Part shown: positions 1 through 64,000 of the stretch, piece after piece | Layout: each line of letters opens with the position of its first letter | Numbering within the stretch: the stretch's first letter is position 1 | Source of the DNA: an uncultured Bacteroidales bacterium | GTDB lineage: Bacteria; Bacteroidota; Bacteroidia; Bacteroidales; FEN-979 | DNA length: 64,000 bases | Reading direction: 5' to 3' | Assembly: GCA_903903985.1 (NCBI GenBank) | Contig: CAIVAT010000153.1 | Location: 57,352-121,351, forward strand | The notes under the pieces: generated by a model | The model's input: only the letters and a program-made list of their open reading frames with translations | What the model was told of the DNA's origin: nothing | Databases searched by the model: none | Made by a program: the position numbers and the translations under genes

Positions 1-95
1 AAAAATGTGATTCACAAGAATAAGGCTGCAAACCTGAAAAGCAAGCTGATGCGCAAAGTCAATACGGCATCAGCCCCCGTTGCAAAATAATCAAC

Positions 96-1064
96 TTACC
101 TCTTTCTCCTCCATCTCAGACTTTTCAGTGATGACAGTCTCTGAATATAGGACTTAAGATGACGTTCCTTCTTTCTGGGATAGATATCTTCAATATGTAT
201 CAGGATCCCTGTCTCTTCAACTTCACCAAAGCTCTGATTAATTGATGTTCCGAACGTTCTCATGGTAGGAGATAAGTTCATATAGGCATTGACCAGCGGA
301 GGAACGTGTTCTCCATGGCGCCGTACTGCCTGAATCAGGATTTTATAATTTTCTTCAAAGGTTGTTGCAGAAAACAAATCAGCTATCGTAGCATCGGGGG
401 TATAACAAACCACAGGAAACAAAGGCAGCATCAACGTTTCAGTATCAGGGAAATACTTGCGCAGGAAATACAGGACAATATCCCGGGCAGTCTTGTTATA
501 TTCGGGATACATCGTCATCTTGCCAAAAAAATATTTCACATCCGGATTTTCAATAATCATCGCGCCTAGCCCGTCCCAAAGGTTATCCAAAGAGTACATT
601 CCCTTACGGAAGTTAACAAGTGGCTGATAGTTAGGCTGTACAAACGATCTTCCCAGTTCAATGCTTACCGGTAGATAGTCGCGGATGAACTTATTGGAAA
701 AGTTGAAAAGTTCAGCAGTAGCACTGTGAATACAGCCCGTCTTTTCGCATTGAATATCACGGCCATGGATGAATCTGTATCCCCCTGTAATCTCACACTC
801 TATTGGATCCCATACAATTAGCTGATGAAACGGGATCTCCATGGTGTCAAATTCATCAATATCGGTACTTTTTCCCGTTCCGCCACCGGCATCACGGAAG
901 GTGATTTCACGCAATCGCCCCACCTCACTCATCAGATATGGCGAATCATGTGCGGTAAAAACATAAATCTTATTGTGTCCATTATTGGTATTCCGAAGAA
1001 AAGTACTGTCGCTTAATTCAGATTCAAGCAGTTTTTTGTCGACCGGGGCAATGATGGGTTCCAT
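96..1064 (-). CDS. glsB: OlsB/GlsB-type (hemolysin-like, GNAT-fold) N-acyltransferase for glycine/ornithine aminolipid synthesis
   Basis: ORF 96..1091. Motifs ITGGYRF and ELGRSFVQPNYQ are typical of OlsB/GlsB N-acyltransferases. It is divergently paired with a PlsC-type acyltransferase. Start moved to Met10 (MEPIIAPV; cat at 1062..1064) because a TAnnTTTG box (rc of 1093..1100) abuts the longest start. Confidence 0.65.
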   Translation of the reverse strand: MEPIIAPVDKKLLESELSDSTFLRNTNNGHNKIYVFTAHDSPYLMSEVGRLREITFRDAGGGTGKSTDIDEFDTMEIPFHQLIVWDPIECEITGGYRFIHGRDIQCEKTGCIHSATAELFNFSNKFIRDYLPVSIELGRSFVQPNYQPLVNFRKGMYSLDNLWDGLGAMIIENPDVKYFFGKMTMYPEYNKTARDIVLYFLRKYFPDTETLMLPLFPVVCYTPDATIADLFSATTFEENYKILIQAVRRHGEHVPPLVNAYMNLSPTMRTFGTSINQSFGEVEETGILIHIEDIYPRKKERHLKSYIQRLSSLKSLRWRRKR

Positions 1065-1155
1065 GTGACGGAATATTGAATGAATTATCATGCAAAGATA
1101 TGTGTTGTATCCTGCATCTTAATAAAAATGCAAAGCATTTTCGTAAATTTGCATC

Positions 1156-2073
1156 ATGTCACAGCCAGAAACAGAAGAAGTTCCCGAACACCTGATCGAC
1201 CTCGAATCACTTTTCCGGGCAAAAAACCCCCAACTGCTGCGGGTAATCCCCAAATTTGTTCTGTCATACCTGAAGCGGATCATCCACCAGGAAGAGGTGA
1301 ACGGGTACATCTATCGCAACCGTTCCAAGACCGGGTTGCCATTTGTTGATGCCATTTTAAAGGAATTTGGCGTGAATGTCGAAATACAGGATAAACGCAC
1401 TATTCAAGATACTGTTTCAGCGAATATTGATCTTCCGCAGGGTATGATCCCATCACAGGGCAGATTCATTGCTGCGGCCAACCATCCGCTTGGAGGTCTT
1501 GACGGAATGGCCCTGATGCAGGCACTGGGTAGAATGAGGAGTGATATTGTCTTTCCGGTAAATGACCTGCTGATGAACGTTCCCGGCTTACGCCCCCTGT
1601 TCATTCCCATCAACAAACACGGTCGCAATACGGAAAATGCCCAATTGATCAACGAAACATTTGCTTCTGAAAAAATGATCCTTTATTTCCCTGCCGGCCT
1701 TGTCTCCCGTAAACAAAGGATCGACGGATCCTATATGATCCGTGATTTGGAGTGGAAGAATACGTTTATTAAAAAAGCGAAGAAATACCAGCGCGACATC
1801 ATCCCTGTCTTTGTTGAAGGGCGGAATTCCAACTGGTTTTATAACCTGGCCATGTGGCGTAAACGTCTTGGGATCAAAGCCAATATTGAAATGCTTTACC
1901 TGGTAGACGAAATGGCCAGGCAATTTAACAAGACGATCACCATCATGGTCGGTGATCCAATCCCCTATTCCACCTTCGATAAATCCAAAACCGATGCCCA
2001 GTGGGCAGCCTGGGTGCAGGAAAAAGTTTATGGCCTCAGCACATTAAACGGTATGCCTCCGGATCAAGCCTGA
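1156..2073 (+). CDS. glsA: PlsC-type lysolipid O-acyltransferase, GlsA-like partner of the aminolipid N-acyltransferase
   Basis: 305-aa ORF with the acyltransferase box AANHPLGGLDG and FPAGLVSRK. Divergent pairing with the OlsB/GlsB-like gene. TAAATTTG box at 1144..1151. Confidence 0.6.
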   Translation: MSQPETEEVPEHLIDLESLFRAKNPQLLRVIPKFVLSYLKRIIHQEEVNGYIYRNRSKTGLPFVDAILKEFGVNVEIQDKRTIQDTVSANIDLPQGMIPSQGRFIAAANHPLGGLDGMALMQALGRMRSDIVFPVNDLLMNVPGLRPLFIPINKHGRNTENAQLINETFASEKMILYFPAGLVSRKQRIDGSYMIRDLEWKNTFIKKAKKYQRDIIPVFVEGRNSNWFYNLAMWRKRLGIKANIEMLYLVDEMARQFNKTITIMVGDPIPYSTFDKSKTDAQWAAWVQEKVYGLSTLNGMPPDQA

Positions 2074-2371
2074 TCAGTTCTTTCATCAATGACCTGTTCA
2101 TTTCTTTGTCATGTGTAATGAAAGTCTCACCAAGCATTTCACGGAATCTAAGCAACTCTGTCAGCAACCGTTCATTTTTTTTATCCTCTACGGTGAGATC
2201 CGTCAATTCGAAAGCGCGTTCCCAGGCACAAATTGCATGCGCAATATCCTCATTTTCAAGAGCATTCTGAGCCCGGTTAAGTTCATTGGAAATCATCAGC
2301 AACTGCTGAAAACCCCTATATGCAAACCACTTCTCGGTGGTCATGCTTTTATGAAAAATTAATTTATACAA
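2036..2371 (-). CDS. hypothetical small helical protein
   Basis: 111-aa ORF with no recognisable motif. It fills the gap between neighbours and converges on, and overlaps, the 3' end of the preceding gene by 38 nt. Confidence 0.35.
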   Translation of the reverse strand: MYKLIFHKSMTTEKWFAYRGFQQLLMISNELNRAQNALENEDIAHAICAWERAFELTDLTVEDKKNERLLTELLRFREMLGETFITHDKEMNRSLMKELIRLDPEAYRLMC

Positions 2372-2386
2372 TTCAAGTCGGTTAAA

Positions 2387-2725
2387 TTAAACAAGAAGTT
2401 TGTCTACAACAGACCGGATCAACGATTTGATACCATCATTCTGTACTTCCATATTCCGGTTGCCCTGAGATGGCCTGATATTGATAAATGAGGTAAATTC
2501 GATCCGATCACAAGTATCTTTCATCGGATAAACATTGGCCCCCCATAGATCCTGCTGATGAGAACCGTTTTCAAGCATCAATTTTTCCAGATCTGCATGC
2601 ATATCGCCATCAATTGCCAGAATTTCCTGCTGGATATCAACAACGATCTTCATCATTTCAACAAAATCAATCTCCCTTGATTCCCAAAGTTGAACCAACA
2701 GGGTGGGCTTTGCAATAATTTGCAT
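2387..2725 (-). CDS. hypothetical protein (DUF5674-like)
   Basis: ORF 2387..2875 trimmed to Met51 (MQIIAKPT; cat at 2723..2725). The longer form would overlap engB, and a TATCTTTG box (rc of 2743..2750) sits 18 nt upstream of the trimmed start. Confidence 0.45.
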   Translation of the reverse strand: MQIIAKPTLLVQLWESREIDFVEMMKIVVDIQQEILAIDGDMHADLEKLMLENGSHQQDLWGANVYPMKDTCDRIEFTSFINIRPSQGNRNMEVQNDGIKSLIRSVVDKLLV

Positions 2726-2750
2726 ATATTTGGAATAAATACCAAAGATA

Positions 2751-3422
2751 GTGAAAATCGAATCGATCGAGTTTGTTTGCAGCAGCCCTTCCCTGAAATT
2801 CTGCCCGAAGGAGGAACTACCGGAATTTGCCTTCATCGGCCGTTCAAATGTTGGAAAATCATCCCTGATCAACATGCTCGCAGCCCATAAAGGGCTTGCA
2901 AAAGTATCAGGAACACCTGGGAAAACCCGGCTACTGAATCATTTTAAAGTTGAGTCCACGTTTGCCAAAGGCATCACAGCTAATAGTGAACGGCAGGCCG
3001 GGCGCATCCAGAATCCCCTTTTCTGGTTCCTTGTCGATCTTCCCGGTTATGGCTTTGCAAAATTATCAAAGACAGCAAAAGCAAAGTTTGAGGGATTGAT
3101 CCAGTCATATCTTCAAAACCGGGAAAACCTGGCATTGACTTTTCTATTGATTGACTCACGCCTTGAACCTCAGAAAATCGATATCGAGTTCATGAACTGG
3201 CTGGGCGACAATGAAGTAGGATTCGTTATCCTTTTTACGAAAACCGACAAACTCTCGAAAACGCAGCTAAGCACAAACCTGGCAGCGTATCAAAAAGCCC
3301 TTTCCGCCCATTGGGTTGAACTTCCGGCAATTCTTCCAACCTCAGCGGAAACCAGGCTTGGGCGGGATGAAGTGCTGTCGACCATTGAAGAGGCCTTGCT
3401 GGAAATTGAGAACACGAGGTGA
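2751..3422 (+). CDS. engB: ribosome-biogenesis GTPase EngB/YihA/YsxC
   Basis: G1 GRSNVGKSSLIN, G3 DLPGYGFAK and G4 TKTDK motifs. GTG start, with a TATATTTG box at 2725..2732 upstream. Confidence 0.9.
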   Translation: MKIESIEFVCSSPSLKFCPKEELPEFAFIGRSNVGKSSLINMLAAHKGLAKVSGTPGKTRLLNHFKVESTFAKGITANSERQAGRIQNPLFWFLVDLPGYGFAKLSKTAKAKFEGLIQSYLQNRENLALTFLLIDSRLEPQKIDIEFMNWLGDNEVGFVILFTKTDKLSKTQLSTNLAAYQKALSAHWVELPAILPTSAETRLGRDEVLSTIEEALLEIENTR

Positions 3423-3427
3423 ATGCA

Positions 3428-3829
3428 TCAGTCATTTTCAATGGATCCCATTCTCCTTCCCAGGGCCCGCATGATCCGGTAATCGAGATTTGCGCGCTGC
3501 ACAAACTGCCGGTAATGTTGCATCTTGTCTTCCTGCACAAACAGGCATATTCCGTGAATCGCCCTGAAGCGGATTGCGGCATCCACCCTGTTCAGAAGGG
3601 TTACTTCGCAAAACCCGTCCGGCAGCGTTGCAGCGACAACCTGAAGGATTTGCTCCAGCGCTTTCCAGGATCCGGTATCAACAGCAATGAATGCATATAA
3701 TACACGGTTTTCCTGGCATACAGGCTGCCCTTCCTCATCAAAGCCGCTAAGCATGGCAAAATGGATGAACGGGCAACGCTCCCGGAGCATTCCCGATATC
3801 TTTTTAAAATCAATTTTGGGGGTTTTCAT
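3428..3829 (-). CDS. MntA-like nucleotidyltransferase-fold protein with a degenerate active-site motif
   Basis: The C-terminal pattern VTLLNRVDAAIRFRAIHGICLF..QHYRQF..DYR resembles minimal nucleotidyltransferase (MNT/MntA) proteins. The usual GS..G/D.D box reads AMLSGFDEEG. No HEPN partner is adjacent. Confidence 0.4.
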   Translation of the reverse strand: MKTPKIDFKKISGMLRERCPFIHFAMLSGFDEEGQPVCQENRVLYAFIAVDTGSWKALEQILQVVAATLPDGFCEVTLLNRVDAAIRFRAIHGICLFVQEDKMQHYRQFVQRANLDYRIMRALGRRMGSIEND

Positions 3830-3887
3830 AGCCAGTTGTTTTTCTTATTGACAAGAGAAACAACCGGATGGTTGCGTGGAAGGTCAG

Positions 3888-4205
3888 CTATTTTAATTCA
3901 ATCAGCAGATGCCGTTTGGGAACAACTTCCCCCTGTTTGACATAAACTTTTTTTACTGTGCCATTCCTTGTTGCAAGCAGGTGGTTATCCATTTTCATTG
4001 CCTGAAGCACAAGAAGCGTATCTCCTTTTTTAACTTTATGGCCTTCTTTGACAAGCACTTTGAGGATGGTCCCCGGGATAAAAGCCACTACCTTGCGCGA
4101 ATCCGGAGGAGTGTAGGTGGTTCGGTTGGCGAACTTTTTCGTCAGCGTGGTCTTGTAAGAAATTTCCTCGTACTTAAAATCGATGAATTCTATATTTTCG
4201 TCCAT
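3888..4205 (-). CDS. small biotin carboxyl carrier protein (1.3S / MmdC-like biotinyl subunit)
   Basis: Biotinylation motif LQAMKMDN in a C-terminal biotinyl/lipoyl domain. Start trimmed to MDENIEF (cat at 4203..4205). Lies directly downstream of the carboxyltransferase gene. Confidence 0.8.
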   Translation of the reverse strand: MDENIEFIDFKYEEISYKTTLTKKFANRTTYTPPDSRKVVAFIPGTILKVLVKEGHKVKKGDTLLVLQAMKMDNHLLATRNGTVKKVYVKQGEVVPKRHLLIELK

Positions 4206-4310
4206 AAGAGCTAAAATAAAACGCAAACTGTAAGGTGCAAAGTGCAAAAGTAAATACCAACGCAGCCTGGCAGGAAATTTCGCTACCTCGCTGCCTTGCT
4301 GTTTTTCTGC

Positions 4311-5858
4311 TTAGAAAGGTGGAACCCCATGTTTCTTTTTAGGTGTAACCTCCATTTTCCCTTGCGCAAGGGTCAATGAATGTGTAAGGTAATTGCGGGT
4401 TTCATTGGGCTCAATGACAGCATCCACATATCCGTATGCCGCAGCTACATATGGATTGGCAAATTTCTGACGGTACTCTTCGATGAGGCGTTTGCGCGTT
4501 TCATCAGGATTATCGCTGGCTTTGATCTCACTGCGGAATATAATATTAGCGGCTCCCTCCGGTCCCATTACAGCAATTTCGGCAGTAGGCCAGGCAAACA
4601 CAAAATCGGCACGAAGGTGATTCGAACACATGGCAATGTATCCCCCGCCATAGGCTTTGCGCAGGATGACGGTTATCTTGGGAACACTTGCTTCACTGTA
4701 GGCATATAGAACCTTTGCCCCATGACGTATGACACCCGCATGTTCCTGGTCGACGCCGGGCAGATAACCGGGTAAATCAACCAGGGTAACCAGCGGCACA
4801 TTGAAGGCATCGCAATAACGGATGAACCGTGCAGCTTTATCGCTTGAATCGCAATCGAGAACGCCGGCAAGTACCATCGGTTGATTGGCCACGAAACCAA
4901 CTGTCTGGCCATCAAGGCGTCCAAATCCGATGACAATGTTGGCAGCCCACATCTCATGTACTTCAAAAAAATCGCTGTCATCGGCTATTGCCCTTATCAC
5001 ATCACGTACATCGTACGGTTGCATCGGGTTGGTTGGAAAAATACTATCCAGTTTATATTGCCTTGATTTTGGCGCCTTTTTAGGGAAAACTTCCGCTTTT
5101 TTTTCATTGTTCCACGGAATGTAGCTCACCAATCGCTTAATCTGTTCAAAACATTCTATTTCACTTTCAGCAAAAAAATGCGCATTCCCGGTAATTTCTG
5201 CGTGAACACGGGCACCTCCGAGATCCTCCATCGAAATTTCTTCACCAAGCACCGTTTTGATGACCTCTGGCCCGGTGATAAACATCTTGGAGATTTTATC
5301 AACAACAAAAACAAAATCAGTCAAGGCAGGACTGTAAACAGCTCCGCCGGCACACGGCCCGAGAATGACCGAGATTTGCGGAATTACACCGGACGCCTGG
5401 GTATTCCGGTAAAAAATCTCGCCATAACCTGCCAGGGAATTGACCCCTTCCTGAATACGGGCGCCCCCGCTGTCATTGATCCCGATTAATGGAACCTTCA
5501 TCTTCATGGCATGGTCCATGATTTTGGTAATCTTTTTTGCGTGCATCAAACCCAGGGAGCCTCCGGCAACGGTAAAATCCTGAGCGAAAATACAAACAGG
5601 CCAGGCACTGATCGAGCCCGTTCCGGTGATGACCCCGTCTCCCGGCAAATATTTTTTATCCATGTCGAAATCCTGTCCGGCATGTTTTACAAAAAGATCA
5701 TATTCATGAAAGGAATTGGGATCAAGCAATGCAAGTATTCGTTCCCGGGCGGTCATTTTTCCAGAAGCTTTTTGCTTTTCAAGGGCCTGTTCGCCGCCCC
5801 CTTTAAAGGCTTCCTGCATTCGCCTCTTTAATTCCGTGGTTTTTGCTCTTAAACTCAT
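4311..5858 (-). CDS. acyl-CoA carboxyltransferase (methylmalonyl-CoA decarboxylase alpha / propionyl-CoA carboxylase beta / transcarboxylase 12S family)
   Basis: 515 aa. Two crotonase-like carboxyltransferase halves with typical stretches (GKMTARERI, FTVAGGSLG, INDSGGARIQEG, GPCAGGAVYSPALTDF, ITVILRKAYGGGYIAM). Confidence 0.9.
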   Translation of the reverse strand: MSLRAKTTELKRRMQEAFKGGGEQALEKQKASGKMTARERILALLDPNSFHEYDLFVKHAGQDFDMDKKYLPGDGVITGTGSISAWPVCIFAQDFTVAGGSLGLMHAKKITKIMDHAMKMKVPLIGINDSGGARIQEGVNSLAGYGEIFYRNTQASGVIPQISVILGPCAGGAVYSPALTDFVFVVDKISKMFITGPEVIKTVLGEEISMEDLGGARVHAEITGNAHFFAESEIECFEQIKRLVSYIPWNNEKKAEVFPKKAPKSRQYKLDSIFPTNPMQPYDVRDVIRAIADDSDFFEVHEMWAANIVIGFGRLDGQTVGFVANQPMVLAGVLDCDSSDKAARFIRYCDAFNVPLVTLVDLPGYLPGVDQEHAGVIRHGAKVLYAYSEASVPKITVILRKAYGGGYIAMCSNHLRADFVFAWPTAEIAVMGPEGAANIIFRSEIKASDNPDETRKRLIEEYRQKFANPYVAAAYGYVDAVIEPNETRNYLTHSLTLAQGKMEVTPKKKHGVPPF

Positions 5859-5885
5859 TTTCAGAATGTTTTCTTACAAAGGGTG

Positions 5886-5893
5886 CAAAGATA
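5886..5893 (-). promoter_or_regulatory. Bacteroidota -7 promoter box (TATCTTTG) for the carboxyltransferase operon
   Basis: rc of caaagata matches TAnnTTTG. It lies 28 nt upstream of the ATG at 5858. Confidence 0.55.
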
Positions 5894-6139
5894 AGGTTAA
5901 TCAATTTAATTAACAAAAATGCAATTGTGGTTTAACGTTTTATTGGTTTAATTCGCTGAATAACTGATGATTACATCTATGGCCAACCCCTCCGGTTGTC
6001 CACCCGTCCGCCTGTTCGCCTGTCCGCCCATTGTTCACTCCTATTCTGCCTTACACCCAATCTGCTATGGTCTTTCCCTAACACCTGCTGCAGGCGCTTT
6101 TTGGATAAAATTGATTGATTGGTAAAATAATAATATGAG

Positions 6140-6147
6140 TATCTTTG
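6140..6147 (+). promoter_or_regulatory. Bacteroidota -7 promoter box (TATCTTTG) for upxY and the capsule locus
   Basis: Matches TAnnTTTG. It would give a ~130-nt 5' leader before the upxY ATG at 6286. Confidence 0.5.
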
Positions 6148-6285
6148 CTACTCAAAGTATGCCCGAAAAATTTGGATGATCTTATCAGCCTTTTTGCATT
6201 CCGGACATCCTTTTTGCATCATCAACATTATTTCATGGAGGGAAGGTCACCGGTCGGCAATAAATCAGCGATTCAGCTTCAGGCG

Positions 6286-6777
6286 ATGCTTTGGTACGCA
6301 GTTTATACGCGGTCGCGTTCAGAAAAACACCTGATGGAACTGTTGACAGCAAAAGGCATCGAAGCGTATGTGCCTGTTCGGAAAGTCTTAAAGCAATGGA
6401 GCGACCGGAAGAAGATGGTGGAGGAACCGATTATCCGCTCCTATTGTTTTGTAAAGGTTGATCCTCCCCTTTATAAGGAGGTGCTGAATACACCGGGAGC
6501 GGTCCGCTATGTTTGGTTCTCAGGGAAACCTGCATCCATCCCTGATAGGCAAATTGAAACACTGAAGTCCATCACTCAATCCAATGTTGAAATCGAATGC
6601 CTGCCCGATACATTTCAGCCTGGGATTCAGGTGAATGTAACTGCCGGGCCGTTGCAAGGACTCACAGGTGAACTGGTCAGTATATCCAATAAAAAAAAGG
6701 TGATCATCCGTATCGATCACCTTAAACAGGTAATTACCCTCTCTATCTCACCGACAATGGTCGAAAAAACAAGGTAG
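6286..6777 (+). CDS. upxY: UpxY-family (NusG-like) transcription antiterminator heading a polysaccharide locus
   Basis: WYAVYTRSRSEK..YVPV..QWSDRKK..EPIIRSYCFV NGN domain plus a KOW-like C-terminus (VNVTAGPLQGLTGELV). Start set at MLWYAVYT (6286); 6235 is an alternative. First gene of the glycan cluster. Confidence 0.85.
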   Translation: MLWYAVYTRSRSEKHLMELLTAKGIEAYVPVRKVLKQWSDRKKMVEEPIIRSYCFVKVDPPLYKEVLNTPGAVRYVWFSGKPASIPDRQIETLKSITQSNVEIECLPDTFQPGIQVNVTAGPLQGLTGELVSISNKKKVIIRIDHLKQVITLSISPTMVEKTR

Positions 6778-6868
6778 CAAGGTAGCAAAATGGTTTTGCA
6801 TTTTGCATTTATATTTTTAAAATAACCCCATGGTTCCTGTGACCGAAAGGGCGAAGCTGTATCAACTC

Positions 6869-6894
6869 AAATCGTAATTCGTAAATCGTAAATC
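6869..6894 (+). repeat. AATCGTAA word array
   Basis: aaatcgtaattcgtaaatcgtaaatc lies directly upstream of the TTG start at 6897. The same word recurs at about 40533 and 52535. Confidence 0.6.
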
Positions 6895-6896
6895 CT

Positions 6897-7424
6897 TTGC
6901 TCGACACCTTAATCTCCAATAAAACCCGCGTAAAACTTTTATTGAGATTCTTCCTGAATCCGAACGCCAAATCATATCTGCGCGGTCTGGAGGAGGAATT
7001 CGGGGAGTCGACCAATGCGATCAGGATCGAATTAAACCGATTCGAAGCAGCCGGCCTGCTGATCAGCTGGGAAGATAAAAACAAGAAAATGTTTTCTGCA
7101 AACCAAAAATACCCGTTGTTTGCCGACATCCGGAGCATCCTCCGAAAACATACCGGGATTGACACCATCATCAATAATGTCATCAACCACCTCGGAAATA
7201 TTGAATCCGCATATCTGACTGGTATGATGGCAAAAGGTCTCGATAATTCGTCATTGGAGCTGTTTATTTTCGGTGAACCGATCGACCAGAAATATCTGTT
7301 ATCCCTGACAAAAAAAACAACGGCCCTCATCAAACGGGATATCTGTTGCACAACCCTGCCAGGTGAGGACGAACAAATATTTCTTAAATCCAACCGGGAT
7401 GCATTGCTGATCTGGAAAAAATGA
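6897..7424 (+). CDS. winged-helix (ArsR-like) DNA-binding domain fused to a nucleotidyltransferase-like domain
   Basis: TTG start. N-terminal part (KTRVKLLLRFFLNP..SYLRGLEEEFGESTNAIRIELNRFEAAGLL) looks wHTH. C-terminal part (AYLTGMMAKGLDNSSLELFIFGE) resembles a degenerate NTase GS..G/D.D box. Confidence 0.55.
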   Translation: MLDTLISNKTRVKLLLRFFLNPNAKSYLRGLEEEFGESTNAIRIELNRFEAAGLLISWEDKNKKMFSANQKYPLFADIRSILRKHTGIDTIINNVINHLGNIESAYLTGMMAKGLDNSSLELFIFGEPIDQKYLLSLTKKTTALIKRDICCTTLPGEDEQIFLKSNRDALLIWKK

Positions 7425-7476
7425 AGCCAGCCCTCAACTTTGATATTTGATCTTTGAATTTTAATATAGTTAAGTC

Positions 7477-8772
7477 ATGTCTGTTTACGAAAACCTGTTA
7501 AAAAAAGAGACCTCCCTTTCCGTCATTGGCCTGGGTTACGTCGGTTTGCCCATCGCCCTTGAATTTGCCAGGAAAATTAAAGTAGTGGGTTTCGATATCA
7601 AACCCGACCGGGTGGAAATGATGAAGAATAAAATTGATCCCAGTGGCGAATTGCCGTCTGAAACTTTTGAAAACACCGACATCCTTATCACTGCCGATCC
7701 GGAAAACCTGAAATCATGCACCTTTCACATTGTGGCCGTGCCCACGCCGGTTGATAAACACAACCTGCCTGACCTCACCCCCTTGCTTGCTGCGACCAGG
7801 ACGGTGGCAAAAGTTTTGAAAAAGGGAGATTACGTTGTATATGAATCAACCGTTTACCCGGGAGCGACCGAGGAGGATTGTGTTCCCATTCTGGAAAGCT
7901 TGTCGGGACTGAAATTCATTGAAGACTTCAAGGTTGGTTTCTCTCCTGAACGGATTAACCCGGGTGACAAGGAACATACCCTCACCACGGTTGTTAAAAT
8001 CGTTTCGGGTTGCGACGATGAATCCCTCGATCAGATCGCAAAAGTTTATGAACTTATCGTGAATCCCGGAGTTCACAGGGCGCCAACCATCAAGGTGGCC
8101 GAAGCAGCCAAAATCATTGAAAATGCACAACGCGATGTCAACATCGCCTTCATGAACGAACTTTCGATCATCTTTGGCCGAATGAACATCAACATCTATG
8201 ATGTACTGGAAGCTGCAGGCACAAAATGGAATTTCCTGAAATTTTATCCGGGTCTCGTCGGAGGACATTGCATCGGCGTTGATCCCTATTACCTGACATA
8301 CAAAGCAGAAGAGTACCGCTACCACCCCAGGGTGATCAATGCCGGCCGATATGTGAATGACAGCATGGGGTTCTACGTTGCCAAACAATGCGTAAAAAAG
8401 CTCATTAAAGCGGGTAAAAACGTACTTGGTGCAAAGGTACTGGTAATGGGAGCCACTTTTAAAGAGAACGTAAGCGACATCCGGAACTCCCGCGTTGCTG
8501 ACCTCGTAAATGAACTGAAGCAATACAGCATCCGTGTTGATGTTTCCGATCCGTTTGCCAGCCATGATGAATTGCTACACGAATATGGTTTTGGACTGAC
8601 GAGTGACATTCTGCATGATTATGATGCCGTGATCGTGGCAGTAAATCATCAACCTTATCATGATTTAACGGAAGCATACTTCAGGTCGATCACTTCGGAA
8701 AACGGTATCATCATCGATGTGAAGGGAATATTCCGGAAAAAAATCGTTACAATGAATTATTGGAGCCTGTGA
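7477..8772 (+). CDS. UDP-sugar 6-dehydrogenase (TviB/WbpA/CapL-like UDP-N-acetylhexosamine dehydrogenase)
   Basis: Rossmann motif VIGLGYVGLP, catalytic-Cys motif GGHCIGVDPYY, 431 aa. Confidence 0.85.
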   Translation: MSVYENLLKKETSLSVIGLGYVGLPIALEFARKIKVVGFDIKPDRVEMMKNKIDPSGELPSETFENTDILITADPENLKSCTFHIVAVPTPVDKHNLPDLTPLLAATRTVAKVLKKGDYVVYESTVYPGATEEDCVPILESLSGLKFIEDFKVGFSPERINPGDKEHTLTTVVKIVSGCDDESLDQIAKVYELIVNPGVHRAPTIKVAEAAKIIENAQRDVNIAFMNELSIIFGRMNINIYDVLEAAGTKWNFLKFYPGLVGGHCIGVDPYYLTYKAEEYRYHPRVINAGRYVNDSMGFYVAKQCVKKLIKAGKNVLGAKVLVMGATFKENVSDIRNSRVADLVNELKQYSIRVDVSDPFASHDELLHEYGFGLTSDILHDYDAVIVAVNHQPYHDLTEAYFRSITSENGIIIDVKGIFRKKIVTMNYWSL

Positions 8773-8832
8773 GACGTGAAACGTTGTCACGCATCACGTG
8801 TCACGAATAAATAACCAGTTAACAATTCAGCA

Positions 8833-9954
8833 ATGACTTCCCAGAAAACAGCCCTCATCACCGGTATCACTGGTCAGGATGGCGCCTATTTAGCGGAGTT
8901 CCTTCTAAAGAAAGGATACCTCGTTCATGGTCTGAAAAGACGGTCCTCGTTGTTTAATACCGACAGGATTGATCATTTGTACCAGGATCCGCACACCCAG
9001 AACCAGCACCTGTTTTTGCATTATGGAGATCTCACCGATTCCCTCAATATTACAAGGATAATCCAGGAAACCCAACCCGACGAAATTTACAACCTGGCTG
9101 CCATGAGTCATGTGATGGTCAGTTTCGACACACCTGAATACACTGCCAATGCAGATGGAACAGGTACCCTGAGAATTCTGGAAGCCATCAGGCTGTTGGG
9201 GCTAACCGATAAAACCCGGATTTACCAGGCTTCCACATCTGAATTGTATGGCAAAGCGCAGGAAATCCCGCAAACGGAGAAAACCCCTTTCTATCCGCGA
9301 AGCCCGTATGGCGTTGCCAAACTTTATGCTTACTGGATCACCGTAAACTACCGCGAAGCATATCATCTCTTTGCATGCAATGGAATTCTCTTCAACCATG
9401 AATCACCCATCAGGGGCGAAACATTTGTAACAAGAAAGATAACAAGAGCTGCGGCCAGGATCGCCCTGGGGCTGCAGGATAAACTTTTCATCGGAAATTT
9501 ATCCTCTCAGCGTGACTGGGGCCATGCAAAAGATTATATCAAAGCCATGTGGTTGATTTTGCAGCACGATAAACCCGATGATTATGTGATTGCTACCGGA
9601 GTTACTACAACGGTAAGGGAATTCATTCGGAAATCATTCCAGGAACTCGGGCTTATCCTTGAATTTACCGGAGTTGGTGCCGATGAAAAAGGGACAATCT
9701 GCGAAAGTGAAAAAAATGAATTTAAAAATCTGATCGGGCGTGAGGTCGTCTCCATTGATCCAAGGTATTTCAGGCCCACCGAAGTCGATCTTTTGGTTGG
9801 GGATGCAACCAAAGCGAGAACCGTTTTAAACTGGGTTCCGCAATATGACCTGGATGCGTTGATCAAAGAGATGATGAAATCAGATTTCAGGTTGATGCAG
9901 AAGGAAAAGTTCCTGAAGGAAAATGGATTCAATACACTCAATTATTTCGAGTAA
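8833..9954 (+). CDS. gmd: GDP-mannose 4,6-dehydratase
   Basis: [29 protein letters not shown] (YxxxK) and [19 protein letters not shown] are hallmark Gmd stretches. Confidence 0.95.
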
Positions 9955-11108
9955 TGGATAAAAAAACAAAATTTTATGTTGCCGGCCACACCGGGATGGT
10001 CGGATCAGCCATCACCCGCAGACTGCGCCAAAAAGGTTATACAAACATCATCGGCCGCACGATGGAGGAACTTGATCTTACCAATCAACAGGATGTATCA
10101 GCCTTTTTTGAAACTGAGAAACCGGAGGTTGTTGTCCTTGCAGCAGCCAAAGTAGGCGGCATCAAGGCAAACAATATTTACCGGGCACAGTTTATTTATG
10201 AAAACCTGATGATCGAGGCCAACATCATCCACCATGCCTATCTTCTTGGGGTAAAAAAACTGCTCTTTCTCGGTAGTTCCTGCATTTACCCTAAGAATGC
10301 CCCTCAACCCCTGAAAGAGGAATACCTCCTCACCGGGGAACTCGAGCAGACCAACGAACCGTATGCAATTGCCAAGATTGCCGGCATCAAGTTGTGCGAA
10401 AGTTACCACCGCCAGTATGGCTGCAATTTCATCTCGGTGATGCCGACCAACCTTTATGGCCCCAACGACAATTACAACCTCGAAACCTCCCATGTACTGC
10501 CAGCAATTATCCGGAAGATGCACCTGGCGCACTGTCTCGAAAGAGCCGATTGGCAAGCCATCCGTTCCGACCTGGCCAAACGCCCCATCGAAGGAATAAA
10601 CGGGAACGCTTCCGAACAGGAAATCATTTCAATTCTCAATAAATACGGCATCCACCTTGATCCTTTTATCACCCGTCACGCGTCACCTGTCACGTCCAAC
10701 GTCGCACATCCCTCGTCTCATGTCACCCTGACCCTCTGGGGAACCGGCCAGGTTTACCGGGAATTCCTGCATGTCGACGACATGGCAGCTGCCTGCTTGA
10801 AAATCATCGAAGAAATCAACACCGAAGATCTTGTTACGCATAACACGTCACCCGTCACTGCTTTTCTCAACATCGGCACAGGCGAAGATCAGACCATCGC
10901 CGAAATTGCCGCCATGGTCAAGTCGGTCGTTGGTTTTACCGGCGAGATCCTGTGGGATCATACCAACCCTGACGGGACTTTGAAAAAATTGCTGGAGGTT
11001 TCGCGTCTTTTCAGCCTGGGATGGAAGCCGTCCTATTCATTACCTGAAGGAATTGCCTCGGTGTATAGTGAATATGGTCTTCCCAACAAGAAATTGGATA
11101 ATTTTTAA
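9954..11108 (+). CDS. fcl: GDP-L-fucose synthase with two extra in-frame low-complexity inserts
   Basis: YVAGHTGMVGSAI, GSSCIYPK, YAIAKIAG, PTNLYGPNDNY and LHVDDMA motifs. Start overlaps the gmd stop. Inserts at about 10660..10728 and 10834..10860. Confidence 0.9.
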   Translation: MDKKTKFYVAGHTGMVGSAITRRLRQKGYTNIIGRTMEELDLTNQQDVSAFFETEKPEVVVLAAAKVGGIKANNIYRAQFIYENLMIEANIIHHAYLLGVKKLLFLGSSCIYPKNAPQPLKEEYLLTGELEQTNEPYAIAKIAGIKLCESYHRQYGCNFISVMPTNLYGPNDNYNLETSHVLPAIIRKMHLAHCLERADWQAIRSDLAKRPIEGINGNASEQEIISILNKYGIHLDPFITRHASPVTSNVAHPSSHVTLTLWGTGQVYREFLHVDDMAAACLKIIEEINTEDLVTHNTSPVTAFLNIGTGEDQTIAEIAAMVKSVVGFTGEILWDHTNPDGTLKKLLEVSRLFSLGWKPSYSLPEGIASVYSEYGLPNKKLDNF

Positions 11109-11112
11109 ATTA

Positions 11113-12204
11113 ATGAAAACAATCATTTTTGCCTGCTCAGTCAAAAAGGACTTATTCCGTATCATCCCAATTATAAAAAAACTCAGGAAGGAAAACAACC
11201 GGATTCCTTACAGAATATGCTATTGCGGGCCACAAATTAATTACAACCGCTTTCGGCCCCTATACGAACAATTAGAGGTGCCTGAGCCGGATTTCTGCTA
11301 TAAAGTCAGGGGCAGGAATTATAACGATCAGGTTGCAAGCCTCTCCGTATCATTTGAAGAAACCGTCGGGAAAACAGATCCGGCACTGATAATCATCCCG
11401 TCTTACTATTATCTCGGTATTGCCTATGCAACTGTGGGCGATCGATATGACATACCCATCTGCCTGTTGGATGGCGGTTTGCGAAATTCCGAAGAATTAC
11501 AGCCACTCAGTAACTATAGGGGTGTTATAGATTCACTTGCTTCAATTCTTTTTATCACTGAAGAAAATAGTCTCGTCAACCTGAAAAACGAACATATCAG
11601 CTGCCCCAATACGTTTATGACAAAAAATGTCATGTACGACTTTTTTAATGAGATCGAACCATTTTTAGATATGCAGACCATGGAGCCTTTTATTACAAAA
11701 GACAACTATGTTTTAGCCTATTTATATACCAACGAGAAATCATTTGATGATCAAAGAAATAAAACCATTATCGAGGTTGTTAAACATATTTCTCAGACCC
11801 ATCAAATTATCTTTACTGCCCATTCTGCCGAATCCGGAAGCTGGGTTGAAAAATTGGTAGATCAACATGGGATTAAGGATGTAAAAATCACCGGGCGTAT
11901 TGAATACCCTGCTTATCTTGCAATGTTGAAAAACGCATCTTTCATTTTAACCGACAGTTGCAACATCCAGGAGGAAGCTTCATTTTTTAATGTGCCATGT
12001 ATATCCCTTCAGAAATCTTCGGAACGAAAATTCACAGAAGAATACGGTACAAATGTTCCTGTTGATTTTGACCTTGAAAAAATCATATCTGTGATAGACA
12101 ATCTTTTTACAGGTAAAAAGAAGGGTCCGTTGTTACGCTCAGCTTTTAACCCGGGTGATGCCAGTTCAATCATCGCGGAACACCTGATGAAAATTCAAAT
12201 TTAA
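11113..12204 (+). CDS. divergent UDP-N-acetylglucosamine 2-epimerase (WecB) family paralog
   Basis: ILTDSCNIQEEASFFNVPCISLQKSSER aligns by eye with the WecB stretch [27 protein letters not shown] of the gene at 22711. The N-terminal GTRPE and HVEAGLR motifs are not conserved (LLDGGLRN). Start trimmed to MKTIIFA (11113). Confidence 0.5.
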   Translation: MKTIIFACSVKKDLFRIIPIIKKLRKENNRIPYRICYCGPQINYNRFRPLYEQLEVPEPDFCYKVRGRNYNDQVASLSVSFEETVGKTDPALIIIPSYYYLGIAYATVGDRYDIPICLLDGGLRNSEELQPLSNYRGVIDSLASILFITEENSLVNLKNEHISCPNTFMTKNVMYDFFNEIEPFLDMQTMEPFITKDNYVLAYLYTNEKSFDDQRNKTIIEVVKHISQTHQIIFTAHSAESGSWVEKLVDQHGIKDVKITGRIEYPAYLAMLKNASFILTDSCNIQEEASFFNVPCISLQKSSERKFTEEYGTNVPVDFDLEKIISVIDNLFTGKKKGPLLRSAFNPGDASSIIAEHLMKIQI

Positions 12205-13559
12205 TGCTACCCGGTCCCGGGAAAATGAGATTTTTTACCTCCGGTCATAAACGCAGCATTGAAGCAAGGAAGAACATCGCAGCTTCTTTTGTGATCAAGG
12301 GATTAAGCATAATAATCAGCCTGGCAATTGTTCCGCTGACGATGAATTATGTGAATCCCACACAATATGGAATTTGGCTCACTTTATCCTCCATTGTAGC
12401 ATGGTTCAGTTTTTTTGATATTGGTTTTGGAAATGGACTGCGGAACAGGTTTACCGAGGCCAAAGCCTCAGGGAACCTTGTGAATGCTCGCATTTATGTA
12501 AGCACGACCTATGCTGTTTTAACAATCATTTTTTCAGTTGTCTGGCTCGTGTTTCTTATCGTGAATATTTTTGTCGATTGGAGCAAAATATTAAATGCCC
12601 CGTCGGAAATGGTTGGTGAACTCACCAAATTGGCACTGATCGTTTTCAGTTTTTTCTGTTTACAAATAGTGCTGAAAACGATAAACACCATCCTGATTGC
12701 CGACCAGAAACCTGCAAAAGCGGCTTTTTTCGACACCTTAAGTCAGTTGCTGGCATTGATCATCATCTATATATTAACTAAAACCACACAGGGATCCCTG
12801 CTTTATCTTGGCTTGGCCCTCGGCTTTATCCCGGTACTGGTATTGCTGATTACTTCGGTCTGGTTTTACAGCAGATCATATAATTACATTGCACCTTCTT
12901 TAAAATATGTGAATTTTTCCTTTGCAAAAGGAATAATGAAGCTTGGATTAAAATTTTTCATCATACAAATTGCCGTTATCGTTATCTATCAAACAAGTAA
13001 TATCATAATTGCACAGGTTTGTCAGCCCAATGATGTCACCATCTATAATATTGCAATGAAATATTTCGGTATAGCCACCATGGTATTTACCATCATCATG
13101 ACTCCATTCTGGTCGGCCTTTACCGATGCTTTTTTTTCAAAGGATTACTCCTGGATGAAAAAATCAGTTTCATTGCTGCAGAAATTAGCGATAACCATAA
13201 TATTCATCGTATTTCTGATGCTTCTGGTTTCCCCTGCAGCCTATAAATTATGGATTGGAAATGTTGTCACGATTAGAATTACAGTATCCATCATGGTAGC
13301 ATTGTATGCGATAACCAATATCTGGAACACCCTTAACTCTTTGCTTCTAAACGGCATGGGGAAAATAAAACTTCAGCTTTACTTTTCGGTTGTCGGAACC
13401 GTTATAAATATTCCTTTGGCAATTTTTCTTGGGCGTAAATATGGCATTGAAGGAGTTGTATTATCCGCTTTTCTTTTAAACCTGATTTCAGCCATCTATG
13501 CCCCTGTTCAGGTAGCCAGGTTATTGAACCAAAAAGCATCAGGCATCTGGAATGAATAA
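12204..13559 (+). CDS. wzx: polysaccharide flippase (Wzx, MOP superfamily)
   Basis: 451 aa, about 12-14 hydrophobic spans, AT-rich, located within the glycan locus. An alternative start is at 12225. Confidence 0.7.
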   Translation: MLPGPGKMRFFTSGHKRSIEARKNIAASFVIKGLSIIISLAIVPLTMNYVNPTQYGIWLTLSSIVAWFSFFDIGFGNGLRNRFTEAKASGNLVNARIYVSTTYAVLTIIFSVVWLVFLIVNIFVDWSKILNAPSEMVGELTKLALIVFSFFCLQIVLKTINTILIADQKPAKAAFFDTLSQLLALIIIYILTKTTQGSLLYLGLALGFIPVLVLLITSVWFYSRSYNYIAPSLKYVNFSFAKGIMKLGLKFFIIQIAVIVIYQTSNIIIAQVCQPNDVTIYNIAMKYFGIATMVFTIIMTPFWSAFTDAFFSKDYSWMKKSVSLLQKLAITIIFIVFLMLLVSPAAYKLWIGNVVTIRITVSIMVALYAITNIWNTLNSLLLNGMGKIKLQLYFSVVGTVINIPLAIFLGRKYGIEGVVLSAFLLNLISAIYAPVQVARLLNQKASGIWNE

Positions 13560-14850
13560 ATTAAAAATTTTAAATCTTGCAACGGAAGACTGGGGCGGTT
13601 CAGCTATTGCTTCTCAATATCTCAACGATTTATTGATTAAAGCAGGGCACAATTCTGTACTTGTTGTAAAGCGCTCAAATTCGAAAAAGGAAAATGTTGT
13701 TGCGTTACAAGACTGGTCCTCAAAATACTCCGTGAAAGTTATTTTACAAAAGATCTCTTCCCGGATTTACAGCAAATATTTGCAAATCCGGGTGGGTCCC
13801 CTGGATTTAAAATACTGCTTCAGAAATGTTTTCGAACACAAACAGCACTTCACCGCCAAAGAAATTCTCAAACACTCCCCCTTTAATCCTGACATAATAA
13901 TTTTACATTGGATTTCCAATTTTATAAATTCAAAAATGATACATGAACTCCAGGAACTTACGAAAGCGAAACTATTCTGGATCATGATGGACAATGCACC
14001 TATTTCAGGGGGATGCCACTACCCATGGGATTGTAATGGATTTGAGTTTGACTGCTCGAATTGCCCTGCTATTCTTACGGTTACAAAAAAAAAACTGGCT
14101 CAGATAAATTTAGAACATAAAATCACAAACTTACCACCCGATCTGGCCTTGATAACCTGCTCTGAAAATGATTATACAAGGGCTTTAAGATCCTCCGCCT
14201 TCAAAACAAAGCGAGTTTATGAACTACTGTTCCCACTTGATGAAAATAAATTCAAGCCGGGAAATAAAAAAGAGGCAAAATCATTCTGGGGAATTGACCC
14301 GGCGGTTAAAGTGATTTTTTTTGGATCAATTTCCCTGTCAGACCTTAGAAAAGGAGGTATCCTGTTCCTTGAAGCGCTTCATTATTTACAAAATAAAATC
14401 CAGGAAGACGGAACGGGTTTCGGCGATGTCGTCCTATTAATAGCAGGCAGAAAAGAGGAATATGTTATTCCGGAATTAAAAATTCCCGTCAGGAAAATCG
14501 GGTACCTTTCTGAATCGGACTTGATTAAAGCCTTCCAGGCTGCTGATGTATTTGTATCTCCTTCATTGGAAGATTCAGGCCCGTTGATGATCAACCAATC
14601 TGTTATGTGCGGTACGCCCGTTGTTTCATTTGAGACCGGAGTTGCATTGGACCTTGTAATTACCGGTCAGACAGGCTACCGCTCAACACTTGTCAACGCC
14701 GAACAATTGGCAACGGGAATAAAATTTATTTTAGATTTAGGAGAGAAAGAACACCTGATAATGAGTGAGAATTGCAGAAACCTGGGTCTCCGATTATGCC
14801 ATTCGCAAAAACAAATCGAAAAATTGCTTAACATCCTTCATTCAAATTAA
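13552..14850 (+). CDS. GT-B fold glycosyltransferase (family 4-like)
   Basis: C-terminal EDSGPLMINQSVMCGTPVV..ETG donor-binding pattern (EX7E-like). Confidence 0.7.
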   Translation: MNKLKILNLATEDWGGSAIASQYLNDLLIKAGHNSVLVVKRSNSKKENVVALQDWSSKYSVKVILQKISSRIYSKYLQIRVGPLDLKYCFRNVFEHKQHFTAKEILKHSPFNPDIIILHWISNFINSKMIHELQELTKAKLFWIMMDNAPISGGCHYPWDCNGFEFDCSNCPAILTVTKKKLAQINLEHKITNLPPDLALITCSENDYTRALRSSAFKTKRVYELLFPLDENKFKPGNKKEAKSFWGIDPAVKVIFFGSISLSDLRKGGILFLEALHYLQNKIQEDGTGFGDVVLLIAGRKEEYVIPELKIPVRKIGYLSESDLIKAFQAADVFVSPSLEDSGPLMINQSVMCGTPVVSFETGVALDLVITGQTGYRSTLVNAEQLATGIKFILDLGEKEHLIMSENCRNLGLRLCHSQKQIEKLLNILHSN

Positions 14851-14860
14851 TTAAGTCTTA

Positions 14861-15589
14861 ATGATCATTGAAAAACTTAATTGGGACAGCGAATTTTTTG
14901 GATTAAAAATTGGCAAAGTCACCATCATCAGGGAAAGTGAATTTGACTGGCGTGCATTTAAAGAGGAAGCATGTAATGAAAAATTTGAGCTGATCTACGT
15001 TTTTAAGCTTCGGAAAATGCTTTCATGGAAAACGGTTCAAGAAACACAGCTTGACCTTGTTGATATTCAACTCACCATGGAACGAAAATTCAACAAGGAT
15101 GATGTTCAAATAATTTCCTATGATTTCAGGACCCACCTTACCTCCGATGAAAAACAAGACTGTTACGGGATCGCCGAAGAAACAGCCGTTGTTTCAAGGT
15201 TTTACCAGGAGGATAAAATCGGGCCGGTAAAAACAAAGCAATTATATAGAAAATGGATCGACAATGCACTGAATAAGTCCTTTTCAGACGGCCTGTTTGT
15301 TAATAAAGAAGCCAATTCAGTCAACGGAATTCATTTGATAAAAACAGACCGGCTCAATAAAATCGGTTATTTTACCTTGACCGGTGTGGATCCTAATTAT
15401 AAAAGAATGGGAATTGGTGATAAATTATGGATGCAGTCGTTTGCATATTGGGCAAATGAAAGTGAAATAGAATCGGTTAAAAGTCCCTTTTCATTTCAAA
15501 ATTCAGAATCCTTTCATTTTCACATTAAAAATGGCTTTAAAAGGATAGTAGAAACAAAATTCATTTATCATTTACGAAATACTGTTTAG
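14861..15589 (+). CDS. wecD: GNAT acetyltransferase, WecD-like (dTDP-4-amino-4,6-dideoxygalactose N-acetyltransferase)
   Basis: N-terminus LNWDSEFFGLKIGKV resembles WecD/RffC. A GNAT core (RMGIGDKLW) is present. Lies immediately upstream of the WecE-like aminotransferase. Confidence 0.55.
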   Translation: MIIEKLNWDSEFFGLKIGKVTIIRESEFDWRAFKEEACNEKFELIYVFKLRKMLSWKTVQETQLDLVDIQLTMERKFNKDDVQIISYDFRTHLTSDEKQDCYGIAEETAVVSRFYQEDKIGPVKTKQLYRKWIDNALNKSFSDGLFVNKEANSVNGIHLIKTDRLNKIGYFTLTGVDPNYKRMGIGDKLWMQSFAYWANESEIESVKSPFSFQNSESFHFHIKNGFKRIVETKFIYHLRNTV

Positions 15590-15592
15590 CGG

Positions 15593-16717
15593 ATGATCCC
15601 CTTTAATAAACCATATCTGACAGGGAAGGAGATGGATTACATGCACCAGGCCGTGTCGTCGGGGAAAATTTCAGGGAACGGCACCTTTACGCAAAAATGC
15701 CAGAAATTCTTTGAAGAACGATATGGCTTTAAAAAAGCACTTCTGACAACCTCCTGCACCGACGCTCTTGAAATGTGCGCAATGCTGGCCAACATCAAAC
15801 AGGACGATGAAGTGATTGTGCCTTCATACACCTTTGTCTCCTCTGCCCTGGCCTTTGTAAGGCAGGGAGCCAAAATTGTTTTTGCCGAAAGCCGCATCGA
15901 TCATCCTGGGGTTGATGAAGATAAGTTAGAAGCATTGATAACACCAAAAACCAAAGCGATTGTTCCTGTTCATTATGCCGGTGTTGCATGCGACATGGAT
16001 AAAATAATGCACCTGGCCGAAAAATATAATCTGTTGGTTATTGAGGATGCCGCCCAGGCGATTGACTCCTGTTATAAGGGCCGGTCATTGGGCAGTATTG
16101 GCCATCTGGCGGCTTTCTCTTTTCATGAAACCAAAAATATCAATTCAGGCGAAGGAGGATTGCTTGCCATAAACGACCAGCGTTTCGTGACCAGGGCAGA
16201 GATAATCTGGGAAAAAGGCACCAACAGGGCTGAATTTTTCAGAGGTGAAGTTGACAAATATGGCTGGGTCGATGTCGGCTCCTCCTTTCTGCCTTCTGAA
16301 CTCACTGCAGCCTATCTTTGGGCTCAGCTGGAAAACCTGGATGACATTCAAAAAAAACGAATTGAAATATGGGAGCAATATTTTCTCGGACTAAGTGATT
16401 GGGCACAAAAGAAAGGGATCAGGCTACCAAAAATACCTGATTATGCGCAAAATAATGGCCACATGTTTTACCTGGTCTGTGAATCTGCACTGCAACGGGA
16501 TCATCTTATCACTCATTTAAAGAACAATGGCGTTTATGCAGTGTTTCACTATTTAAGTTTGCATAAAAGTAAGTTCTACCGTTCCAGGTATCATGGTGAT
16601 GATTTACCACATGCTGATGAATATACGGATTGCCTGCTTCGATTACCCGTGTTCTATGAACTTACTCCCGAAGAAATCGGTTTTATAATGAATACGGCGA
16701 AGAATTTTCCCGAATAA
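15593..16717 (+). CDS. wecE: DegT/DnrJ/EryC1 aminotransferase, WecE-like (dTDP-4-amino-4,6-dideoxygalactose transaminase)
   Basis: IPFNKPYLTGKE, TTSCTDALEM and SFHETKNINSGEGG (PLP lysine). Confidence 0.8.
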   Translation: MIPFNKPYLTGKEMDYMHQAVSSGKISGNGTFTQKCQKFFEERYGFKKALLTTSCTDALEMCAMLANIKQDDEVIVPSYTFVSSALAFVRQGAKIVFAESRIDHPGVDEDKLEALITPKTKAIVPVHYAGVACDMDKIMHLAEKYNLLVIEDAAQAIDSCYKGRSLGSIGHLAAFSFHETKNINSGEGGLLAINDQRFVTRAEIIWEKGTNRAEFFRGEVDKYGWVDVGSSFLPSELTAAYLWAQLENLDDIQKKRIEIWEQYFLGLSDWAQKKGIRLPKIPDYAQNNGHMFYLVCESALQRDHLITHLKNNGVYAVFHYLSLHKSKFYRSRYHGDDLPHADEYTDCLLRLPVFYELTPEEIGFIMNTAKNFPE

Positions 16718-16741
16718 ATCCTCCTGCTTTATCTTCAGGAT

Positions 16742-17569
16742 ATGAAAGAAAAACTGAATTATCTTAATGTTGGTTGTGGATCGAAATATCATCGTGATTG
16801 GGTCAATGTTGATATAGAATCAAATAGTCCGGCGGTAACATCAGGCAACCTGTTGAAAGGAATCCCTTTCCCGGATGAAACATTTGAAGTCCTGTACCAT
16901 TCGCAGGTATTAGAGCATTTTCCAAAGGAAAAAGCGTTTTCTTTCATGAAAGAATGTTACCGGGTATTAAAGACCAATGGCATTATCAGGGTTGCGGTTC
17001 CGGATTTAGAAAACATCGTGGATGAGTATAAAAAATATTTAATTGAAAATTCAGAAAGTCCGAATAAGCAGGCAGAAGAGAAATATGATTGGATCATGCT
17101 TGAGATGTTCGACCAGACCGTTCGCAACCAGGGTGGTGGAGACATGGCAAAATTCCTGAAACAAGATACTCTTCTGGATGAACAATATCTGTTCAATCGG
17201 ATTGGCTTTGTTGGGCGTTCCACCCGAAACGAAAAATCATCAGCAACCCATGTCGTATCGAATCGGATTGACATCAACAGGATTAAATGGATCATCAGGA
17301 AAACCCCGCGTTTCATAAAACGAAAACTTGCTAACCTGCTGTTAGGCGGGAAATTTAAACTGGGAGATTTCAGGCTGGGCGGGGAAATTCATATGTGGAT
17401 GTATGACAGATTTTCATTAGCAAGATTATTGAACCAGGTTGGATTTAAGGACATCAGGCAAACCAATGCCTATGAAAGTGTAATTCCAGATTGGAATTTG
17501 TATGAATTGGATGTAAAAGACGGATTGGCTTATGATCCAACAGCGCTATTCATGGAAGCAAGAAAATAA
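16742..17569 (+). CDS. class I SAM-dependent methyltransferase
   Basis: Motif I LNVGCGSKYHRDWVNVD and post-I/II stretches (VLYHSQVLEHF, LKTNGIIRVAVPD). Confidence 0.7.
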   Translation: MKEKLNYLNVGCGSKYHRDWVNVDIESNSPAVTSGNLLKGIPFPDETFEVLYHSQVLEHFPKEKAFSFMKECYRVLKTNGIIRVAVPDLENIVDEYKKYLIENSESPNKQAEEKYDWIMLEMFDQTVRNQGGGDMAKFLKQDTLLDEQYLFNRIGFVGRSTRNEKSSATHVVSNRIDINRIKWIIRKTPRFIKRKLANLLLGGKFKLGDFRLGGEIHMWMYDRFSLARLLNQVGFKDIRQTNAYESVIPDWNLYELDVKDGLAYDPTALFMEARK

Positions 17570-17603
17570 CCCTGCATGTTTCTAGTTAAATCCGTTTATT
17601 AAT

Positions 17604-18359
17604 ATGTTTTCAATCATCATACCAACCTTCAATGCGGGGGATTTCATTGCCTCAACACTTCAATCTGTTACAGACCAATCGTGGCAGAATTATGAAATTA
17701 TTGTTATCGATAATTGCTCCTCTGATAATACGATTGACACCATTAATACCTTCAATGGTTCAGGCAGGTTTCCTATACAAATATTCTCATCTTCGGATAA
17801 AGGCATTTACGATGCTCAAAATAAGGGAACAGCCATTGCAAAAAATCCATGGATCATAATTCTTGGTGCCGGTGACCGGCTGCATAATTCTGAAGTTTTT
17901 ACCATGCTGGCAGCTAAACTCGATCCTCATGCAGACATCTTTTATGGGAACATTTTAAAGTTTTCTGAAAGGGGTCCTGATTTTAATTCTATTCAATGTC
18001 CGCCAAAAAGAATCTCAAAAAGAACTTTACTGCGGTCCAGGGGAATATGCCAGCAATCATTGATCGTAAACAAGAGGGTTTTCCGGCAAACCCGGTTTTC
18101 TGAATCATACAAAATTGCAGGTGATTTTGATTGGATTTTAACCTGTGTTGAAAACAAAGTTCAATTTAAATATATAAATGAAACCATTTCCGATTACAGC
18201 ATTGATGGCATTAGCGGAGCAAACGTCGGCCGGTTGCATTCCGAACTTAAATCTGTCATAAAAAACCATTATCCATTGCTGACAAGCATGTTTTATTCCT
18301 TTTATCTCGACCTTAGTTGCCTGAAGCACAAAATTATTAAATCATTAAACCATGAATAA
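17604..18359 (+). CDS. family 2 glycosyltransferase
   Basis: FSIIIPTFNAGDFI..VIDNCSSDNT and GAGD motifs of the GT-A fold. Confidence 0.8.
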   Translation: MFSIIIPTFNAGDFIASTLQSVTDQSWQNYEIIVIDNCSSDNTIDTINTFNGSGRFPIQIFSSSDKGIYDAQNKGTAIAKNPWIIILGAGDRLHNSEVFTMLAAKLDPHADIFYGNILKFSERGPDFNSIQCPPKRISKRTLLRSRGICQQSLIVNKRVFRQTRFSESYKIAGDFDWILTCVENKVQFKYINETISDYSIDGISGANVGRLHSELKSVIKNHYPLLTSMFYSFYLDLSCLKHKIIKSLNHE

Positions 18360-19590
18360 AAATGCGGTAAACAGTCTCGCATTTATTATTGTCCTGTGGA
18401 TGGTATTGAGTTCAGGAGCTGAGATCATCGGTTATAATGAAACGATGCATGTGATTGTATTGTTTGTGCTTTACCTTATTTTTTTCATGCAGAAGGGGAT
18501 CAATACTAAAATTCAAACCCGGTCGCTTGTTTCAATCGGATTATTGAGCATCCTTATTTTAATAAATATCAGCATGGATATTGACCACTTTTCCATGAGC
18601 TTGCTCAATTTCGACCTGGGTTTTCTTGCAAAGCTATGGATTTCGATGCTGATTGCCAGCTCTATGGACTATAAGATCTATTCCCGTCATTTTATCAATA
18701 TAATTTTTGCTTTATCCCTTATCTCCATCATTTTCTACGCGTCATTTTTAATAAATCCAGGTTTGATCACGAGTCTGCCTTCCTTGAATATCATCAAGTC
18801 AAATTACAATTTCATTGTTTATATTCACAACAAGGAGCAGTGGGGTATGGATCGCAACTGCTCGATCTTCTGGGAACCAGGGGCCTTCCAGGGATTTATA
18901 ACACTTGCATTGGTTATGCTTTTCTTCTCAAAGGATCAGTTTTTCAGCAATAAAAAACAATTGTTATATATTCTTATTTTTACAATTGCGACCCTGACAA
19001 CTTTTTCAACAACGGGTTATATTGTCCTCTTTTTATTATTTGGTGCCTATACGATGAAGAACATCAAGTTGCTTCCATTGACAATAATCGCCGGAATTAT
19101 TTTCTATATGGCCTTTGACAGGGTAATCCTGAGCAATGTAATATTTCAAAAATTCAACCAGGAAGGCATATGGTCAACCTCAGGGGAGAGAAGGATTTCC
19201 GATGTTTTTGTGGAGATTGACATGGTAAAATCCAGTCCGGTTTTCGGGGTGGGATATCATGATTATTTTACAAAAAAAGGCATCACCCTTTCGATGAAAG
19301 GTGTCGTGGAAACATGGGAAGGCGGCACAAATTCTTTGACATACCTGTTAGCTCTTTTCGGGATACCATTTCTAACAATTTTACTCTGGGGCTTGGGAAA
19401 TTTTGTGCAATTTATTGAATCAAGAAAAGAGATTCAGGTCATACTTTTTATCATCCTTCTTATTCTTCTGATGGGTGAAGTATTTCTGGCCAAGGTTGCC
19501 TTCCAGGTAATCATTTTCTACGGGCTCAACAGGCGGGTTTTCTTGCGAACAAACAATTCTTTCAATGGTCATATTTCTGCGAGCAAATGA
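18352..19590 (+). CDS. wzy: O-antigen/capsule repeat-unit polymerase (Wzy-like)
   Basis: 412 aa, about 10-12 TM spans, very AT-rich, with a large loop carrying RN..IFWEPGAF. Located in the Wzx/Wzy locus. Confidence 0.6.
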   Translation: MNKNAVNSLAFIIVLWMVLSSGAEIIGYNETMHVIVLFVLYLIFFMQKGINTKIQTRSLVSIGLLSILILINISMDIDHFSMSLLNFDLGFLAKLWISMLIASSMDYKIYSRHFINIIFALSLISIIFYASFLINPGLITSLPSLNIIKSNYNFIVYIHNKEQWGMDRNCSIFWEPGAFQGFITLALVMLFFSKDQFFSNKKQLLYILIFTIATLTTFSTTGYIVLFLLFGAYTMKNIKLLPLTIIAGIIFYMAFDRVILSNVIFQKFNQEGIWSTSGERRISDVFVEIDMVKSSPVFGVGYHDYFTKKGITLSMKGVVETWEGGTNSLTYLLALFGIPFLTILLWGLGNFVQFIESRKEIQVILFIILLILLMGEVFLAKVAFQVIIFYGLNRRVFLRTNNSFNGHISASK

Positions 19591-20701
19591 TTTAACCTCC
19601 GATCCGAGGGCACTTAAATACCTGGATTATTACCGCGAAAATGACATCAGCTATTTGGTGATATGCTGGAACCGGTCGAAAAAAAATATTGAATACCCTT
19701 CCAACTATATCGTTTACAATAAACAAGTTGAATACAATCTTGGCAAAAAAGCAATCCTTTCGAGAATTTCCTGGGGTTTATTCATTTTCAGGAAAATTTT
19801 TCATCTTCGTAAACAATGTAACGTAATTCATGCCTGCGATTTTGACACGGTGCTTCCTGCATTGCCTTTCATATTTCTCGGAAAGCGGGTTATTTTCGAC
19901 ATCTTTGATATGTTCAGCTATACCATCAGGACAAATAAAATTGTCGACTTCCTGATCGGTTTATTGGAAAATGTAAGTGTCCGGCTTTCCAGCTATGTCA
20001 TTATATGTGAGGAAGAAAGAATAAACCAAATCTGGCCCGCATTCAGAAATCCCTGTACGTTTGTTCTGCCGAATATTCCCATTGAACCTGACCCGGAAAC
20101 TTTCGACTTCACGCCGGATGGAATCGATGCCGCAAAACACGAGGGAAAACTTATACTCTCTTATGTAGGAGCGTTCTATCATGGCAGGTTCTTGACGGAG
20201 ATCATGGAAACCATTGCAGGACTTGACGGGGTGATCTTGATCATGGGTGGTTATGGCGACCGTGAGATTGAAGAAGCCTGCAGACAAAATGCTGTAAAAA
20301 ACTCGAATATTTTATATCTGGGAAGAATCAGCTATAAAAAAGCACTTGCTGTTATGAGGTACTCCGATCTGCTGATCGGAATGTATTGTGCAACCAACCG
20401 GAACCATTATTATGCAGCACCCAATAAGTTTTACGAATCCCTGATGCTGAAGAAACCATTAATAACCAGTGCGAACACAGCTGTTGGAGATAAAGTAATA
20501 AAATACGACACTGGTTTTGCAATTCATGACAGCAAGGAAGATTTAACATCTTTATTGCTATTATTGCAAAAACAACAAGTCCTGATTGATGAAAAATCAA
20601 TTAACTGCGGGAGGGTCTGGGAAAAATATTTCAAGGATTACGTTGCTCACTTTTTCTCAGCGCACTATGCCGGGATGATTAAAGCTGGCAAGAGGGGTTA
20701 A
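19565..20701 (+). CDS. GT-B fold glycosyltransferase
   Basis: The C-terminal half (LSYVGAFYHGR..ILIMGGYGD..PNKFYESLMLKKPLI) fits a GT4-like donor domain. Confidence 0.6.
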   Translation: MVIFLRANDLTSDPRALKYLDYYRENDISYLVICWNRSKKNIEYPSNYIVYNKQVEYNLGKKAILSRISWGLFIFRKIFHLRKQCNVIHACDFDTVLPALPFIFLGKRVIFDIFDMFSYTIRTNKIVDFLIGLLENVSVRLSSYVIICEEERINQIWPAFRNPCTFVLPNIPIEPDPETFDFTPDGIDAAKHEGKLILSYVGAFYHGRFLTEIMETIAGLDGVILIMGGYGDREIEEACRQNAVKNSNILYLGRISYKKALAVMRYSDLLIGMYCATNRNHYYAAPNKFYESLMLKKPLITSANTAVGDKVIKYDTGFAIHDSKEDLTSLLLLLQKQQVLIDEKSINCGRVWEKYFKDYVAHFFSAHYAGMIKAGKRG

Positions 20702-20752
20702 AAATGCCTGCCATGATGGTTTTATCATGGATGACCTGAAACAAAAAGTTTA

Positions 20753-21736
20753 ATGACAGAAAAAAGAATTCTTATTACAGGTGGGTCGGGGTTTATCGGT
20801 ACCAACGCCGTTGACTATTTTTCAAGCCTCAATGATAACATCATAAACTTTGACATCAATCCGCCAAAAAAGCCGGAACATCATCAATATTGGAGAAATG
20901 TTGATATCCGTGACAAGGCTTTGCTTGAGAAAGAGCTGATCGATTTTGCACCGACTCATGTCCTGCACCTGGCTGCCAAGCTTGGTATGGATGTAAAGGA
21001 TATCTCACTTTTTTCCGCCAATACCGATGGGGTAAAGAATCTGCTGGAATCAGCCCAGCAATGTCCTTCCCTGGAACATATCGTTTTTACTTCAAGTTTG
21101 CTTGTCTGCAAAAACGGGTATATTCCAGAATCCGATGTTGATTATTGCCCTCCCAACTTATATGGAGAGAGTAAAATGATCGGGGAAAAGGCAGTGCGGG
21201 GTTTTCAGAACCCTCATTTCACCTGGAGCATTGTGAGGCCCACCTCCATATGGGGTCCGTGGTTTGCCTACTCCTATAGAAGTTTTTTTAAAACAATTTA
21301 CAAAGGGCACTACTTTCATCTGGGTAAAACTTCGATCATCAAACCGAGTAGTTTTACGGGCAATACGGTGTTTATGATGATGAAAATTTTGTTCGGTGCC
21401 AAGCACGAGGTGCATGCAAAAACATTTTATCTTTCTGATTATCCGTTTTTCACAACAAGGCAATGGGCGGATGTCATTCAGCAGGAGATGAAAGTGCATC
21501 GCATCAGGCCCGTTCCTGTGTGGGTTCTCAGGATCGTTGGATATGCGGGCGATTTACTGAAATCAGCCGGTTGGGAAGATCCGCCAATCACCAGTTTCAG
21601 GCTCAACAATATGCTGACCGGCGGCAATTATCCGCTTGAAAACACCATGCACCTGTGCGGTCCGTTGCCATTTGCGCTGGAGGAGGGCGTTCGCATAACC
21701 ATCGAATGGATGGAGGAAACCGGCGATTTGGAGTAA
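20753..21736 (+). CDS. NAD-dependent sugar epimerase/dehydratase (extended SDR)
   Basis: ILITGGSGFIGTN Rossmann motif and YGESK (YxxxK). Confidence 0.75.
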   Translation: MTEKRILITGGSGFIGTNAVDYFSSLNDNIINFDINPPKKPEHHQYWRNVDIRDKALLEKELIDFAPTHVLHLAAKLGMDVKDISLFSANTDGVKNLLESAQQCPSLEHIVFTSSLLVCKNGYIPESDVDYCPPNLYGESKMIGEKAVRGFQNPHFTWSIVRPTSIWGPWFAYSYRSFFKTIYKGHYFHLGKTSIIKPSSFTGNTVFMMMKILFGAKHEVHAKTFYLSDYPFFTTRQWADVIQQEMKVHRIRPVPVWVLRIVGYAGDLLKSAGWEDPPITSFRLNNMLTGGNYPLENTMHLCGPLPFALEEGVRITIEWMEETGDLE

Positions 21737-21778
21737 TTAAAATTTAAGCTAATCAATTATTAAATTAATCATTCAACC

Positions 21779-22711
21779 ATGAAAAAAATTCTTGTAACCG
21801 GAGGGGCAGGGTTCATCGGAACGAATCTCTGCAACGAATTAAGGTCGCGCGGGAACAGGGTGATTGCCTGTGATCTCTACAATACAGAACGGGATGATTA
21901 CATCCGTTGTGATGTTAGGAATTACCGCCAGATCGAACAGGTTTTCAATCAATACGGCCCGTTTGACTTTGTATACCATCTTGCTGCCGAATATGGCCGC
22001 TGGAACGGCGAGGCATATTATGAAAACCTTTGGATGACCAACGCGATTGGCACCAAGAACCTGCTTCGCTTCCAGGAAGAAAGAAAATTCAGGATGATCT
22101 TTTTTTCTTCGGCAGAAGTTTATGGCGATTATGATGGCATCATGACTGAAGAGGTTATGATTGAAAACCCGGTGGGCGACACCTATCAAATGAACGATTA
22201 CGCCATTACAAAATGGGCTGGTGAATTAATGTGCCTGAACTCCACTAAAATGTTCAGGAGTGAAATTGTTCGCATACGTCCGGTCAATTGTTACGGCCCG
22301 CATGAAGAGTACACCCCTTATCGTGGTTTCATCCCGAAGTTCATCTATCATTGCCTGTTTCAAAAGCCTTTTGTGGTGCATAAAGGGCATAAGCGCATTA
22401 TTGATTACGTGGAGGACACCTGTTTTACCGTAGCCAATATCACGGAGAATTTTATACCGGGGATGGCCTACAACGTTGGCGGCCGTGTTGAATGGGAAAT
22501 GGCGGTAGAGGAGTATGCAGACCTTATTCTGAAAGCAACCGGTGCCCCGGCATCACTGATTACCTTTAAAGGCCAGGAAGCCCATACCACCCAGGTTAAA
22601 ACAATGGATTTCTCAAAAATAATCAAGGATTTGAGACATGATCCAAAAATAGATCCTGCCGAAGGAATCCGTCGCACGGTTGCCTGGATGAAAAATTATT
22701 ACAGGATTTAA
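21779..22711 (+). CDS. NAD-dependent sugar epimerase/dehydratase (extended SDR)
   Basis: [21 protein letters not shown] and YAITK. Confidence 0.75.
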
Positions 22712-23916
22712 TGACCATTTACCCTCAACCATTGAAAAAGAAAAGAATTCTCCTTGTTTTCGGTACCAGGCCGGAGGCCATTAAAATGGCACCGGTGGTG
22801 CATGAATTCCAGCGTAATCAGGAGCACTTCGACATGAAGGTTTGTGTAACCGCACAGCACCGGGAAATGCTCGACCAGGTGCTCAGGATCTTCCACATCA
22901 ATCCTGACTACGACCTGAACCTGATGAAACCCAACCAGGATCTGTTTGATATAACTTCCGGGGTGTTAACGGGTATGCGGGAAATCATATTGACATATCA
23001 TCCGGATGTGGTTTTTGTACATGGCGACACCACAACATCGATGGCAGTTTCACTTGCGGGATTCTACCTGTGCATCCCGGTGGCACATGTTGAAGCCGGC
23101 CTCCGGACATATAATCTTCAATCGCCCTGGCCTGAAGAAATGAACCGACAGGTGACTGACAGGATTACCACCTATTTCCTGGCTCCTACCGCATTAAGCA
23201 GGCAGAACCTGCTGGATGAAGGTCTCCCTGACGAAAACATTTGTGTAACCGGCAATACAGTGATCGATGCTTTGCACTTTATGGTCGGGAAAATAAATAA
23301 TGACCCCTCGCTGAAAAACAAACTCTCTGAAGAATTGATCGCTCATGGGTACCCGGTTGATTCGAGAGATTTACTCGATGCCAGGAGATTAATCTTAGTC
23401 ACCGGGCATCGCCGGGAGAACTTCGGCGAAGGATTTATCAATGTATGCAATGCGCTGAAAAATATTGCACTGAAACACCCCGATTGTGATATCGTCTATC
23501 CCGTACACCTGAATCCCAATGTGAGGAAACCAGTCAATGATATTCTTAGGAACATTCAGAACATTTTTCTCATTGAACCACTGGATTATGCCCCATTTGT
23601 CAGGTTGATGCAACTCTCCTACCTGATCCTGACCGACAGCGGCGGAATCCAGGAGGAAGCCCCCTCGCTGGGTAAGCCGGTCCTCGTAATGCGGGATACT
23701 ACCGAAAGGCCGGAAGCAGTAGATGCAGGGACCGTCAAACTGGTAGGAACAGATCCTGAAAAGATTTTTCGGGAAACAGATATTTTATTGACTCGAAATG
23801 ATGCTTATGAGGCCATGAGCCTCGCCCATAATCCTTACGGCGATGGAAAAGCCGCTCCCAGAATTGTCGAATTTTTAAAACAAAAACTGTATGGCAAATT
23901 ATCAGAAACGAATTGA
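22711..23916 (+). CDS. wecB: UDP-N-acetylglucosamine 2-epimerase (non-hydrolysing)
   Basis: [28 protein letters not shown] and [29 protein letters not shown]. Confidence 0.9.
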
Positions 23917-24997
23917 AACGGTAGAGCATTACCTTGTGAATAGCGGCCTGAATGACGAGACCAAAACCTCTTTTTCCGGGAAAAACATACTCGTTACCGG
24001 GGGTGCGGGAGCAATCGGAAGCAACCTGATCATCGCACTATCTTCACTGGTCGGGAGCAGCGGGAAGATCGTTGTGCTTGATAACCTGAGTTCCATAAAA
24101 ATAAAAAACCCCTGGAACGTCGCCCCGCTCGGGAACATCATGTTCATTGAAGGGGATGTAAGGTCGGATATAGATCTTAAAAGGGTGTTTAAGGAGGATA
24201 TCTCCATTGTTTATCATCTGGCCGCTTTTTTCGCCAACCAGAATTCAGTCGATTACCCGGAGATCTCTGCAGATGTCGACATCCTGGGAATGATCCGGTT
24301 ACTGGAATATTCCCGGCTTGCAAAAATTGAACGGTTCATCTATGCATCCAGTGGATGTGCCATTTATGGTTCATACGGGCAAATGCCTCTCAAGGAGGAT
24401 TTCATCTCGATGCATCTTACGACTCCATACCAGATCAACAAGATGACAGGAGAGATGTACTGCAACTTTTATCACCACCATTATGAACTGCCTGTTGTCA
24501 ATTGCCGTTTCTTCAACTCCTACGGACCAGGTGAAGTCCCAGGACAATACCGGAATGTGATCCCTAACTTTATTTATTGGGCTTTGCAGAATAAACCATT
24601 GCCAATAACCGGAACAGGGGAAGCTACCCGGGACTTTACCTATGTTCTCGACCTGGTTCAGGGTCTTGTAAAAGGCGCCATCAACCCGAAGGCAATCGGT
24701 GAAAATTTCAACCTGGCTTCTTCTTCAGAAATGAGCATCCTGAACATGGTTCAAACGGTGAAACGCCTGACCGGAAGCACCAGTGATATTGAGCTAAAAC
24801 CTACCCGTAAGTGGGATACCAAAATGAGGTTGCTTGCTTCGATTGAAAAGGCAAATAAGCTAATCGGATATAAACCGGTCATGGATTTTGAAAACGGACT
24901 GCTGACGACCATTGAGTGGTTCAGGGATAACTGGGACCTGATTGACAACCTCGCGGATTTCAAGCCCGGTATGAGTAGTGCAGTGAGAAACAAATAA
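23891..24997 (+). CDS. NAD-dependent sugar epimerase/dehydratase (extended SDR)
   Basis: [23 protein letters not shown] and YQINK (YxxxK). Confidence 0.75.
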
Positions 24998-25014
24998 ATA
25001 CACCGCATATTAAA

Positions 25015-26232
25015 TTGGACAAAGAAAGAAATAACCGTGTATTGATCCTTACCGACAGGTTCTTCCCCGAGGAGTTCATCATCAATGACCTTGTTTTGGA
25101 ACTGCAGCAAGCAGGGTTCATCATGGATGTATTGACGCAGCAGCCAAGTTATCCTTCCGGCAACGTTAAACAATTCAAAGGGTTTAAAAATAAAATTTTC
25201 ACCAGGACCCGGTGGAACGGAATTACTGTATACCGGATATTCACCATCCAGGGTTATAAGAAAAGTGTATTTCTCAAAATCCTGCATTATTTCCATTTTG
25301 CCATGATGTGTTCCATGGTAATGCTGATAAAAGGAAGAACTTATGGTAAGATTTTTATTACACAAACGGGTCCGCTGACACAAGCCCTCCCTGCGGTGTT
25401 ATCAAAAAAAATCTACAAGAACAAACTAATGATCTGGACGCTCGATCTATGGCCTGATGCTGTCTACGCTTATGGATTTAAAAAGAATTCTATCCTGACA
25501 TCACTGCTCAGTTTCATAGTGAAAAGCGTTTACTCAAACATGGATGCAATTGCTGTTTCAAGCGCTGCGTTCAAAGACCGGATTATGGAATATTCGCCTG
25601 CCAAAAGAATCCATTTCATTCCGCAATGGTCAGAGATTAAAGCGAACAATGAGACTTGTTCTGTGAAACTTGACCCAAATGCACTGAATATTTCGTTTGC
25701 AGGAAACATCGGCACTTCACAGAATCTCGAACGGATTTTGCTGGGATTTCAAATCGCCCAAACAGACAACCATGAGCTGATTTTAAATCTTTTTGGAGAT
25801 GGTAATAATCTCGAAAGCCTTAAGAGGCTGGTTGCTGACCAGAAAATTGAAAATGTCGTTTTTTGGGGCAGACTGCCCCAATCTCAAATGCATGCGGTAC
25901 TGACTCAAAGCGATGTGCTTTTGATTTCATTAAAGCCCGACCCTCTTTTTGAGATGTACATTCCACTCAAATTCCCGGCATATTTATCTGTTGGCAAACC
26001 TATTTTTGCAGTGATTTCAGGTGAAGTGAAGAGACTCACCATTCAATACAATGTCGGGGTTGTTTCCGATCCTGCCGATATTATGAACATTGCCGAGGGA
26101 TTTAGCGCTTTCACCAAATTAAATGAAACCGACTTTACTACATTTGCTGAAAACACAAAAGCCTTGTCGGCCAGTCTGTTCAATAAAGAACAAATAATCA
26201 ATTCCGTGAAGTCGTTGCTGACAGACCTGTAA
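25015..26232 (+). CDS. GT-B fold glycosyltransferase (WbuB-like family 4)
   Basis: TTG start. N-terminus VLILTDRFFPEEFIINDL and the C-terminal donor domain resemble WbuB-type transferases. Confidence 0.6.
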   Translation: MDKERNNRVLILTDRFFPEEFIINDLVLELQQAGFIMDVLTQQPSYPSGNVKQFKGFKNKIFTRTRWNGITVYRIFTIQGYKKSVFLKILHYFHFAMMCSMVMLIKGRTYGKIFITQTGPLTQALPAVLSKKIYKNKLMIWTLDLWPDAVYAYGFKKNSILTSLLSFIVKSVYSNMDAIAVSSAAFKDRIMEYSPAKRIHFIPQWSEIKANNETCSVKLDPNALNISFAGNIGTSQNLERILLGFQIAQTDNHELILNLFGDGNNLESLKRLVADQKIENVVFWGRLPQSQMHAVLTQSDVLLISLKPDPLFEMYIPLKFPAYLSVGKPIFAVISGEVKRLTIQYNVGVVSDPADIMNIAEGFSAFTKLNETDFTTFAENTKALSASLFNKEQIINSVKSLLTDL

Positions 26233-26246
26233 TTCATTGTTTTTTC

Positions 26247-26783
26247 ATGATAAAAGTGAGCAAACCCTTTTTGCAACTCATTGAACCAATAAAAGGGTTA
26301 CTTCTTTTTTTGTTTCTTTCATTCCTTGTTGTCACCCTGTGGAAAGTTGTTAATCTTGATAAAATACTGTGGGATTTTCTTTTACCGTTAAATAAAACTC
26401 TAATTCTTATTGAAAGCCCGATAAATTATTTTTTTGTTTCGACCGTCTTTTCAATTGAATCAACATTTAATATTGACACCATTAAATTCGAGAACGGATA
26501 CAGCCTGATAGAAGACCCTTTATGCAGCGGACTGAAACAGGTTATTCAGTTTTCCATAATCATGGCATTCTATCCGGGCCCATGGAGAAAGAAAATATGG
26601 TACATACCCTCCGGGTGGATTATTTTGCTTATTGCAGCAATATTTCATCTTGTTATTTTATCTATTACCCTTGCACTTTCCCCCGATCATTATAATACTT
26701 TCCACGAACATTTTTCCCGCTGGTTTTTCTTTGGCGTTTTTTTTCTCCTCTGGCTGTTTTGGGAGGAGAAGTTTGTTGTTTGA
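26247..26783 (+). CDS. small exosortase/archaeosortase-family membrane protein (XrtF-like)
   Basis: 178 aa, about 5 TM spans. IEDPLCSGLKQVIQF (exosortase Cys-Ser/Asn-Gly motif), then ..FYPGPWRKK..SGW.., and a distal His (TFHEHF) before a final FFLLWLFW helix. Confidence 0.45.
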   Translation: MIKVSKPFLQLIEPIKGLLLFLFLSFLVVTLWKVVNLDKILWDFLLPLNKTLILIESPINYFFVSTVFSIESTFNIDTIKFENGYSLIEDPLCSGLKQVIQFSIIMAFYPGPWRKKIWYIPSGWIILLIAAIFHLVILSITLALSPDHYNTFHEHFSRWFFFGVFFLLWLFWEEKFVV

Positions 26784-26826
26784 CAATCCACAGGTTCAAT
26801 TATCATAATAAACTTGGTATTTACCC

Positions 26827-27903
26827 ATGAGATATTTTATATTCACCGATGATTTAAGAATAGTCTTAAGCTTTTTTTTATCACTATTCATCAGCCTTGT
26901 CCTGATCCCTTCCCTAATCGATATAGCACGTGCAAAATCTTACGTGGTCACTCCCAACGGGAGGACCTCGCATCAGCACTCCACGCCTACAATGGGCGGA
27001 ATTGCAATCTTTATAGGCAGCATCATTGCCTTTCTGATGTTTATCAAAGTTACCGCAATTCCTTCTTTCCAGTACATTATTGCCAGTGTTCTCATAATCT
27101 TTTTCATCGGGTTCAAGGATGACATCATCGGGATCTCACCCTATAAAAAATTCCTTGGACAGGTTTTTGCAGCGCTCATCGTCATCGAATTCGGAAGGAT
27201 CCTCCTGACAAACCTGCATGGTTTATTTTATATTTACCCGATTACATATAACTTCGGCCTGGTTCTATCCATCATCACGATCATCGGGATAACCAACTGT
27301 TTCAACCTGATGGATGGTATCGATGGGTTGTGTGCCAGTCTTGCCATTCTGGCATGCGCCGCTTTCGGAACCTGGTTCTACCTCACCGGCCAGTATGATT
27401 GGGTCATCCTTACAGCAGGCATTATAGGTGCTACATCAGCATTTTTATATTTCAATCTTTTCAGCAACAGGAATAAGATATTCATGGGAGATACCGGCTC
27501 CCTGTTCCTGGGATTTATCATTTCCATTATCGCGATTAAATTCAATGAAAGCAGTGTCGGAATATCTGGTGTATATGCGGTTCAGGCTGCACCGGCTGTC
27601 TCCATAGGATTCCTCATGGTTCCGATCTTTGATACGCTCAGGGTTTTTATTACCCGTATCGTCAGGAATAAACAGCCGTTCAGTCCTGATAAAACCCATA
27701 TCCATCACTACCTGCTCGATCTGGGCTTTTCACATGGGAAGGCCACACTTATTCTCACCATTACCGGTGTTCTTTTTATCGGAATTTCAATTATCCTTAA
27801 AGACCTCACCGTTTTCTGGCTTATCCTTGTCCTGGTGGGAATAGCAACCATTCTCTCCTTTATTCCCATCTATCTGTCATCAAGAAAGAAAAGGGTGGTA
27901 TAA
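26827..27903 (+). CDS. wecA: polyprenyl-phosphate HexNAc-1-phosphate transferase (WecA/MraY family)
   Basis: GFKDDIIGISP, NCFNLMDGIDGL and IFMGDTGSLFLG motifs. About 10-11 TM spans. Confidence 0.8.
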   Translation: MRYFIFTDDLRIVLSFFLSLFISLVLIPSLIDIARAKSYVVTPNGRTSHQHSTPTMGGIAIFIGSIIAFLMFIKVTAIPSFQYIIASVLIIFFIGFKDDIIGISPYKKFLGQVFAALIVIEFGRILLTNLHGLFYIYPITYNFGLVLSIITIIGITNCFNLMDGIDGLCASLAILACAAFGTWFYLTGQYDWVILTAGIIGATSAFLYFNLFSNRNKIFMGDTGSLFLGFIISIIAIKFNESSVGISGVYAVQAAPAVSIGFLMVPIFDTLRVFITRIVRNKQPFSPDKTHIHHYLLDLGFSHGKATLILTITGVLFIGISIILKDLTVFWLILVLVGIATILSFIPIYLSSRKKRVV

Positions 27904-27908
27904 CCCGC

Positions 27909-29615
27909 TTAAAACCCCACATTAATCCCCGTTAAAAACGTATTGGTCGTTCCGTCCATCATTTCGGGCTGGTAGCGTGTTTCGCCTTCCCGGTTGGAAT
28001 GCAGGTACCGGATAAAGAAATAACCGTTGTTCACAAATTCATACCTGGCAGAGAGCTCAAAAGCGTGATTCTGCCAGGTTATGTTTTGTAAAAAGGGTAC
28101 CTCGTCGACCGCATAACCGGCATTGTACTGGTACGGAACATCATCGCCATGCTGGGCAACGGTGTAGGAAGTGTTGATCATCACACCGCGCAGCGGACGC
28201 CATGAGAGTGACAAAAAGATCTCCTGGGAATTCTCTCTCATATAACTTCCCAAAACATAGCTGTTTGAGGAAAAAGTGGTGGTGGAAATATAGTGATCGT
28301 AAGTCATCGGCTGCGTTCGTGTATATTCGGCGGTGAACGCAAGGTTCCTCAAAGGGAAATTACTCAGTTGAAAACCGGCTTTAAGGCTGGTAAAATTATG
28401 TTTGTCAGGGTCCATCAGGCGCGACATTTTCCACTCATCAATGTAAAGGGAGATGAAAAGGTGCAGGTACCTGATCTGCCGGCTTGAAATATTGAAAAAG
28501 AGCTGGGAGTTGGAGCCTGCATCATTGTTGTAATTGTTCTTTGTGGCATCCACGGAATTGAAGAACAGAAACGGGATCAGGTAAAGCGGGTTGACATTGA
28601 TGTCGCTGTAAATGATCGAATTGCCAAAGGAAAGGTTCAATCCGCGCCAGGGTATGAATGTGAACATATTTGCCGCAATATACTTGTTGCGGTAAACGAT
28701 GCGGTAAACATCCCCATCATAGTAGGAACGGCTGCTGTCGACGATGTTCGAGTTCAGCCAGCCATGCATGTAATTAAAATCGAACCACCTGACGGGATTC
28801 AGGTGAAGCTGGATGTATGGAAACGCAGGTGCCTTCCCCGATAAGATATTCGCCCCATGATTGTTATCTCCCCAAACCACCCGGTCGTTCATGATCCCGA
28901 TCGATCCCCATTTCACCGAAGCTACAATCCCTCCGCGCATTTCGCTGTAGTCAGCTGAATTATTCTTCGAATCCTTGTAAACCGCTCCCGGTTCCAGGGT
29001 AAAATATTCGGGCATTGCCGTTGGAACGCTTTCGTTGTTATCGCGCAGGTTTGCATAAAATCCAAAATTCTTCCCGACATAGCCGAACATGCTGCCTCCC
29101 CACCACCGGTGATATTCAGCACCGTTTTCATTTGTCATCCATTGAATGCCTAAAATTGGACGGACGGAGAAGGTGAACAAGGAGTCTTTGTAATGATATC
29201 CGAGGGGGTTCAGGGCAACCACCATGTTTGCCTGGCCAGGGAGGAGGAAAGCGAGTTTGTGGTTGTATTCATCGGCCATGCGCGACACGTGAGGCATGAT
29301 GCGCAACGGTTCTTCAAGCTGATAGTCCTGCAGGTAAAAATCCAGCTCTTTCCGCTGACGTTTGTTGAGTTGATGGTCTGAACCATCGTAATTATAATTA
29401 AAAAGTGTATCGGTGGTGTTGGCTTCATTTAATTTCTGTGCAATATAACTCCTGGAATAGGGCTTTATGGCAGAATTCAGGGTGATAAACTTTAAATTGG
29501 CCAGTTCATCCAGAAAATCATAAATCCCGGTATTGGTTATATCCTCATATACAACCTGGGAAGATCCGGAAAAGCATAATCCTATGAAAGTCAGAATGAT
29601 AACTATTTTTTTCAT
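27909..29615 (-). CDS. wzi: outer-membrane beta-barrel, capsule-assembly Wzi-like
   Basis: Signal peptide, N-terminal helical stretch IYDFLDELANLKFI..KPYSRSYIAQKL, alternating aromatic beta-strands and a terminal F. Confidence 0.5.
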   Translation of the reverse strand: MKKIVIILTFIGLCFSGSSQVVYEDITNTGIYDFLDELANLKFITLNSAIKPYSRSYIAQKLNEANTTDTLFNYNYDGSDHQLNKRQRKELDFYLQDYQLEEPLRIMPHVSRMADEYNHKLAFLLPGQANMVVALNPLGYHYKDSLFTFSVRPILGIQWMTNENGAEYHRWWGGSMFGYVGKNFGFYANLRDNNESVPTAMPEYFTLEPGAVYKDSKNNSADYSEMRGGIVASVKWGSIGIMNDRVVWGDNNHGANILSGKAPAFPYIQLHLNPVRWFDFNYMHGWLNSNIVDSSRSYYDGDVYRIVYRNKYIAANMFTFIPWRGLNLSFGNSIIYSDINVNPLYLIPFLFFNSVDATKNNYNNDAGSNSQLFFNISSRQIRYLHLFISLYIDEWKMSRLMDPDKHNFTSLKAGFQLSNFPLRNLAFTAEYTRTQPMTYDHYISTTTFSSNSYVLGSYMRENSQEIFLSLSWRPLRGVMINTSYTVAQHGDDVPYQYNAGYAVDEVPFLQNITWQNHAFELSARYEFVNNGYFFIRYLHSNREGETRYQPEMMDGTTNTFLTGINVGF

Positions 29616-29630
29616 TGGTAAAGCTTTATA

Positions 29631-30629
29631 TCAGACCGTGTACCGGCCGGCTTTATAGAATTCAAGGTTTTCGGGCCGGGAGAACCAATCAATGGTCAAT
29701 TTCAAGCCGGCTTCAAGGCCGAAGCCAGGTTGCCAGCCAAGCAGGTCCTTCGCTTTGCGATTTTCGGCCAAGAGCCGCTCTACCTCGCTTTTTTCAGGAC
29801 GCTTCCGTTCATCAGCGGCATCGATTAAAATATTTTTCCCCATGAGTGATGCGATCTTCAGTGCCAGGTCCCCCATTGCAATTTCAGCATTATTCCCCAG
29901 GTTGATCACTTCGCCAAGGACTTGTTCACTTTCGGCAGCCTGGATAAAGCCTTTTGCCGTATCTTCCACAAAACTCAGATCGCGTGTGGGCGATGTGGAA
30001 CCGAGCGTGACCGTTCCATTCCCGGTAAGCAGCTGGGTTATAATGGTGGGAATGATTGCACGGGCCGACTGCCTGGGGCCGTAAGTATTGAATGGCCTGA
30101 CCACGGTAACGGGGGTATTGAAAGACCGGTAGAAGGTCAGAGCCAGGAAATCGGCGGAAGCTTTGGTGGCAGCATACGGCGATTGCGGATTGACCGGATG
30201 CTCTTCGGTGATGGGCACAAATTGCGCGGTTCCATAAACCTCAGAGGTGGAGGTATGAACGATGCGGCTTACGCCAAGCTGGCGCGCTGCCTGAAGAACG
30301 TTTAACGTCCCTTTTACATTGGTATCCACGTAAGTATCGGGAGAATGGTACGAGTAAGGGATCCCGATCAGCGCGGCCAGGTGAAATACGATCTCGCAGC
30401 CCTTCATGGCCTCCCGCACACCGTTCGGATCGCGGATATCACCGGTGAAAACCTCGATTTTTTTCTTTTTCTCTTCGGGAAAATAGTCAAGCCATCCCCA
30501 TCGGTTAAATGAATTATAGTGGATAAAAACCCTGACATTACAACCCATTTCCAGCAATTTCTCCGTCAGGTGGCTCCCAATAAACCCAGCTCCCCCGGTA
30601 ACCAACACTTTTTTACCAATAACCTCCAT
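29631..30629 (-). CDS. NAD-dependent sugar 4,6-dehydratase/epimerase (extended SDR)
   Basis: [27 protein letters not shown] and RPFNTYGPRQ. Confidence 0.8.
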   Translation of the reverse strand: MEVIGKKVLVTGGAGFIGSHLTEKLLEMGCNVRVFIHYNSFNRWGWLDYFPEEKKKKIEVFTGDIRDPNGVREAMKGCEIVFHLAALIGIPYSYHSPDTYVDTNVKGTLNVLQAARQLGVSRIVHTSTSEVYGTAQFVPITEEHPVNPQSPYAATKASADFLALTFYRSFNTPVTVVRPFNTYGPRQSARAIIPTIITQLLTGNGTVTLGSTSPTRDLSFVEDTAKGFIQAAESEQVLGEVINLGNNAEIAMGDLALKIASLMGKNILIDAADERKRPEKSEVERLLAENRKAKDLLGWQPGFGLEAGLKLTIDWFSRPENLEFYKAGRYTV

Positions 30630-30824
30630 AAAACATAATTATTTATGTCGAACAAGAGTTGAATTTTGTTAAAACACGTTTCAACCCTTGATTCGTATTA
30701 TTTGGTAAAAATAGGGAATTCCGGGTTTATACGGCCACCTGTCAATTAAATTTGCGGGGTATCTCAATCTGCAGTAATTTTACATTTTCAAATACGATTT
30801 ACCGATTTCCCAAATTTTACCCGG

Positions 30825-31820
30825 ATGGAGCCCGAGAAATGGTCGGAGGATGAAGCACTTCAAAATTATGAGGACCTGAAGTTGGTACTTGAAACCGGCT
30901 TGCTCAATGCCGGCCGGTGTGACAATTTACACGAGGCAAAAGGATTCCTTATTGAAGTTCAGAGCCATTTCAAAGGATTGAGGCTCCGGCGGGAAGATCG
31001 TGAAGAACTTTATGGAAAATTGCAGGAAGCTTTCACCGTTTTAAATAAAAAAATTGAAGAGGAGCGCTTTCAATTTGAGTATGAAGCACTGGCAAATTAC
31101 GCGGATTTAAAACCTGCGGTTGCCGGGGCCTCAGATCAGGCATTCCATTCGGATGATCTGAGGGCATCATGGGAGCTGTTGCTCGGAATTCAATCACGGG
31201 TGAAAGGATCAAAGCTATTGCGGGAACATCGTGAGGAATTATTTAACGGTTTGCAGGACGCATTTAACATGATTAAAATCCGCCGGGAGGAAGAACACCA
31301 GGTCTTTGACCGTGAGGCACAAGCAAACTACACCCGGTTAAAATCCCTGGTGGAAAAAGGCCTTATTCAGGCCGAAGAGACACACGAGTATAAGGAGACC
31401 AGGGAATTTCTTAAAAAAATTCAATCCGAGTTCAAAGGCATTAAGATGGTCCATGAACAGCGGGAAGAGCTATATTCCCGGCTTCAAACGGCGTTTGATG
31501 TTCTGGGTAAACGGCTTGATGATTTTTTTAGGTACAAAAAAAAGAACTGGGAAGTCAAAATGCAGTTTACCCTTTCCAGGTTTTCAGCAGATATTTTTGA
31601 ACTGCAAACAGCTCTTGAAAAAGAGCAGGCCAACCTGAAAGAATTGGAAGACCAATTGGAAATTATAGTGTCAGCCGGTAAAGACCGGGAGATCATTTCA
31701 GGTGTACAGTCCAGAATCGCCTCCGCACTGCGCAGTATCGAACTGAAGCACCGGCAGATCAAAAGCCTTGAAATTGAGAAGAACGAATTACAAAACCGGT
31801 TGGAAGAGCCTGATAAATAG
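30825..31820 (+). CDS. cytoplasmic helical repeat protein (three ~95-aa repeats, DUF349-like pattern)
   Basis: Three repeats of the form ANY..LK.......E.K.FL..IQS.FKG.K..RE.REEL...LQ.AF... Confidence 0.5.
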   Translation: MEPEKWSEDEALQNYEDLKLVLETGLLNAGRCDNLHEAKGFLIEVQSHFKGLRLRREDREELYGKLQEAFTVLNKKIEEERFQFEYEALANYADLKPAVAGASDQAFHSDDLRASWELLLGIQSRVKGSKLLREHREELFNGLQDAFNMIKIRREEEHQVFDREAQANYTRLKSLVEKGLIQAEETHEYKETREFLKKIQSEFKGIKMVHEQREELYSRLQTAFDVLGKRLDDFFRYKKKNWEVKMQFTLSRFSADIFELQTALEKEQANLKELEDQLEIIVSAGKDREIISGVQSRIASALRSIELKHRQIKSLEIEKNELQNRLEEPDK

Positions 31821-31846
31821 CGCTTACAACCATAAAAATTGAATTC

Positions 31847-32581
31847 ATGCCAGATCATTCCAGGTCATCACATCTTCACCGCTCCCGGAAACATCAACAT
31901 TCCTCCCTTCAACAAATCCAGGCCAGCTACCTGGAACCAGTGCTTTATTTTACAGGTGCAATTGTCCTGATCATCGTAGCAAAACTTTTGCACCTAAGCT
32001 TATTGGCACCAACCCTGGGAGCTTTGGGATTGACCATGCTGGCAGTTTCTAAAAATTTAAAATTGAGTGCAGGAGTTTTTGTGTCGATAGTTTGTATCTC
32101 CTTCATGGCAATTGTTTTTGCCTGGCATTGGGTTACCGGTTATTTTGTGGCTGTTATTTCGTCTGAAGTCACCTTAAACCCCTTCTTGTTCAGGAGCGGA
32201 CTGATGGAGGGCCTGATCCTGACGGTACTGATGTGGGTGTATCACAGGCAGTTCAAAGCGATCCAACCAACGATGGCCCGACATTGGTTCGGAAAAAAAT
32301 CATATGTGATATTTTTTAAACTGCTTTTCTATTTTCTTTTATTCCTTTTACTGTTTTGGATGATCGCCTTTGGAATACTGAAAGTTCAGTCGCTGACCCA
32401 CCTGAACACACAGGATGCTGCCATTATTTCCGGGGCCCTTGCATTGCTTGCCTCGGGTATTCCTGCAATCATATATCTTTCAAAAAGCTCTGGTACCGGG
32501 AGAAGAAGTCACCGCCACAGCCACCATCACCGGGATAACAGGAGCGGACTGCAAAAAAACTCAGATCCGGATGAAAAATAG
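31847..32581 (+). CDS. polytopic membrane protein with His/Arg-rich termini
   Basis: About 6 TM spans. N-terminus HSRSSHLHRSRKHQH and C-terminus GRRSHRHSHHHRDNR. Confidence 0.5.
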   Translation: MPDHSRSSHLHRSRKHQHSSLQQIQASYLEPVLYFTGAIVLIIVAKLLHLSLLAPTLGALGLTMLAVSKNLKLSAGVFVSIVCISFMAIVFAWHWVTGYFVAVISSEVTLNPFLFRSGLMEGLILTVLMWVYHRQFKAIQPTMARHWFGKKSYVIFFKLLFYFLLFLLLFWMIAFGILKVQSLTHLNTQDAAIISGALALLASGIPAIIYLSKSSGTGRRSHRHSHHHRDNRSGLQKNSDPDEK

Positions 32582-32649
32582 CTCCATTTGAATCGCTGAA
32601 ATTACTATTTTTGCGCTATTGTTAAATAATTAACAAATCCGAGCGCAAC

Positions 32650-34386
32650 ATGTCAAAACATTCTCTTAAAATCAGGGACCTTACCCTGCGTGATGGCCAG
32701 CAATCACTCTTTGCTACACGAATGACCCAGGAACAGGTTGACCGGGTTCTGCCATTTTACAAGGATGCTCATTTTTATGCCATGGAAGTATGGGGTGGCG
32801 CTGTCCCCGATTCGATCATGCGGTATCTTTCAGAAAATCCCTGGCAACGGTTGGAAAAGATCAAGGAGGCTGTGGGTGATGTTTCGCTGCTGACTGCGCT
32901 TTCACGGGGGCGCAACCTTTTTGGATACAATCCATATCCCGAAGAGGTGATCGAAGGTTTTAACCGCCAGGCCGTGAAATCGGGTATCGGCATCATGAGA
33001 ATTTTTGACGCCCTCAACGACGTTGAAAACATGAAATCAACGATAAAATATGTAAAGCAAAATGGTGGTATTGCCGATTGCGCCATCAGTTTCACGGTTG
33101 ACCCTAAATTTTCGACCCGGCAAAAAGTTCGTTCATGGATACATTTCAAAGCATTGCCCCATGATATTTTCACCATCGACTATTTTGTAGAAAAATCTCG
33201 TCAACTGGAGGCTTTGGGTGCTGATATGATCAGCATCAAGGACATGGCAGGTCTTATATCGCCATCGCAAACCGGGAAACTGATCCGCCGGCTGAAATCG
33301 GAGGTGCATGTACCAATTGATTTTCACACCCACTGTACTCCCGGATATGGACTTGCTTCAGTGCTGTCGGCCATTGTGAACGGGGTCGACATCGTTGATA
33401 CCAACATCTGGAATTTCGCCGGCGGTCCTGCTGCCCCGGCCTATGAACTGATCCATATTTTTTGTGAAAAACTGGGCATCGATACCGGGGTGAATCCCAA
33501 AGCAGTATCGGCAATCAACAAAGAGTTGAGGGTCATCCGGCAGGAACTGGCCGAATTTGACACCTGCAAATCGTTTCCAAGTGAATTTGATTTCACCAAA
33601 GATAAACTTCCGAAGGAGATTAACAAATTATTTGTCAAGGCCATTTATCTTGCAAAACACGACCGGGAGGAGGATTTACTCGCCACCTGCCTTGAAATAG
33701 AGACTTTTTTCAATTTCCCCGAACCCGACGAAGCGGTTAAAAAAGCAGAGATCCCAGGGGGTATGTATACCAACATGCACGCACAGCTCAAGCAACTGAA
33801 ACTTGACCATTTACTCCCCCGGGTACTCGAACTTGTTCCGCTTGTGCGCATTAAATCAGGCTGCCCTCCGCTGGTAACACCAACAAGCCAGATCGTAGGA
33901 GTGCAGGCAGTCAATTGTGTGATCGACGAAAATAAGGATCTCCCCTATTTCACTACAAAATCGATTCAATTTGTAAACCTGGTGAAAGGCATTTACGGAA
34001 GAACGCCCATCCCTGTTGATCCGGACTTCAGGGAAGAGCTTACCGGCGTCAGAGAAGAAACACCTTACGATACAAAAAATTATAAAAAACAGGAAAATAC
34101 CGTCTTCGAGGAATATGGAGACATGAAACTGGCCGATAATGAAAAGGATGAGCTGTTGCTTGAATTGTTTCCAACAGTTGCACGCGATTTTCTTCAAACA
34201 TCCGTCGAAGAAAAATACACCGAGAACATTCACCATATCGAAGAAGAGAAACGGCGCAAAGCCCGCGAAGCGCGTGAGAAGTATGAACGGCTGAGTCCCC
34301 AGGAAAAACGTGACCGGCTGATGCAGGGGCTCTATTCCTGGCACGAGGTTTCGTTTCCGGAAGAGGAAGACCTGGGGAGGTCGTAG
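32650..34386 (+). CDS. 5S-type carboxyltransferase (oxaloacetate decarboxylase alpha / pyruvate carboxylase subunit B family) lacking a biotinyl domain
   Basis: IRDLTLRDGQQSLFATRM..EVWGGA (HMGL-like TIM barrel), HTHCTPG and a PYC_OADA middle domain. The C-terminus is Lys/Glu-rich and has no AMKM motif. Confidence 0.8.
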   Translation: MSKHSLKIRDLTLRDGQQSLFATRMTQEQVDRVLPFYKDAHFYAMEVWGGAVPDSIMRYLSENPWQRLEKIKEAVGDVSLLTALSRGRNLFGYNPYPEEVIEGFNRQAVKSGIGIMRIFDALNDVENMKSTIKYVKQNGGIADCAISFTVDPKFSTRQKVRSWIHFKALPHDIFTIDYFVEKSRQLEALGADMISIKDMAGLISPSQTGKLIRRLKSEVHVPIDFHTHCTPGYGLASVLSAIVNGVDIVDTNIWNFAGGPAAPAYELIHIFCEKLGIDTGVNPKAVSAINKELRVIRQELAEFDTCKSFPSEFDFTKDKLPKEINKLFVKAIYLAKHDREEDLLATCLEIETFFNFPEPDEAVKKAEIPGGMYTNMHAQLKQLKLDHLLPRVLELVPLVRIKSGCPPLVTPTSQIVGVQAVNCVIDENKDLPYFTTKSIQFVNLVKGIYGRTPIPVDPDFREELTGVREETPYDTKNYKKQENTVFEEYGDMKLADNEKDELLLELFPTVARDFLQTSVEEKYTENIHHIEEEKRRKAREAREKYERLSPQEKRDRLMQGLYSWHEVSFPEEEDLGRS

Positions 34387-34442
34387 GGTTCATAGCCTCC
34401 TCCCAGCCTCCTCCCAGCCTCCCCCCGTGGCGGAGGAGTACT

Positions 34443-34476
34443 CCCTTCTCCCTGAGGAGAAGGGCCGGGGATGACG
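34443..34476 (+). repeat. REP-like hairpin element, copy A (CCCTTCTCC-CTGA-GGAGAAGGG + CCGGGGATGACG)
   Basis: Perfect 9-bp stem (34443..34451 / 34456..34464) with a GGGGATGA tail. Preceded by the tandem AGCCTCCTCCC x2. Related to copy B at 54749..54786. Confidence 0.7.
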
Positions 34477-34578
34477 TAACCTGCCCAATTGTCCACTCGG
34501 TCTCAGCACTTTCCCGATATGCAAAAGAAAACCTATCGAACTTTTTGATTATCGGGTATTTACAAACTGAATATTTAT

Positions 34579-34586
34579 TATTTTTG
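34579..34586 (+). promoter_or_regulatory. -7 promoter box (TATTTTTG) for the aldehyde:ferredoxin oxidoreductase gene
   Basis: TAnnTTTG match 34 nt upstream of the ATG at 34620. The inverted repeat CCCGATA(34513..34519)/TATCGGG(34550..34556) lies just upstream. Confidence 0.45.
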
Positions 34587-34619
34587 TTTGGTTATTTAAT
34601 TCACAAACCATCTATTCAT

Positions 34620-36779
34620 ATGACATTCGACGATTTCAGGAAAACACACAAGTTGCTGGCACAGTACAAGTATACCTGGGCCCCCATCGAACGAGGTTAC
34701 AACAACCGCACACTGCATATCAACGTGGGTGACCGAAAGTTTACGGAGAAACCGGTTACCTCCTCGATGAAAGAGAAATTCACCGGGGGCAAAGGATTTG
34801 ATTTACGGCTCCTGTGGGATGCAACCAAACCCGACACAAAATGGAATGATCCTGAAAATGAGATCGTTATTTCCGGCGGACCGTGTTGTGGTATTACCCA
34901 GTATTCGGGAAGCGGAAAAGCCATATGTTGCGCCATCAGTCCGCAAACTGATATTATTGTTGATTCAAATGTGGGTGGATTCTTTGGACCATTCCTTAAA
35001 TTCTGCGGTTTTGATGCTTTGGAAATACAGGGAAAATCGGATCAGGAAATCCTTATTGTGTTTGAGGAAGAACGTGAAGTGATTGAAATTTACGAAGCCG
35101 CTGATCTGCCTTCCGACAGCCATGTTCTTGCGGAGGAGTTGCATGATATGATGGCCATTCCAGGCAATGAAAAAGATAAATACAATGTTTCTGTTGTCTC
35201 TGCCGGCACTGCAGCCGAGCACTCGCTTATCGGGATGCTGAACTTCAGTTTTTATGATATTAAACGAAAGAAAGTCCGCCTGAAGCAGGCCGGACGCGGC
35301 GGAATCGGAACCGTGCTCCGCGATAAAAAGGTGAAAGCGATGGTGGCCCATGTCAAAACCATCGGTGGAAACCGCAACAATGTGGTGAACATGGAAGCCA
35401 TCCAGGAAAGGGGCCGCACTTTCAATAAAGAAATGCGCGAACTCGACGACAAACAGTGCGAAATGCGTTCAAAGGGAACAGCCCACCTTACGCTTGTGAT
35501 GAACGACTATGATCTGCTTCCCGTTAATAATTTCAAGTTCGGAAGTCACCCGGATGCCGTTAAAATCAGCGGTGATGTATGGAAATCCTTTTTCACCCAA
35601 AATATCCCTGATGGTTGCTGGGTTGGCTGCAACATGGCCTGTGCAAAAGGAGTCGATAATTATGAGCTCCGCTCCGGTCCTTACAAGGGAGATAAAGTCA
35701 TCGTTGACGGGCCTGAATATGAAACGACCTCTTCGCTGGGTTCCATCGCCGGGATCTTCAACCCTGATTTCACCATCGAAGCCAACTTCTATTGCGATAC
35801 CTATGGCATCTGCACCATCAGCTGGGGAAGCATTCTCGGGTTTGTGATGGAGTGTTATGAAAACGGCATCCTGAACGAAGAGCGCACCGGCGGGCTGAAA
35901 CTCAACTTCGGTAATGCTGACACTGCCATGGAACTCCTGCATATGGTTTCAAAGGGAGTAGGATTTGGCCTCATAGCCGGCCAGGGTGTAAGGAAAATGA
36001 AGGAATTGTTCGCCAAAAACGGCTGGGGCGATCCAGGTTTCATGCAGGATATCGGAATGGAGAACAAGGGACTGGAGTATTCACAATACGTGTCAAAGGA
36101 ATCACTGGCGCAGCAGGGTGGCTATGCAATGACCAACAAGGGCCCGCAACATGATGAAGCATGGCTGATCTTCATGGATATGGTAAACAACCAGATCCCA
36201 ACTTTTGAAAAAAAGGCAGAAGCGTTGCACTATTTTCCGATGTTCCGCACCTGGTTTGGCCTTGCCGGGTTCTGCAAGTTGCCATGGAATGATGTGGAAC
36301 CAGAAGACAACGCACAGACTGCCGAACCGGCAAAAGTTCCGCAGCATGTCGATAATTATGTGACTATTTTCAATGCTGTGACAGGATCGAGTATCGACAA
36401 GCAAGAGATAATCAGGATGTCGGAACGTGTGTATAACTTCCAGCGCATCTTCAACATTCGCCGTGGATATGGCCTTCGCAAACATGATGCACAGCCTTAT
36501 CGTGCATGTGGCCCTGTGACCAAGGAAGAATATGAATCACGCGCCGATCGCTACGACAAGCAACTACTTGAACAGGTTAATTTCGATCCTGCCGGAAAAA
36601 CCACGGAAGAAAAGATGAAGGTGTTGCGCCAGTATCGCGAAAACCGTTACGAACAATTGCTTGATGCGGTTTATGAACGCCGTGGATGGACCAAAAACGG
36701 AGTGCCCAAGATCGAACATCTGAAAAAACTCGGCATGGATCTCCCGGAACTGCTGGAGGTCGTGACACCGCTGCAATAA
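34620..36779 (+). CDS. aldehyde:ferredoxin oxidoreductase family (tungstopterin enzyme), long 719-aa form
   Basis: AFOR_N-like N-terminus (GYNNRTLHINVG..FTGGKGF), a Cys cluster CWVGCNMAC, GPEYET, DTYGIC and a C-terminal AFOR_C-like region. Start trimmed to MTFDDF (34620). Confidence 0.85.
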   Translation: MTFDDFRKTHKLLAQYKYTWAPIERGYNNRTLHINVGDRKFTEKPVTSSMKEKFTGGKGFDLRLLWDATKPDTKWNDPENEIVISGGPCCGITQYSGSGKAICCAISPQTDIIVDSNVGGFFGPFLKFCGFDALEIQGKSDQEILIVFEEEREVIEIYEAADLPSDSHVLAEELHDMMAIPGNEKDKYNVSVVSAGTAAEHSLIGMLNFSFYDIKRKKVRLKQAGRGGIGTVLRDKKVKAMVAHVKTIGGNRNNVVNMEAIQERGRTFNKEMRELDDKQCEMRSKGTAHLTLVMNDYDLLPVNNFKFGSHPDAVKISGDVWKSFFTQNIPDGCWVGCNMACAKGVDNYELRSGPYKGDKVIVDGPEYETTSSLGSIAGIFNPDFTIEANFYCDTYGICTISWGSILGFVMECYENGILNEERTGGLKLNFGNADTAMELLHMVSKGVGFGLIAGQGVRKMKELFAKNGWGDPGFMQDIGMENKGLEYSQYVSKESLAQQGGYAMTNKGPQHDEAWLIFMDMVNNQIPTFEKKAEALHYFPMFRTWFGLAGFCKLPWNDVEPEDNAQTAEPAKVPQHVDNYVTIFNAVTGSSIDKQEIIRMSERVYNFQRIFNIRRGYGLRKHDAQPYRACGPVTKEEYESRADRYDKQLLEQVNFDPAGKTTEEKMKVLRQYRENRYEQLLDAVYERRGWTKNGVPKIEHLKKLGMDLPELLEVVTPLQ

Positions 36780-36824
36780 CTGATAGTCACCACCAGGACA
36801 GCTATTTTTTTCACGCAGGTATTT

Positions 36825-36905
36825 CACGCAGATTTTCGCGGATTCTATTCGCAGATGAACGCAGATTTCTGCTGATGTAAAATCTTTTCCGCGAAAATCT
36901 GCGTG
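36825..36905 (+). repeat. CGCAGAT-word array forming an 18-bp perfect inverted repeat (probable AOR terminator region)
   Basis: cacgcagattttcgcgga (36825..36842) is the exact reverse complement of tccgcgaaaatctgcgtg (36888..36905). More copies of the word flank it, and a T-run follows at about 36935..36944. Confidence 0.7.
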
Positions 36906-36961
36906 AAAAATCTGCGAAAATCTGCGTGAGAAAATTTTTTTTTGTGAATTAAAAAATTGTT

Positions 36962-36969
36962 TATGTTTG
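36962..36969 (+). promoter_or_regulatory. -7 promoter box (TATGTTTG) for the trp leader and trpB2
   Basis: TAnnTTTG match, with a TTTG about 20 nt upstream (36941..36944). Lies 29 nt before the leader ATG. Confidence 0.5.
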
Positions 36970-36997
36970 CAACCTGTTTGGCAAAATAAAATTTTCA

Positions 36998-37063
36998 ATG
37001 AATAACAAAATCAATACGAATCTTAATTTTTGGTGGTGGCGCTCTATAATCAACAGAACGTAA
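36998..37063 (+). CDS. candidate tryptophan attenuation leader peptide (MNNKINTNLNFWWWRSIINRT)
   Basis: 21-codon ORF with three consecutive TGG codons at 37031..37039. Followed by two terminator-like hairpins and then trpB2. Confidence 0.5.
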   Translation: MNNKINTNLNFWWWRSIINRT

Positions 37064-37099
37064 ACATCAACTTTTTCCTTATCTGAACGAATATCTGAA

Positions 37100-37130
37100 A
37101 GGCTTGCTGTTTACAACGGCAGGCCTTTTT
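37100..37130 (+). terminator. leader hairpin 1 (aggcttgctg / cggcaggcct) followed by T5
   Basis: 10-bp stem with two G-U pairs (37100..37109 / 37117..37126), a 7-nt loop, and a T-run to 37130. Confidence 0.5.
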
Positions 37131-37148
37131 AGATTTATAGAAACGAAA

Positions 37149-37185
37149 CGGCTTGCCAGGTTAAAAAGGCAGGCCGCTTTTTTTT
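37149..37185 (+). terminator. leader hairpin 2 (cggcttgcc / ggcaggccg) followed by T8: candidate attenuator terminator
   Basis: 9-bp stem (37149..37157 / 37168..37176), a 10-nt loop, and T8 at 37178..37185, 24 nt before the trpB2 ATG. Confidence 0.6.
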
Positions 37186-37208
37186 ATAAACCTTAAAATT
37201 CCAAAATC

Positions 37209-38516
37209 ATGACAAAAATCAGAAGAATTCAATTGAATGAGCGCGAAATGCCGACACAATGGTATAATATCCAGGCAGATATGCCAAATCCGTTGCTTCC
37301 GCTCCTGCATCCCGGCACGAAACAGCCAATACAGGCAGCCGACCTCGAACCCTTGTTCGCCCGTGCGCTGATCGAACAGGAAGTTTCAACTGAACGGTAC
37401 ATCGATATTCCCGAAGAGGTACAGGATCTTTACCGGCTTTATCGTCCAACTCCGCTTCACCGTGCATATAACCTTGAAAAAATGCTTGACACGCCGGCGA
37501 AGATCTATTACAAAAATGAAAGTGTCAGCCCTCCCGGATCTCATAAACCAAACACGGCGATTCCCCAGGCATTTTACAATTACAAGGAGGGTGTAAAAAA
37601 AATGACGACCGAAACCGGTGCCGGCCAGTGGGGCAGTGCCTTGAGCTTTGCCACTAATTTCTTTGGAATTGAATGCAAGGTCTTTATGGTTAAAGTAAGC
37701 TATCAACAGAAACCTTACCGGAAATCGATGATGAACCTATGGAATGGTTCCGTCATTCCCTCCCCCAGCAATGAAACCAACGCCGGCCGTGCCTTTCTCG
37801 CCGAAGATCCTAACCATCCGGGAAGCCTTGGCGTTGCCATTTCAGAGGCGATTGAAGTTGCTGCGACGAATGAAGACACCAAGTATTCCCTGGGAAGCGT
37901 CTTGAACCATGTATTGCTTCATCAAACGATCATCGGGCTTGAAGCTGTTAAACAGCTGGAGATGACGGGTGATTTCCCCGACCTGGTGATCGGGCCTTTT
38001 GGTGGTGGTTCTAACTTCGGCGGGTTATCTTTTCCTTTTTTACGATATAATTTTACTGAAGGGAAAAAAACACGTTGCATTGCTGTTGAATCAACTTCCT
38101 GTCCCAAATTGACAAAAGGTAAATTTGAGTATGATTTTGGAGATACTGCAGGCATGACTCCGCTGATTCCCATGTATACACTCGGTCATAAATTTATTCC
38201 TCCGGCAATTCATGCAGGCGGACTCCGTTACCACGGGGCCGGGGCGATCGTAAGCCAGCTGTTGAAAGATAAACTGATCGAAGCCCGTTCGGTTGAACAA
38301 ACCGAAAGTTTTGAAGCGGCTGTCACCTTTGCACGCGCTGAAGGAATGATCCCTGCCCCGGAAACATCACACGCCATTGCACAGGCTATCAAAGAAGCGA
38401 TGATTGCCAGGGAGGAAGGCGTTGCAAAGACCATTCTCTTCAATTTTTCAGGCCATGGTTTGCTGGATATGGGTGCCTATGATGAATATTTTGCAAAAAA
38501 CCTGCAAGTACAATAG
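37209..38516 (+). CDS. trpB: TrpB2-type tryptophan synthase beta-like PLP enzyme
   Basis: 435 aa with the N-terminal extension typical of TrpB2. PLP-lysine motif PPGSHKPN, plus GGGSNFGG and RYHGAG. Confidence 0.85.
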
Positions 38517-38566
38517 ATTCCGCAAAGCCTGATTGTCTATCTTTGTCTCTATAGCGATCTGTGCCT

Positions 38567-38612
38567 TCTCTGTGGTTCTCTGTGAAAATAATTGCACAGA
38601 GAACCACGGAGA
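38567..38612 (+). repeat. CACAGAGAA/CACGGAGAA-word hairpin between trpB2 and the Rieske gene
   Basis: tctctgtggttctctgtg (38567..38584) pairs 17/18 with cacagagaaccacggaga (38595..38612). Further word copies run to 38634. Confidence 0.7.
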
Positions 38613-38661
38613 AAAAGCACGGAGAACCGCAGAGATGTTTTTAATAACAATTCCGGGTGAA

Positions 38662-39663
38662 ATGATATACAATCAATGGTATGTGATCCTCTGGTCAAAA
38701 GAGGTTAAGAAAAACCAGGTTATCGGGATCAAACGTTTTGGGGAAAATCTTGTAATTTGGCGCGATAGCCAAGGCAATCCGGGGGCGGCCAGGGATCAGT
38801 GCCCCCATCGCGGCATAAAACTCAGCCTGGGTAAAATCAAGGACGATCATCTTCAATGCCCGTTCCACGGATTTGAATATAACCAGGCGGGCGAATGCAA
38901 ACTCATCCCGGCCAACGGCAAGGCTGCTGCTGTTCCTGAGCACATCAGGGCAGCGGCTTACACGGTAAATGAAGCCAACGGGTTTATCTACCTCTGGTAT
39001 ACGGATGATCCCGTGAGGGTCGCGAACTTTCCCCCATTGCCATGGTTCGATGACATGGATCCTTCCCTGGCATGGTCAGAGATGAAAGACCACTGGAAAG
39101 CGCATTATTCCAGGGTCATTGAAAACCAGCTCGATGTGGTTCATGTGCCCTTCATCCACCGCACCACCATTGGACGCGGAATCGGACCAGTAGTGAACGG
39201 GCCCTATATCAAGGTTTTTGAGAACGGATTGAGTTACTGGCCAAAAAACGAACAGGACCATGGTCAAACGCCGCTGCGCCCCGATCAAATGCCGGAACCT
39301 GCGAACAAGGATACCTTTTTGACATTTCTGTTCCCGAATATCTGGCAAAACCACATCATGGACAAACTGCGGGTAGTTATTGCCTTTGTGCCTGTGGATG
39401 AGACCAATACGATATTATACCTGCGCACTTACCAGAAAATGGTGACCATCCCGGTTCTCAGGAACATCTTTCTCTGGATGACCGGAAAATATAACCGGGT
39501 GATCCTTCACCAGGACCGGCGTGTAGTTGAAACCCATCAGCCACAAGCCACTTCGTTCAGGATGCACGAAAACCTTATCCCCGGTGATTTCCCGGTGGTG
39601 CTATACAGAAAGAAAAGGGAGGAGTTAAAAAATAAAGCTGTTATTTCAGCGTTTAAATCATAG
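38662..39663 (+). CDS. Rieske [2Fe-2S] non-heme iron oxygenase (PaO/KshA-like alpha subunit)
   Basis: CPHRG..(17 aa)..CPFHG Rieske motif, then a catalytic-domain stretch NQLDVVHVPFIH. The start is 38662 or 38635. The longer ORF (38533) translates the word repeat. Confidence 0.8.
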   Translation: MIYNQWYVILWSKEVKKNQVIGIKRFGENLVIWRDSQGNPGAARDQCPHRGIKLSLGKIKDDHLQCPFHGFEYNQAGECKLIPANGKAAAVPEHIRAAAYTVNEANGFIYLWYTDDPVRVANFPPLPWFDDMDPSLAWSEMKDHWKAHYSRVIENQLDVVHVPFIHRTTIGRGIGPVVNGPYIKVFENGLSYWPKNEQDHGQTPLRPDQMPEPANKDTFLTFLFPNIWQNHIMDKLRVVIAFVPVDETNTILYLRTYQKMVTIPVLRNIFLWMTGKYNRVILHQDRRVVETHQPQATSFRMHENLIPGDFPVVLYRKKREELKNKAVISAFKS

Positions 39664-39701
39664 CATTTCCCTTTTTCTTCTCCGCAACCAAACCCGACAC
39701 C

Positions 39702-40499
39702 ATGAAAACATTCAATCTCATTTTCCTTGGTCTTTTTCTCTTTGGACTGAGCGCACAGGCGCAAAAGATTTACATCCGGGGCGGCCTGGGCGTGGCAGCA
39801 AGCACTGCCGCCGATTATGTCACCAATGGCAGCGTCAATTCATCCGGTTCTTCCATCTCAACTTCTAAAAAACAGGGAATTGGCACCGGGTTGCCCTTTG
39901 TGCTGGCGGCAGGATACAACATCAATAAAAATTTTGGATTTGAACTGGGAGTTGATTATTTCTATGGTTTTTTTAACAAACAAAGCTGGTCGGGCAATAG
40001 TTATAGCTATGGTTCAAAATCCCGTGGCCAGATGCTCAGCATCGTTCCGGCCTTCGTGATGTCCCTTCCCTTTGCTAAATTTAAACCATATGCCCGCATC
40101 GGCCTTAAACTCGGAGTTTGGAACAGCATGGTCATCAAGCCTCATGATGAGTACCAAATAAACAATGTAGTTGAAGCAACAATCAAGGATTATGGCGGGT
40201 TGGCCGTTGGTGTTCAAACCGCAATAGGAACTGATTTTATCCTGAGCAAACATATGTCACTTTTCGGTGAAATCCAGGTTGACGGGATCAGCTGGGCCCC
40301 GACGCATGGAAAATATACCGAATATATTGAAAATGGTGTGGACAAACTCGCTTCACGGACTGTCAATCAGAATGAATGGAACTTCGTTAAAGAGGTTGAC
40401 AATACTAACCTCCCCGATGATCAACCACGGCAAGTCAACAAAGTAAACCAGCCATTCGGAAATGTCGGGCTGGTGTTCGGAGTGAAGGTTAACCTGTAA
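39702..40499 (+). CDS. outer-membrane beta-barrel protein (small porin/OmpA-barrel-like)
   Basis: Signal peptide ending SAQAQ, alternating aromatic/Gly strands, and a C-terminal VFGVKVNL. Confidence 0.6.
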   Translation: MKTFNLIFLGLFLFGLSAQAQKIYIRGGLGVAASTAADYVTNGSVNSSGSSISTSKKQGIGTGLPFVLAAGYNINKNFGFELGVDYFYGFFNKQSWSGNSYSYGSKSRGQMLSIVPAFVMSLPFAKFKPYARIGLKLGVWNSMVIKPHDEYQINNVVEATIKDYGGLAVGVQTAIGTDFILSKHMSLFGEIQVDGISWAPTHGKYTEYIENGVDKLASRTVNQNEWNFVKEVDNTNLPDDQPRQVNKVNQPFGNVGLVFGVKVNL

Positions 40500-40550
40500 A
40501 AAAGCGGACAAACAGACGACAATTCATTTGCCAACCTCCAATCGTAAATC

Positions 40551-42191
40551 TCAATGGCATTTATCCACCTTCATATAGGGATAGGTAAATTCCGTAGATG
40601 GCATCAGGGTTTCTTTGATGGTGCGGGGATTGGTCCAGCGCAGCAGGTTGAGATGGCTTCCTGATTTATCGTTTGTTCCCGATCCGCGTGCACCGCCGAA
40701 TGGCTGCTGGCCGACCACCGCCCCCGAAGGCTTATCGTTGAAATAGAAATTTCCGGCGGCATAGCGCAGGATGCGGCAGGCCTTGTTGATGGCTTCGCGA
40801 TCCTTTGAAAACACCGAGCCGGTGAGGCCATAGGGGGAAGTCTGGTCGCAGATCTGCAGGGTCTCTTCGAATTCTTTATCCTTGTATACATAGATCGTCA
40901 TTACCGGTCCAAAGATCTCCTCTTCCATGGTTTTAAAATGGGGATTGGTTGTTTTAATCACCGTGGGCTGAACAAAATACCCTTTCGATTTATCTCCTGT
41001 TCCGCCGAAAACAACCTCGGCATCAGCCGATTTTTTTGCATGATCAATATATCCCATGATGTTGTCGAAGGAGGCCTCATCGATCACTGCATTCATGAAA
41101 TGGCTGAATTCACGCACATCTCCCACGGTGATCATTTCAATCATGCCTCCGATGCGCGATTTCACATCAGGCCACATCGACTCCGGGATGTATGCCCGGG
41201 ATGCAGCAGAACATTTCTGTCCCTGGTATTCGAACGCCCCACGTACAATGGCAACCGACACCTCCTGCGGATCGGAGGAGGGATGGACAAAAATAAAATC
41301 CTTGCCGCCGGTCTCGCCTACGATCCGTGGATAAGAACGGTAGTTGGCCATGTTCTGGGCGGCCATCTGCCACAGGCTGTTGAATGTATTGTTCGACCCG
41401 GTAAAGTGGATCCCGGTCATGTCGCGGTGTCCCAGGGCTGTCTTCCCTATCAGGCTTCCGGGTCCGGGGATAAAATTGATCACTCCATCGGGAAGGCCCG
41501 CCTCCTGGAATATCTTCATCAGGAAATAATTTGAAAGCAGGGAGGTGGTTGCGGGCTTCCATACGGAAGTGTTCCCCATGAGCGCAGGCGCCATGTTCAG
41601 GTTGGAAGCGATGGCGGTAAAGTTGAACGGGCTGATCGTCAGCACAAACCCTTCCAGCGGCCGGTACTCGATCCTGTTGATGATCCCTGGCTGGGAATGA
41701 GGCTGCTCTTTGTAAATCTCCGTGATGAAGTGGGCATTGAAATTGAGGAAATCGATGGTTTCACAGGCGGCATCAATCTCAGCCTGGTAGGCGCTTTTCC
41801 CCTGGCCAAGCATGGTGGCGGCATTGATGAGAAAGCGGTACTTTTTCGAAATCAGTTCAGCTGCCTTCAGGGTGATTGAAACCCGGTCGACCCAGGGAAA
41901 CGACTCCCATTCCTTGTGTGCCTTGAGTGCCGCGTCAATCGCCATGCGGATTTCAGGTTCGCCTGCCATATGATAACTGGCAAGGACATGCTGGTGGTCA
42001 TGCGGCATTACCACTTTCCCTGTCTTGCCGGTACGAACTTCTTTTCCGCCGATGATCAAAGGGATATCCTGCACTTCTGAACTCAGACGGTCCAGTTCGG
42101 CATTTAATGATTTTCTTTCCTTGCAGCCGGGGGCATAGGTAAGCGTATGCTCATTCTGCGGACGCTCCAGATTAAATATCGCATTATTCAT
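40551..42191 (-). CDS. pruA: L-glutamate gamma-semialdehyde (1-pyrroline-5-carboxylate) dehydrogenase
   Basis: ALDH superfamily: VWKPA, FTGSN, VGETGGKDF and the catalytic Cys in QGQKCSAASR. The ~545-aa PruA-type N-terminus is present. Start trimmed to MNNAIFN (42191). Confidence 0.85.
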   Translation of the reverse strand: MNNAIFNLERPQNEHTLTYAPGCKERKSLNAELDRLSSEVQDIPLIIGGKEVRTGKTGKVVMPHDHQHVLASYHMAGEPEIRMAIDAALKAHKEWESFPWVDRVSITLKAAELISKKYRFLINAATMLGQGKSAYQAEIDAACETIDFLNFNAHFITEIYKEQPHSQPGIINRIEYRPLEGFVLTISPFNFTAIASNLNMAPALMGNTSVWKPATTSLLSNYFLMKIFQEAGLPDGVINFIPGPGSLIGKTALGHRDMTGIHFTGSNNTFNSLWQMAAQNMANYRSYPRIVGETGGKDFIFVHPSSDPQEVSVAIVRGAFEYQGQKCSAASRAYIPESMWPDVKSRIGGMIEMITVGDVREFSHFMNAVIDEASFDNIMGYIDHAKKSADAEVVFGGTGDKSKGYFVQPTVIKTTNPHFKTMEEEIFGPVMTIYVYKDKEFEETLQICDQTSPYGLTGSVFSKDREAINKACRILRYAAGNFYFNDKPSGAVVGQQPFGGARGSGTNDKSGSHLNLLRWTNPRTIKETLMPSTEFTYPYMKVDKCH

Positions 42192-42294
42192 GTGAATTTT
42201 TTTATGTAAAATTAAGAAATATACCGATATGCTGTTTTTTGCATATCGATTATCTCCATCCGGCTGCAAAGATAATATATTATTTGGAATTGTT

Positions 42295-43668
42295 CTAAAT
42301 TAATTGCTGTCCCGCGAGTTCCCGCTTCCTGTTCTTCAGGAATAATGAGAGTATGATGAGGATGGCCGAGAGCAGGGTCATGACCAGGAATGCGATGCCA
42401 AAACCAATGGGTTTTCCGGGGGTGGCAGCAGCGATTGCACCTATCAGCGCAGCACCGGTAAGTTGGCCGATCGAAATAAATATCAATAAAATTCCTTGGG
42501 TTGAAGCCCGTTCCTTTGCCGGAACCTCGTTGAGCATGATGTAGCTCAGGGAAGATCGCATGGCAAGCCCAAACCCGAGGAACGCCTCGGCAGTATAGTA
42601 GAGCACCAGGTTTTCGGTAAGGAAGCTGAGGATTAACAATGCAATGGAGGAGATGATCAAACCCGAAACAATGATAATTTTCGAGCCGACTTTATCCACC
42701 AGGCGCCCTCCCAGCGGTGAACCCACCGCGGTAGCCACTACAACAGGCAGGAGCATGAAACTGGCCCGGGAGGGAACAACATTGAAAAGATCAACGGCCA
42801 TCTTGGGAAGAAAGACAATGGTTGATTGAAAGAGGCCGAGGCCAAAAGCAACAAACCCGACAATGCGAACCTGTGTCGATGAAAATAGTTTTATATTCAG
42901 GATTGGATCAGTCTGTCTTCTTTCCAGAAATATCAGGAAGGGAGTAAGGAACAGGGTCATCAGTACAAACGGCAGTACCTTTCCTGAAACCAGGCTCTCC
43001 GTCAAATGTTGCGTATCAAGGTTATTCAGCGCAAGGGTGAGACTGGTAAGGATCAATGCAAGAAGGATGATCCCGGAATAATCGACAGAAGGCTTTTTTG
43101 CAGGCCGGATGGACGGCAGCATCCTGAAGGCGGCTAACATCAGCAGAATGGCAACAGGGATGTTAATTAGGAATAAGGCATTCCAGTCGAAATAAAGGAG
43201 CATGAACCCGGCAATGAACGGACCCAGGATAAATGCAAAGCCAAAAACAGCGCCAATCAGACCGAGTGCCCTTCCCCGCTTTTCAATGGGGAAAATATCA
43301 CCCACCACGGCATTGGCGACGGGAAAAATACCACTTGAACCAAAACCCTGGATGGCCCTTCCGATGAGTAAAAAAGTTATTTCATGAGAAAGGGAGACCA
43401 CCAGCGATCCCAGCCCGAAAATACCCACGGCAATGATGTAAATCCAGCGTCGCCCAAAGGTATCCGACATCCTGGCCATCAGGGAAATCCCGACAAGGTT
43501 GAAGAGGATATAAATGGAATAGATCCAGCTCAGGTCACGCCCGCCGACATGCATGCTTTTTTCGATGGAAGGAATGGCAGGCCCTACGATCGAAATATCC
43601 AGGGCACCCATCAGGACGCCAATGAAAAGAAGAATCAGGATGGAGGTGTTATTTTTCAGTTGGGTCAT
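42295..43668 (-). CDS. MFS transporter (drug:H+ antiporter-like)
   Basis: About 14 TM spans. MFS motif A-like GRLVDKVGSK and MSDTFGRR. Confidence 0.8.
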   Translation of the reverse strand: MTQLKNNTSILILLFIGVLMGALDISIVGPAIPSIEKSMHVGGRDLSWIYSIYILFNLVGISLMARMSDTFGRRWIYIIAVGIFGLGSLVVSLSHEITFLLIGRAIQGFGSSGIFPVANAVVGDIFPIEKRGRALGLIGAVFGFAFILGPFIAGFMLLYFDWNALFLINIPVAILLMLAAFRMLPSIRPAKKPSVDYSGIILLALILTSLTLALNNLDTQHLTESLVSGKVLPFVLMTLFLTPFLIFLERRQTDPILNIKLFSSTQVRIVGFVAFGLGLFQSTIVFLPKMAVDLFNVVPSRASFMLLPVVVATAVGSPLGGRLVDKVGSKIIIVSGLIISSIALLILSFLTENLVLYYTAEAFLGFGLAMRSSLSYIMLNEVPAKERASTQGILLIFISIGQLTGAALIGAIAAATPGKPIGFGIAFLVMTLLSAILIILSLFLKNRKRELAGQQLI

Positions 43669-43768
43669 ATTTTATTGGGTTGACGAGCGGACAAGAATAC
43701 GTGCGTACGAACGGGTGGACAAATGAAGATGTGTATGTTGAATGAGGGTGCAAAAGTAATCATATTGG

Positions 43769-43795
43769 CCTATCCGGAAATTATTTTCGGATAGG
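43769..43795. promoter_or_regulatory. palindrome CCTATCCG-N11-CGGATAGG, candidate operator of the ModE-like regulator
   Basis: Perfect 8-bp arms (43769..43776 / 43788..43795), located 28-54 nt upstream of the TATTTTTG -7 box at 43823..43830 of the tungstate operon. Confidence 0.4.
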
Positions 43796-43847
43796 TCGAA
43801 CGGTGCATATCGCCAAAATGTTTATTTTTGTGGATATCTAAATTTTC

Positions 43848-44225
43848 ATGGAAACAAAATTCAGCAATAAGTTATCAGACATCCGCCTGCATTACAAAAT
43901 ATGGATGTCTGACGACCACGATACCGGGATCATGGGGGATGGAAAATGGCAGATGCTCAAACTGATCGAGGAGAAAGGATCGATGAAGGCAGCCTGTGAC
44001 GAACTGGGGTACACCTATCGCCGAACCTGGGGAAATTTAAAAAAAATTGAGAAGTTCTTCGGGTTTCCCTTGCTGGAAAAGCAGCGTGGTGGCAGTGACG
44101 GCGGGCATACAACCCTGACTGAAGAGGGAAAACGCCTCGTCAGGGCCTTCGATACGTTCCACAACACCATCGACACCCAGATACAACAAGGCTTTGAAAC
44201 ATTTATCCAGGGTTTAAACAAATAA
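43848..44225 (+). CDS. ModE N-terminal-domain-like winged-helix regulator (no Mop domains)
   Basis: GDGKWQMLKLIEEKGSMKAACDELGYTYRRTWGNLKKIE..LLEKQRGGSDGGHTTLTEEG matches the ModE/LysR-type wHTH pattern. It is the first gene of the W/Mo transport cluster. Confidence 0.65.
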   Translation: METKFSNKLSDIRLHYKIWMSDDHDTGIMGDGKWQMLKLIEEKGSMKAACDELGYTYRRTWGNLKKIEKFFGFPLLEKQRGGSDGGHTTLTEEGKRLVRAFDTFHNTIDTQIQQGFETFIQGLNK

Positions 44226-44244
44226 CATTCCAAACACACTTCAT

Positions 44245-45204
44245 ATGTACAGACAAGTAGTTATTCTTTGCTTAGGTTTTTTCGCCTTTCACTCTGGCCA
44301 TGCTCAAAAACCACAGCAACCGCTTTCAGGCGACCTGGTGATTTTCCATGCCGGCAGTTTATCAGTTCCGATGAAGGAAATTTCGGCAGCCTTCAAAGAA
44401 CTTCATCCGGAGGTCAACATCATGATGGAATCGGCCGGCAGTGTTGAATGCGCCCGGAAAGTCACCGACCTGAACAAGCCATGTGACATCCTTGCCTCCT
44501 CCGATTACAAGGTCATTGACAATATGCTGATCCCTAAATATGCAGCGTGGAACATCAAATTCGTATCCAACGAGATGTGCATTGTTTACACTGAAAAATC
44601 GAGGTTTGTCAAGCAAATCAATGTTAAAAACTGGTTCGAAATCCTGCAGAAGAAGGAAGTTGCCTTTGGACGCGCAGATCCGAACGCCGACCCGTGCGGC
44701 TACCGCTCGGTAATGACCATGCAACTGGCGGAGAAATTCTATAAGAAACCAGGCCTGACGAATCTTTTAACTGCCAAGGATGTGAACTACATGCGCCCTA
44801 AAGAAGTCGACCTGCTGGCACTTCTTGAATCTCAATCGGTCGATTATATTTTTCTCTACAAATCGGTGGCGATCCAGCACAACCTGAAATACCTCGTGCT
44901 TCCTTTGGAGGTGAACCTGAAGGATCCGAAATTCACCGATCTTTACAACACGGCCGTGGTAACGATCAATGGCAAGGAACCCGGGCAAAAGGTTACGGTC
45001 AAAGGCGAACCCATGATCTATGGGGTCACCCTGATCAATGCCGCGCCAAACAAGCCGGTCGCACTTGCATTCCTTCAATTCATGCTGTCGAAGGAAAAGG
45101 GAATGAGCATCCTTGAAAAAAACGGGCAGCCGTCGGTGATCCCCCAGCAAAACCCGAATTTCGACAATATTCCGGCAACCCTGAAGCCTTTCGCGGTTAA
45201 ATAG
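44245..45204 (+). CDS. wtpA: tungstate/molybdate ABC transporter substrate-binding protein, WtpA family
   Basis: Signal peptide. IFHAGSLSVPM, ESAGSVECARKV, FGRADPNADPCGYRS and DYIFLYKSVA resemble WtpA over the whole length. Confidence 0.8.
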   Translation: MYRQVVILCLGFFAFHSGHAQKPQQPLSGDLVIFHAGSLSVPMKEISAAFKELHPEVNIMMESAGSVECARKVTDLNKPCDILASSDYKVIDNMLIPKYAAWNIKFVSNEMCIVYTEKSRFVKQINVKNWFEILQKKEVAFGRADPNADPCGYRSVMTMQLAEKFYKKPGLTNLLTAKDVNYMRPKEVDLLALLESQSVDYIFLYKSVAIQHNLKYLVLPLEVNLKDPKFTDLYNTAVVTINGKEPGQKVTVKGEPMIYGVTLINAAPNKPVALAFLQFMLSKEKGMSILEKNGQPSVIPQQNPNFDNIPATLKPFAVK

Positions 45205-45288
45205 GCCGGAAACTTTTCAACAGAAAACAAATTGTTCTAAGAACATAATACCGATAGGCATCATTCGACATATCGAAAAAAAACACCT

Positions 45289-46194
45289 ATGAAAAATTCA
45301 TGGATTCTCCTGATTTTTATTACTGCATTCATTCTTGTGTTTGCAGAGGCATGTAAAAAGGATGAAAACCCTTCCCCACCGGCGATCGGGTTATTAACCG
45401 GCTCCGGATATACGCCGGCAGGCTCCATTATTGCTGTTGGAGGAAAACTCAGGTTTGGGATTACTGCTGCAGCCAATGGCGCCAACATCACAAACTTTGT
45501 CGTAAAGAAAATCATGCCTGACGGTTCAGTCAAGGTAATGCTTGACTCCGGTTTAAACTCAACCGGTTTTACGGTCAGCGAAACTTTCTATCAGGGTGTT
45601 GAAGCCGAAGCGCGATGGACCTTCCAGGTGATGGATAAAAACCGGCAATTTGCAACCACTGCGATCACATTATTCAAAGATCCGGCCTCGGCATGGGGCG
45701 GGATATTGGAGTATCCTTCCATTGTGATGGGATTTCAGAACAGTACGACCCACGGCCAGTTTCTGATCCCTTCCACCGGAAAAGTATACTTTGCGGATTC
45801 GGCTTCAATCAACCAGAGCCTGATTGATATTATTACATACTACTACGTCGATGGCACTCCTTCTCCTACCTTTTCATCGGCAGGCGAAACAGGTGGGGGA
45901 ATAGTTGATTATTACCCGGCAATCAGCCAGTGGGCAATAAAGAACTATACGAAGTGGGATATCAGTGTTGATACTGATCCTGTTCCGGTTTCTGCTTTCG
46001 ATGCCTGTCATAACGACAGCCTGCTGATTGTCAGATACAATGATGTATGGGGCAAACGAAAATTCAAATGGGCCAATCCTGGCGTCGTCATCCCTTTTTT
46101 AACCGCCTCCGGGAAAAAGGGGATGATCCGTGTAATTTCTGTTGAAAATGATCCTGCGGGGATGATCAACTTTGCTATGAAAATTCAACAATAA
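45289..46194 (+). CDS. lipoprotein of unknown function
   Basis: Lipobox VFAEAC. 301 aa with Ig-like N-terminal beta-rich sequence. No motif recognised. Confidence 0.5.
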   Translation: MKNSWILLIFITAFILVFAEACKKDENPSPPAIGLLTGSGYTPAGSIIAVGGKLRFGITAAANGANITNFVVKKIMPDGSVKVMLDSGLNSTGFTVSETFYQGVEAEARWTFQVMDKNRQFATTAITLFKDPASAWGGILEYPSIVMGFQNSTTHGQFLIPSTGKVYFADSASINQSLIDIITYYYVDGTPSPTFSSAGETGGGIVDYYPAISQWAIKNYTKWDISVDTDPVPVSAFDACHNDSLLIVRYNDVWGKRKFKWANPGVVIPFLTASGKKGMIRVISVENDPAGMINFAMKIQQ

Positions 46195-46242
46195 CAAGCA
46201 TATGCATCATTCAATCTATTCTCTAAATCTAAACTACAAATT

Positions 46243-47112
46243 ATGAAAAAAAAATTACTCTTTGCCCTTCTGGCAATCATTTCCGGTTCACTTTTTGCCC
46301 AGGAAACACTTACAGGCTGGAACTTTCCGGCAAATTCGGGATCCGACAGCCTGAATGCAAATCTCGGGACCACCCAAAACAAAACGTATGATATCCGTTT
46401 CCAATGGGTTTTAACCCCAACCACCGATTCCACGTTAAACACCGTAACTTTTGTCAATGGAGCCACAACGTATGCTGCAGCAACTACAGGCTGGGCGGAT
46501 GGTTCCGGCATCAAGTTCTGGTCCATTAAATTCAAGGCCAACAATTATTCCAATTTCAAGTTGTCATCAAAGCAAAAAAGTGATGCCACCAATGCAGGGC
46601 CACGCGATTTTAAACTGCAGTGGCGGTTAAGCAGTGGCACATACGTGGATGTCGCTGGCGGAACAGTTACCCTTGGGGCCGACTGGACGACGGGGGTAGT
46701 TACAAACCTTCCGATCCCAATTACCGGACAGGGTACCAGTTCGATCTACATTCGCTGGATCATGGCATCAAATACCAACATCAATGGCAGTACAGTAACT
46801 GCTGCCGGACAGTCGATGATTGATGACATCCTGGTTACCGGGGTAAGTTCTCTGGGTCAAGAAGAAATCATCTATACCAACCGCCTGAAGGTTTATCCTT
46901 CTCCGAACAAAGGGGCATTCACCATTTCATCAACTGAGCCAATTGATTTCATGATCGTTACAGATATTAATGGTAATACAATATGTAAAACTGCCAACCC
47001 ATTACAACAGCAATCAATTGCAATCCCTGATGCAAAACCAGGCGTTTACCTGTTGAAAGTCCGGTTCAAAGGAAGTGATCAGGAAGTCTCAACCCGCTTT
47101 GTTGTTGAATAA
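46243..47112 (+). CDS. secreted protein with a T9SS type-A C-terminal sorting domain
   Basis: Signal peptide. The C-terminal ~75 aa (LKVYPSPNKGAFTI..GVYLLKV..) is a typical Por/T9SS CTD. Confidence 0.6.
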   Translation: MKKKLLFALLAIISGSLFAQETLTGWNFPANSGSDSLNANLGTTQNKTYDIRFQWVLTPTTDSTLNTVTFVNGATTYAAATTGWADGSGIKFWSIKFKANNYSNFKLSSKQKSDATNAGPRDFKLQWRLSSGTYVDVAGGTVTLGADWTTGVVTNLPIPITGQGTSSIYIRWIMASNTNINGSTVTAAGQSMIDDILVTGVSSLGQEEIIYTNRLKVYPSPNKGAFTISSTEPIDFMIVTDINGNTICKTANPLQQQSIAIPDAKPGVYLLKVRFKGSDQEVSTRFVVE

Positions 47113-49489
47113 GAACTTTTTTTATGTTTTGAGGGCAAGGATACCCGGCAGCAACCTTACATGGCTGACCTGTATTCTTGCTCTCTTTCCATTTTCTTTG
47201 GTTTGTGCAGGAGGATGTATATACGGGAAAGTAACCGGAGGACCTTCCAGCAGCCCGCTCGCCGGCGCCCATGTGATCCTGGAACAACAAAATAAAATAT
47301 CTTTTACTGATTTATCAGGCTCCTTCAAGTTTGCCGATGTCAGTATCGGTAAAATAGTTGTCCGGGTTTCATTTATCGGTTTTAAAACCAAAACAAAAAC
47401 GATAACGATAAAAAACGGGCAAAGTTTCCGGGTCGACTTCAACCTTGAAACAGATGCCCTTGATGCCCCGGAAGTTGAAATTCTGTCGGTGAAACCGGAA
47501 CGTACTCCCCAGGAGGTACCGGTTCGCATGGATATCATATCGGCTCAAACGATCGCAAATACTCCCGGGCAAAACATTGTATCCGTTCTTGATTTTATTT
47601 CAGGGGTAAATCTTTCATCAACCATGGGTATTTTCTCAAACAATACCGTGGTTACGCTGCGCGGACTCAGTGGGAATGACCAGGGCAGAACGCTGGTGTT
47701 GCTGGATGATGTTCCGATGAATAAGGCAGATGCCGGAAGTGTGAACTGGAACCTGATCAATCGCGACAATGTCGAGCGTATTGAAGTGCTGAAGGGCCCC
47801 GGCCCTGCCAAATACGGAAGCAGTGCGATGGGAGGAGTGATCAATATTCAGACTAAAAAGCCCGAAAGACGTTTTTCCGGGCTGGCCACCATCGATTATG
47901 GCACGTTTCATACGGCTGGTTTTCGTTACCAGTTGGCTGGAACGTTTAAACCCGAAATGACAGGCAAAGGATTTTACTATGGGCTCAACGGATTTTATCG
48001 CCGGAGTGATGGCTATAATCCTGAAATACCTCAATACCTTGAAAAAAGTGACACTTTTTATGTAAATAACTACCTGAGAGAGGCTGCTTTAGGCGCGAAA
48101 TCAGGATACCAGTTCAATTCATTGAACATGATCGAGATCAGTACCAATTTTTTCAATGACAAACGTGGCCGTGGCGTCGAAATCTATGAGGTTGACGGAG
48201 CCTTTGAACGGCATAATACCTGGCAGGCAAATGGACGATACAAAGGCGGCAAAGGGTCTATCCGTTGGAGTGCCCTTGCCTATAACCAGGTTGAATACTT
48301 CGAGCGGCTTAACGAATCCATAAAGGAAGCCGAATACAGCCTCTACCTGGTTAAATCAAACAGGGTTGATGGCGGAGCCAGCCTCAACGCAACCATTCCC
48401 GGTGGCCGGGCACATGTCTTTACTGCAGGGTTTGATTACCAGTTCGGCAGTGTAAATGGCCAGGATATTTACTATACTTCCACCGACCTTATTTCCAATT
48501 CAGGAAAAATGGATACCTGGGCTGTGTTTTTGCAGGATGAGATCGGACTGGTAGAAAAAAAACTTCAGATCAACCTGGGTCTCCGTTTGAATACCGCCAT
48601 CTTCCATGATGGAAGTTTCAGGATCGACAACCCCTCCTATTCCATTCAGTATCTTGTTGATTACCAGGACAGTTTATTCCCCCGAAACCAGTGGTACCAG
48701 ATCGACCCTAAAATATCTTTGCAGTACCGGTTCACTCCCCGGTCACGGATCTATTTTTCTGCGGCTCAGGGTTTCCGTGCACCAAACCTGGATGATCTCT
48801 GCCGTACAGGAAAAATTTCCAAAGGATTCAAAATTGCAAATCCGGCACTGAAGCCTGAAGTACTGGACAATTTTGAAGTTGGAACAGACCTGCTGCTGTT
48901 TAAAAAACTGCATGTGGCAGCTTCCTTTTATTACTCCATCGGCCGTGATTTCATGTATTATGTGAGTAACGGGGATTCTGTCAATATGGGCTATAAACGA
49001 ACGCCTGTTTTCATGAAGCAAAATATCAGCCAGGTTGATATTGCCGGGTTTGAATTCGACACAGACATTGAACCGTTTTCGTGGCTGTCTGTTTTCGCCA
49101 ACTACACTTTCAACCATTCCGTTATCAGCAGATTTGAATCAAAGGATACAGCCGTGGACAGAGATTTAAATGGCAAGTATCTCACGGATGTTCCCATGCA
49201 CAAAGCCTCTGCCGGATTCACCATTAAAAGCAAAGTTGTAAACGTGAACATTCTGTGGAAATATACTGGTGAACGATATATCAACGATGTAAACGAACAG
49301 GATCCCTATCTGCTGACAAGTAAATATCCCGCATACCAGACTTTCGGTGCCAGGGCCTGGCATACCTTCTTCAAACACCTCACTACCGGCCTGAATGTTG
49401 AAAACATATTTAATACCATGTTCATCGACGACCGGCTGCAGCAAAGTCTGGGCAGAATGATCACACTGGAAATTACTGCAACGTTTTAA
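47075..49489 (+). CDS. TonB-dependent outer-membrane receptor with a CarboxypepD_reg N-terminal domain
   Basis: GKVTG..PLAGAHVIL..TDLSGSF (CarboxypepD_reg), plug motifs VEVLKGPGPAKYGSSAMGGVINIQTK, a long barrel and a terminal aromatic (EITATF). The GTG start at 47075 overlaps the upstream gene; TTG at 47129 is an alternative. Confidence 0.85.
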   Translation: MIRKSQPALLLNKNFFYVLRARIPGSNLTWLTCILALFPFSLVCAGGCIYGKVTGGPSSSPLAGAHVILEQQNKISFTDLSGSFKFADVSIGKIVVRVSFIGFKTKTKTITIKNGQSFRVDFNLETDALDAPEVEILSVKPERTPQEVPVRMDIISAQTIANTPGQNIVSVLDFISGVNLSSTMGIFSNNTVVTLRGLSGNDQGRTLVLLDDVPMNKADAGSVNWNLINRDNVERIEVLKGPGPAKYGSSAMGGVINIQTKKPERRFSGLATIDYGTFHTAGFRYQLAGTFKPEMTGKGFYYGLNGFYRRSDGYNPEIPQYLEKSDTFYVNNYLREAALGAKSGYQFNSLNMIEISTNFFNDKRGRGVEIYEVDGAFERHNTWQANGRYKGGKGSIRWSALAYNQVEYFERLNESIKEAEYSLYLVKSNRVDGGASLNATIPGGRAHVFTAGFDYQFGSVNGQDIYYTSTDLISNSGKMDTWAVFLQDEIGLVEKKLQINLGLRLNTAIFHDGSFRIDNPSYSIQYLVDYQDSLFPRNQWYQIDPKISLQYRFTPRSRIYFSAAQGFRAPNLDDLCRTGKISKGFKIANPALKPEVLDNFEVGTDLLLFKKLHVAASFYYSIGRDFMYYVSNGDSVNMGYKRTPVFMKQNISQVDIAGFEFDTDIEPFSWLSVFANYTFNHSVISRFESKDTAVDRDLNGKYLTDVPMHKASAGFTIKSKVVNVNILWKYTGERYINDVNEQDPYLLTSKYPAYQTFGARAWHTFFKHLTTGLNVENIFNTMFIDDRLQQSLGRMITLEITATF

Positions 49490-49512
49490 TCATTTATTTA
49501 AATAAAATTGTC

Positions 49513-50595
49513 ATGAAAAAACCCGCTAGCATTGTTTTATTAACTTTACTTTTGTCATCAGGCTTTGCCCAGAAACCAGAAGATCCTTTGAAAAACAATT
49601 CCGACCTGAAAGCTGCATCACAGGTTATTCCGGACAAGACAGACCGGAACAACAATTTCTATGACAATGAGGAAACCTACTCCTTGCCGGTGAAGGAACT
49701 CATCATTGCAGGAGAGATAGAAAATCCGGGTAAAGTTGACTTCTCGAAACTGGTAAAACGATCGGTAATCGTTAAGGAGGCCCTGTTGAAACAGGATACC
49801 GCCAACCAATTTGTCGGAGCCTACCGTTATGATGGTTATTCATTGTTTGACATCCTTTGTGACCGGCGCCTGAAGAAAAAAAATGCGGCAGATTTCCGGC
49901 CAATCATCGATTTGTTTGTTGAAATTGAAAATGACAAAGGGGAAAAAGTCGTTTTAAGCTGGGGGGAGATCTATTACCCAAACTCACTTCACAATATTAT
50001 CATCGCTACAGAGGTTATGCGCATTGTCCCCAGTAAAACCAAGGATCTCTGGCCATTGCCCGCAGAAAGCAAGTTGATTGTCGGGCAGGATCTTATCTCC
50101 GAAAGGAATATTTCCAGCCCGGTAAAGATCACGATCATCTCCTACCGGCGAAACTACATGGTTAATCGTGATATCAGTCCGCTTGTTTCAGAAAAGGTGG
50201 ATGTGTTCTCAGGTGAGGCCCAAACAGACAGTTTCTCGGCAACTCCCGATAAGATGCAAACGGAAACCCTGCATACAATTTTCTATGGGAAAGGACGGGG
50301 AATTCACAGTACCCAGCCTTTCTCAGGAGTCTACCTGAAGGACTACCTGGCAGGAAAAATTCAATTCAACCGTGAAAATCTGCGCAAAGGATTGGTTATT
50401 TGCGCCGGCATCGACGGATACCGCTCGGTGTATACATTCAGCGAGATCATGAACCGCAACGACCAGGCCGAGGTCCTGTTGGTCCCCTGTCCCGGGGAGA
50501 AAGACGGTGGAAAATTCCGGATCTTTCCGTCATGTGACTTTTTCTCCGATCGTGCTGTGAAGGCGTTGTCGGAAATACGGTTTGAGAGACGATGA
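49513..50595 (+). CDS. exported two-domain protein, each half loosely resembling a molybdopterin-binding (SUOX-fold) oxidoreductase domain
   Basis: Signal peptide. The two halves share the pattern Y.G.(S/Y)L.D.L ... DGY/KGE...(S/T)(W/F).EI ... D..S(E/D)R..K..(I/L).I. The fold assignment is by eye only. Confidence 0.35.
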   Translation: MKKPASIVLLTLLLSSGFAQKPEDPLKNNSDLKAASQVIPDKTDRNNNFYDNEETYSLPVKELIIAGEIENPGKVDFSKLVKRSVIVKEALLKQDTANQFVGAYRYDGYSLFDILCDRRLKKKNAADFRPIIDLFVEIENDKGEKVVLSWGEIYYPNSLHNIIIATEVMRIVPSKTKDLWPLPAESKLIVGQDLISERNISSPVKITIISYRRNYMVNRDISPLVSEKVDVFSGEAQTDSFSATPDKMQTETLHTIFYGKGRGIHSTQPFSGVYLKDYLAGKIQFNRENLRKGLVICAGIDGYRSVYTFSEIMNRNDQAEVLLVPCPGEKDGGKFRIFPSCDFFSDRAVKALSEIRFERR

Positions 50596-50652
50596 AAAAT
50601 GCAAAAGGCAAAATGAAAATTGTAAAAGTATAAATGCAAAATTTAAAATGAA
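50596..50652 (+). repeat. A-rich ~8-nt word array (AATGCAAA/AATGAAAA) in an intercistronic spacer
   Basis: aaaatgcaaaaggcaaaatgaaaattgtaaaagtataaatgcaaaatttaaaatgaa fills the whole spacer before wtpB. Confidence 0.6.
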
Positions 50653-51447
50653 TTGAAAAATCGCATCTCATCGATACAATTAGTTTTCGTTATGCTGGGT
50701 TCGCTGGTTTTGCTTTTCATTTTGGCACCGCTGACAGGAATGTTTCTCAATACCACTCCCGGCCAGGTGTTTGAAACTGCCCGGGAATCGGAAGTAAGGA
50801 ACAGCATCTGGCTTACAATATATACATCCTTTGCCGGCACACTGATTTTTTCACTGGCAGCCATTCCACTGGCATATTTGCTGGCCAGGAAAAAATTCCC
50901 GATGAAAAAGCTGGTTACCGGCATCATCGATTTGCCGGTGGTAATTCCCCACTCTGCCGCCGGAATTGCGTTGCTTGGGTTTGTTTCCCGTGAATCGGCC
51001 CTGGGAAAAATAGGTTCGGCCGTTGGCCTTAATTTCGTTGGTCATCCTGCAGGAATTGCCATAGCAATGGCATTTGTAAGCATTCCATACCTCATCAATG
51101 CATCCCGTGATGGATTTGCAGGAGTCCCGGTACGACTTGAAAAAGCGGCGCTGACGCTAGGAGCATCTCCATACAGGGTGTTTTTTACCGTCTCCATGCC
51201 GCTGGCATGGAGGAATATTTTATCAGGTCTGATCCTGATGTTTGCCCGCGGGATGAGTGAGTTCGGTGCCGTGATCGTGGTGGCCTATCACCCGATGATC
51301 ACGCCTGTTCTTATCTATGAACGATTCGGGGCCTTCGGACTGAAATATGCACGTCCGGTGTCGGTTCTTTTCATCCTGATTTCACTTGCCCTGTTCATTG
51401 TCTTGAGGTGGCTGGCGAAGGAAAAAACCAGTGAAATGGCGAAATAG
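50653..51447 (+). CDS. wtpB: tungstate/molybdate ABC transporter permease
   Basis: 6 TM spans with an EAA-type loop LEKAALTLGASPYRVFFTVSMPLA. TTG start; ATG at 50692 is an alternative. Confidence 0.8.
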   Translation: MKNRISSIQLVFVMLGSLVLLFILAPLTGMFLNTTPGQVFETARESEVRNSIWLTIYTSFAGTLIFSLAAIPLAYLLARKKFPMKKLVTGIIDLPVVIPHSAAGIALLGFVSRESALGKIGSAVGLNFVGHPAGIAIAMAFVSIPYLINASRDGFAGVPVRLEKAALTLGASPYRVFFTVSMPLAWRNILSGLILMFARGMSEFGAVIVVAYHPMITPVLIYERFGAFGLKYARPVSVLFILISLALFIVLRWLAKEKTSEMAK

Positions 51448-51465
51448 CAAAATAGCGAAAATTAA
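51433..51465 (+). repeat. AATAGCGA/AATAGCAA word array
   Basis: gaaatggcgaaatagcaaaatagcgaaaattaa spans the wtpB stop and the spacer before wtpC. The word recurs at 52516.. and 54576..54591. Confidence 0.6.
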
Positions 51466-52521
51466 ATGATGCTGGAATTAATAAATATCACGAAGCGGTT
51501 TGCCGATTTCTGTTTGGAAGAGGTCACCTTCTCTGTCGGGGAAGGCGACTATTTCATTCTTTTAGGGGAGTCAGGCGCCGGGAAATCAATGGTACTCGAG
51601 ACCATTGCCGGGTTGATCACTCCTGATTCTGGTACCGTATCGCTTGATGGGCAGGATATTACCCCTTTTAAAATCCAGCACAGAAAGATCGGGCTGGTGT
51701 TCCAGGATCATGCTGTTTTTCCTCATCTCACTGTAGCTGAAAACATTGTTTATTCGCTGCATGGCAATGCATTAACGAAAGATGAGAAACAAGAAAAAGT
51801 CATCTCCATTGCGAACGAACTGGGGATAAAGGAGTTGTTGAATCGCAAACCGGGAACTTTATCAGGCGGTGAACTTCAAAGGGTGGCGCTGGGTCGCACG
51901 CTTGTTCAGCAACCCACCGTCTTGTTGCTGGATGAACCCCTTTCTTCGCTTGACACCAGGCTCAAGGGAGACCTCCGCCGTTTACTCCGGGCTATTCACC
52001 GCAAGGGTCAAACCATCCTGCATGTCACCCACGATTATGAGGAGGCCCTTTCACTTGCAACGAAAATCGCTGTCATTCACCAGGGAAGGATCATTCAGTC
52101 GGGAACCCCGGCCGAAGTATTCCTGCATCCGAAATCAGAGTTCGTTGCTCATTTTATCGGGGTAAAGAACTTTTTTGAAGCGAAACTTCTTACAACAAAT
52201 CAGGTTTCCTATGCGTTTACACATAACAATTTCCAGGTGCGGATTGTTACAGACATCCCCGATGGAGACGGGTTCATCCTCATCCGGGGGGAAGATATAT
52301 TTTTATCGAACCAACCCGTTGAAACAAGTGCTGCCAACACTTTCAAAGGAATTGTAATAGAGATCGTACCAAACAAAACAGGCGTTGATGTAGCGATTGA
52401 TGCAGGTATTGAACTGCACGCCCTCATTACCCGGGAGTCTCTTGAAAAACTGGACCTGGTGGCAGGAAAAACCTGTTGGATGCATTGTAAAGCAACTGCA
52501 GTGAGATTCATAAGCAAATAG
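51466..52521 (+). CDS. wtpC: tungstate/molybdate ABC transporter ATPase with a C-terminal TOBE-like domain
   Basis: Walker A GESGAGKS, signature LSGGELQRVAL, Walker B LLLDEP, and a C-terminal ~110-aa beta-rich extension. Confidence 0.85.
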   Translation: MMLELINITKRFADFCLEEVTFSVGEGDYFILLGESGAGKSMVLETIAGLITPDSGTVSLDGQDITPFKIQHRKIGLVFQDHAVFPHLTVAENIVYSLHGNALTKDEKQEKVISIANELGIKELLNRKPGTLSGGELQRVALGRTLVQQPTVLLLDEPLSSLDTRLKGDLRRLLRAIHRKGQTILHVTHDYEEALSLATKIAVIHQGRIIQSGTPAEVFLHPKSEFVAHFIGVKNFFEAKLLTTNQVSYAFTHNNFQVRIVTDIPDGDGFILIRGEDIFLSNQPVETSAANTFKGIVIEIVPNKTGVDVAIDAGIELHALITRESLEKLDLVAGKTCWMHCKATAVRFISK

Positions 52522-52560
52522 CAAGGCAGTGAAATCGTAAATTGTTAATCGAAAATCGAA

Positions 52561-53790
52561 ATGGTTTTATTCGAAGATGCATTAAAAATCGTTCTGAGCC
52601 AGGACTTTAAACCCGGGGTTGAAAGGGTTGCTTTGTCTGAAGCCTGTGGCAGAATTCTTGCCGGGGATATTTTTTCCGATATGGATATGCCGCCATTTGA
52701 CAAATCGGCCGTGGATGGTTACGCCTGCCAGATGACAACCGGAACATCGCAAGGCATAACCCCGTCAATTGACCGGGCACAAATTATTGCGGTGCCGAAT
52801 GAGAAGCCATTGCTTGTGGTTGAAACCATATCGGCCGGGACAATTCCAAAACAAGCCATCGTGCCCGGCCGATGTTCCAAGATAATGACCGGCGCCATGG
52901 TTCCCCGCGGGGCTGATTGTGTAATTATGGTTGAAGACACAGAATCGGCAGGCGAGAACCTTGTCAGGTTTACCCTGGAAAACACGGCAAAAAATATTTG
53001 TTACCAGGGAGAGGATATCAGGAAAGGGGAGCTGGTTCTGCAAAAAGGCATCCGGATCACCCCCGCCCATATGGCAGTTCTGGCCAGTGTCGGCGCCACG
53101 GATCCTTTGGTATCAACGCTTCCAAGAGTGGGTATCTTCTCCACCGGGGATGAACTAGTGGAACCCGGAACAATCCCCGGAATCGCCCAGATCCGAAACT
53201 CAAATGCCTCTCAGCTGGAAGCACAGGTCAGGCAGGTTCCTGCTCTTCCGACCTATTATGGAATTGCTCCGGATAAATCTGAAGAACTTTATAAAATCAT
53301 TGACCTGGCCCTTGCAAACAACGATCTGGTGATACTGACCGGTGGCGTTTCCATGGGTGATTTTGATTTTGTCCCTGCGGTTATGAAAGACGCCGGTGTC
53401 GATATTTTTTTTAAGCGTATTGCCATCCAGCCAGGTAAACCGACCGTTTTTGGGCGCCGTGATCATACTTTCATTTTTGGTTTACCAGGCAATCCGGTTT
53501 CTTCGTTCGTGATCTTCGAAATGCTGGTCAAACCCCTGTTGCACTTGATGATGGGCAGTTCCTGGAAACCGCTGGAATGCATGCTTCCGCTGGGTGTTGA
53601 TTTCTCCCGGCACAGCTCAGCCCGGAAATCGATGGTGCCGGTAATCATGAAAGATGGAGTTGTTTTCCCGGTTGAATATCATGGATCTGCCCACATCAAT
53701 GCCTATTCGGTTGCCAATGGCATCATGAATGTACCGATCGGAACCACCACCCTTAAACAAGGAGAACAAGTGCATGTACGACTGCTATAA
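52561..53790 (+). CDS. moeA: molybdopterin molybdenum/tungsten transferase MoeA
   Basis: PPFDKSAVDGYA, TGGVSMGDFDFV, IQPGKP and GLPGNPVSS. Confidence 0.9.
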   Translation: MVLFEDALKIVLSQDFKPGVERVALSEACGRILAGDIFSDMDMPPFDKSAVDGYACQMTTGTSQGITPSIDRAQIIAVPNEKPLLVVETISAGTIPKQAIVPGRCSKIMTGAMVPRGADCVIMVEDTESAGENLVRFTLENTAKNICYQGEDIRKGELVLQKGIRITPAHMAVLASVGATDPLVSTLPRVGIFSTGDELVEPGTIPGIAQIRNSNASQLEAQVRQVPALPTYYGIAPDKSEELYKIIDLALANNDLVILTGGVSMGDFDFVPAVMKDAGVDIFFKRIAIQPGKPTVFGRRDHTFIFGLPGNPVSSFVIFEMLVKPLLHLMMGSSWKPLECMLPLGVDFSRHSSARKSMVPVIMKDGVVFPVEYHGSAHINAYSVANGIMNVPIGTTTLKQGEQVHVRLL

Positions 53791-54574
53791 CCGACGGATC
53801 AACTACCTGCGTGTCTCCATCACCGACCGGTGCAACCTCCGCTGCACTTACTGCATGCCTGCCGAAGGGGTGAAAATGCTCGATCACAAAGACATTCTCA
53901 GTTTCGAAGAAATTGTGGAGGTAATCAAGACAGCAGTGGGCCTTGGCATCACCAAAGTACGTATTACAGGGGGTGAGCCACTGGTGCGCAAAGGGGTCAT
54001 CAGCTTGATTGAAAAAATCGGAGCCATCAAAGAAATCAAGGATTTCGGCCTCACCACCAATGGGATTCTGCTTCCCTTATTTGCAGATGACCTTGCAAAG
54101 GCAGGGCTTCAGCGAATCAACATCAGCCTTGACACCCTTGATCCGGAAAGATTCAGTGCCATCACGCGTGGTGGCGACATTCAACAGGTATTTAAAGGGA
54201 TAGAAGCAGCGAAAAAAGCAGGATTGACGCCAATAAAAATTAATTGCGTGGTACGTAATACCTCGGAGGAACCCGATGCACAGGCAATCAGGGAATATTG
54301 CCGTGAAAATGGCCTTGAAGCACGGTTCATCCACGAGATGAGCCTGGCCGACGGAAGGTTTACCATTGTGGAAAATGGCCATGGCGGCGACTGTATAAAT
54401 TGCAACCGTCTCAGGGTAACCGCCAATGGCATGGTTCATCCATGCCTGTTTAACGACATTGCCTTCAACATACGTGAACTTGGCATCGCGGAGGCACTTC
54501 AACAAGCAGCAGCTCGAAAGCCGGAGAAAGGGAGTATGAATGCTGGCGGGGGGTTTCATCACATCGGGGGATAA
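53774..54574 (+). CDS. moaA: GTP 3',8-cyclase MoaA (compact 266-aa form)
   Basis: Radical-SAM CNLRCTYCMP, second cluster CINCNRLRVTANG..HPCLF, and a C-terminal GG. The ATG at 53774 overlaps the moeA stop by 17 nt. Confidence 0.85.
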   Translation: MYDCYNRRINYLRVSITDRCNLRCTYCMPAEGVKMLDHKDILSFEEIVEVIKTAVGLGITKVRITGGEPLVRKGVISLIEKIGAIKEIKDFGLTTNGILLPLFADDLAKAGLQRINISLDTLDPERFSAITRGGDIQQVFKGIEAAKKAGLTPIKINCVVRNTSEEPDAQAIREYCRENGLEARFIHEMSLADGRFTIVENGHGGDCINCNRLRVTANGMVHPCLFNDIAFNIRELGIAEALQQAAARKPEKGSMNAGGGFHHIGG

Positions 54575-54748
54575 TACAAATAGCGAAATGGTGATGGGTG
54601 AACCTTCTGGACAAGACATGCCTTCTTTAAACAACTTTGACTACAAATAATGAACATCCTCGCCGCAGAGTGGCGAGGTATCAAATTAGTAAAATATTTC
54701 TCTTCTCGTCGCAAGACGGGGAAGTAACCCAACCAACTCAACCTCCGT

Positions 54749-54786
54749 CCCCTTCCCCTGAAGGAGAAGGGGTGCAGGGGATGAGG
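54749..54786 (+). repeat. REP-like hairpin element, copy B (CCCCTTCCCC-TGAA-GGAGAAGGGG + TGCAGGGGATGAGG)
   Basis: 10-bp stem with one mismatch (54749..54758 / 54763..54772) and the same GGGGATGA tail as copy A. Lies in the moaA-moaC spacer, with an extra hairpin cctcgcc/ggcgagg upstream at about 54657..54678. Confidence 0.7.
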
Positions 54787-54802
54787 CAATTAAATTTTCA
54801 TT

Positions 54803-55273
54803 ATGGCCAAACGTAAAAATCAAACCTTATCCCATGTTGACGACCTGGGCAAGGCAAACATGGTTGATGTTGGTGCAAAACCTTACCAGATGCGCACTGC
54901 CAGAGCATCAGGACACATCAGCCTCCAGAAGGATACGCTGGACCTCATCCGGAAAAATAAGATCAAAAAAGGCGATGTGCTTACCATTGCTGAAATCGCG
55001 GGCATCCAGGGCGGTAAACGTACCAGTGACCTGATCCCTTTATGTCATCCGTTGCAAATCACAAAACTTGATGTGAAAGCAACTGCCGATAAAGCCGGCG
55101 TGAAGGTCGAAAGCCTGGCCAGGTGCAACGGCCAGACCGGTATCGAGATGGAGGCGCTAACAGCCGTTTCGATCGCCCTGCTTACCATCTATGACATGTG
55201 CAAGGCTGTCGACACTATGATGGTTATCGGGGAGATCGGTCTGATCGAAAAAACCAAAGGGGAGATCGGTTGA
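54803..55273 (+). CDS. moaC: cyclic pyranopterin monophosphate synthase MoaC
   Basis: MVDVGAK, LIPLCHPL and TGIEMEALTAVSIALLTIYDMCKA. Confidence 0.9.
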   Translation: MAKRKNQTLSHVDDLGKANMVDVGAKPYQMRTARASGHISLQKDTLDLIRKNKIKKGDVLTIAEIAGIQGGKRTSDLIPLCHPLQITKLDVKATADKAGVKVESLARCNGQTGIEMEALTAVSIALLTIYDMCKAVDTMMVIGEIGLIEKTKGEIG

Positions 55274-55318
55274 AAAAATGAAAAATGAAGCTAGAAAAAT
55301 GAACTAATAATATGGATT

Positions 55319-56251
55319 ATGCAAAGGGTTAAAATAAACTCCGTTAACATTTCCGGGCAGAAGGGTACAATTAAGAATGCTGTCGAAATGGTTGAACTGA
55401 CGCACTCAGGTGTCAGGAATGATGCCCATGCCGGCCACTGGAACCGGCAGATCAGCCTCCTTGGAACGGAAAGTATCATGAAATTCGAGAAAGAATCAGG
55501 GAGGAAAGTGGTTCCGGGTGAATTTGCTGAAAATATTACCACAACAGGCATGGATCTTTGGACTGTACATCCGTTGGATCGGTTTACCTCAGGGGAAATA
55601 GAGCTGGAAGTCACACAAATAGGCAAGGAGTGCCATGGCAGCAGTTGTGCTATTTTCAAAGAGGTAGGAAATTGCGTTATGCCCAAAGAGGGGATTTTTT
55701 GCCGGGTGCTGAGTCCAGGCATTCTGAAAGCAGGGATGGAACTGGAATATCATCCGAAAATGTTCCGGATCATGGTCATCACCCTGAGCGACCGTGCTTC
55801 TGCAGGGGAATACGAAGACCGTTCCGGGTTGCGCATCCGGGAACTGGTTGCGGAATTTTTCAGTTCACTGAATATCCACCATTTTATCCATTATGCACTG
55901 ATCGCAGATGATCCGGTTAAACTGGAAGAGTTACTGCATAAAGCCAAGGAAGAACTTGTCGATCTTGTGATTACAACCGGTGGAACCGGGATCGGACCAC
56001 GTGATTTCACACACGACGTGGTGCGCCGCTTGCTTGACAAGGAGATTCCCGGCATCATGGAATTCATCAGGATAAAATATGGCACAGATAAACCTGCGGC
56101 GCTTCTGAGCCGTTCTGTTGCAGGTGTAATGGGGAAATCGCTGATATTCACACTTCCTGGAAGTTTAAAGGCTGTCAATGAATACATGGCGGAAATTTCA
56201 ACATCATTGATGCATATGATCCATATGTTGCATGGCCTGGATAGCCACTAA
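55319..56251 (+). CDS. MOSC-domain / MogA(MoaB)-domain fusion protein
   Basis: The N-terminal ~145 aa are MOSC-like (GVRNDAHAG..RQISLL..GEFAENITT..IGKECH). The C-terminal part is MogA/MoaB-like (ITLSDRAS.GEYEDRSG, TTGGTGIGPRD, LPGSLKA). Confidence 0.75.
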   Translation: MQRVKINSVNISGQKGTIKNAVEMVELTHSGVRNDAHAGHWNRQISLLGTESIMKFEKESGRKVVPGEFAENITTTGMDLWTVHPLDRFTSGEIELEVTQIGKECHGSSCAIFKEVGNCVMPKEGIFCRVLSPGILKAGMELEYHPKMFRIMVITLSDRASAGEYEDRSGLRIRELVAEFFSSLNIHHFIHYALIADDPVKLEELLHKAKEELVDLVITTGGTGIGPRDFTHDVVRRLLDKEIPGIMEFIRIKYGTDKPAALLSRSVAGVMGKSLIFTLPGSLKAVNEYMAEISTSLMHMIHMLHGLDSH

Positions 56252-56403
56252 GGAAATCAGGATGATAAAATACTCATTCACGGGGATCCTTATTGTTGGA
56301 TTTTCAACACCAACTTAAATATTTTTACAATATAATAACCTCACAGCATTTAAAGGAATTCCATTAATATCAATTAACTCAGTTAGGTATTTAATTTTAA
56401 TCC

Positions 56404-57006
56404 ATGAAAACAAAACTTGGTTATATAATCCTTGGGTTGGGGCTTTTCTTAACCCTCTCCTGTTCGAAGTACCCGCCCTCATCAGACAGGTTGCTGGAAG
56501 ATCTTGCCGTTATTACGCAATACGACACAAAAGCTGATTTCAACAGCTACAAGACCTATTCACTTGCTCCTTCTATCACGAAAATTACCGACAAAGACAC
56601 GACTGTGATGACAGGACCAACCGCGGATGCTGTTCTTGCACAGATAGACAAGGACATGCAGGCAAAGGGCTTTGTTAAGAGTGCCCCTTCCGCAAAGCCT
56701 GACCTGGTGATAGAGGTTACCTATTTCCAGAACACTACTGTCTATACTTATTACTATGGCAATTGGGGATGGTACTATCCTTATTATCCCTATTATCCGG
56801 TCTATTATTCTTCCTACACCACCGGATTAGCCAATATTGAAATGATTGATCTGAAAAATGCCGACAATGTTAATCAACGTGCATCCATTTGCTGGAATGC
56901 CTATATCAGGGGCCTGCTCACCGGCAGCCATACCACTGCTGAAATTACCGCCAAAGTCGATCAGGCATTTATCCAGACACCACAGTTGGTAACAACAGCA
57001 AAATAA
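56404..57006 (+). CDS. lipoprotein, DUF4136-like, with a Tyr-rich low-complexity loop
   Basis: Lipobox LTLSC. Loop YTYYYGNWGWYYPYYPYYPVYYSSY between conserved beta-alpha units. Confidence 0.5.
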   Translation: MKTKLGYIILGLGLFLTLSCSKYPPSSDRLLEDLAVITQYDTKADFNSYKTYSLAPSITKITDKDTTVMTGPTADAVLAQIDKDMQAKGFVKSAPSAKPDLVIEVTYFQNTTVYTYYYGNWGWYYPYYPYYPVYYSSYTTGLANIEMIDLKNADNVNQRASICWNAYIRGLLTGSHTTAEITAKVDQAFIQTPQLVTTAK

Positions 57007-57055
57007 TTATATCTTAAAACAACTGCTTTGAAAAAATTATTTCTTGTTCAGCGTG

Positions 57056-57095
57056 AAAAGCCCGGCGATATCCTGTTCTTGCCGGGCTTTTTTTT
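57056..57095 (+). terminator. rho-independent terminator (agcccggc / gccgggct + T8)
   Basis: 8-bp GC-rich stem (57059..57066 / 57081..57088) flanked by an A-run and a T-run, so it could act bidirectionally. Confidence 0.75.
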
Positions 57096-57164
57096 AAAAT
57101 CATTGGAAAAAACCCGCGGTTGTTATATCTTTCGCAAAAAATTAATTTTGTTAAAACAACGAAT

Positions 57165-57842
57165 ATGAAAACAAACAAACTTATTCTGGCAGTTTTAATA
57201 GCAGCAAGCGCTTTTTTACTCACTTCCTGCGGAGCGCCGGTTACTTTAACTACCTGGAAGAATCCTGAAAACAAAGCCCAGATATCAAAAGTCGCAGTGA
57301 TGCCTCTGTTTGAAAAAATTGAGTTCATGAAACCCTTTGAGCAAACGATGGTAACGGTTTTCAACAACAAGGGACTCAAAGCAATCGGATCCCTGGCATT
57401 TCTGAACCCCACGATCAAATATGCAATTGATGACATTAAACACCGGTGCGATAGTCTCGGCGTGGATGCCATCCTGATTTTCACCTACCAGGGAATGGAC
57501 AAAACTGAAAACTATATTCCTCCCACATCATATTATGCCGGAGGATACGGAGGATATGGCGGTTATTGGAGTGGTGGATACTGGGGCGGATATTACGGCG
57601 GATATGCCGGCGGGTATTATGGCGGCACGGTTGCTACCACCGGGGGATATTGGACCACATCAACCATGATTAACCTTTCTGCCAAATTATACGTAAAAGG
57701 GTCCAAAGATGCACTCTGGACTGGTGAAATTTCCGTAACAGACCCGGAATATGTTGACCAGGTTGCCCATACGCTGGCACAGAATATCTATGCTGACTGG
57801 CAAAAACAAAACCTGATAAAATTCACCCCAAAGGGAAAATAA
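57165..57842 (+). CDS. lipoprotein, DUF4136-like, with a Gly/Tyr-rich low-complexity loop
   Basis: Lipobox LLTSC. Loop YYAGGYGGYGGYWSGGYWGGYYGGYAGGYYGG. Start trimmed to MKTNKL (57165). Confidence 0.5.
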   Translation: MKTNKLILAVLIAASAFLLTSCGAPVTLTTWKNPENKAQISKVAVMPLFEKIEFMKPFEQTMVTVFNNKGLKAIGSLAFLNPTIKYAIDDIKHRCDSLGVDAILIFTYQGMDKTENYIPPTSYYAGGYGGYGGYWSGGYWGGYYGGYAGGYYGGTVATTGGYWTTSTMINLSAKLYVKGSKDALWTGEISVTDPEYVDQVAHTLAQNIYADWQKQNLIKFTPKGK

Positions 57843-57961
57843 TTCCTCAATCGCAGATGATCAATTCCCTGATATTCGCACCCAAACGCAGGCAAGAGTA
57901 TGGTTCGTTTTATAAACCTGGCTTTATAGGTTAAATTTGTCAGAGAACCTTATAAGCAAAG

Positions 57962-58111
57962 ATGAGATATTATATTGTTGCATTGGTTTTTTTAACGACA
58001 TGTTTACCCCTGAAAACATTGGCAACGAACAAAGACGGTCCAGTTCGGGTTCCTGATACCCTGCATGCCCGTTTGACAGGAAGAATACAGGCAATGCGGA
58101 AAATGACTTGA
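57962..58111 (+). CDS. possible 49-aa exported/lipobox peptide
   Basis: MRYYIVALVFLTTCLPLK.. has a hydrophobic N-terminus with LTTC. A TAAATTTG box at 57932..57939 lies 22 nt upstream. The ORF is below the track size cutoff. Confidence 0.25.
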   Translation: MRYYIVALVFLTTCLPLKTLATNKDGPVRVPDTLHARLTGRIQAMRKMT

Positions 58112-58152
58112 ATGCATTGTTATCATTATAAGATTTTTTAACAGTTTCCCAA

Positions 58153-59487
58153 ATGAAAAATCAGATGAAAAAACAAATACCTGCATTTCTGCTGCTACTA
58201 TTTTCCCTGGTTGCAACAGGCGGTCTGTATGCCCGGCAGGCTGACTCAACAGGAAAAACCAGCACAACCACGGCAGATACTGTTAAAGCAAAACCCGAAA
58301 AGGATTGCCAGCAACAATCCATTGGCGACCTGTTCAGAAAGAAAGAAACGACACCAAAGCCACCAAAAAAATTCATGGCACTCATTTTGCCCAATATCAG
58401 TTCCAATCCATCCAACGGCTTTGTGCTTGGCATCGGGGGAACCTTCGGATGGTACATGGGCTCCAGGGAAAACACCAGGGTTTCCTCTGCTCCTTTCACC
58501 GTGGCCATAACCTCCAAGAAACAACTGATCACTTTTGTTAAATCCAACATCTATACGAAGGAGGACAAATTTTTCCTCCAGGGCGACTGGCGATTTTACC
58601 TTTACAGCCAGCCCACCTACGGCCTGGGCACCAATGCCCCCGATGCAGGCAATTTACCGAGCAATTTTCACTGGGCCGGCGAGGGTGGTTCGACAGATTC
58701 ATTATCCTTCCCGATGAAATACAATTATGTGAAATTCAGTGAGATTGTAAACAGGAAAATTGTTGAAAATTTCTATGTAGGCATGGGGTATCATTTTGAT
58801 GACTATTACTCCATACAGGATGAGAAACTTCACCTGGATTCAACACCTCCGCAATTAACACCGCATTATGTATATTCAGACACTAACCAATACAGTACAG
58901 TACATTACATTTTATCCGGGTTGAGCGCCAACGTGGTTTACGACAGCCGCGACAACCAGGCTAATCCGTATAAAGGCATTTACGCGAACATAAATTACAG
59001 GTATAACTTAAAGCTCCTGGGGAGTGACCAGGATGCATCTGAACTCTGGATGGAATTCAGGACATACGTCGGTCTTTCGAAAAAGAAGCAACGGCACCTG
59101 ATCGCTTTCTGGGCATTCGGTGATTTTAACCTTACTGGCGATCTGCCCTATATGACGCTGCCTGCCCTTGGCGGAGACCAGCGCGCCCGTTCCGGCCGAG
59201 GATATGTCAATGGCCGTTTCCGCGGAAAAAACCTGGTTTATGGAGAAGCTGAATGGCGTTTCCCCATCTCCCCATGTTCACAGATCCTCGGTGGTGTGAT
59301 CTTTGTTAATGCCACAACCACCGATAACCCTGCCCGCAACGTAGCCCTTTTTCAATATATAAAGCCATCTGTAGGGTTCGGGATCAGAGTGATGATCAAT
59401 AAATATTTCAGGACAAACATCAACCTCGATTTCGCCATCGGATCCAAATCACAGGGATTCTACTTCTCGGGGCAGGAGACGTTTTGA
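58153..59487 (+). CDS. Omp85/BamA-TamA-family outer-membrane beta-barrel without obvious POTRA repeats
   Basis: Signal peptide and bacterial surface-antigen-like barrel strands (GYVNGRFRG, YGEAEWRF, ..FAIG..GFYFSGQETF terminal F). Confidence 0.6.
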   Translation: MKNQMKKQIPAFLLLLFSLVATGGLYARQADSTGKTSTTTADTVKAKPEKDCQQQSIGDLFRKKETTPKPPKKFMALILPNISSNPSNGFVLGIGGTFGWYMGSRENTRVSSAPFTVAITSKKQLITFVKSNIYTKEDKFFLQGDWRFYLYSQPTYGLGTNAPDAGNLPSNFHWAGEGGSTDSLSFPMKYNYVKFSEIVNRKIVENFYVGMGYHFDDYYSIQDEKLHLDSTPPQLTPHYVYSDTNQYSTVHYILSGLSANVVYDSRDNQANPYKGIYANINYRYNLKLLGSDQDASELWMEFRTYVGLSKKKQRHLIAFWAFGDFNLTGDLPYMTLPALGGDQRARSGRGYVNGRFRGKNLVYGEAEWRFPISPCSQILGGVIFVNATTTDNPARNVALFQYIKPSVGFGIRVMINKYFRTNINLDFAIGSKSQGFYFSGQETF

Positions 59488-59502
59488 ATTTTGTGATATG
59501 AA

Positions 59503-60672
59503 TTACAAATACAAAGGGGCGCTGAACTTCTCCTCCCTGGAGTATTCACCGGATGAGTTTAAGGAAGCAGATCCGTCATACCCTAATTGATGCCTGATAT
59601 CTGAGGCGGACTTATCCACCAGGCGGATTGTCTCCTCCGATGGAGGATACGGATTATGCTCAGGTTGCGTGTTTTCAGCCATGTACTTTTCGAAATGAGG
59701 TAAAACCCTGTTGAAATCACCCAATCCGAATTTATCATAGATGCCCTTCAAATGTCCCGGAATATCCCCGATAAAATCATCCATTTTCAATTCCATGAGA
59801 TCGGATGAAGGAATTATTTCACGGTCACGAAAGTATGCATCCATCGACTTCCTATAAAGGTCCACTACATGTTCACGGGAGAAGCCCGGAGGGACATCCT
59901 GAAGCTGGACCCCCGGAAATACTGACAGTATGAAGTGGTACAGGGATTCGTTCACCTTGTAAGGGTCACGGTGAATGAAGATAAATTTAGCATCGGGGAA
60001 CATCTCTTTCAGCAAGCCTATACGCGTGAGATGGCATGGATTTTTCCCGATATACCGGATGCCTCCGGTATTGAACACCGCTTTTGCGATCATGTTATGG
60101 TACGCCTCTTTCCACTGGGAAATTCTCTCGGGGGGAAGATTGCCGGTGAACAGTTCCTGGCTGATAATGCTGTCGAATTCGGCCGGGAAAAGGAAGAATT
60201 TATAGATTGAAGCAGGTTGCATGTTCATCATGCCGAAGTCTTCCTCCTGCGGGAAATCCATGTCCATGCTGACGTTGTCATATGGCCGCTTGATCGGAAC
60301 AAAATAATTGATCACAGGTTTTAACCACCACGACTGGGTGAGGATCAGGTTTGGAAAAACGGTCTGTAAGGTCGTGGTATAGGCGGCTTCCGGATCCTGG
60401 CACAAGAGGTTATGCAGCAGGGTGGTTCCGCTGCGCCAAAAACCAATGATGAAAACAGGAGGGGTTTTTAAACGAAGGTTGCGGATGCGCTTTTGCCACA
60501 ACAGCCGTTCCGTTTGGGTAAAAACCTCAAGAATTCCTGCAGTAGCCCAGGATAGGATAAGCTTCCCGCGGTACTTCGGCTCAACGATGTGATCTTTGAG
60601 TAGTGCAGATATGTTTTTAACAGGACTGCCGGCAAGGGTGGTAACAGGAAACCTGAAAGTAGTACGACGCAT
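59503..60672 (-). CDS. PAPS-dependent sulfotransferase family protein
   Basis: 5'-PSB loop FIIGFWRSGTTLLHNLL and 3'-PB-like region RYIGKNPCHLTRI..FIFIHRDP. Confidence 0.75.
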   Translation of the reverse strand: MRRTTFRFPVTTLAGSPVKNISALLKDHIVEPKYRGKLILSWATAGILEVFTQTERLLWQKRIRNLRLKTPPVFIIGFWRSGTTLLHNLLCQDPEAAYTTTLQTVFPNLILTQSWWLKPVINYFVPIKRPYDNVSMDMDFPQEEDFGMMNMQPASIYKFFLFPAEFDSIISQELFTGNLPPERISQWKEAYHNMIAKAVFNTGGIRYIGKNPCHLTRIGLLKEMFPDAKFIFIHRDPYKVNESLYHFILSVFPGVQLQDVPPGFSREHVVDLYRKSMDAYFRDREIIPSSDLMELKMDDFIGDIPGHLKGIYDKFGLGDFNRVLPHFEKYMAENTQPEHNPYPPSEETIRLVDKSASDIRHQLGYDGSASLNSSGEYSREEKFSAPLYL

Positions 60673-61076
60673 GACAGGGATTAAAATATCTTTTTATTGG
60701 CTTTTCAAAGTTATAAACTCAACTGGCATGTTGACAATAATTATGAAGCAAAGGTAAATGCTATTAATTTCTGTAAAAATACTAATTGATAAGTAACAAT
60801 TCACTTTTTGTTTGCATTCAAAAAGTCTCGTTCAGGCTGAAGGAGATTCCTTTCGTTCCATCGGCACCAAAAACAGCATAAGCCAATACGATACAATTAA
60901 TATTTGAAGTGTTGAAGACCAAATGGCCGCTTCCCGCCGAATAGAGGTTACACAAAATTTATGCGTCATGCTTGGGCGGCAGTGCACCCTTTAACCTTTG
61001 TGTTGGTTTCTAATCTTTAAAAGAAGAGTTATTCTCTGCCTCCTTTTTTCGTATATTGCATTCATATTAAATTACA

Positions 61077-63212
61077 ATGAATTTAAAAAGTAAGAATAAG
61101 ACACTTTTACTCCTAATTGCAATAACATTTCTATTTGACATAATTAATGCTCAAAATCCAAAGTGGCGGAATTATTCCTGTGGTAAATCAATTAGTGCTA
61201 TTGCTGAAGAACAAGATAGAATGTGGGTTGGGACGACTGGTGGATTAGTAGAACTTGATAAAAACACGGGTTCTGCTACATTTTACAACAAAGGAAATTC
61301 GGGTTTGCCCTACAATGTAATTTCATCAATAGCCATTGATAATAACGGGACCAAGTGGATTGGAATTTATCAATCCTGGCATGGGTTTGTCGGTTACGGA
61401 TTAATAAAATTTGACGGGACATCCTGGAAAACCTACAACACATCAAATTCGGGGTTACCCGATGACCGGGTCACTTCAATCGTCGCCGACAATGATGGAT
61501 ACTTGTGGATTGGCACAGTTAACGGGATGGCAAAATTTGACGGGACCAACTGGATAATTTATAACACATCAAATTCGGGATTACCCTGGAACTATGTTTC
61601 TTCGATTGCCATTGATGAAAACGGAACCAAGTGGATCGGGAGTGGTGGTTTGACAAAATTTGACGGAACCAACTGGACAAATTATAACACCTCAAATTCG
61701 GGCATCCCATCTGACGATATTGTATCAATTGCCACAGAAACAGGGGGGATTGAATGGATTGCGACAAGAGAATGGGGAATAGCTCGATTTGACGGAACAA
61801 GCTGGACAGGATACAACATTAATAATTCAGGCTTGCCATCAAATGAACTTTTTTCTATTGCCGTTGATAATAACGGAACCAAGTGGATTGGTACTGTCGA
61901 TGGGTTAACAGTATTTGACGGAACGAACTGGATAACATATAATACATCAAATTCCGGATTACCAAATAGATATGTTTCCACAATTGATATTGATGAAGGC
62001 GGGTTTAAATGGATTGGCACAGACGCCGGACTGGTAAAATTCGATGGATTGAACTGGATAAACATTGGTACCTCAAATTCGGGTTTACCGGGCAACAAGA
62101 TCAATTCAATAGCAATAGAAAATGGTGTAACATCGTGGATTGGAACGGATGATGGATTAGCAAAATTCGATGGAAAATACTGGACAACCTACAACACTTC
62201 AAATTCGGGTTTGCCCGGGAAAAATGTCCGAGCAATAGCGATTGATAGAAATGGAAACAAATGGATTGGAACTTTTGGCGGATTAGCAAAATTTGATGGG
62301 ACGAACTGGACAGTTTACACTACTTCAAATTCCGGGTTACCTCATTACAATGTAACTTCAATAGCAATAGACAGCAGCGGGAACAAATGGATTGGAACCT
62401 CTGAAGGAGGATTAACAAAATTTGACGGGACAAACTGGACAACTTATAACAAAAACAATTCAGGATTGCCTGATAATGCTGTCTTCGCAGTAGCGTTAGA
62501 TGGCAATGAAACCAAATGGATCGGAACCTGGGGTGGTGGACTGGTAAAGTTTGATGGCACAAACTGGACAACGTACGACACTTCAAATTCACCTTTACCG
62601 ACTATTTTTATCTGGTCAATAATTATTGACGGCGACGGGACGAAGTGGATTGGAACGTATCTCGGAGGATTGATAAAATATGAAGGTACCAACTGGACTA
62701 GATTCAACGGTTCAAATTCGGGTTTGCCGATTGACAATAGTGTCCATTCAATAGCGATAGATGGGAACAGAAATAAATGGATCGGAAATATTGGTGGTTT
62801 GACAAAATATGACGGAACAAACTGGGCAACATTCACTATGTCAAATTCTGGATTACCTGACAACTTTGTCCTTTCGCTGAACATAGACAGCAGCGGAACA
62901 AAGTGGATTGGTACCTGGGATGGGGGATTGAGTGTTTATAATGAAAATGGAGTGCCATTTTCTATCTGGGAAAATGTACCAACTGAAAATAGATTAAAAG
63001 TCTTTCCTAATCCCTCATTCACAAGCATCACCATCGAAACCAACACCAAAGGCTCCCTTTCCGTTCTGAATCTCAACGGCAAACAAATCATCATAAGTCA
63101 AATCACAGAATCAGAAACTCAAATTGACCTCTGTAATTTGAGAAGCGGTGTTTATTTTGTGAAACTCGTGGGAGAAAAAGGCATACAGGTGGAAAAGATA
63201 ATAAAGGAATGA
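61077..63212 (+). CDS. secreted ~14-blade beta-propeller (two-component-regulator-propeller/Reg_prop repeats) with a T9SS C-terminal sorting domain
   Basis: Signal peptide. 13 full and 1-2 partial copies of G(L)xKFDGTNWTxYNTSNSGLPxNxVxSIAIDxxGxKWIGT (41-43 aa). C-terminal LKVFPNPS..GVYFVKL.. CTD. Confidence 0.75.
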   Translation: MNLKSKNKTLLLLIAITFLFDIINAQNPKWRNYSCGKSISAIAEEQDRMWVGTTGGLVELDKNTGSATFYNKGNSGLPYNVISSIAIDNNGTKWIGIYQSWHGFVGYGLIKFDGTSWKTYNTSNSGLPDDRVTSIVADNDGYLWIGTVNGMAKFDGTNWIIYNTSNSGLPWNYVSSIAIDENGTKWIGSGGLTKFDGTNWTNYNTSNSGIPSDDIVSIATETGGIEWIATREWGIARFDGTSWTGYNINNSGLPSNELFSIAVDNNGTKWIGTVDGLTVFDGTNWITYNTSNSGLPNRYVSTIDIDEGGFKWIGTDAGLVKFDGLNWINIGTSNSGLPGNKINSIAIENGVTSWIGTDDGLAKFDGKYWTTYNTSNSGLPGKNVRAIAIDRNGNKWIGTFGGLAKFDGTNWTVYTTSNSGLPHYNVTSIAIDSSGNKWIGTSEGGLTKFDGTNWTTYNKNNSGLPDNAVFAVALDGNETKWIGTWGGGLVKFDGTNWTTYDTSNSPLPTIFIWSIIIDGDGTKWIGTYLGGLIKYEGTNWTRFNGSNSGLPIDNSVHSIAIDGNRNKWIGNIGGLTKYDGTNWATFTMSNSGLPDNFVLSLNIDSSGTKWIGTWDGGLSVYNENGVPFSIWENVPTENRLKVFPNPSFTSITIETNTKGSLSVLNLNGKQIIISQITESETQIDLCNLRSGVYFVKLVGEKGIQVEKIIKE

Positions 63213-63305
63213 ACGCTTATTTATTTTAAGATCAATTTCCCCGCCACCTTTAAAACAAAACGACCTGTAATCGATTGATTGACAGGTCATATTGCTGTTT
63301 TAGTG

Positions 63306-63321
63306 TACCCCGGGCGGGACT
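63306..63321 (-). other. possible orphan tRNA 3'-end fragment (att-like remnant)
   Basis: The rc reads AGTCCCGCCCGGGGTA, which resembles a T-loop end + T-stem + acceptor 3' strand. The rest of a tRNA is not present on either side. Confidence 0.25.
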
Positions 63322-63508
63322 AACACCATTTGCATTTCATTATTTCGGATCACTTCACGAAACCCACTAAATATAAGGTTTTCAGAAAATCACAAATCCA
63401 GAATAATACAATAAAACCTAAATAAACGACTTTTTACCCTCAACCCTACCCTCAACCCGTTTTTATTTACTATCTTTGTTCCTGTTCAAACCTTTTAACA
63501 ATTTCCTT

Positions 63509-64000
63509 ATGGCAGGATCAGTAACATTCGTTTTGAAAAACCCGACAATAAAAAAAACAGGGACAAAGAAACCGGAACCAAAAGAATCAGGGACAAAGAA
63601 ACCGGATGCCACTAAACAAACACCCATTTTAATGGTATTTTATTATGGAGATACACAAATTGTAGTATCAACCGGTGAACGTATTACCCCGAAATACTGG
63701 AATAAGGACACCCGAAAGGCAAGGGAAACAATTGATAACCCTGAAGGGAAAAACCTCAATACACGCCTTGAAACACACAAAATAAACGTAATGAACGCCG
63801 TTCGGGATCACCTCACCGCAAACGGGACTATTCACCCCGACAAACTTAAAACTGAATTGGTGAATGTATTACGACCCAAACCCATTGAGGAACCGAAACA
63901 AAAAACTTTTTTAGGTGCAATACAGGAATACATTGATACAACCAGTAAGGCACCCCGGACAAAATTAAGTTACGGAACCACGTTAAACGTTTTGAAGGAT
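63509..64000 (+). CDS. tyrosine-type site-specific integrase, N-terminal part (runs off the window)
   Basis: MAGSVTFVLKNP..ILMVFYYGDTQIVVSTGERITPKYWNKDTRKARE..NLNTRL is the typical Bacteroidota integrase arm-binding N-terminus. It stays in frame with no stop to position 64000. It is not in the ORF track because it is open-ended. Confidence 0.7.
   Translation, partial: MAGSVTFVLKNPTIKKTGTKKPEPKESGTKKPDATKQTPILMVFYYGDTQIVVSTGERITPKYWNKDTRKARETIDNPEGKNLNTRLETHKINVMNAVRDHLTANGTIHPDKLKTELVNVLRPKPIEEPKQKTFLGAIQEYIDTTSKAPRTKLSYGTTLNVLKD

What the first reader, a model, noticed from the sequence alone, without database searches (positions are those of the whole stretch)
36941..37208. Ribosome-mediated Trp attenuator (WWW leader peptide plus tandem hairpins) in front of a stand-alone trpB2
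A TAnnTTTG promoter (36962..36969) is followed by a 21-codon ORF (36998..37063, MNNKINTNLNFWWWRSIINRT) with three consecutive TGG codons. After it come four related segments: S1 aggcttgctg (37100), S2 cggcaggcct (37117), S3 cggcttgcc (37149) and S4 ggcaggccg (37168). S1:S2 and S3:S4 are hairpins followed by T5 and T8. S2 can alternatively pair with S3 (ggcaggcc/ggcttgcc, 8 bp with one G-U), which is the classic 1:2 / 2:3 / 3:4 logic. Attenuators of this type have been predicted computationally in some Bacteroidetes/Chlorobi. This one controls a TrpB2 (indole-salvage type) gene rather than a trp operon. The leader stop lies about 35 nt before S1, so the ribosome-coupling geometry is not the textbook one.
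Basis: seen in the sequence. Interest (0 to 1): 0.65.

Follow-up and report, generated by a model that had tools for sequence, protein, structure and literature searches.

The report
Two-terminator tryptophan attenuator before trpB2
A short tryptophan-rich leader gene and a chain of six mutually exclusive RNA segments with two terminators probably switch on an indole-salvage tryptophan synthase (TrpB2) only when tryptophan is scarce; the kind of switch is already known in Bacteroidota, but the relay through two hairpins is a new twist.

Summary
All coordinates are exact, and the leader ORF (MNNKINTNLNFWWWRSIINRT) and both hairpin-plus-U-run elements are present.

The ORF, with 2-3 tandem UGG codons, recurs in all 17 genus-level trpB2 loci found and in many other Bacteroidales.

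The stop-codon region (GUAAACAUCAACUUUUU, 37060-37076) pairs either with the Trp-codon region (1:2 hairpin) or with the whole 5' arm and loop of hairpin 1 (antiterminator). The ribosome geometry is therefore textbook.

Hairpin 2 is specific to this genus and looks like a duplicate of hairpin 1. S2:S3 pairing holds in 98.5% of cells and shows one compensatory change. In one relative hairpin 1 has lost its U-run, so control must pass through S2:S3. I read this as a six-segment relay attenuator.

All 25 genomes of the genus lack TrpA, TrpC and TrpB1 but carry tryptophanase, so TrpB2 is the only Trp-forming enzyme and works from indole.

The kind is known: the Bacteroid-trp leader, Rfam RF01692. 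That model scores only 21.5 bits here against a threshold of 49.

Verdict: a new variant of a known kind, of moderate interest. No transcript or experimental data were available.

The parts
36962..36969 (+). Bacteroidota-type -7 promoter box TATGTTTG (TAnnTTTG). A TTTG lies at 36941-36944, about 18 nt upstream.
   Evidence: Sequence. TATGTTTGCA is nearly invariant in the 11-sequence genus alignment. Function as a promoter is inferred.
36998..37063 (+). Leader ORF of 21 codons, MNNKINTNLNFWWWRSIINRT*. The three Trp codons are at 37031-37039 and the stop UAA at 37061-37063.
   Evidence: The frame, the length (21-22 codons in most relatives), the WW(W)R core and the stop position are conserved in 17 genus-level sequences. 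W-rich leaders also occur upstream of trpB2 in other Bacteroidales.
37034..37069 (+). Helix 1:2 (anti-antiterminator, possible pause hairpin). UGGUGGCGCUCUAU (37034-47) pairs with ACAGAACGUAAACAUCA (37053-69).
   Evidence: It is in the MFE fold and has -9.4 kcal/mol on its own. It is 92.6-98.5% paired across 17 sequences, with one covarying pair. RNAalifold predicts it independently. It corresponds to the hairpin of Rfam RF01692.
37060..37076 (+). Segment 2, the antiterminator 5' strand GUAAACAUCAACUUUUU, which contains the leader stop codon.
   Evidence: With the Trp-codon region masked and the transcript cut at 37116, the MFE is this strand paired with 37097-37114, as 7+3+6 bp at -11.4 kcal/mol. 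Masking up to 37073 (ribosome at the stop) abolishes the pairing. The core is 99.3% paired in 17 sequences but almost invariant. Across other lineages the stop region covaries with the terminator loop.
37097..37131 (+). Terminator 1. S1 is GAAAGGCUUGCUG, the loop is UUUACAA, S2 is CGGCAGGCC, and U5 lies at 37126-37130. Positions 37097-37114 double as the antiterminator 3' strand.
   Evidence: -19.4 kcal/mol. 100% paired in 17 sequences. It is the only terminator in relatives outside the genus. It is unique in the organism's own genome.
37118..37157 (+). Relay helix S2:S3. GGCAGGCC (37118-25) pairs with GGCUUGCC (37150-57), 8 bp including one G-U. No U-run follows it.
   Evidence: The hairpin has -15.6 kcal/mol. 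It is the MFE when the antiterminator is held and S3 has been transcribed. It is 98.5% paired in 17 sequences, with A-U changed to G-C in L003 and L111. It is required for control in L115, where hairpin 1 has no U-run.
37149..37185 (+). Terminator 2. S3 is CGGCUUGCC, the loop has 10 nt, S4 is GGCAGGCCG, and U8 lies at 37178-37185. It looks like a duplicate of terminator 1 and is specific to the genus.
   Evidence: -16.7 kcal/mol. 93.9-98% paired, with 3 pairs changed on both sides. It is absent from leaders outside the genus.
37209..38516 (+). trpB2, the stand-alone TrpB-like PLP enzyme (435 aa) that is the regulated gene.
   Evidence: NF009057 scores 719 bits and TIGR01415 653 bits, both above their cut-offs. 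The downstream neighbour varies among relatives.

Best explanation
This is a leader-peptide (ribosome-mediated) transcription attenuator that senses charged tRNA-Trp and controls the stand-alone trpB2. It is built as a chain of six segments:
- 1: the Trp codons
- 2: the stop-codon region
- S1, S2, S3 and S4: the four arms of the two hairpins

When Trp is plentiful, or when the leader is not translated, the ribosome runs to the UAA and covers segment 2, or helix 1:2 forms. S1:S2 then folds and terminates at U5. Polymerases that escape meet S3:S4 plus U8.

When Trp is scarce, the ribosome stalls on UGG 37031-39 and unwinds segment 1. Segment 2 pairs with S1 and the loop as these emerge. S2 is left free and pairs with S3 as soon as S3 is made. 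S4 then has no partner, neither terminator forms, and trpB2 is transcribed.

Shown here: the sequence elements, their conservation, their mutual exclusivity and their energies. Inferred: the promoter, translation of the leader, termination at the two U-runs, the order in which the helices fold, and the response to Trp.

The genus lacks trpA, trpB1 and trpC but has tryptophanase. The likely physiological sense is to make Trp from indole only when Trp is short, which also avoids a futile cycle between tryptophanase and TrpB2.
For: Leader ORF:
- The ORF with 2-3 tandem UGG codons is conserved in 17 genus-level loci, including loci with different upstream genes.
- It is also present in other Bacteroidales families.
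- A leader of the same type, MNLTSVNKFWWWHLQLQQS*, with a terminator precedes the trpB1-first trp operon of relative G025.

Geometry:
- A stall at UGG frees 37053-76.
- A ribosome at the stop covers up to about 37073, which hides the antiterminator strand.

Energies in kcal/mol:
- helix 1:2: -9.4
- antiterminator: -11.4
- T1: -19.4
- S2:S3: -15.6
- T2: -16.7
These are proportions like those I recall for E. coli trpL (from memory).

Structure counts on 17 sequences:
- The terminated conformation is 96.1% paired, against 32-49% when the partners are slid.
- The antiterminated conformation is 99.0% paired, against 21-43% when slid.
- RNAalifold recovers 1:2, T1 and T2.

Antiterminator across lineages: the stop region covaries with the terminator loop.
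- GUAAACA / UGUUUAC in this genus
- GUCGUAAACAAC / GUUGUUUACGAC in L031
- CGUGUCGUAACC / GGUUACGACACG in L032
- UCGUGAGA / UCUCACGA in L067 and L103; GUCGUGAG / CUCACGAC in the G025 trp operon
The duplex z-score is negative in 11 of 12 lineages.

Relay:
- In L003 and L111, S2 (A to G) and S3 (UU to CC) changed together. This keeps S2:S3 paired while creating a C.A mismatch in S3:S4.
- S2 shows 3 variants, whereas S4 shows 5.
- In L115 hairpin 1 has no U-run (..GCCUCUCGCGCUUUAAAG), so only hairpin 2 can terminate. That sequence is identical in three separately assembled runs.

Context:
- TrpA, IGPS and TrpB1 are absent from all 25 genomes of the genus.
- Tryptophanase is present in all of them. 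The organism's own copy scores 856 bits on NF053783 against a cut-off of 750.
- A Bacteroides TrpB2 homologue rescues E. coli delta-trpA through indole cross-feeding (PMC11535334).
Against: - There are no transcript data.
- Within the genus the antiterminator pairs are almost invariant, so they carry no covariation. Support for them comes from comparisons between lineages whose registers differ.
- At equilibrium T1+T2 (-36.4) is far more stable than AT+S2:S3 (-23.6). The model therefore depends on folding order, which I could not simulate.
- Covariation for S2:S3 rests on one lineage event plus the L115 variant. S2:S3 complementarity is also what a simple duplication of hairpin 1 would leave behind.
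- Transcription-translation coupling in this uncultured Bacteroidales lineage is assumed.
- The Rfam model of the known family scores below its threshold.
- A crude scan found no other amino-acid leader peptide in this genome.
Confidence: 0.75

Rival explanations
1. This is a classical four-segment attenuator that acts at terminator 1 only. Hairpin 2 would be an unregulated back-up terminator or a neutral duplicate, and its complementarity to S2 would be a leftover of the duplication with no relay function.
For: - S1 resembles S3 and S2 resembles S4, as a duplication would give.
- Relatives outside the genus manage with one terminator.
- Only one compensatory event supports S2:S3.
- With the antiterminator held, T2 is 3 kcal/mol more stable than S2:S3.
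Against: - An unregulated efficient terminator (U8) would lower induced and repressed expression alike, yet it is kept in all 17 variants.
- L115 has lost the U-run of hairpin 1 but keeps the leader, segment 2 and S1-S4. There the leader can reach its only terminator only through S2:S3.
- The S3 changes in L003 and L111 follow S2 rather than S4.
- S2 is more conserved than S4.
Confidence: 0.17
2. The promoter-to-terminator unit is mainly a small RNA gene or a small-protein gene that acts in trans, as rnTrpL and peTrpL do in Sinorhizobium. Control of trpB2 would be secondary or absent.
For: - The terminated product would be a discrete RNA of about 150 nt or about 205 nt with its own promoter.
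- There is precedent for trans-acting Trp attenuator RNAs and peptides (PMC7968998 and PMC7298713, abstracts listed).
Against: - The element is always directly upstream of trpB2, whatever the other neighbours are.
- The peptide is poorly conserved outside the WW(W)R core.
- No target is known.
- A trans function would add to attenuation rather than replace it.
Confidence: 0.05
3. The ORF is a chance ORF and the hairpins are ordinary terminators of the upstream aldehyde:ferredoxin oxidoreductase gene, or a repeat element.
For: The hairpins lie in the spacer downstream of the AOR-family gene, and a dispersed word-repeat block sits just upstream.
Against: - Two or three tandem Trp codons recur at one conserved position in 17 variants and in other families.
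- The element persists where the upstream gene is different.
- A conserved promoter box lies between the AOR gene and the ORF.
- The hairpin sequence occurs only once in the genome.
Confidence: 0.02

Closest known systems
Bacteroid-trp leader motif (Weinberg et al. 2010, Genome Biol 11:R31; Rfam RF01692)
   Same: - It belongs to the same phylum.
- It has a short ORF with two or more UGG codons.
- It has a hairpin that includes the UGG codons and a downstream terminator whose 5' arm reads AAAGGCUUGUC, close to S1 here (GAAAGGCUUGCUG).
- It is presumed to work by peptide-leader attenuation.
- The model aligns end to end (positions 1-131) with 36981-37108.
   Different: - The score is 21.5 bits against a gathering score of 49, and none of 13 related loci reaches the threshold.
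- The published motif was described upstream of trpB and trpE. In relative G025 a leader of the same type precedes a trp operon that begins with trpB1. Here the gene is a stand-alone TrpB2 in a genus with no trp operon.
- The published description gives only a 'loosely conserved hairpin'. It has no antiterminator model and no second terminator.
Escherichia coli trpL attenuator (Rfam RF00513)
   Same: - The logic is 1:2 / 2:3 / 3:4 with tandem Trp codons in segment 1.
- The stop codon sits so that a terminating ribosome covers segment 2.
- The relative stabilities of the helices are similar (the E. coli values are from memory).
   Different: - There is no sequence relationship, and RF00513 gives no hit.
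- Two further segments (S3, S4) form a second terminator reached through a relay.
- The promoter is of the Bacteroidota type and there is no Shine-Dalgarno sequence.
- It controls one salvage gene rather than trpEDCBA.
Chlamydia trachomatis trpRBA indole-salvage operon with Trp-dependent attenuation (PMC7755916)
   Same: A Trp auxotroph uses a tryptophan synthase beta activity to make Trp from indole supplied from outside, and expression responds to Trp through translation of Trp codons (abstract seen; details from memory).
   Different: - The enzyme there is TrpBA, not TrpB2.
- Control involves the repressors TrpR and YtgR.
- No tandem-terminator leader is involved.
Leaders with two attenuators or terminators in series: Salmonella mgtCBR (PMC3641672) and the rimP-leader of some Gammaproteobacteria (PMC2965389)
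   Same: More than one termination or attenuation element lies in a single leader.
   Different: - mgtCBR uses two separate short ORFs that sense different signals.
- In the rimP-leader no leader peptide is described in the passage I read.
- Here one leader peptide would control both terminators through shared strands.

Membership tests
Leader-peptide (ribosome-mediated) transcription attenuator | A short ORF with tandem codons for the regulatory amino acid, conserved among relatives | tested here: met
   WWW at codons 12-14. WW or WWW is present in all 17 genus-level variants and in other families.
Leader-peptide (ribosome-mediated) transcription attenuator | An intrinsic terminator (GC-rich hairpin plus U-run) between the leader ORF and the structural gene | tested here: met
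   T1 has -19.4 kcal/mol plus U5, and T2 has -16.7 kcal/mol plus U8. They are 100% and 94-98% paired. Termination itself was not measured.
Leader-peptide (ribosome-mediated) transcription attenuator | An antiterminator helix that excludes the terminator and uses a strand also able to pair with the regulatory-codon region | tested here: met
   37060-76 pairs either with 37034-47 or with 37097-37114. The antiterminator is the MFE of the truncated transcript when the Trp codons are masked. It is 99.3% paired and covaries with the loop between lineages. This evidence is computational only.
Leader-peptide (ribosome-mediated) transcription attenuator | A stop codon placed so that a terminating ribosome occludes segment 2 | tested here: met
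   UAA at 37061-63 lies inside the antiterminator strand 37060-76. Masking up to 37073 removes the antiterminator. The in-frame stop lies inside or next to the strand in L067, L103 and the G025 trp leader as well.
Leader-peptide (ribosome-mediated) transcription attenuator | Read-through that rises when the amino acid or its charged tRNA is limiting, and that depends on leader translation | not testable with these tools
Rfam RF01692 Bacteroid-trp | A covariance-model score at or above the gathering threshold of 49 bits | tested here: not met
   21.5 bits, E = 4.1, over 36981-37108, matching the full model length. Thirteen related loci give no hit at the gathering threshold. I treat the element as a divergent relative in kind, not as a formal member.
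Rfam RF00513 Trp_leader (enterobacterial) | A match to the covariance model | tested here: not met
   No hit even at E up to 10.
TrpB2 (TrpB-like PLP enzyme, indole-salvage type) | A score above the cut-off of the NCBIfam equivalog model, and below the cut-off for TrpB1 | tested here: met
   NF009057 scores 719 against 366 and TIGR01415 scores 653 against 519. TrpB1 (TIGR00263) scores 128 against 392. Enzyme activity was not tested.

The most novel reading that the evidence does not exclude
One leader peptide controls two terminators in series through a domino of alternative helices (2:S1, then S2:S3). Within the same clade the first hairpin can lose its U-run and become a pure relay element, as in L115. 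This would show how attenuators gain extra stages by duplicating a terminator.

The switch gates the only Trp-forming enzyme of a Trp-auxotrophic, tryptophanase-positive genus. It would therefore decide the direction of an indole/tryptophan cycle that depends on indole in the community.
Probability: 0.55. Interest if true: 0.6.

Novelty: new variant of a known kind. Interest (0 to 1): 0.45.

Why it matters
Leader-peptide attenuation in Bacteroidota is predicted (RF01692), but I found no experimental dissection of it in the library searched.

This locus gives a compact, testable model with a complete set of alternative helices and natural variants that differ in informative ways:
- one terminator in other families;
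- two terminators in this genus;
- a first hairpin without a U-run in L115.

It also gives regulatory evidence that TrpB2 serves tryptophan supply. The gene is put under tRNA-Trp control in organisms that have no other route to tryptophan and that themselves make indole with tryptophanase. That bears on indole cross-feeding in anaerobic communities.

Tried and rejected
- Rfam scans at E up to 10 and at the gathering thresholds gave only a sub-threshold RF01692 match and noise.
- The simple promoter/terminator scan missed both hairpins.
- A DNA-pattern scan of metagenome contigs gave only 3 loci, of which one was new.
- The tool for finding public RNA runs was closed, so no 3'-end or expression data could be obtained.
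- A sliding-window search for the best partner of hairpin 1 gave mixed positions. In several sequences the G-rich Trp codons also score well against the C-rich 3' arm. I therefore relied on the test centred on the stop codon and on truncated folds.
- My first column assignment for the outer 1:2 helix was off by one, so helix 1 should be ignored. It was corrected.
- MAFFT misaligned S4 of L114 in alignment A2, which lowers the figure for T2. A hand-anchored table gives 8 of 8 core pairs there.
- A crude genome-wide scan for other amino-acid leader peptides (runs of His, Phe, Thr or Leu/Ile/Val followed by a terminator) found none that was convincing.
- The idea that the CGCAGAT word block upstream is a trpB2-specific operator was dropped, because the words are a dispersed repeat family.
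- Co-transcription of the Rieske oxygenase gene with trpB2 was considered. The adjacency is not conserved, and a 146-nt spacer with a hairpin separates the two genes.
- Two of the encoding-contig look-ups returned no DNA.

Full report
**1. Observation**

The sequence is exactly as described.
- TATGTTTG lies at 36962-36969.
- A 21-codon ORF runs 36998-37063 (MNNKINTNLNFWWWRSIINRT*), with UGG codons at 37031-37039.
- Hairpin 1 is S1 37100-09 and S2 37117-26, followed by U5.
- Hairpin 2 is S3 37149-57 and S4 37168-76, followed by U8.
- The ATG of the next gene is at 37209.

The leader folds much better than shuffled versions: -57.5 kcal/mol, z = -3.67, 0 of 200 shuffles as good. Both hairpins are in the MFE.

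The gene is a TrpB2: NF009057 scores 719 bits against 366, TIGR01415 scores 653 against 519, and TrpB1 scores only 128 against 392. Upstream lies an aldehyde:ferredoxin oxidoreductase family gene, and downstream a Rieske oxygenase gene.

**2. Conservation**

I searched the 40 nearest genomes, one genome per species collection, a metagenome pattern scan, and a protein search followed by contig look-ups. Together these gave 17 distinct genus-level versions of the leader.

All 17 keep the following:
- the promoter box;
- an ORF in the same frame, of 21-22 codons in most;
- two or three consecutive UGG codons followed by an Arg codon;
- the stop embedded in CGUAAACA;
- hairpin 1 and hairpin 2.

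The element stays attached to trpB2 where the upstream or downstream genes differ.

Outside the genus, W-rich leaders with one terminator precede trpB2 in many other Bacteroidales contigs: L011, L031-34, L036, L038, L044, L047, L067, L071 and L103. In relative G025 a leader of the same type (MNLTSVNKFWWWHLQLQQS* plus terminator) precedes the trpB1-first trp operon.

**3. The coupling element that was missed**

The MFE already shows the Trp codons and the following codons (37034-47) paired with the end of the ORF and the stop region (37053-69). This helix 1:2 has -9.4 kcal/mol, is 93-98% paired in 17 sequences, and is predicted independently by RNAalifold.

I then cut the transcript at 37116, where S1 and the loop are out but S2 is not yet made, and masked the RNA up to 37043-37049 to imitate a ribosome stalled with UGG in the A site. 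The MFE becomes GUAAACAUCAACUUUUU (37060-76) paired with GAAAGGCUUGCUGUUUAC (37097-37114). That is 7+3+6 bp at -11.4 kcal/mol, and it sequesters all of S1. Masking up to 37073, to imitate a ribosome at the UAA, removes it.

The stop codon lies inside the antiterminator strand, so the geometry is that of E. coli trpL. The stabilities are -9.4 for 1:2, -11.4 for 2:3 and -19.4 for 3:4. From memory, these proportions resemble those of E. coli.

Within the genus these pairs are nearly invariant (99.3% paired), so they give no covariation. Between lineages the stop region changes together with the terminator loop:

| Lineage | Stop region | Terminator loop region |
|---|---|---|
| This genus | GUAAACA | UGUUUAC |
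| L031 | GUCGUAAACAAC | GUUGUUUACGAC |
| L032 | CGUGUCGUAACC | GGUUACGACACG |
| L067, L103 | UCGUGAGA | UCUCACGA |
| G025 trp operon | GUCGUGAG | CUCACGAC |

Duplex energies of the stop window against the terminator beat shuffles in 11 of 12 lineages, with z down to -4.9.

**4. The second hairpin**

Hairpin 2 occurs only in this genus and resembles hairpin 1 arm for arm: GAAA-GGCUUGC against GAAACGGCUUGC, and GGCAGGCC+U against GGCAGGCC+U. It is most simply a tandem duplicate.

S2 can pair with S3 (8 bp, hairpin -15.6 kcal/mol), and no U-run follows S3. With the antiterminator held, S2:S3 is the MFE once S3 has been made. With S4 present, AT+S2:S3 (-23.6) is only 3 kcal/mol above AT+T2 (-26.6). 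T1+T2 (-36.4) is the global minimum. As in all attenuators, the outcome would be set by the order of folding.

Four observations speak for a functional relay rather than a leftover of the duplication.
- (a) S2:S3 is 98.5% paired in 17 sequences, against 21-43% for slid controls of the whole antiterminated structure.
- (b) In L003 and L111, S2 changed A to G and S3 changed UU to CC. This turns A-U and G-U into G-C in S2:S3. S4 did not follow, so S3:S4 acquired a C.A mismatch.
- (c) S2, which would have two partners, shows 3 variants. S4 shows 5.
- (d) In L115 (TrpB2 81% identical) hairpin 1 is followed by CUCUCGCGCUUUAAAG instead of a U-run, and its stem has grown into the former U-run. In L114 the tail is UCUUUUGA. 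In both loci the stem pair at the former U-run changed A-U to G-C. Leader, segment 2 and S1-S4 are all kept, and only hairpin 2 has a U-run (U9). The L115 sequence is identical in three separately assembled runs. In that organism the leader can reach its only terminator only through 2:S1 and then S2:S3.

**5. Model**

There are six segments.
- Trp-replete, or no translation: [1:2] or a ribosome on segment 2, then [S1:S2]+U5 and [S3:S4]+U8, so termination twice over.
- Trp-starved: the ribosome sits on segment 1, then [2:S1] and [S2:S3], S4 stays free, and transcription reads through.

The second terminator would lower leakage in the repressed state without costing induction.

The sequence, the conservation and the energetics are shown here. 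Promoter use, leader translation, termination and the Trp response are inferred.

The U-rich stretch just after helix 1:2 (37071-76) may also serve as a hairpin-dependent pause that synchronises polymerase and ribosome. That is speculation by analogy with E. coli.

**6. Physiological context**

- None of the 25 genomes of the genus has TrpA (PF00290), IGPS (PF00218) or TrpB1. Six genomes of other families in the order have all three, and all 14 control genomes gave hits for TrpA and IGPS.
- Ten of the 25 genomes carry trpB2.
- All 25 carry a tryptophanase homologue. The organism's own copy passes the TnaA equivalog model NF053783 with 856 bits against 750.
- A Bacteroides TrpB2 homologue rescues E. 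coli delta-trpA by using indole from neighbouring cells (PMC11535334).

TrpB2 is therefore the only Trp-forming enzyme here, and it must work from indole. Putting it under tRNA-Trp control makes sense, and it would also prevent a futile cycle with tryptophanase. That last point is my inference.

**7. Comparison with what is known**

Weinberg et al. (2010) described the 'Bacteroid-trp leader'. It lies upstream of trpB and trpE in Bacteroidetes, has two or more UGG codons and a loosely conserved hairpin, and was presumed to be a peptide-leader attenuator. It is Rfam RF01692.

The model aligns end to end with 36981-37108, including the AUG, the UGG run, helix 1:2 and the AAAGGCUUG start of the terminator. 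It scores only 21.5 bits against a gathering score of 49, and none of 13 relatives' loci reaches the threshold. The kind is thus known, and this is a divergent representative.

In the library I searched I found no description of three things:
- the explicit antiterminator with the stop codon inside it;
- the second terminator and the relay;
- the placement before a stand-alone TrpB2 in an auxotrophic, tryptophanase-positive genus.

A Flavobacterium transcriptome paper reports 'strong clues' of leader-peptide attenuation (PMC9723704).

**8. Verdict**

This is a new variant of a known kind.

My confidence that it is a Trp leader-peptide attenuator is about 0.85. My confidence that the two terminators are linked by the S2:S3 relay is about 0.6. 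Interest is moderate (0.45): ordinary in principle, but a clean and testable multi-stage design with informative natural variants.

Noticed in passing
window 36811-36945: The block of CGCAGAT / AAAATCTGCG words just upstream of the trpB2 promoter belongs to a dispersed repeat family. GAAAATCTGCGTGA occurs 18 times on 10 contigs of this genome. Similar word blocks sit upstream of the trpB2 promoter in relatives L003, L004/L112, L005, L111 and L113, even where the upstream gene differs.
   Followed up: partly
window 38517-38662: The real start of the Rieske oxygenase gene is probably ATG 38663, not TTG 38533. The 146-nt spacer after trpB2 holds a word-repeat hairpin (about 38567-38612) followed by GAUGUUUUU. 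The adjacency of trpB2 and the Rieske gene is not conserved in the genus.
   Followed up: partly
own genome C18:74991-76337 (outside the window): This is a tryptophanase gene (NF053783, 856 bits against a cut-off of 750). Homologues are present in all 25 genomes of the genus, although none of them has a trp operon.
   Followed up: partly
own genome C90:39317-39937 (outside the window): A divergent, isolated phosphoribosylanthranilate-isomerase-like gene lies here. Pfam PRAI scores 75.8 bits, and the gene is below every NCBIfam equivalog cut-off. It occurs in only 3 of the 25 genomes of the genus. Its role without the rest of the pathway is unclear.
   Followed up: no
L023 (relative G025, contig C26), reverse strand upstream of trpB1: The trp operon of this relative begins with trpB1. 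It is preceded by a TAnnTTTG box, the leader MNLTSVNKFWWWHLQLQQS* and a terminator whose loop and 3' arm (CUCACGAC) are complementary to the stop region (GUCGUGAG).
   Followed up: partly
L055 and L059 (Ignavibacteriales contigs), upstream of trpB2: W-rich short ORFs (...TAWWWLSC* and ...TWRWRL*) lie behind TTGACA-type promoters, but no clear hairpin plus U-run follows them. This may be a different kind of Trp-sensing leader.
   Followed up: no
L036, between the leader terminator and trpB2: About 250 nt of extra sequence with several long perfect hairpins is inserted between the attenuator and trpB2.
   Followed up: no
window 37126-37134 and 37158-37169: The U-run of terminator 1 (CCUUUUUAG) is complementary to the A-rich loop of hairpin 2 (GUUAAAAAGG). 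With the antiterminator held, this pairing appears in the MFE and would also prevent terminator 2 from forming. Its conservation was not examined.
   Followed up: no

Follow-up and report, generated by a model that had tools for sequence, protein, structure and literature searches.

A candidate TonB-dependent outer-membrane module in a tungstate/molybdate transport operon of an uncultured Bacteroidota bacterium

Results

In the window (the whole 64,000-nt stretch of DNA analyzed here), a three-gene cassette encoding a lipoprotein (P3), a T9SS cargo protein (P4) and a TonB-dependent receptor (TBDT) is lodged within a tungstate/molybdate transport (wtp) operon. We consider it fairly probable that this cassette is a W/Mo-regulated, TonB-energized outer-membrane acquisition module feeding WtpA, the exported protein P6 and WtpBC. 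The computed basis of this reading consists of gene content, recurrent linkage, a shared operator, and lack of membership in known receptor families; the transported species would be tungstate or molybdate. We found no description of a tungstate/molybdate (group-6 oxyanion) outer-membrane receptor, or of such a cassette, in the literature searched.

Locus layout

The first-pass annotation had placed and named the regulator, wtpA, the lipoprotein, T9SS protein, TBDT, exported protein, permease and ATPase, moeA-moaA-moaC, MOSC-mogA, and AOR; all these assignments held, and the forward-strand coordinates of every ORF of the block were verified (Table 1). The genes overlap or are separated by spacers of 18-96 nt, with the exception of the 228-nt spacer between moaA and moaC. 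As had been noted, the spacers are short and none contains a terminator-like site on the forward strand, but the one between wtpA and P3 holds a predicted operator, so that the block is perhaps not one simple unit.

Table 1. Genes and predicted operators of the tungsten/molybdenum locus in the window
Feature	Coordinates	Strand	Evidence and remarks
Predicted operator upstream of AOR	34515..34538		2 mismatches; 40 nt before TAnnTTTG -7 box; activator-like position
Aldehyde:ferredoxin oxidoreductase (AOR), tungstopterin enzyme family	34620..36779	+	Pfam AFOR_N and AFOR_C
L-glutamate gamma-semialdehyde (P5C) dehydrogenase	40551..42191	-	TIGR01236, 775 bits (cut-off 614)
Predicted operator, P5C dehydrogenase promoter	42225..42248		Perfect; 18 nt downstream of -7 box TATCTTTG; repressor-like position
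Predicted operator, HTH-wtpA promoter	43789..43812		3 mismatches; 10 nt upstream of -7 box TATTTTTG
ModE-like regulator, 125 aa, DNA-binding domain only	43848..44225	+	HTH_1; TIGR00637, 73.8 bits (below cut-off 98.5)
WtpA, periplasmic tungstate/molybdate-binding protein	44245..45204	+	NF003196, 370 bits (cut-off 355)
Predicted operator, wtpA-P3 spacer	45252..45275		2 mismatches; 13 nt before P3 ATG
P3, lipoprotein, probably surface-exposed	45289..46194	+	Cys22 lipobox followed by CKKDEN; no family match
P4, T9SS cargo	46243..47112	+	TIGR04183, 33.2 bits (cut-off 23); Por_Secre_tail above cut-offs; type A C-terminal sorting domain
TBDT with N-terminal CarboxypepD_reg	47075..49489	+	Pfam Plug, barrel, CarbopepD_reg_2
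P6, Sec-exported, 360 aa	49513..50595	+	Two tandem cysteine-less sulfite-oxidase-fold-like domains
WtpB-like ABC permease	50653..51447	+	NF040839 top match, 283 bits (cut-off 340); BPD_transp_1
WtpC-like ABC ATPase with C-terminal TOBE	51466..52521	+	NF040840 top match, 359 bits (cut-off 440); ABC_tran and TOBE
MoeA	52561..53790	+	Profile matches; metal insertion into molybdopterin
MoaA	53774..54574	+	Radical_SAM and Mob_synth_C in the called gene; radical SAM enzyme for the initial step in making the pterin cofactor
MoaC	54803..55273	+	Gene call
MOSC-MogA/MoaB fusion protein	55319..56251	+	Profile matches

The transporter and P6

The transporter is closest to archaeal WtpABC (Pyrococcus furiosus, Archaeoglobus fulgidus; 3cg1, 2onk, 3cfz). 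WtpA passes the equivalog cut-off. Against solved WtpA/ModA structures from archaea it reaches E-values between 1e-67 and 1e-71, and its D149 and E187 align with carboxylates conserved in them. The permease and the TOBE-containing ATPase match WtpB and WtpC best and are named accordingly, although both score below the equivalog cut-offs. Unlike the archaeal systems, this one resides in a diderm host, contains the additional periplasmic protein P6 and is accompanied in some genomes by the outer-membrane cassette.

P6 itself has no family match in Pfam and NCBIfam profile searches. It is linked to SorT and YedY/MsrP (PF00174, Oxidored_molyb) through intermediate family members (E-values 1e-20 to 1e-28) that are themselves above the Pfam threshold, and SorT is the top Foldseek match of its structural model (E 2e-4; TM-score only 0.27). 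P6 differs from these enzymes in lacking a direct PF00174 match and the invariant cysteine, in its tandem domains, and in a Sec-type rather than twin-arginine signal peptide; these differences make it improbable that P6 is a conventional molybdenum-cofactor enzyme.

The order wtpA-P6-wtpB-wtpC, without any receptor, was found in three loci (L003, L210 and the P0027 locus), which identifies P6 as a native component of the wtp operons of Bacteroidota; wtpA and wtpB are hence not normally contiguous in this lineage. Thus, the initial view of a four-gene insert splitting otherwise contiguous wtp genes has to be revised: P3, P4 and the TBDT are inserted, whereas P6 belongs to the operon. In one relative (P0390), P6 is fused to a WtpA domain. 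P6 is probably a partner of WtpA in the periplasm that had no name before, possibly with a binding capacity of its own; no recognizable oxyanion-binding site was detected in the structure predictions of P3 and P6.

The outer-membrane cassette

The sequence following the lipobox cysteine of P3 fits the surface-export signal of Bacteroidota, C-X-K-(D/E)2-X (PMC5080379). The AF2 model of P3 (pLDDT 84) has an Ig-like sandwich at its N-terminus and, at its C-terminus, a domain of unknown fold; Foldseek returned only generic Ig-like matches. The P3 gene adjoins the receptor gene in every case. The N-terminal domain of P4 (~195 aa) contains many conserved Lys and Arg residues (alignment A4); it has no family match, and the PDB profile search of P4 returned the sorting domain only. 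No sequence or fold relation of P3 or P4 to solved structures was found. P3 is probably exposed at the cell surface and P4 either displayed there or secreted, and each of them might bind a ligand. The profile searches and structure predictions proposed at the outset for the cassette proteins and P6 identified the T9SS and TBDT domains and characterized P3 as Ig-like and P6 as sulfite-oxidase-fold-like.

The TBDT has a complete Plug and barrel, no STN signaling domain, and no close solved relative that we could find. It scores far below all reported curated cut-offs of the NCBIfam haem, B12 and siderophore receptor families (TonB-hemin, 157 bits versus 317; B12, 89 bits versus 600), nor does it group with receptors known to take unrelated substrates. 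The nearest out-group receptors (~35% identity) sit in clusters with NikR and chelate-ABC genes, so the wider receptor clade appears to handle metals.

Recurrence across genomes

Among 18 informative cassette loci, with TBDT identities of 40-80%, WtpA, WtpB or WtpC is encoded within 10 kb of the cassette in 13, and P6 or a Wtp protein in 15; these loci share descent, so the counts are not numbers of independent events. The expected recurrence of wtpA-TBDT adjacency was confirmed in that orthologs down to 40% identity stay near wtpA, P6 or wtpBC, and the presence of the arrangement, intact or rearranged, across species-level genomes exceeds chance. The cassette and wtp genes occur in at least five orders: that of the window (L005, L008, L085, L208); P4-TBDT-P6-x-x-WtpABC in L010; a convergent arrangement in L013 and at the P0220 locus; WtpA-P3-P4-TBDT lacking the permease gene in L086; and P3-P4-TBDT-P6 alone (L004, L207). 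Three cassettes lie away from wtp genes (L011, L084, L209). The operator described below is also present in a paralogous module, X1-X2-P3'-TBDT', which additionally encodes its own membrane protein with 5-6 TM segments and a cytoplasmic enzyme-like protein.

A shared predicted operator

The predicted operator is a 24-nt palindrome, CGATATGC-N8-GCATATCG. Its 24-nt outer CG-to-CG span and CGnTAT half-site match the Escherichia coli ModE consensus, ATCGNTATATA-N6-TATATANCGAT (PMC545781), whereas the half-sites diverge at their inner bases, which are ATGC here and ATATA in E. coli. The window contains four such sites at three or fewer mismatches, compared to 0.16 expected, and none of 100 shuffles reached four. 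Module loci contain 22 operators in 353 kb, and other loci 2 in 944 kb. Of 120 perfect operators in metagenomes, 26 adjoin genes for a ModE-like HTH protein, Wtp, Moe/Moa, AOR or P5C dehydrogenase, on contigs with GC content from 0.41 to 0.76.

In most promoters (HTH-wtpA/wtpA, AOR, P5C dehydrogenase and the cassette set), the operator lies 9-11 nt upstream of the TAnnTTTG -7 box. The placement upstream of AOR is repeated in L003 and L005, and the HTH-wtpA layout in L003, L005, L085 and L208. An operator precedes the cassette in the window and in eight further loci (L004, L007, L012, L013, L022, L084, L207, L209), which argues against uncoupling of the cassette from W/Mo control. In both stand-alone cassettes that were checked (L084, L209), it immediately precedes P3 and keeps its usual spacing to the -7 box. 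The operator in the wtpA-P3 spacer of the window is nearly identical to that of the L084 cassette and has no recognizable -7 box nearby; the same spacer contains only a 4-mismatch operator in L005 and none in L085. The window copy could be a relic of cassette insertion.

The regulator is related to the N-terminal domain of ModE, to which its match is limited, and is in this respect similar to domain-only ModE genes described in Desulfovibrio (PMC545781). As in the E. coli ModE-ModABC system, the operator overlaps the uptake promoter and, at an enzyme gene, is placed further upstream; unlike that system, the regulator lacks a metal-binding Mop/TOBE domain, and the promoters belong to the Bacteroidota type. 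Judging from sequence, the operator is predicted to be a ModE-type, W/Mo-sensing switch, and regulation would be metal-dependent.

Two enzymes appear to share this regulon. The AOR, 85-89% identical to AOR genes adjoining wtp loci in L003, L005 and L087, is a likely consumer of imported tungsten. P5C dehydrogenase, whose start at 42191 was inferred from 546-aa orthologs in L003 and L210, is a predicted member.

Discussion

Substrate and function of the cassette

TonB-dependent receptors typically transport ligands that are too big for porins or too scarce to be gained through them. The cassette could instead acquire complexed W/Mo (a metallophore or organic-matter complex, a thio-species, or pterin-bound cofactor that other cells release), with P6, whose fold is a cofactor-binding one but lacks the cysteine ligand, taking it up in the periplasm and handing the metal to WtpA. 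The homology of P6 to the sulfite oxidase fold via intermediates, together with the SorT match of its model, is compatible with this possibility, and so is the paralogous X1-X2-P3'-TBDT' module, the membrane and enzyme-like proteins of which suggest an organic substrate processed inside the cell. However, the low TM-score detracts from the SorT match, P6 is also present in receptor-free wtp operons, so that its ligand must reach the periplasm without a receptor, no metallophore biosynthesis genes were seen adjoining the cassette, and WtpA retains the carboxylates aligned to those of solved oxyanion-binding proteins. We consider this alternative unlikely.

Less likely still is the import of some unrelated nutrient (iron, haem, nickel or a vitamin) by a cassette that merely landed in the wtp locus and was inherited with it, the palindromes being those of wtp. 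The highest-scoring NCBIfam model for the TBDT is a haem/haemoglobin receptor subfamily, homologs are annotated 'Fe transport', and the NikR-linked out-group and the three cassettes away from wtp point in the same direction. Against this, even the top model is below its cut-off and all named receptor families are far below theirs, linkage persists through five or more rearrangements, even where receptor identity falls to 40%, and L084 and L209, far from wtp genes, keep the operator upstream of P3. Moreover, we detected neither a Fur-type nor a NikR- or B12-type element, and an Rfam search of the window gave no matches.

That the cassette is W/Mo-regulated but serves as a surface sink or sensor, or as a receptor meeting some other W-status-dependent demand, is very improbable: the regulon does include the non-transport genes for AOR and P5C dehydrogenase, and P4 has no recognizable binding fold, but the TBDT has a complete Plug and barrel without STN, the cassette and the wtp uptake operon have the operator at the same position relative to the promoter and should therefore switch on under the same conditions, and in L086 the cassette is co-operonic with the WtpA binding protein.

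A functional tie of the receptor and its accessories to W/Mo acquisition, as originally proposed, is thus supported and withstood in silico versions of the tests suggested for its refutation. Several observations count against the uptake reading: the regulator without Mop, the cassettes off wtp, the missing -7 box, and the lack of a binding site in the models. Furthermore, the need for an energized route is not obvious because small oxyanions are generally assumed to pass through porins (PMC8264917).

Proposed mechanism and related systems

Under the acquisition reading, a mobile P3-P4-TBDT cassette would have inserted between wtpA and P6 of a core wtpA-P6-wtpB-wtpC operon. Scarcity of W/Mo would cause the 125-aa ModE-like protein to leave its operators, and the promoter would fire. 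P3, P4 or both may then capture tungstate/molybdate, or a labile complex thereof, at the surface, and the TBDT would use TonB energy to bring the captured species into the periplasm, where WtpA with P6 would receive the oxyanion for import by WtpBC. MoeA and the Moa/Mog enzymes would then provide the pterin cofactor for the co-regulated AOR.

Known Bacteroidota pairs of a receptor and a surface lipoprotein include BtuB-BtuG (B12), HmuR-HmuY (haem) and SusC-SusD (glycans), and metal TonB receptors include ZnuD, OprC/NosA and FrpB4. The cassette shares with these systems a receptor with an adjacent export-signal lipoprotein, an energized trace-nutrient route and, here as a prediction, regulation by a sensor of the nutrient supplied; it differs from them in that the TBDT is not SusC-like and is predicted to carry a group-6 oxyanion. 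According to its citation in PMC11734730, Pseudomonas aeruginosa employs a T6SS-secreted ModA and the outer-membrane protein IcmP. This offers a precedent: both systems would acquire molybdate with the help of a protein outside the cell and a partner in the outer membrane, beyond porin diffusion alone, but T9SS replaces T6SS, the TBDT replaces IcmP, and the secreted P4 is not a ModA homolog.

The window would thus represent a W/Mo-responsive regulon island of an uncultured Bacteroidota bacterium. With its location in the wtp operon and the same predicted switch everywhere, the cassette is the best candidate so far for an energized tungstate/molybdate route across the outer membrane.

Organization of the tungstate operon

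All of the open reading frames named in the first-pass annotation are present at the coordinates given there, on the plus strand. That annotation had described a receptor module set inside a tungstate ABC operon; the arrangement was confirmed, whereas the composition of the module had to be corrected, as detailed below. The spacers between the HTH gene and the MOSC-MogA gene measure 18-96 nt or are replaced by overlaps, with the exception of the 228-nt moaA-moaC gap, so that the reported tight packing holds, as does the lack of terminator-like sites in the plus-strand spacers. The GC content is even over the whole block. A scan for sigma-70 promoters and terminators returned the same counts as shuffled sequence, the consensus being inapplicable to Bacteroidota, and the TAnnTTTG -7 motif was used instead. 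Rfam models yielded no riboswitch or Moco RNA element across the window at gathering thresholds, and control by a Moco riboswitch or another known RNA element was rejected on these grounds.

Features of the tungstate operon region and of the related modules; positions refer to the window unless a locus handle is given
Feature	Position	Strand	Remarks
GC-rich hairpin-forming element	34430-34475		spacer upstream of AOR
Operator	34515-34538		upstream of AOR; 40 nt before TAnnTTTG -7 box; activator-like
AOR (aldehyde:ferredoxin oxidoreductase)	34620-36779	+	AFOR_N, AFOR_C
L-glutamate gamma-semialdehyde (P5C) dehydrogenase	40551-42191	-	NCBIfam
Operator, perfect	42225-42248		promoter of P5C dehydrogenase; 18 nt past -7 box; repressor-like
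MFS transporter	42295-43668	-	between P5C dehydrogenase and HTH genes
Operator	43789-43812		upstream of HTH-wtpA; 10 nt before -7 box
HTH protein, 125 aa	43848-44225	+	ModE N-terminal domain match only; TIGR00637 E 9e-21, below cut-off
WtpA	44245-45204	+	NF003196
Operator	45252-45275		wtpA-P3 spacer; 13 nt before P3 ATG; without -7 box
P3 lipoprotein	45289-46194	+	no family match
P4	46243-47112	+	T9SS sorting domain
TonB-dependent receptor (TBDT)	47075-49489	+	CarbopepD_reg, Plug, barrel
P6, exported, 360 aa	49513-50595	+	no family match
WtpB-like permease	50653-51447	+	WtpB is best match, below cut-off
WtpC-like ATPase with TOBE	51466-52521	+	WtpC is best match, below cut-off
MoeA, MoaA, MoaC, MOSC-MogA	52561-56251	+	domain/family matches
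GC-rich hairpin former	54740-54800		moaA-moaC spacer
Paralogous module X1-X2-P3'-TBDT'	L009 4165-8719		
	L013 12626-16605	-	
	L027 4426-8775		
	L011 618-4961		
	P0220 locus		

WtpA scores above the curated equivalog cut-offs (NF003196, 370.1 bits vs 355; TIGR03730, 323 vs 243) and matches solved archaeal WtpA/ModA proteins with E-values of 1e-67 to 1e-71. In an alignment with 3cfz and 2onk, its residues D149 (ADPCGYR) and E187 (RPKEVDL) fall on the conserved D and E, the two carboxylates through which archaeal WtpA/ModA hold the oxyanion in octahedral coordination (Asp153 and Glu218 in A. fulgidus). The permease and the ATPase contain the general ABC permease domain and the ATPase-with-TOBE domains, respectively, and fall short of the WtpB (282.6 bits vs 340) and WtpC (359.1 bits vs 440) equivalog cut-offs. 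The AOR protein matches AFOR_N (152 bits) and AFOR_C (327 bits) and stays below the specific AOR equivalog cut-off.

The two GC-rich hairpins, upstream of AOR (CCCTTCTCCCTGAGGAGAAGGG...) and in the moaA-moaC spacer (CCCTTCCCCTGAAGGAGAAGGGG...), resemble each other. They may belong to a small family of intergenic repeats, although only the copy upstream of AOR was recovered when a strict pattern was searched for.

P6, a native component of the wtp operon

The insert in the operon had been described as comprising four genes, but only three (P3-P4-TBDT) lie between wtpA and P6. Because the order (HTH-)wtpA-P6-wtpB-wtpC exists without the receptor, P3 or P4 in the loci L003 and L210 and in the P0027 locus, P6 belongs natively to the wtp operon of this lineage. 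In addition, in the P6-related protein P0390, P6 is fused to a WtpA domain scoring above the curated cut-off.

The search for P6 homologues yielded 2201 clusters, every one of them unnamed and from Bacteroidota assemblies, and profile searching among 1.8 billion representative proteins retrieved 345 relatives. The AF2 model of P6 is confident (pLDDT 83, pTM 0.81). In a Foldseek comparison of this model with PDB, only SorT sulfite dehydrogenase (4pw3, 5k3x) was significant (E 2e-4, probability 0.99), yet with a TM-score of only 0.27. P6 itself does not match Oxidored_molyb (PF00174), even at E up to 10; distant relatives (E 1e-20 to 1e-28) exceed the Pfam threshold of this family, the match covering one half (N- or C-terminal) or both halves, depending on the member, and also carry a C-terminal tetrapyrrole-methylase domain. 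Both halves of P6 share the motifs G-[YV]-x-L-x-D-[IY]-L, S-[WY]-[GS]-E-[IL] and D-x-x-x-x-D-R in a wide alignment, in which no invariant cysteine, the molybdenum ligand, was found across the family. An internal duplication is suggested only by these repeated motifs and by the PF00174 matches to both halves in distant relatives; half-versus-half comparisons with BLAST and hhalign were not significant. Profile searches of PDB with P6 gave nothing useful, and a PDB search with an intermediate sequence, meant to place P6 residues on solved sulfite oxidases, gave no match. By eye, we read the GKGRGIHS loop of P6 as the equivalent of the cofactor-cysteine loop. The signal peptide (MKKPASIVLLTLLLSSGFAQ) is of the Sec type and lacks the twin arginine expected of an enzyme exported folded, with its cofactor, by Tat. 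In our reading, P6 works with WtpA in the periplasm and consists of two sulfite-oxidase folds in tandem, without being a classical cofactor enzyme.

In the distant P6 relatives P0452, P0458, P0470, P0474 and P0500, the tetrapyrrole methylase fusion comes with a haem-attachment-like CxxCH motif, which sits in an insertion within the first domain; this architecture is unusual. At L010, P6 and wtpA are separated by two membrane proteins (4236-5772), one with a W-rich stretch reminiscent of the cytochrome c synthase CcsA and the other with a ResB-like layout, neither of which matched a Pfam or NCBIfam family. At L004 (5790-8698), a close relative with a receptor 74% identical to that of the window, the place of wtpBC after P6 is taken by genes for a B12-binding radical SAM protein and for an exported protein of 507 aa without a family match. 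The short contig L002 has an inverted copy of the wtpB start directly after P6 (4826-5353), at the contig end; this gene was discarded as a variant, being most likely an assembly artefact.

Receptor and recurrence of the cassette

The receptor carries the plug (PF07715, 80.6 bits) and the barrel domain (PF00593, 140.5 bits) of TonB-dependent receptors, a class with 22-strand barrels, and has no close relative among solved structures. The possibility that it belongs to a receptor family with a known, unrelated substrate was not borne out: it lies far below every curated substrate-family cut-off, including TonB-hemin (157 bits vs 317), haemoglobin/transferrin (129 vs 324), siderophore (103 vs 224) and B12 (89 vs 600). 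The homologue clusters number at least 544 for the receptor, more distant receptors included, and 255 for P3.

Recurrence was assessed by a one-genome-per-species scan using receptor alignment, tblastn with the window proteins, ORF maps and extra look-ups, which produced 18 informative loci with receptors 40-80% identical to that of the window; among them, L005 is of a Prolixibacteraceae lineage and L010 of a Marinilabiliales lineage. A Wtp gene lies within 10 kb in 13 of the 18 loci, and P6 or a Wtp gene is found in 15 of the 18; as the loci share ancestry, these are not independent counts. The linkage has nevertheless outlasted at least five rearrangements, which argues for selection.

Gene orders at the loci carrying the receptor cassette
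Gene order	Loci	Remarks
(HTH-)wtpA-P3-P4-TBDT-P6-wtpB-wtpC (window order)	window, L005, L008, L085, L208	
Window order as far as contig/locus reaches	L006, L012, L014	
P4-TBDT-P6, then two membrane proteins, then wtpABC	L010	
Cassette ~5.5 kb from wtpAB	L009	
Cassette convergent with wtpCBA	L013, P0220 locus	
wtpA-P3-P4-TBDT, without P6 or permease	L086	SBP above WtpA cut-off
P3-P4-TBDT-P6 alone	L004, L207	
wtp and P6 not within reach	L011 (double module), L084, L209	

Receptors that are 38% identical or less to that of the window have no CarboxypepD_reg domain and do not lie near wtp. The nearest out-group, with about 35% identity, consists of Balneolales receptors (L017 9333-15063; L019 3679-7630), both flanked by NikR and Peripla_BP_2 genes, with FecCD and ABC ATPase genes also adjoining the receptor at L017. 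The placement of both out-group receptors in such clusters indicates that the wider clade handles metals, and each looks like a candidate locus for TonB-dependent uptake of nickel or a nickel chelate.

A paralogous module, X1-X2-P3'-TBDT', has a receptor 32-38% identical to that of the window. Neither X1 nor X2 matched a Pfam family: the former, soluble and ~250 aa long, contains an IGIDDTDN motif and weakly resembles methanogenesis marker 11, and the latter is a membrane protein with 5-6 TM segments. A ModE-type operator was found at the X2-P3' junction at L009, L013 and L027, and none at L011. The L027 module is not near wtp.

Accessory proteins

In P3, the lipobox cysteine and the residues after it (...FAEAC-KKDEN) agree with C-X-K-(D/E)2-X, a signal for surface export that was defined by experiment (PMC5080379), and the P3 family has K at +3 in 41 of 41 members and D/E at +4 in 38 of 41. 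These residues fit a predicted surface-exposed Bacteroidota lipoprotein. The P3 model has an Ig-like N-terminal sandwich; Foldseek returned generic Ig-like matches to this half and none to the C-terminal domain, and a PDB profile search was of no use. P4 ends in a type A sorting domain (PF18962, 33 bits vs 27; TIGR04183, 33.2 vs 23), and solved T9SS sorting domains were its sole matches in the PDB profile search. The N-terminal domain of P4 (~195 aa) has no family match. Conserved P4 residues include lysines and arginines of the SIKFKA, FKLSSKQ and GPRDFKLQ stretches.

The predicted regulator and its operator

The HTH protein scores 73.8 bits against TIGR00637 (cut-off 98.5) and exceeds the cut-off of Pfam HTH_1. 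It contains no further domain; in particular, no tandem C-terminal Mop (molybdate-binding) or TOBE domains were found.

Comparison of upstream regions revealed the palindrome CGATATGC-N8-GCATATCG, which shares the 24-nt CG-to-CG span and the CGnTAT half-site with the E. coli ModE consensus, ATCGNTATATA-N6-TATATANCGAT (PMC545781). The window contains four sites with three or fewer mismatches, compared to 0.16 expected, and none of 100 shuffles produced four. Over the DNA compared, 22 sites fall in 353 kb of module loci and 2 in 944 kb of other loci. Sites precede HTH-wtpA or wtpA at L003, L005, L008, L085, L086 and L208, AOR at L003 and L005, and the cassette at L004, L007, L012, L013, L022 and L207; both stand-alone cassettes that were checked (L084, L209) also have an upstream operator. 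In most of these promoters, the -7 box is located 9-11 nt past the operator end. An independent check came from perfect sites in public metagenomes: at 26 of 120 loci, the site adjoins a gene of the W/Mo set (ModE-like HTH, Wtp, Moe/Moa or AOR) or one for P5C dehydrogenase, on contigs with GC content from 0.41 to 0.76, and the remainder is roughly the number that we would expect from chance matches. We conclude that the palindrome is a putative operator of the ModE family, with the cassette as a predicted member of the regulon.

The internal spacers all lack the -7 motif, which is present at the three promoters with an operator; this pattern fits a single long transcript starting at ~43823. 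The block may still not be a simple single unit, since the wtpA-P3 spacer contains an operator. This site closely resembles that of the stand-alone cassette L084 and may be left over from the insertion or serve as a second point of control; in the same spacer, the operator has decayed to 4 mismatches at L005 and is absent at L085.

At L085 (CACCATGT, ~8 times, ~6540-6650) and L009 (AACCTGT, ~9 times, ~4040-4110), short tandem repeats separate the promoter/operator region from the first gene and could be phase-variable leaders.

The P5C dehydrogenase gene is divergent from the HTH-wtp operon at L003, L208 and L210, and adjoins a perfect operator in two metagenome contigs (L091, L142). Together with the activator-like operator upstream of AOR and the repressor-like one over the dehydrogenase promoter, these patterns suggest that W may switch the cell between two enzyme types, a tungstoenzyme and an NAD-dependent aldehyde dehydrogenase. 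The operator-controlled dehydrogenase was initially taken for a generic NAD-dependent substitute for AOR; given the NCBIfam assignment, such tungsten sparing is no more than a possibility. In the window, the MFS transporter gene intervenes, and the separate perfect operator of the dehydrogenase may be a consequence of its insertion.

Implications

As far as sequence analysis reaches, the proposed role of the receptor module in W/Mo acquisition is supported: the system appears to be a TonB-dependent nutrient uptake system that brings together three protein families without a name and a predicted W/Mo regulon. Its nearest counterparts are archaeal WtpABC, E. coli ModE-ModABC, the receptor-lipoprotein pairs of Bacteroidota and the T6SS-secreted ModA/IcmP route of P. 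aeruginosa (cited in PMC11734730). Reviews assume that molybdate enters via porins, and outer-membrane passage of tungstate and molybdate is usually dismissed as porin diffusion (PMC8264917); we found no TonB-dependent receptor assigned to W/Mo in the open-access literature that was searched, which is not proof of absence.

One speculative and, in our estimate, rather improbable scenario is that the cassette and P6 salvage W/Mo that is already bound, in a pterin cofactor or its breakdown products or in another organic or sulfur ligand. Bound metal released by neighbouring cells would be captured at the surface by P3 and P4 and imported by the receptor; P6, as a cysteine-less double copy of the cofactor-binding sulfite-oxidase fold, would accept it on the periplasmic side and pass the metal on to WtpA. 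If true, a pathway across the outer membrane would be described for a group-6 metal for the first time, and the sulfite-oxidase fold would have a new use that is not enzymatic.

Two results are usable independently of the receptor: P6, as a new periplasmic component of bacterial Wtp transporters, and the ModE-type operator, with which W/Mo regulons can be mapped in Bacteroidota and beyond. For TonB-dependent W/Mo uptake itself, the cassette offers a candidate that is both specific and widely distributed; it comes with accessory proteins, a client enzyme and a regulator and operator, the last two predicted, which makes the question directly testable. In the habitats concerned, anoxic sediments, digesters and the like, tungsten is present at trace levels and tungstoenzymes matter, so that the system may shape competition for tungsten.
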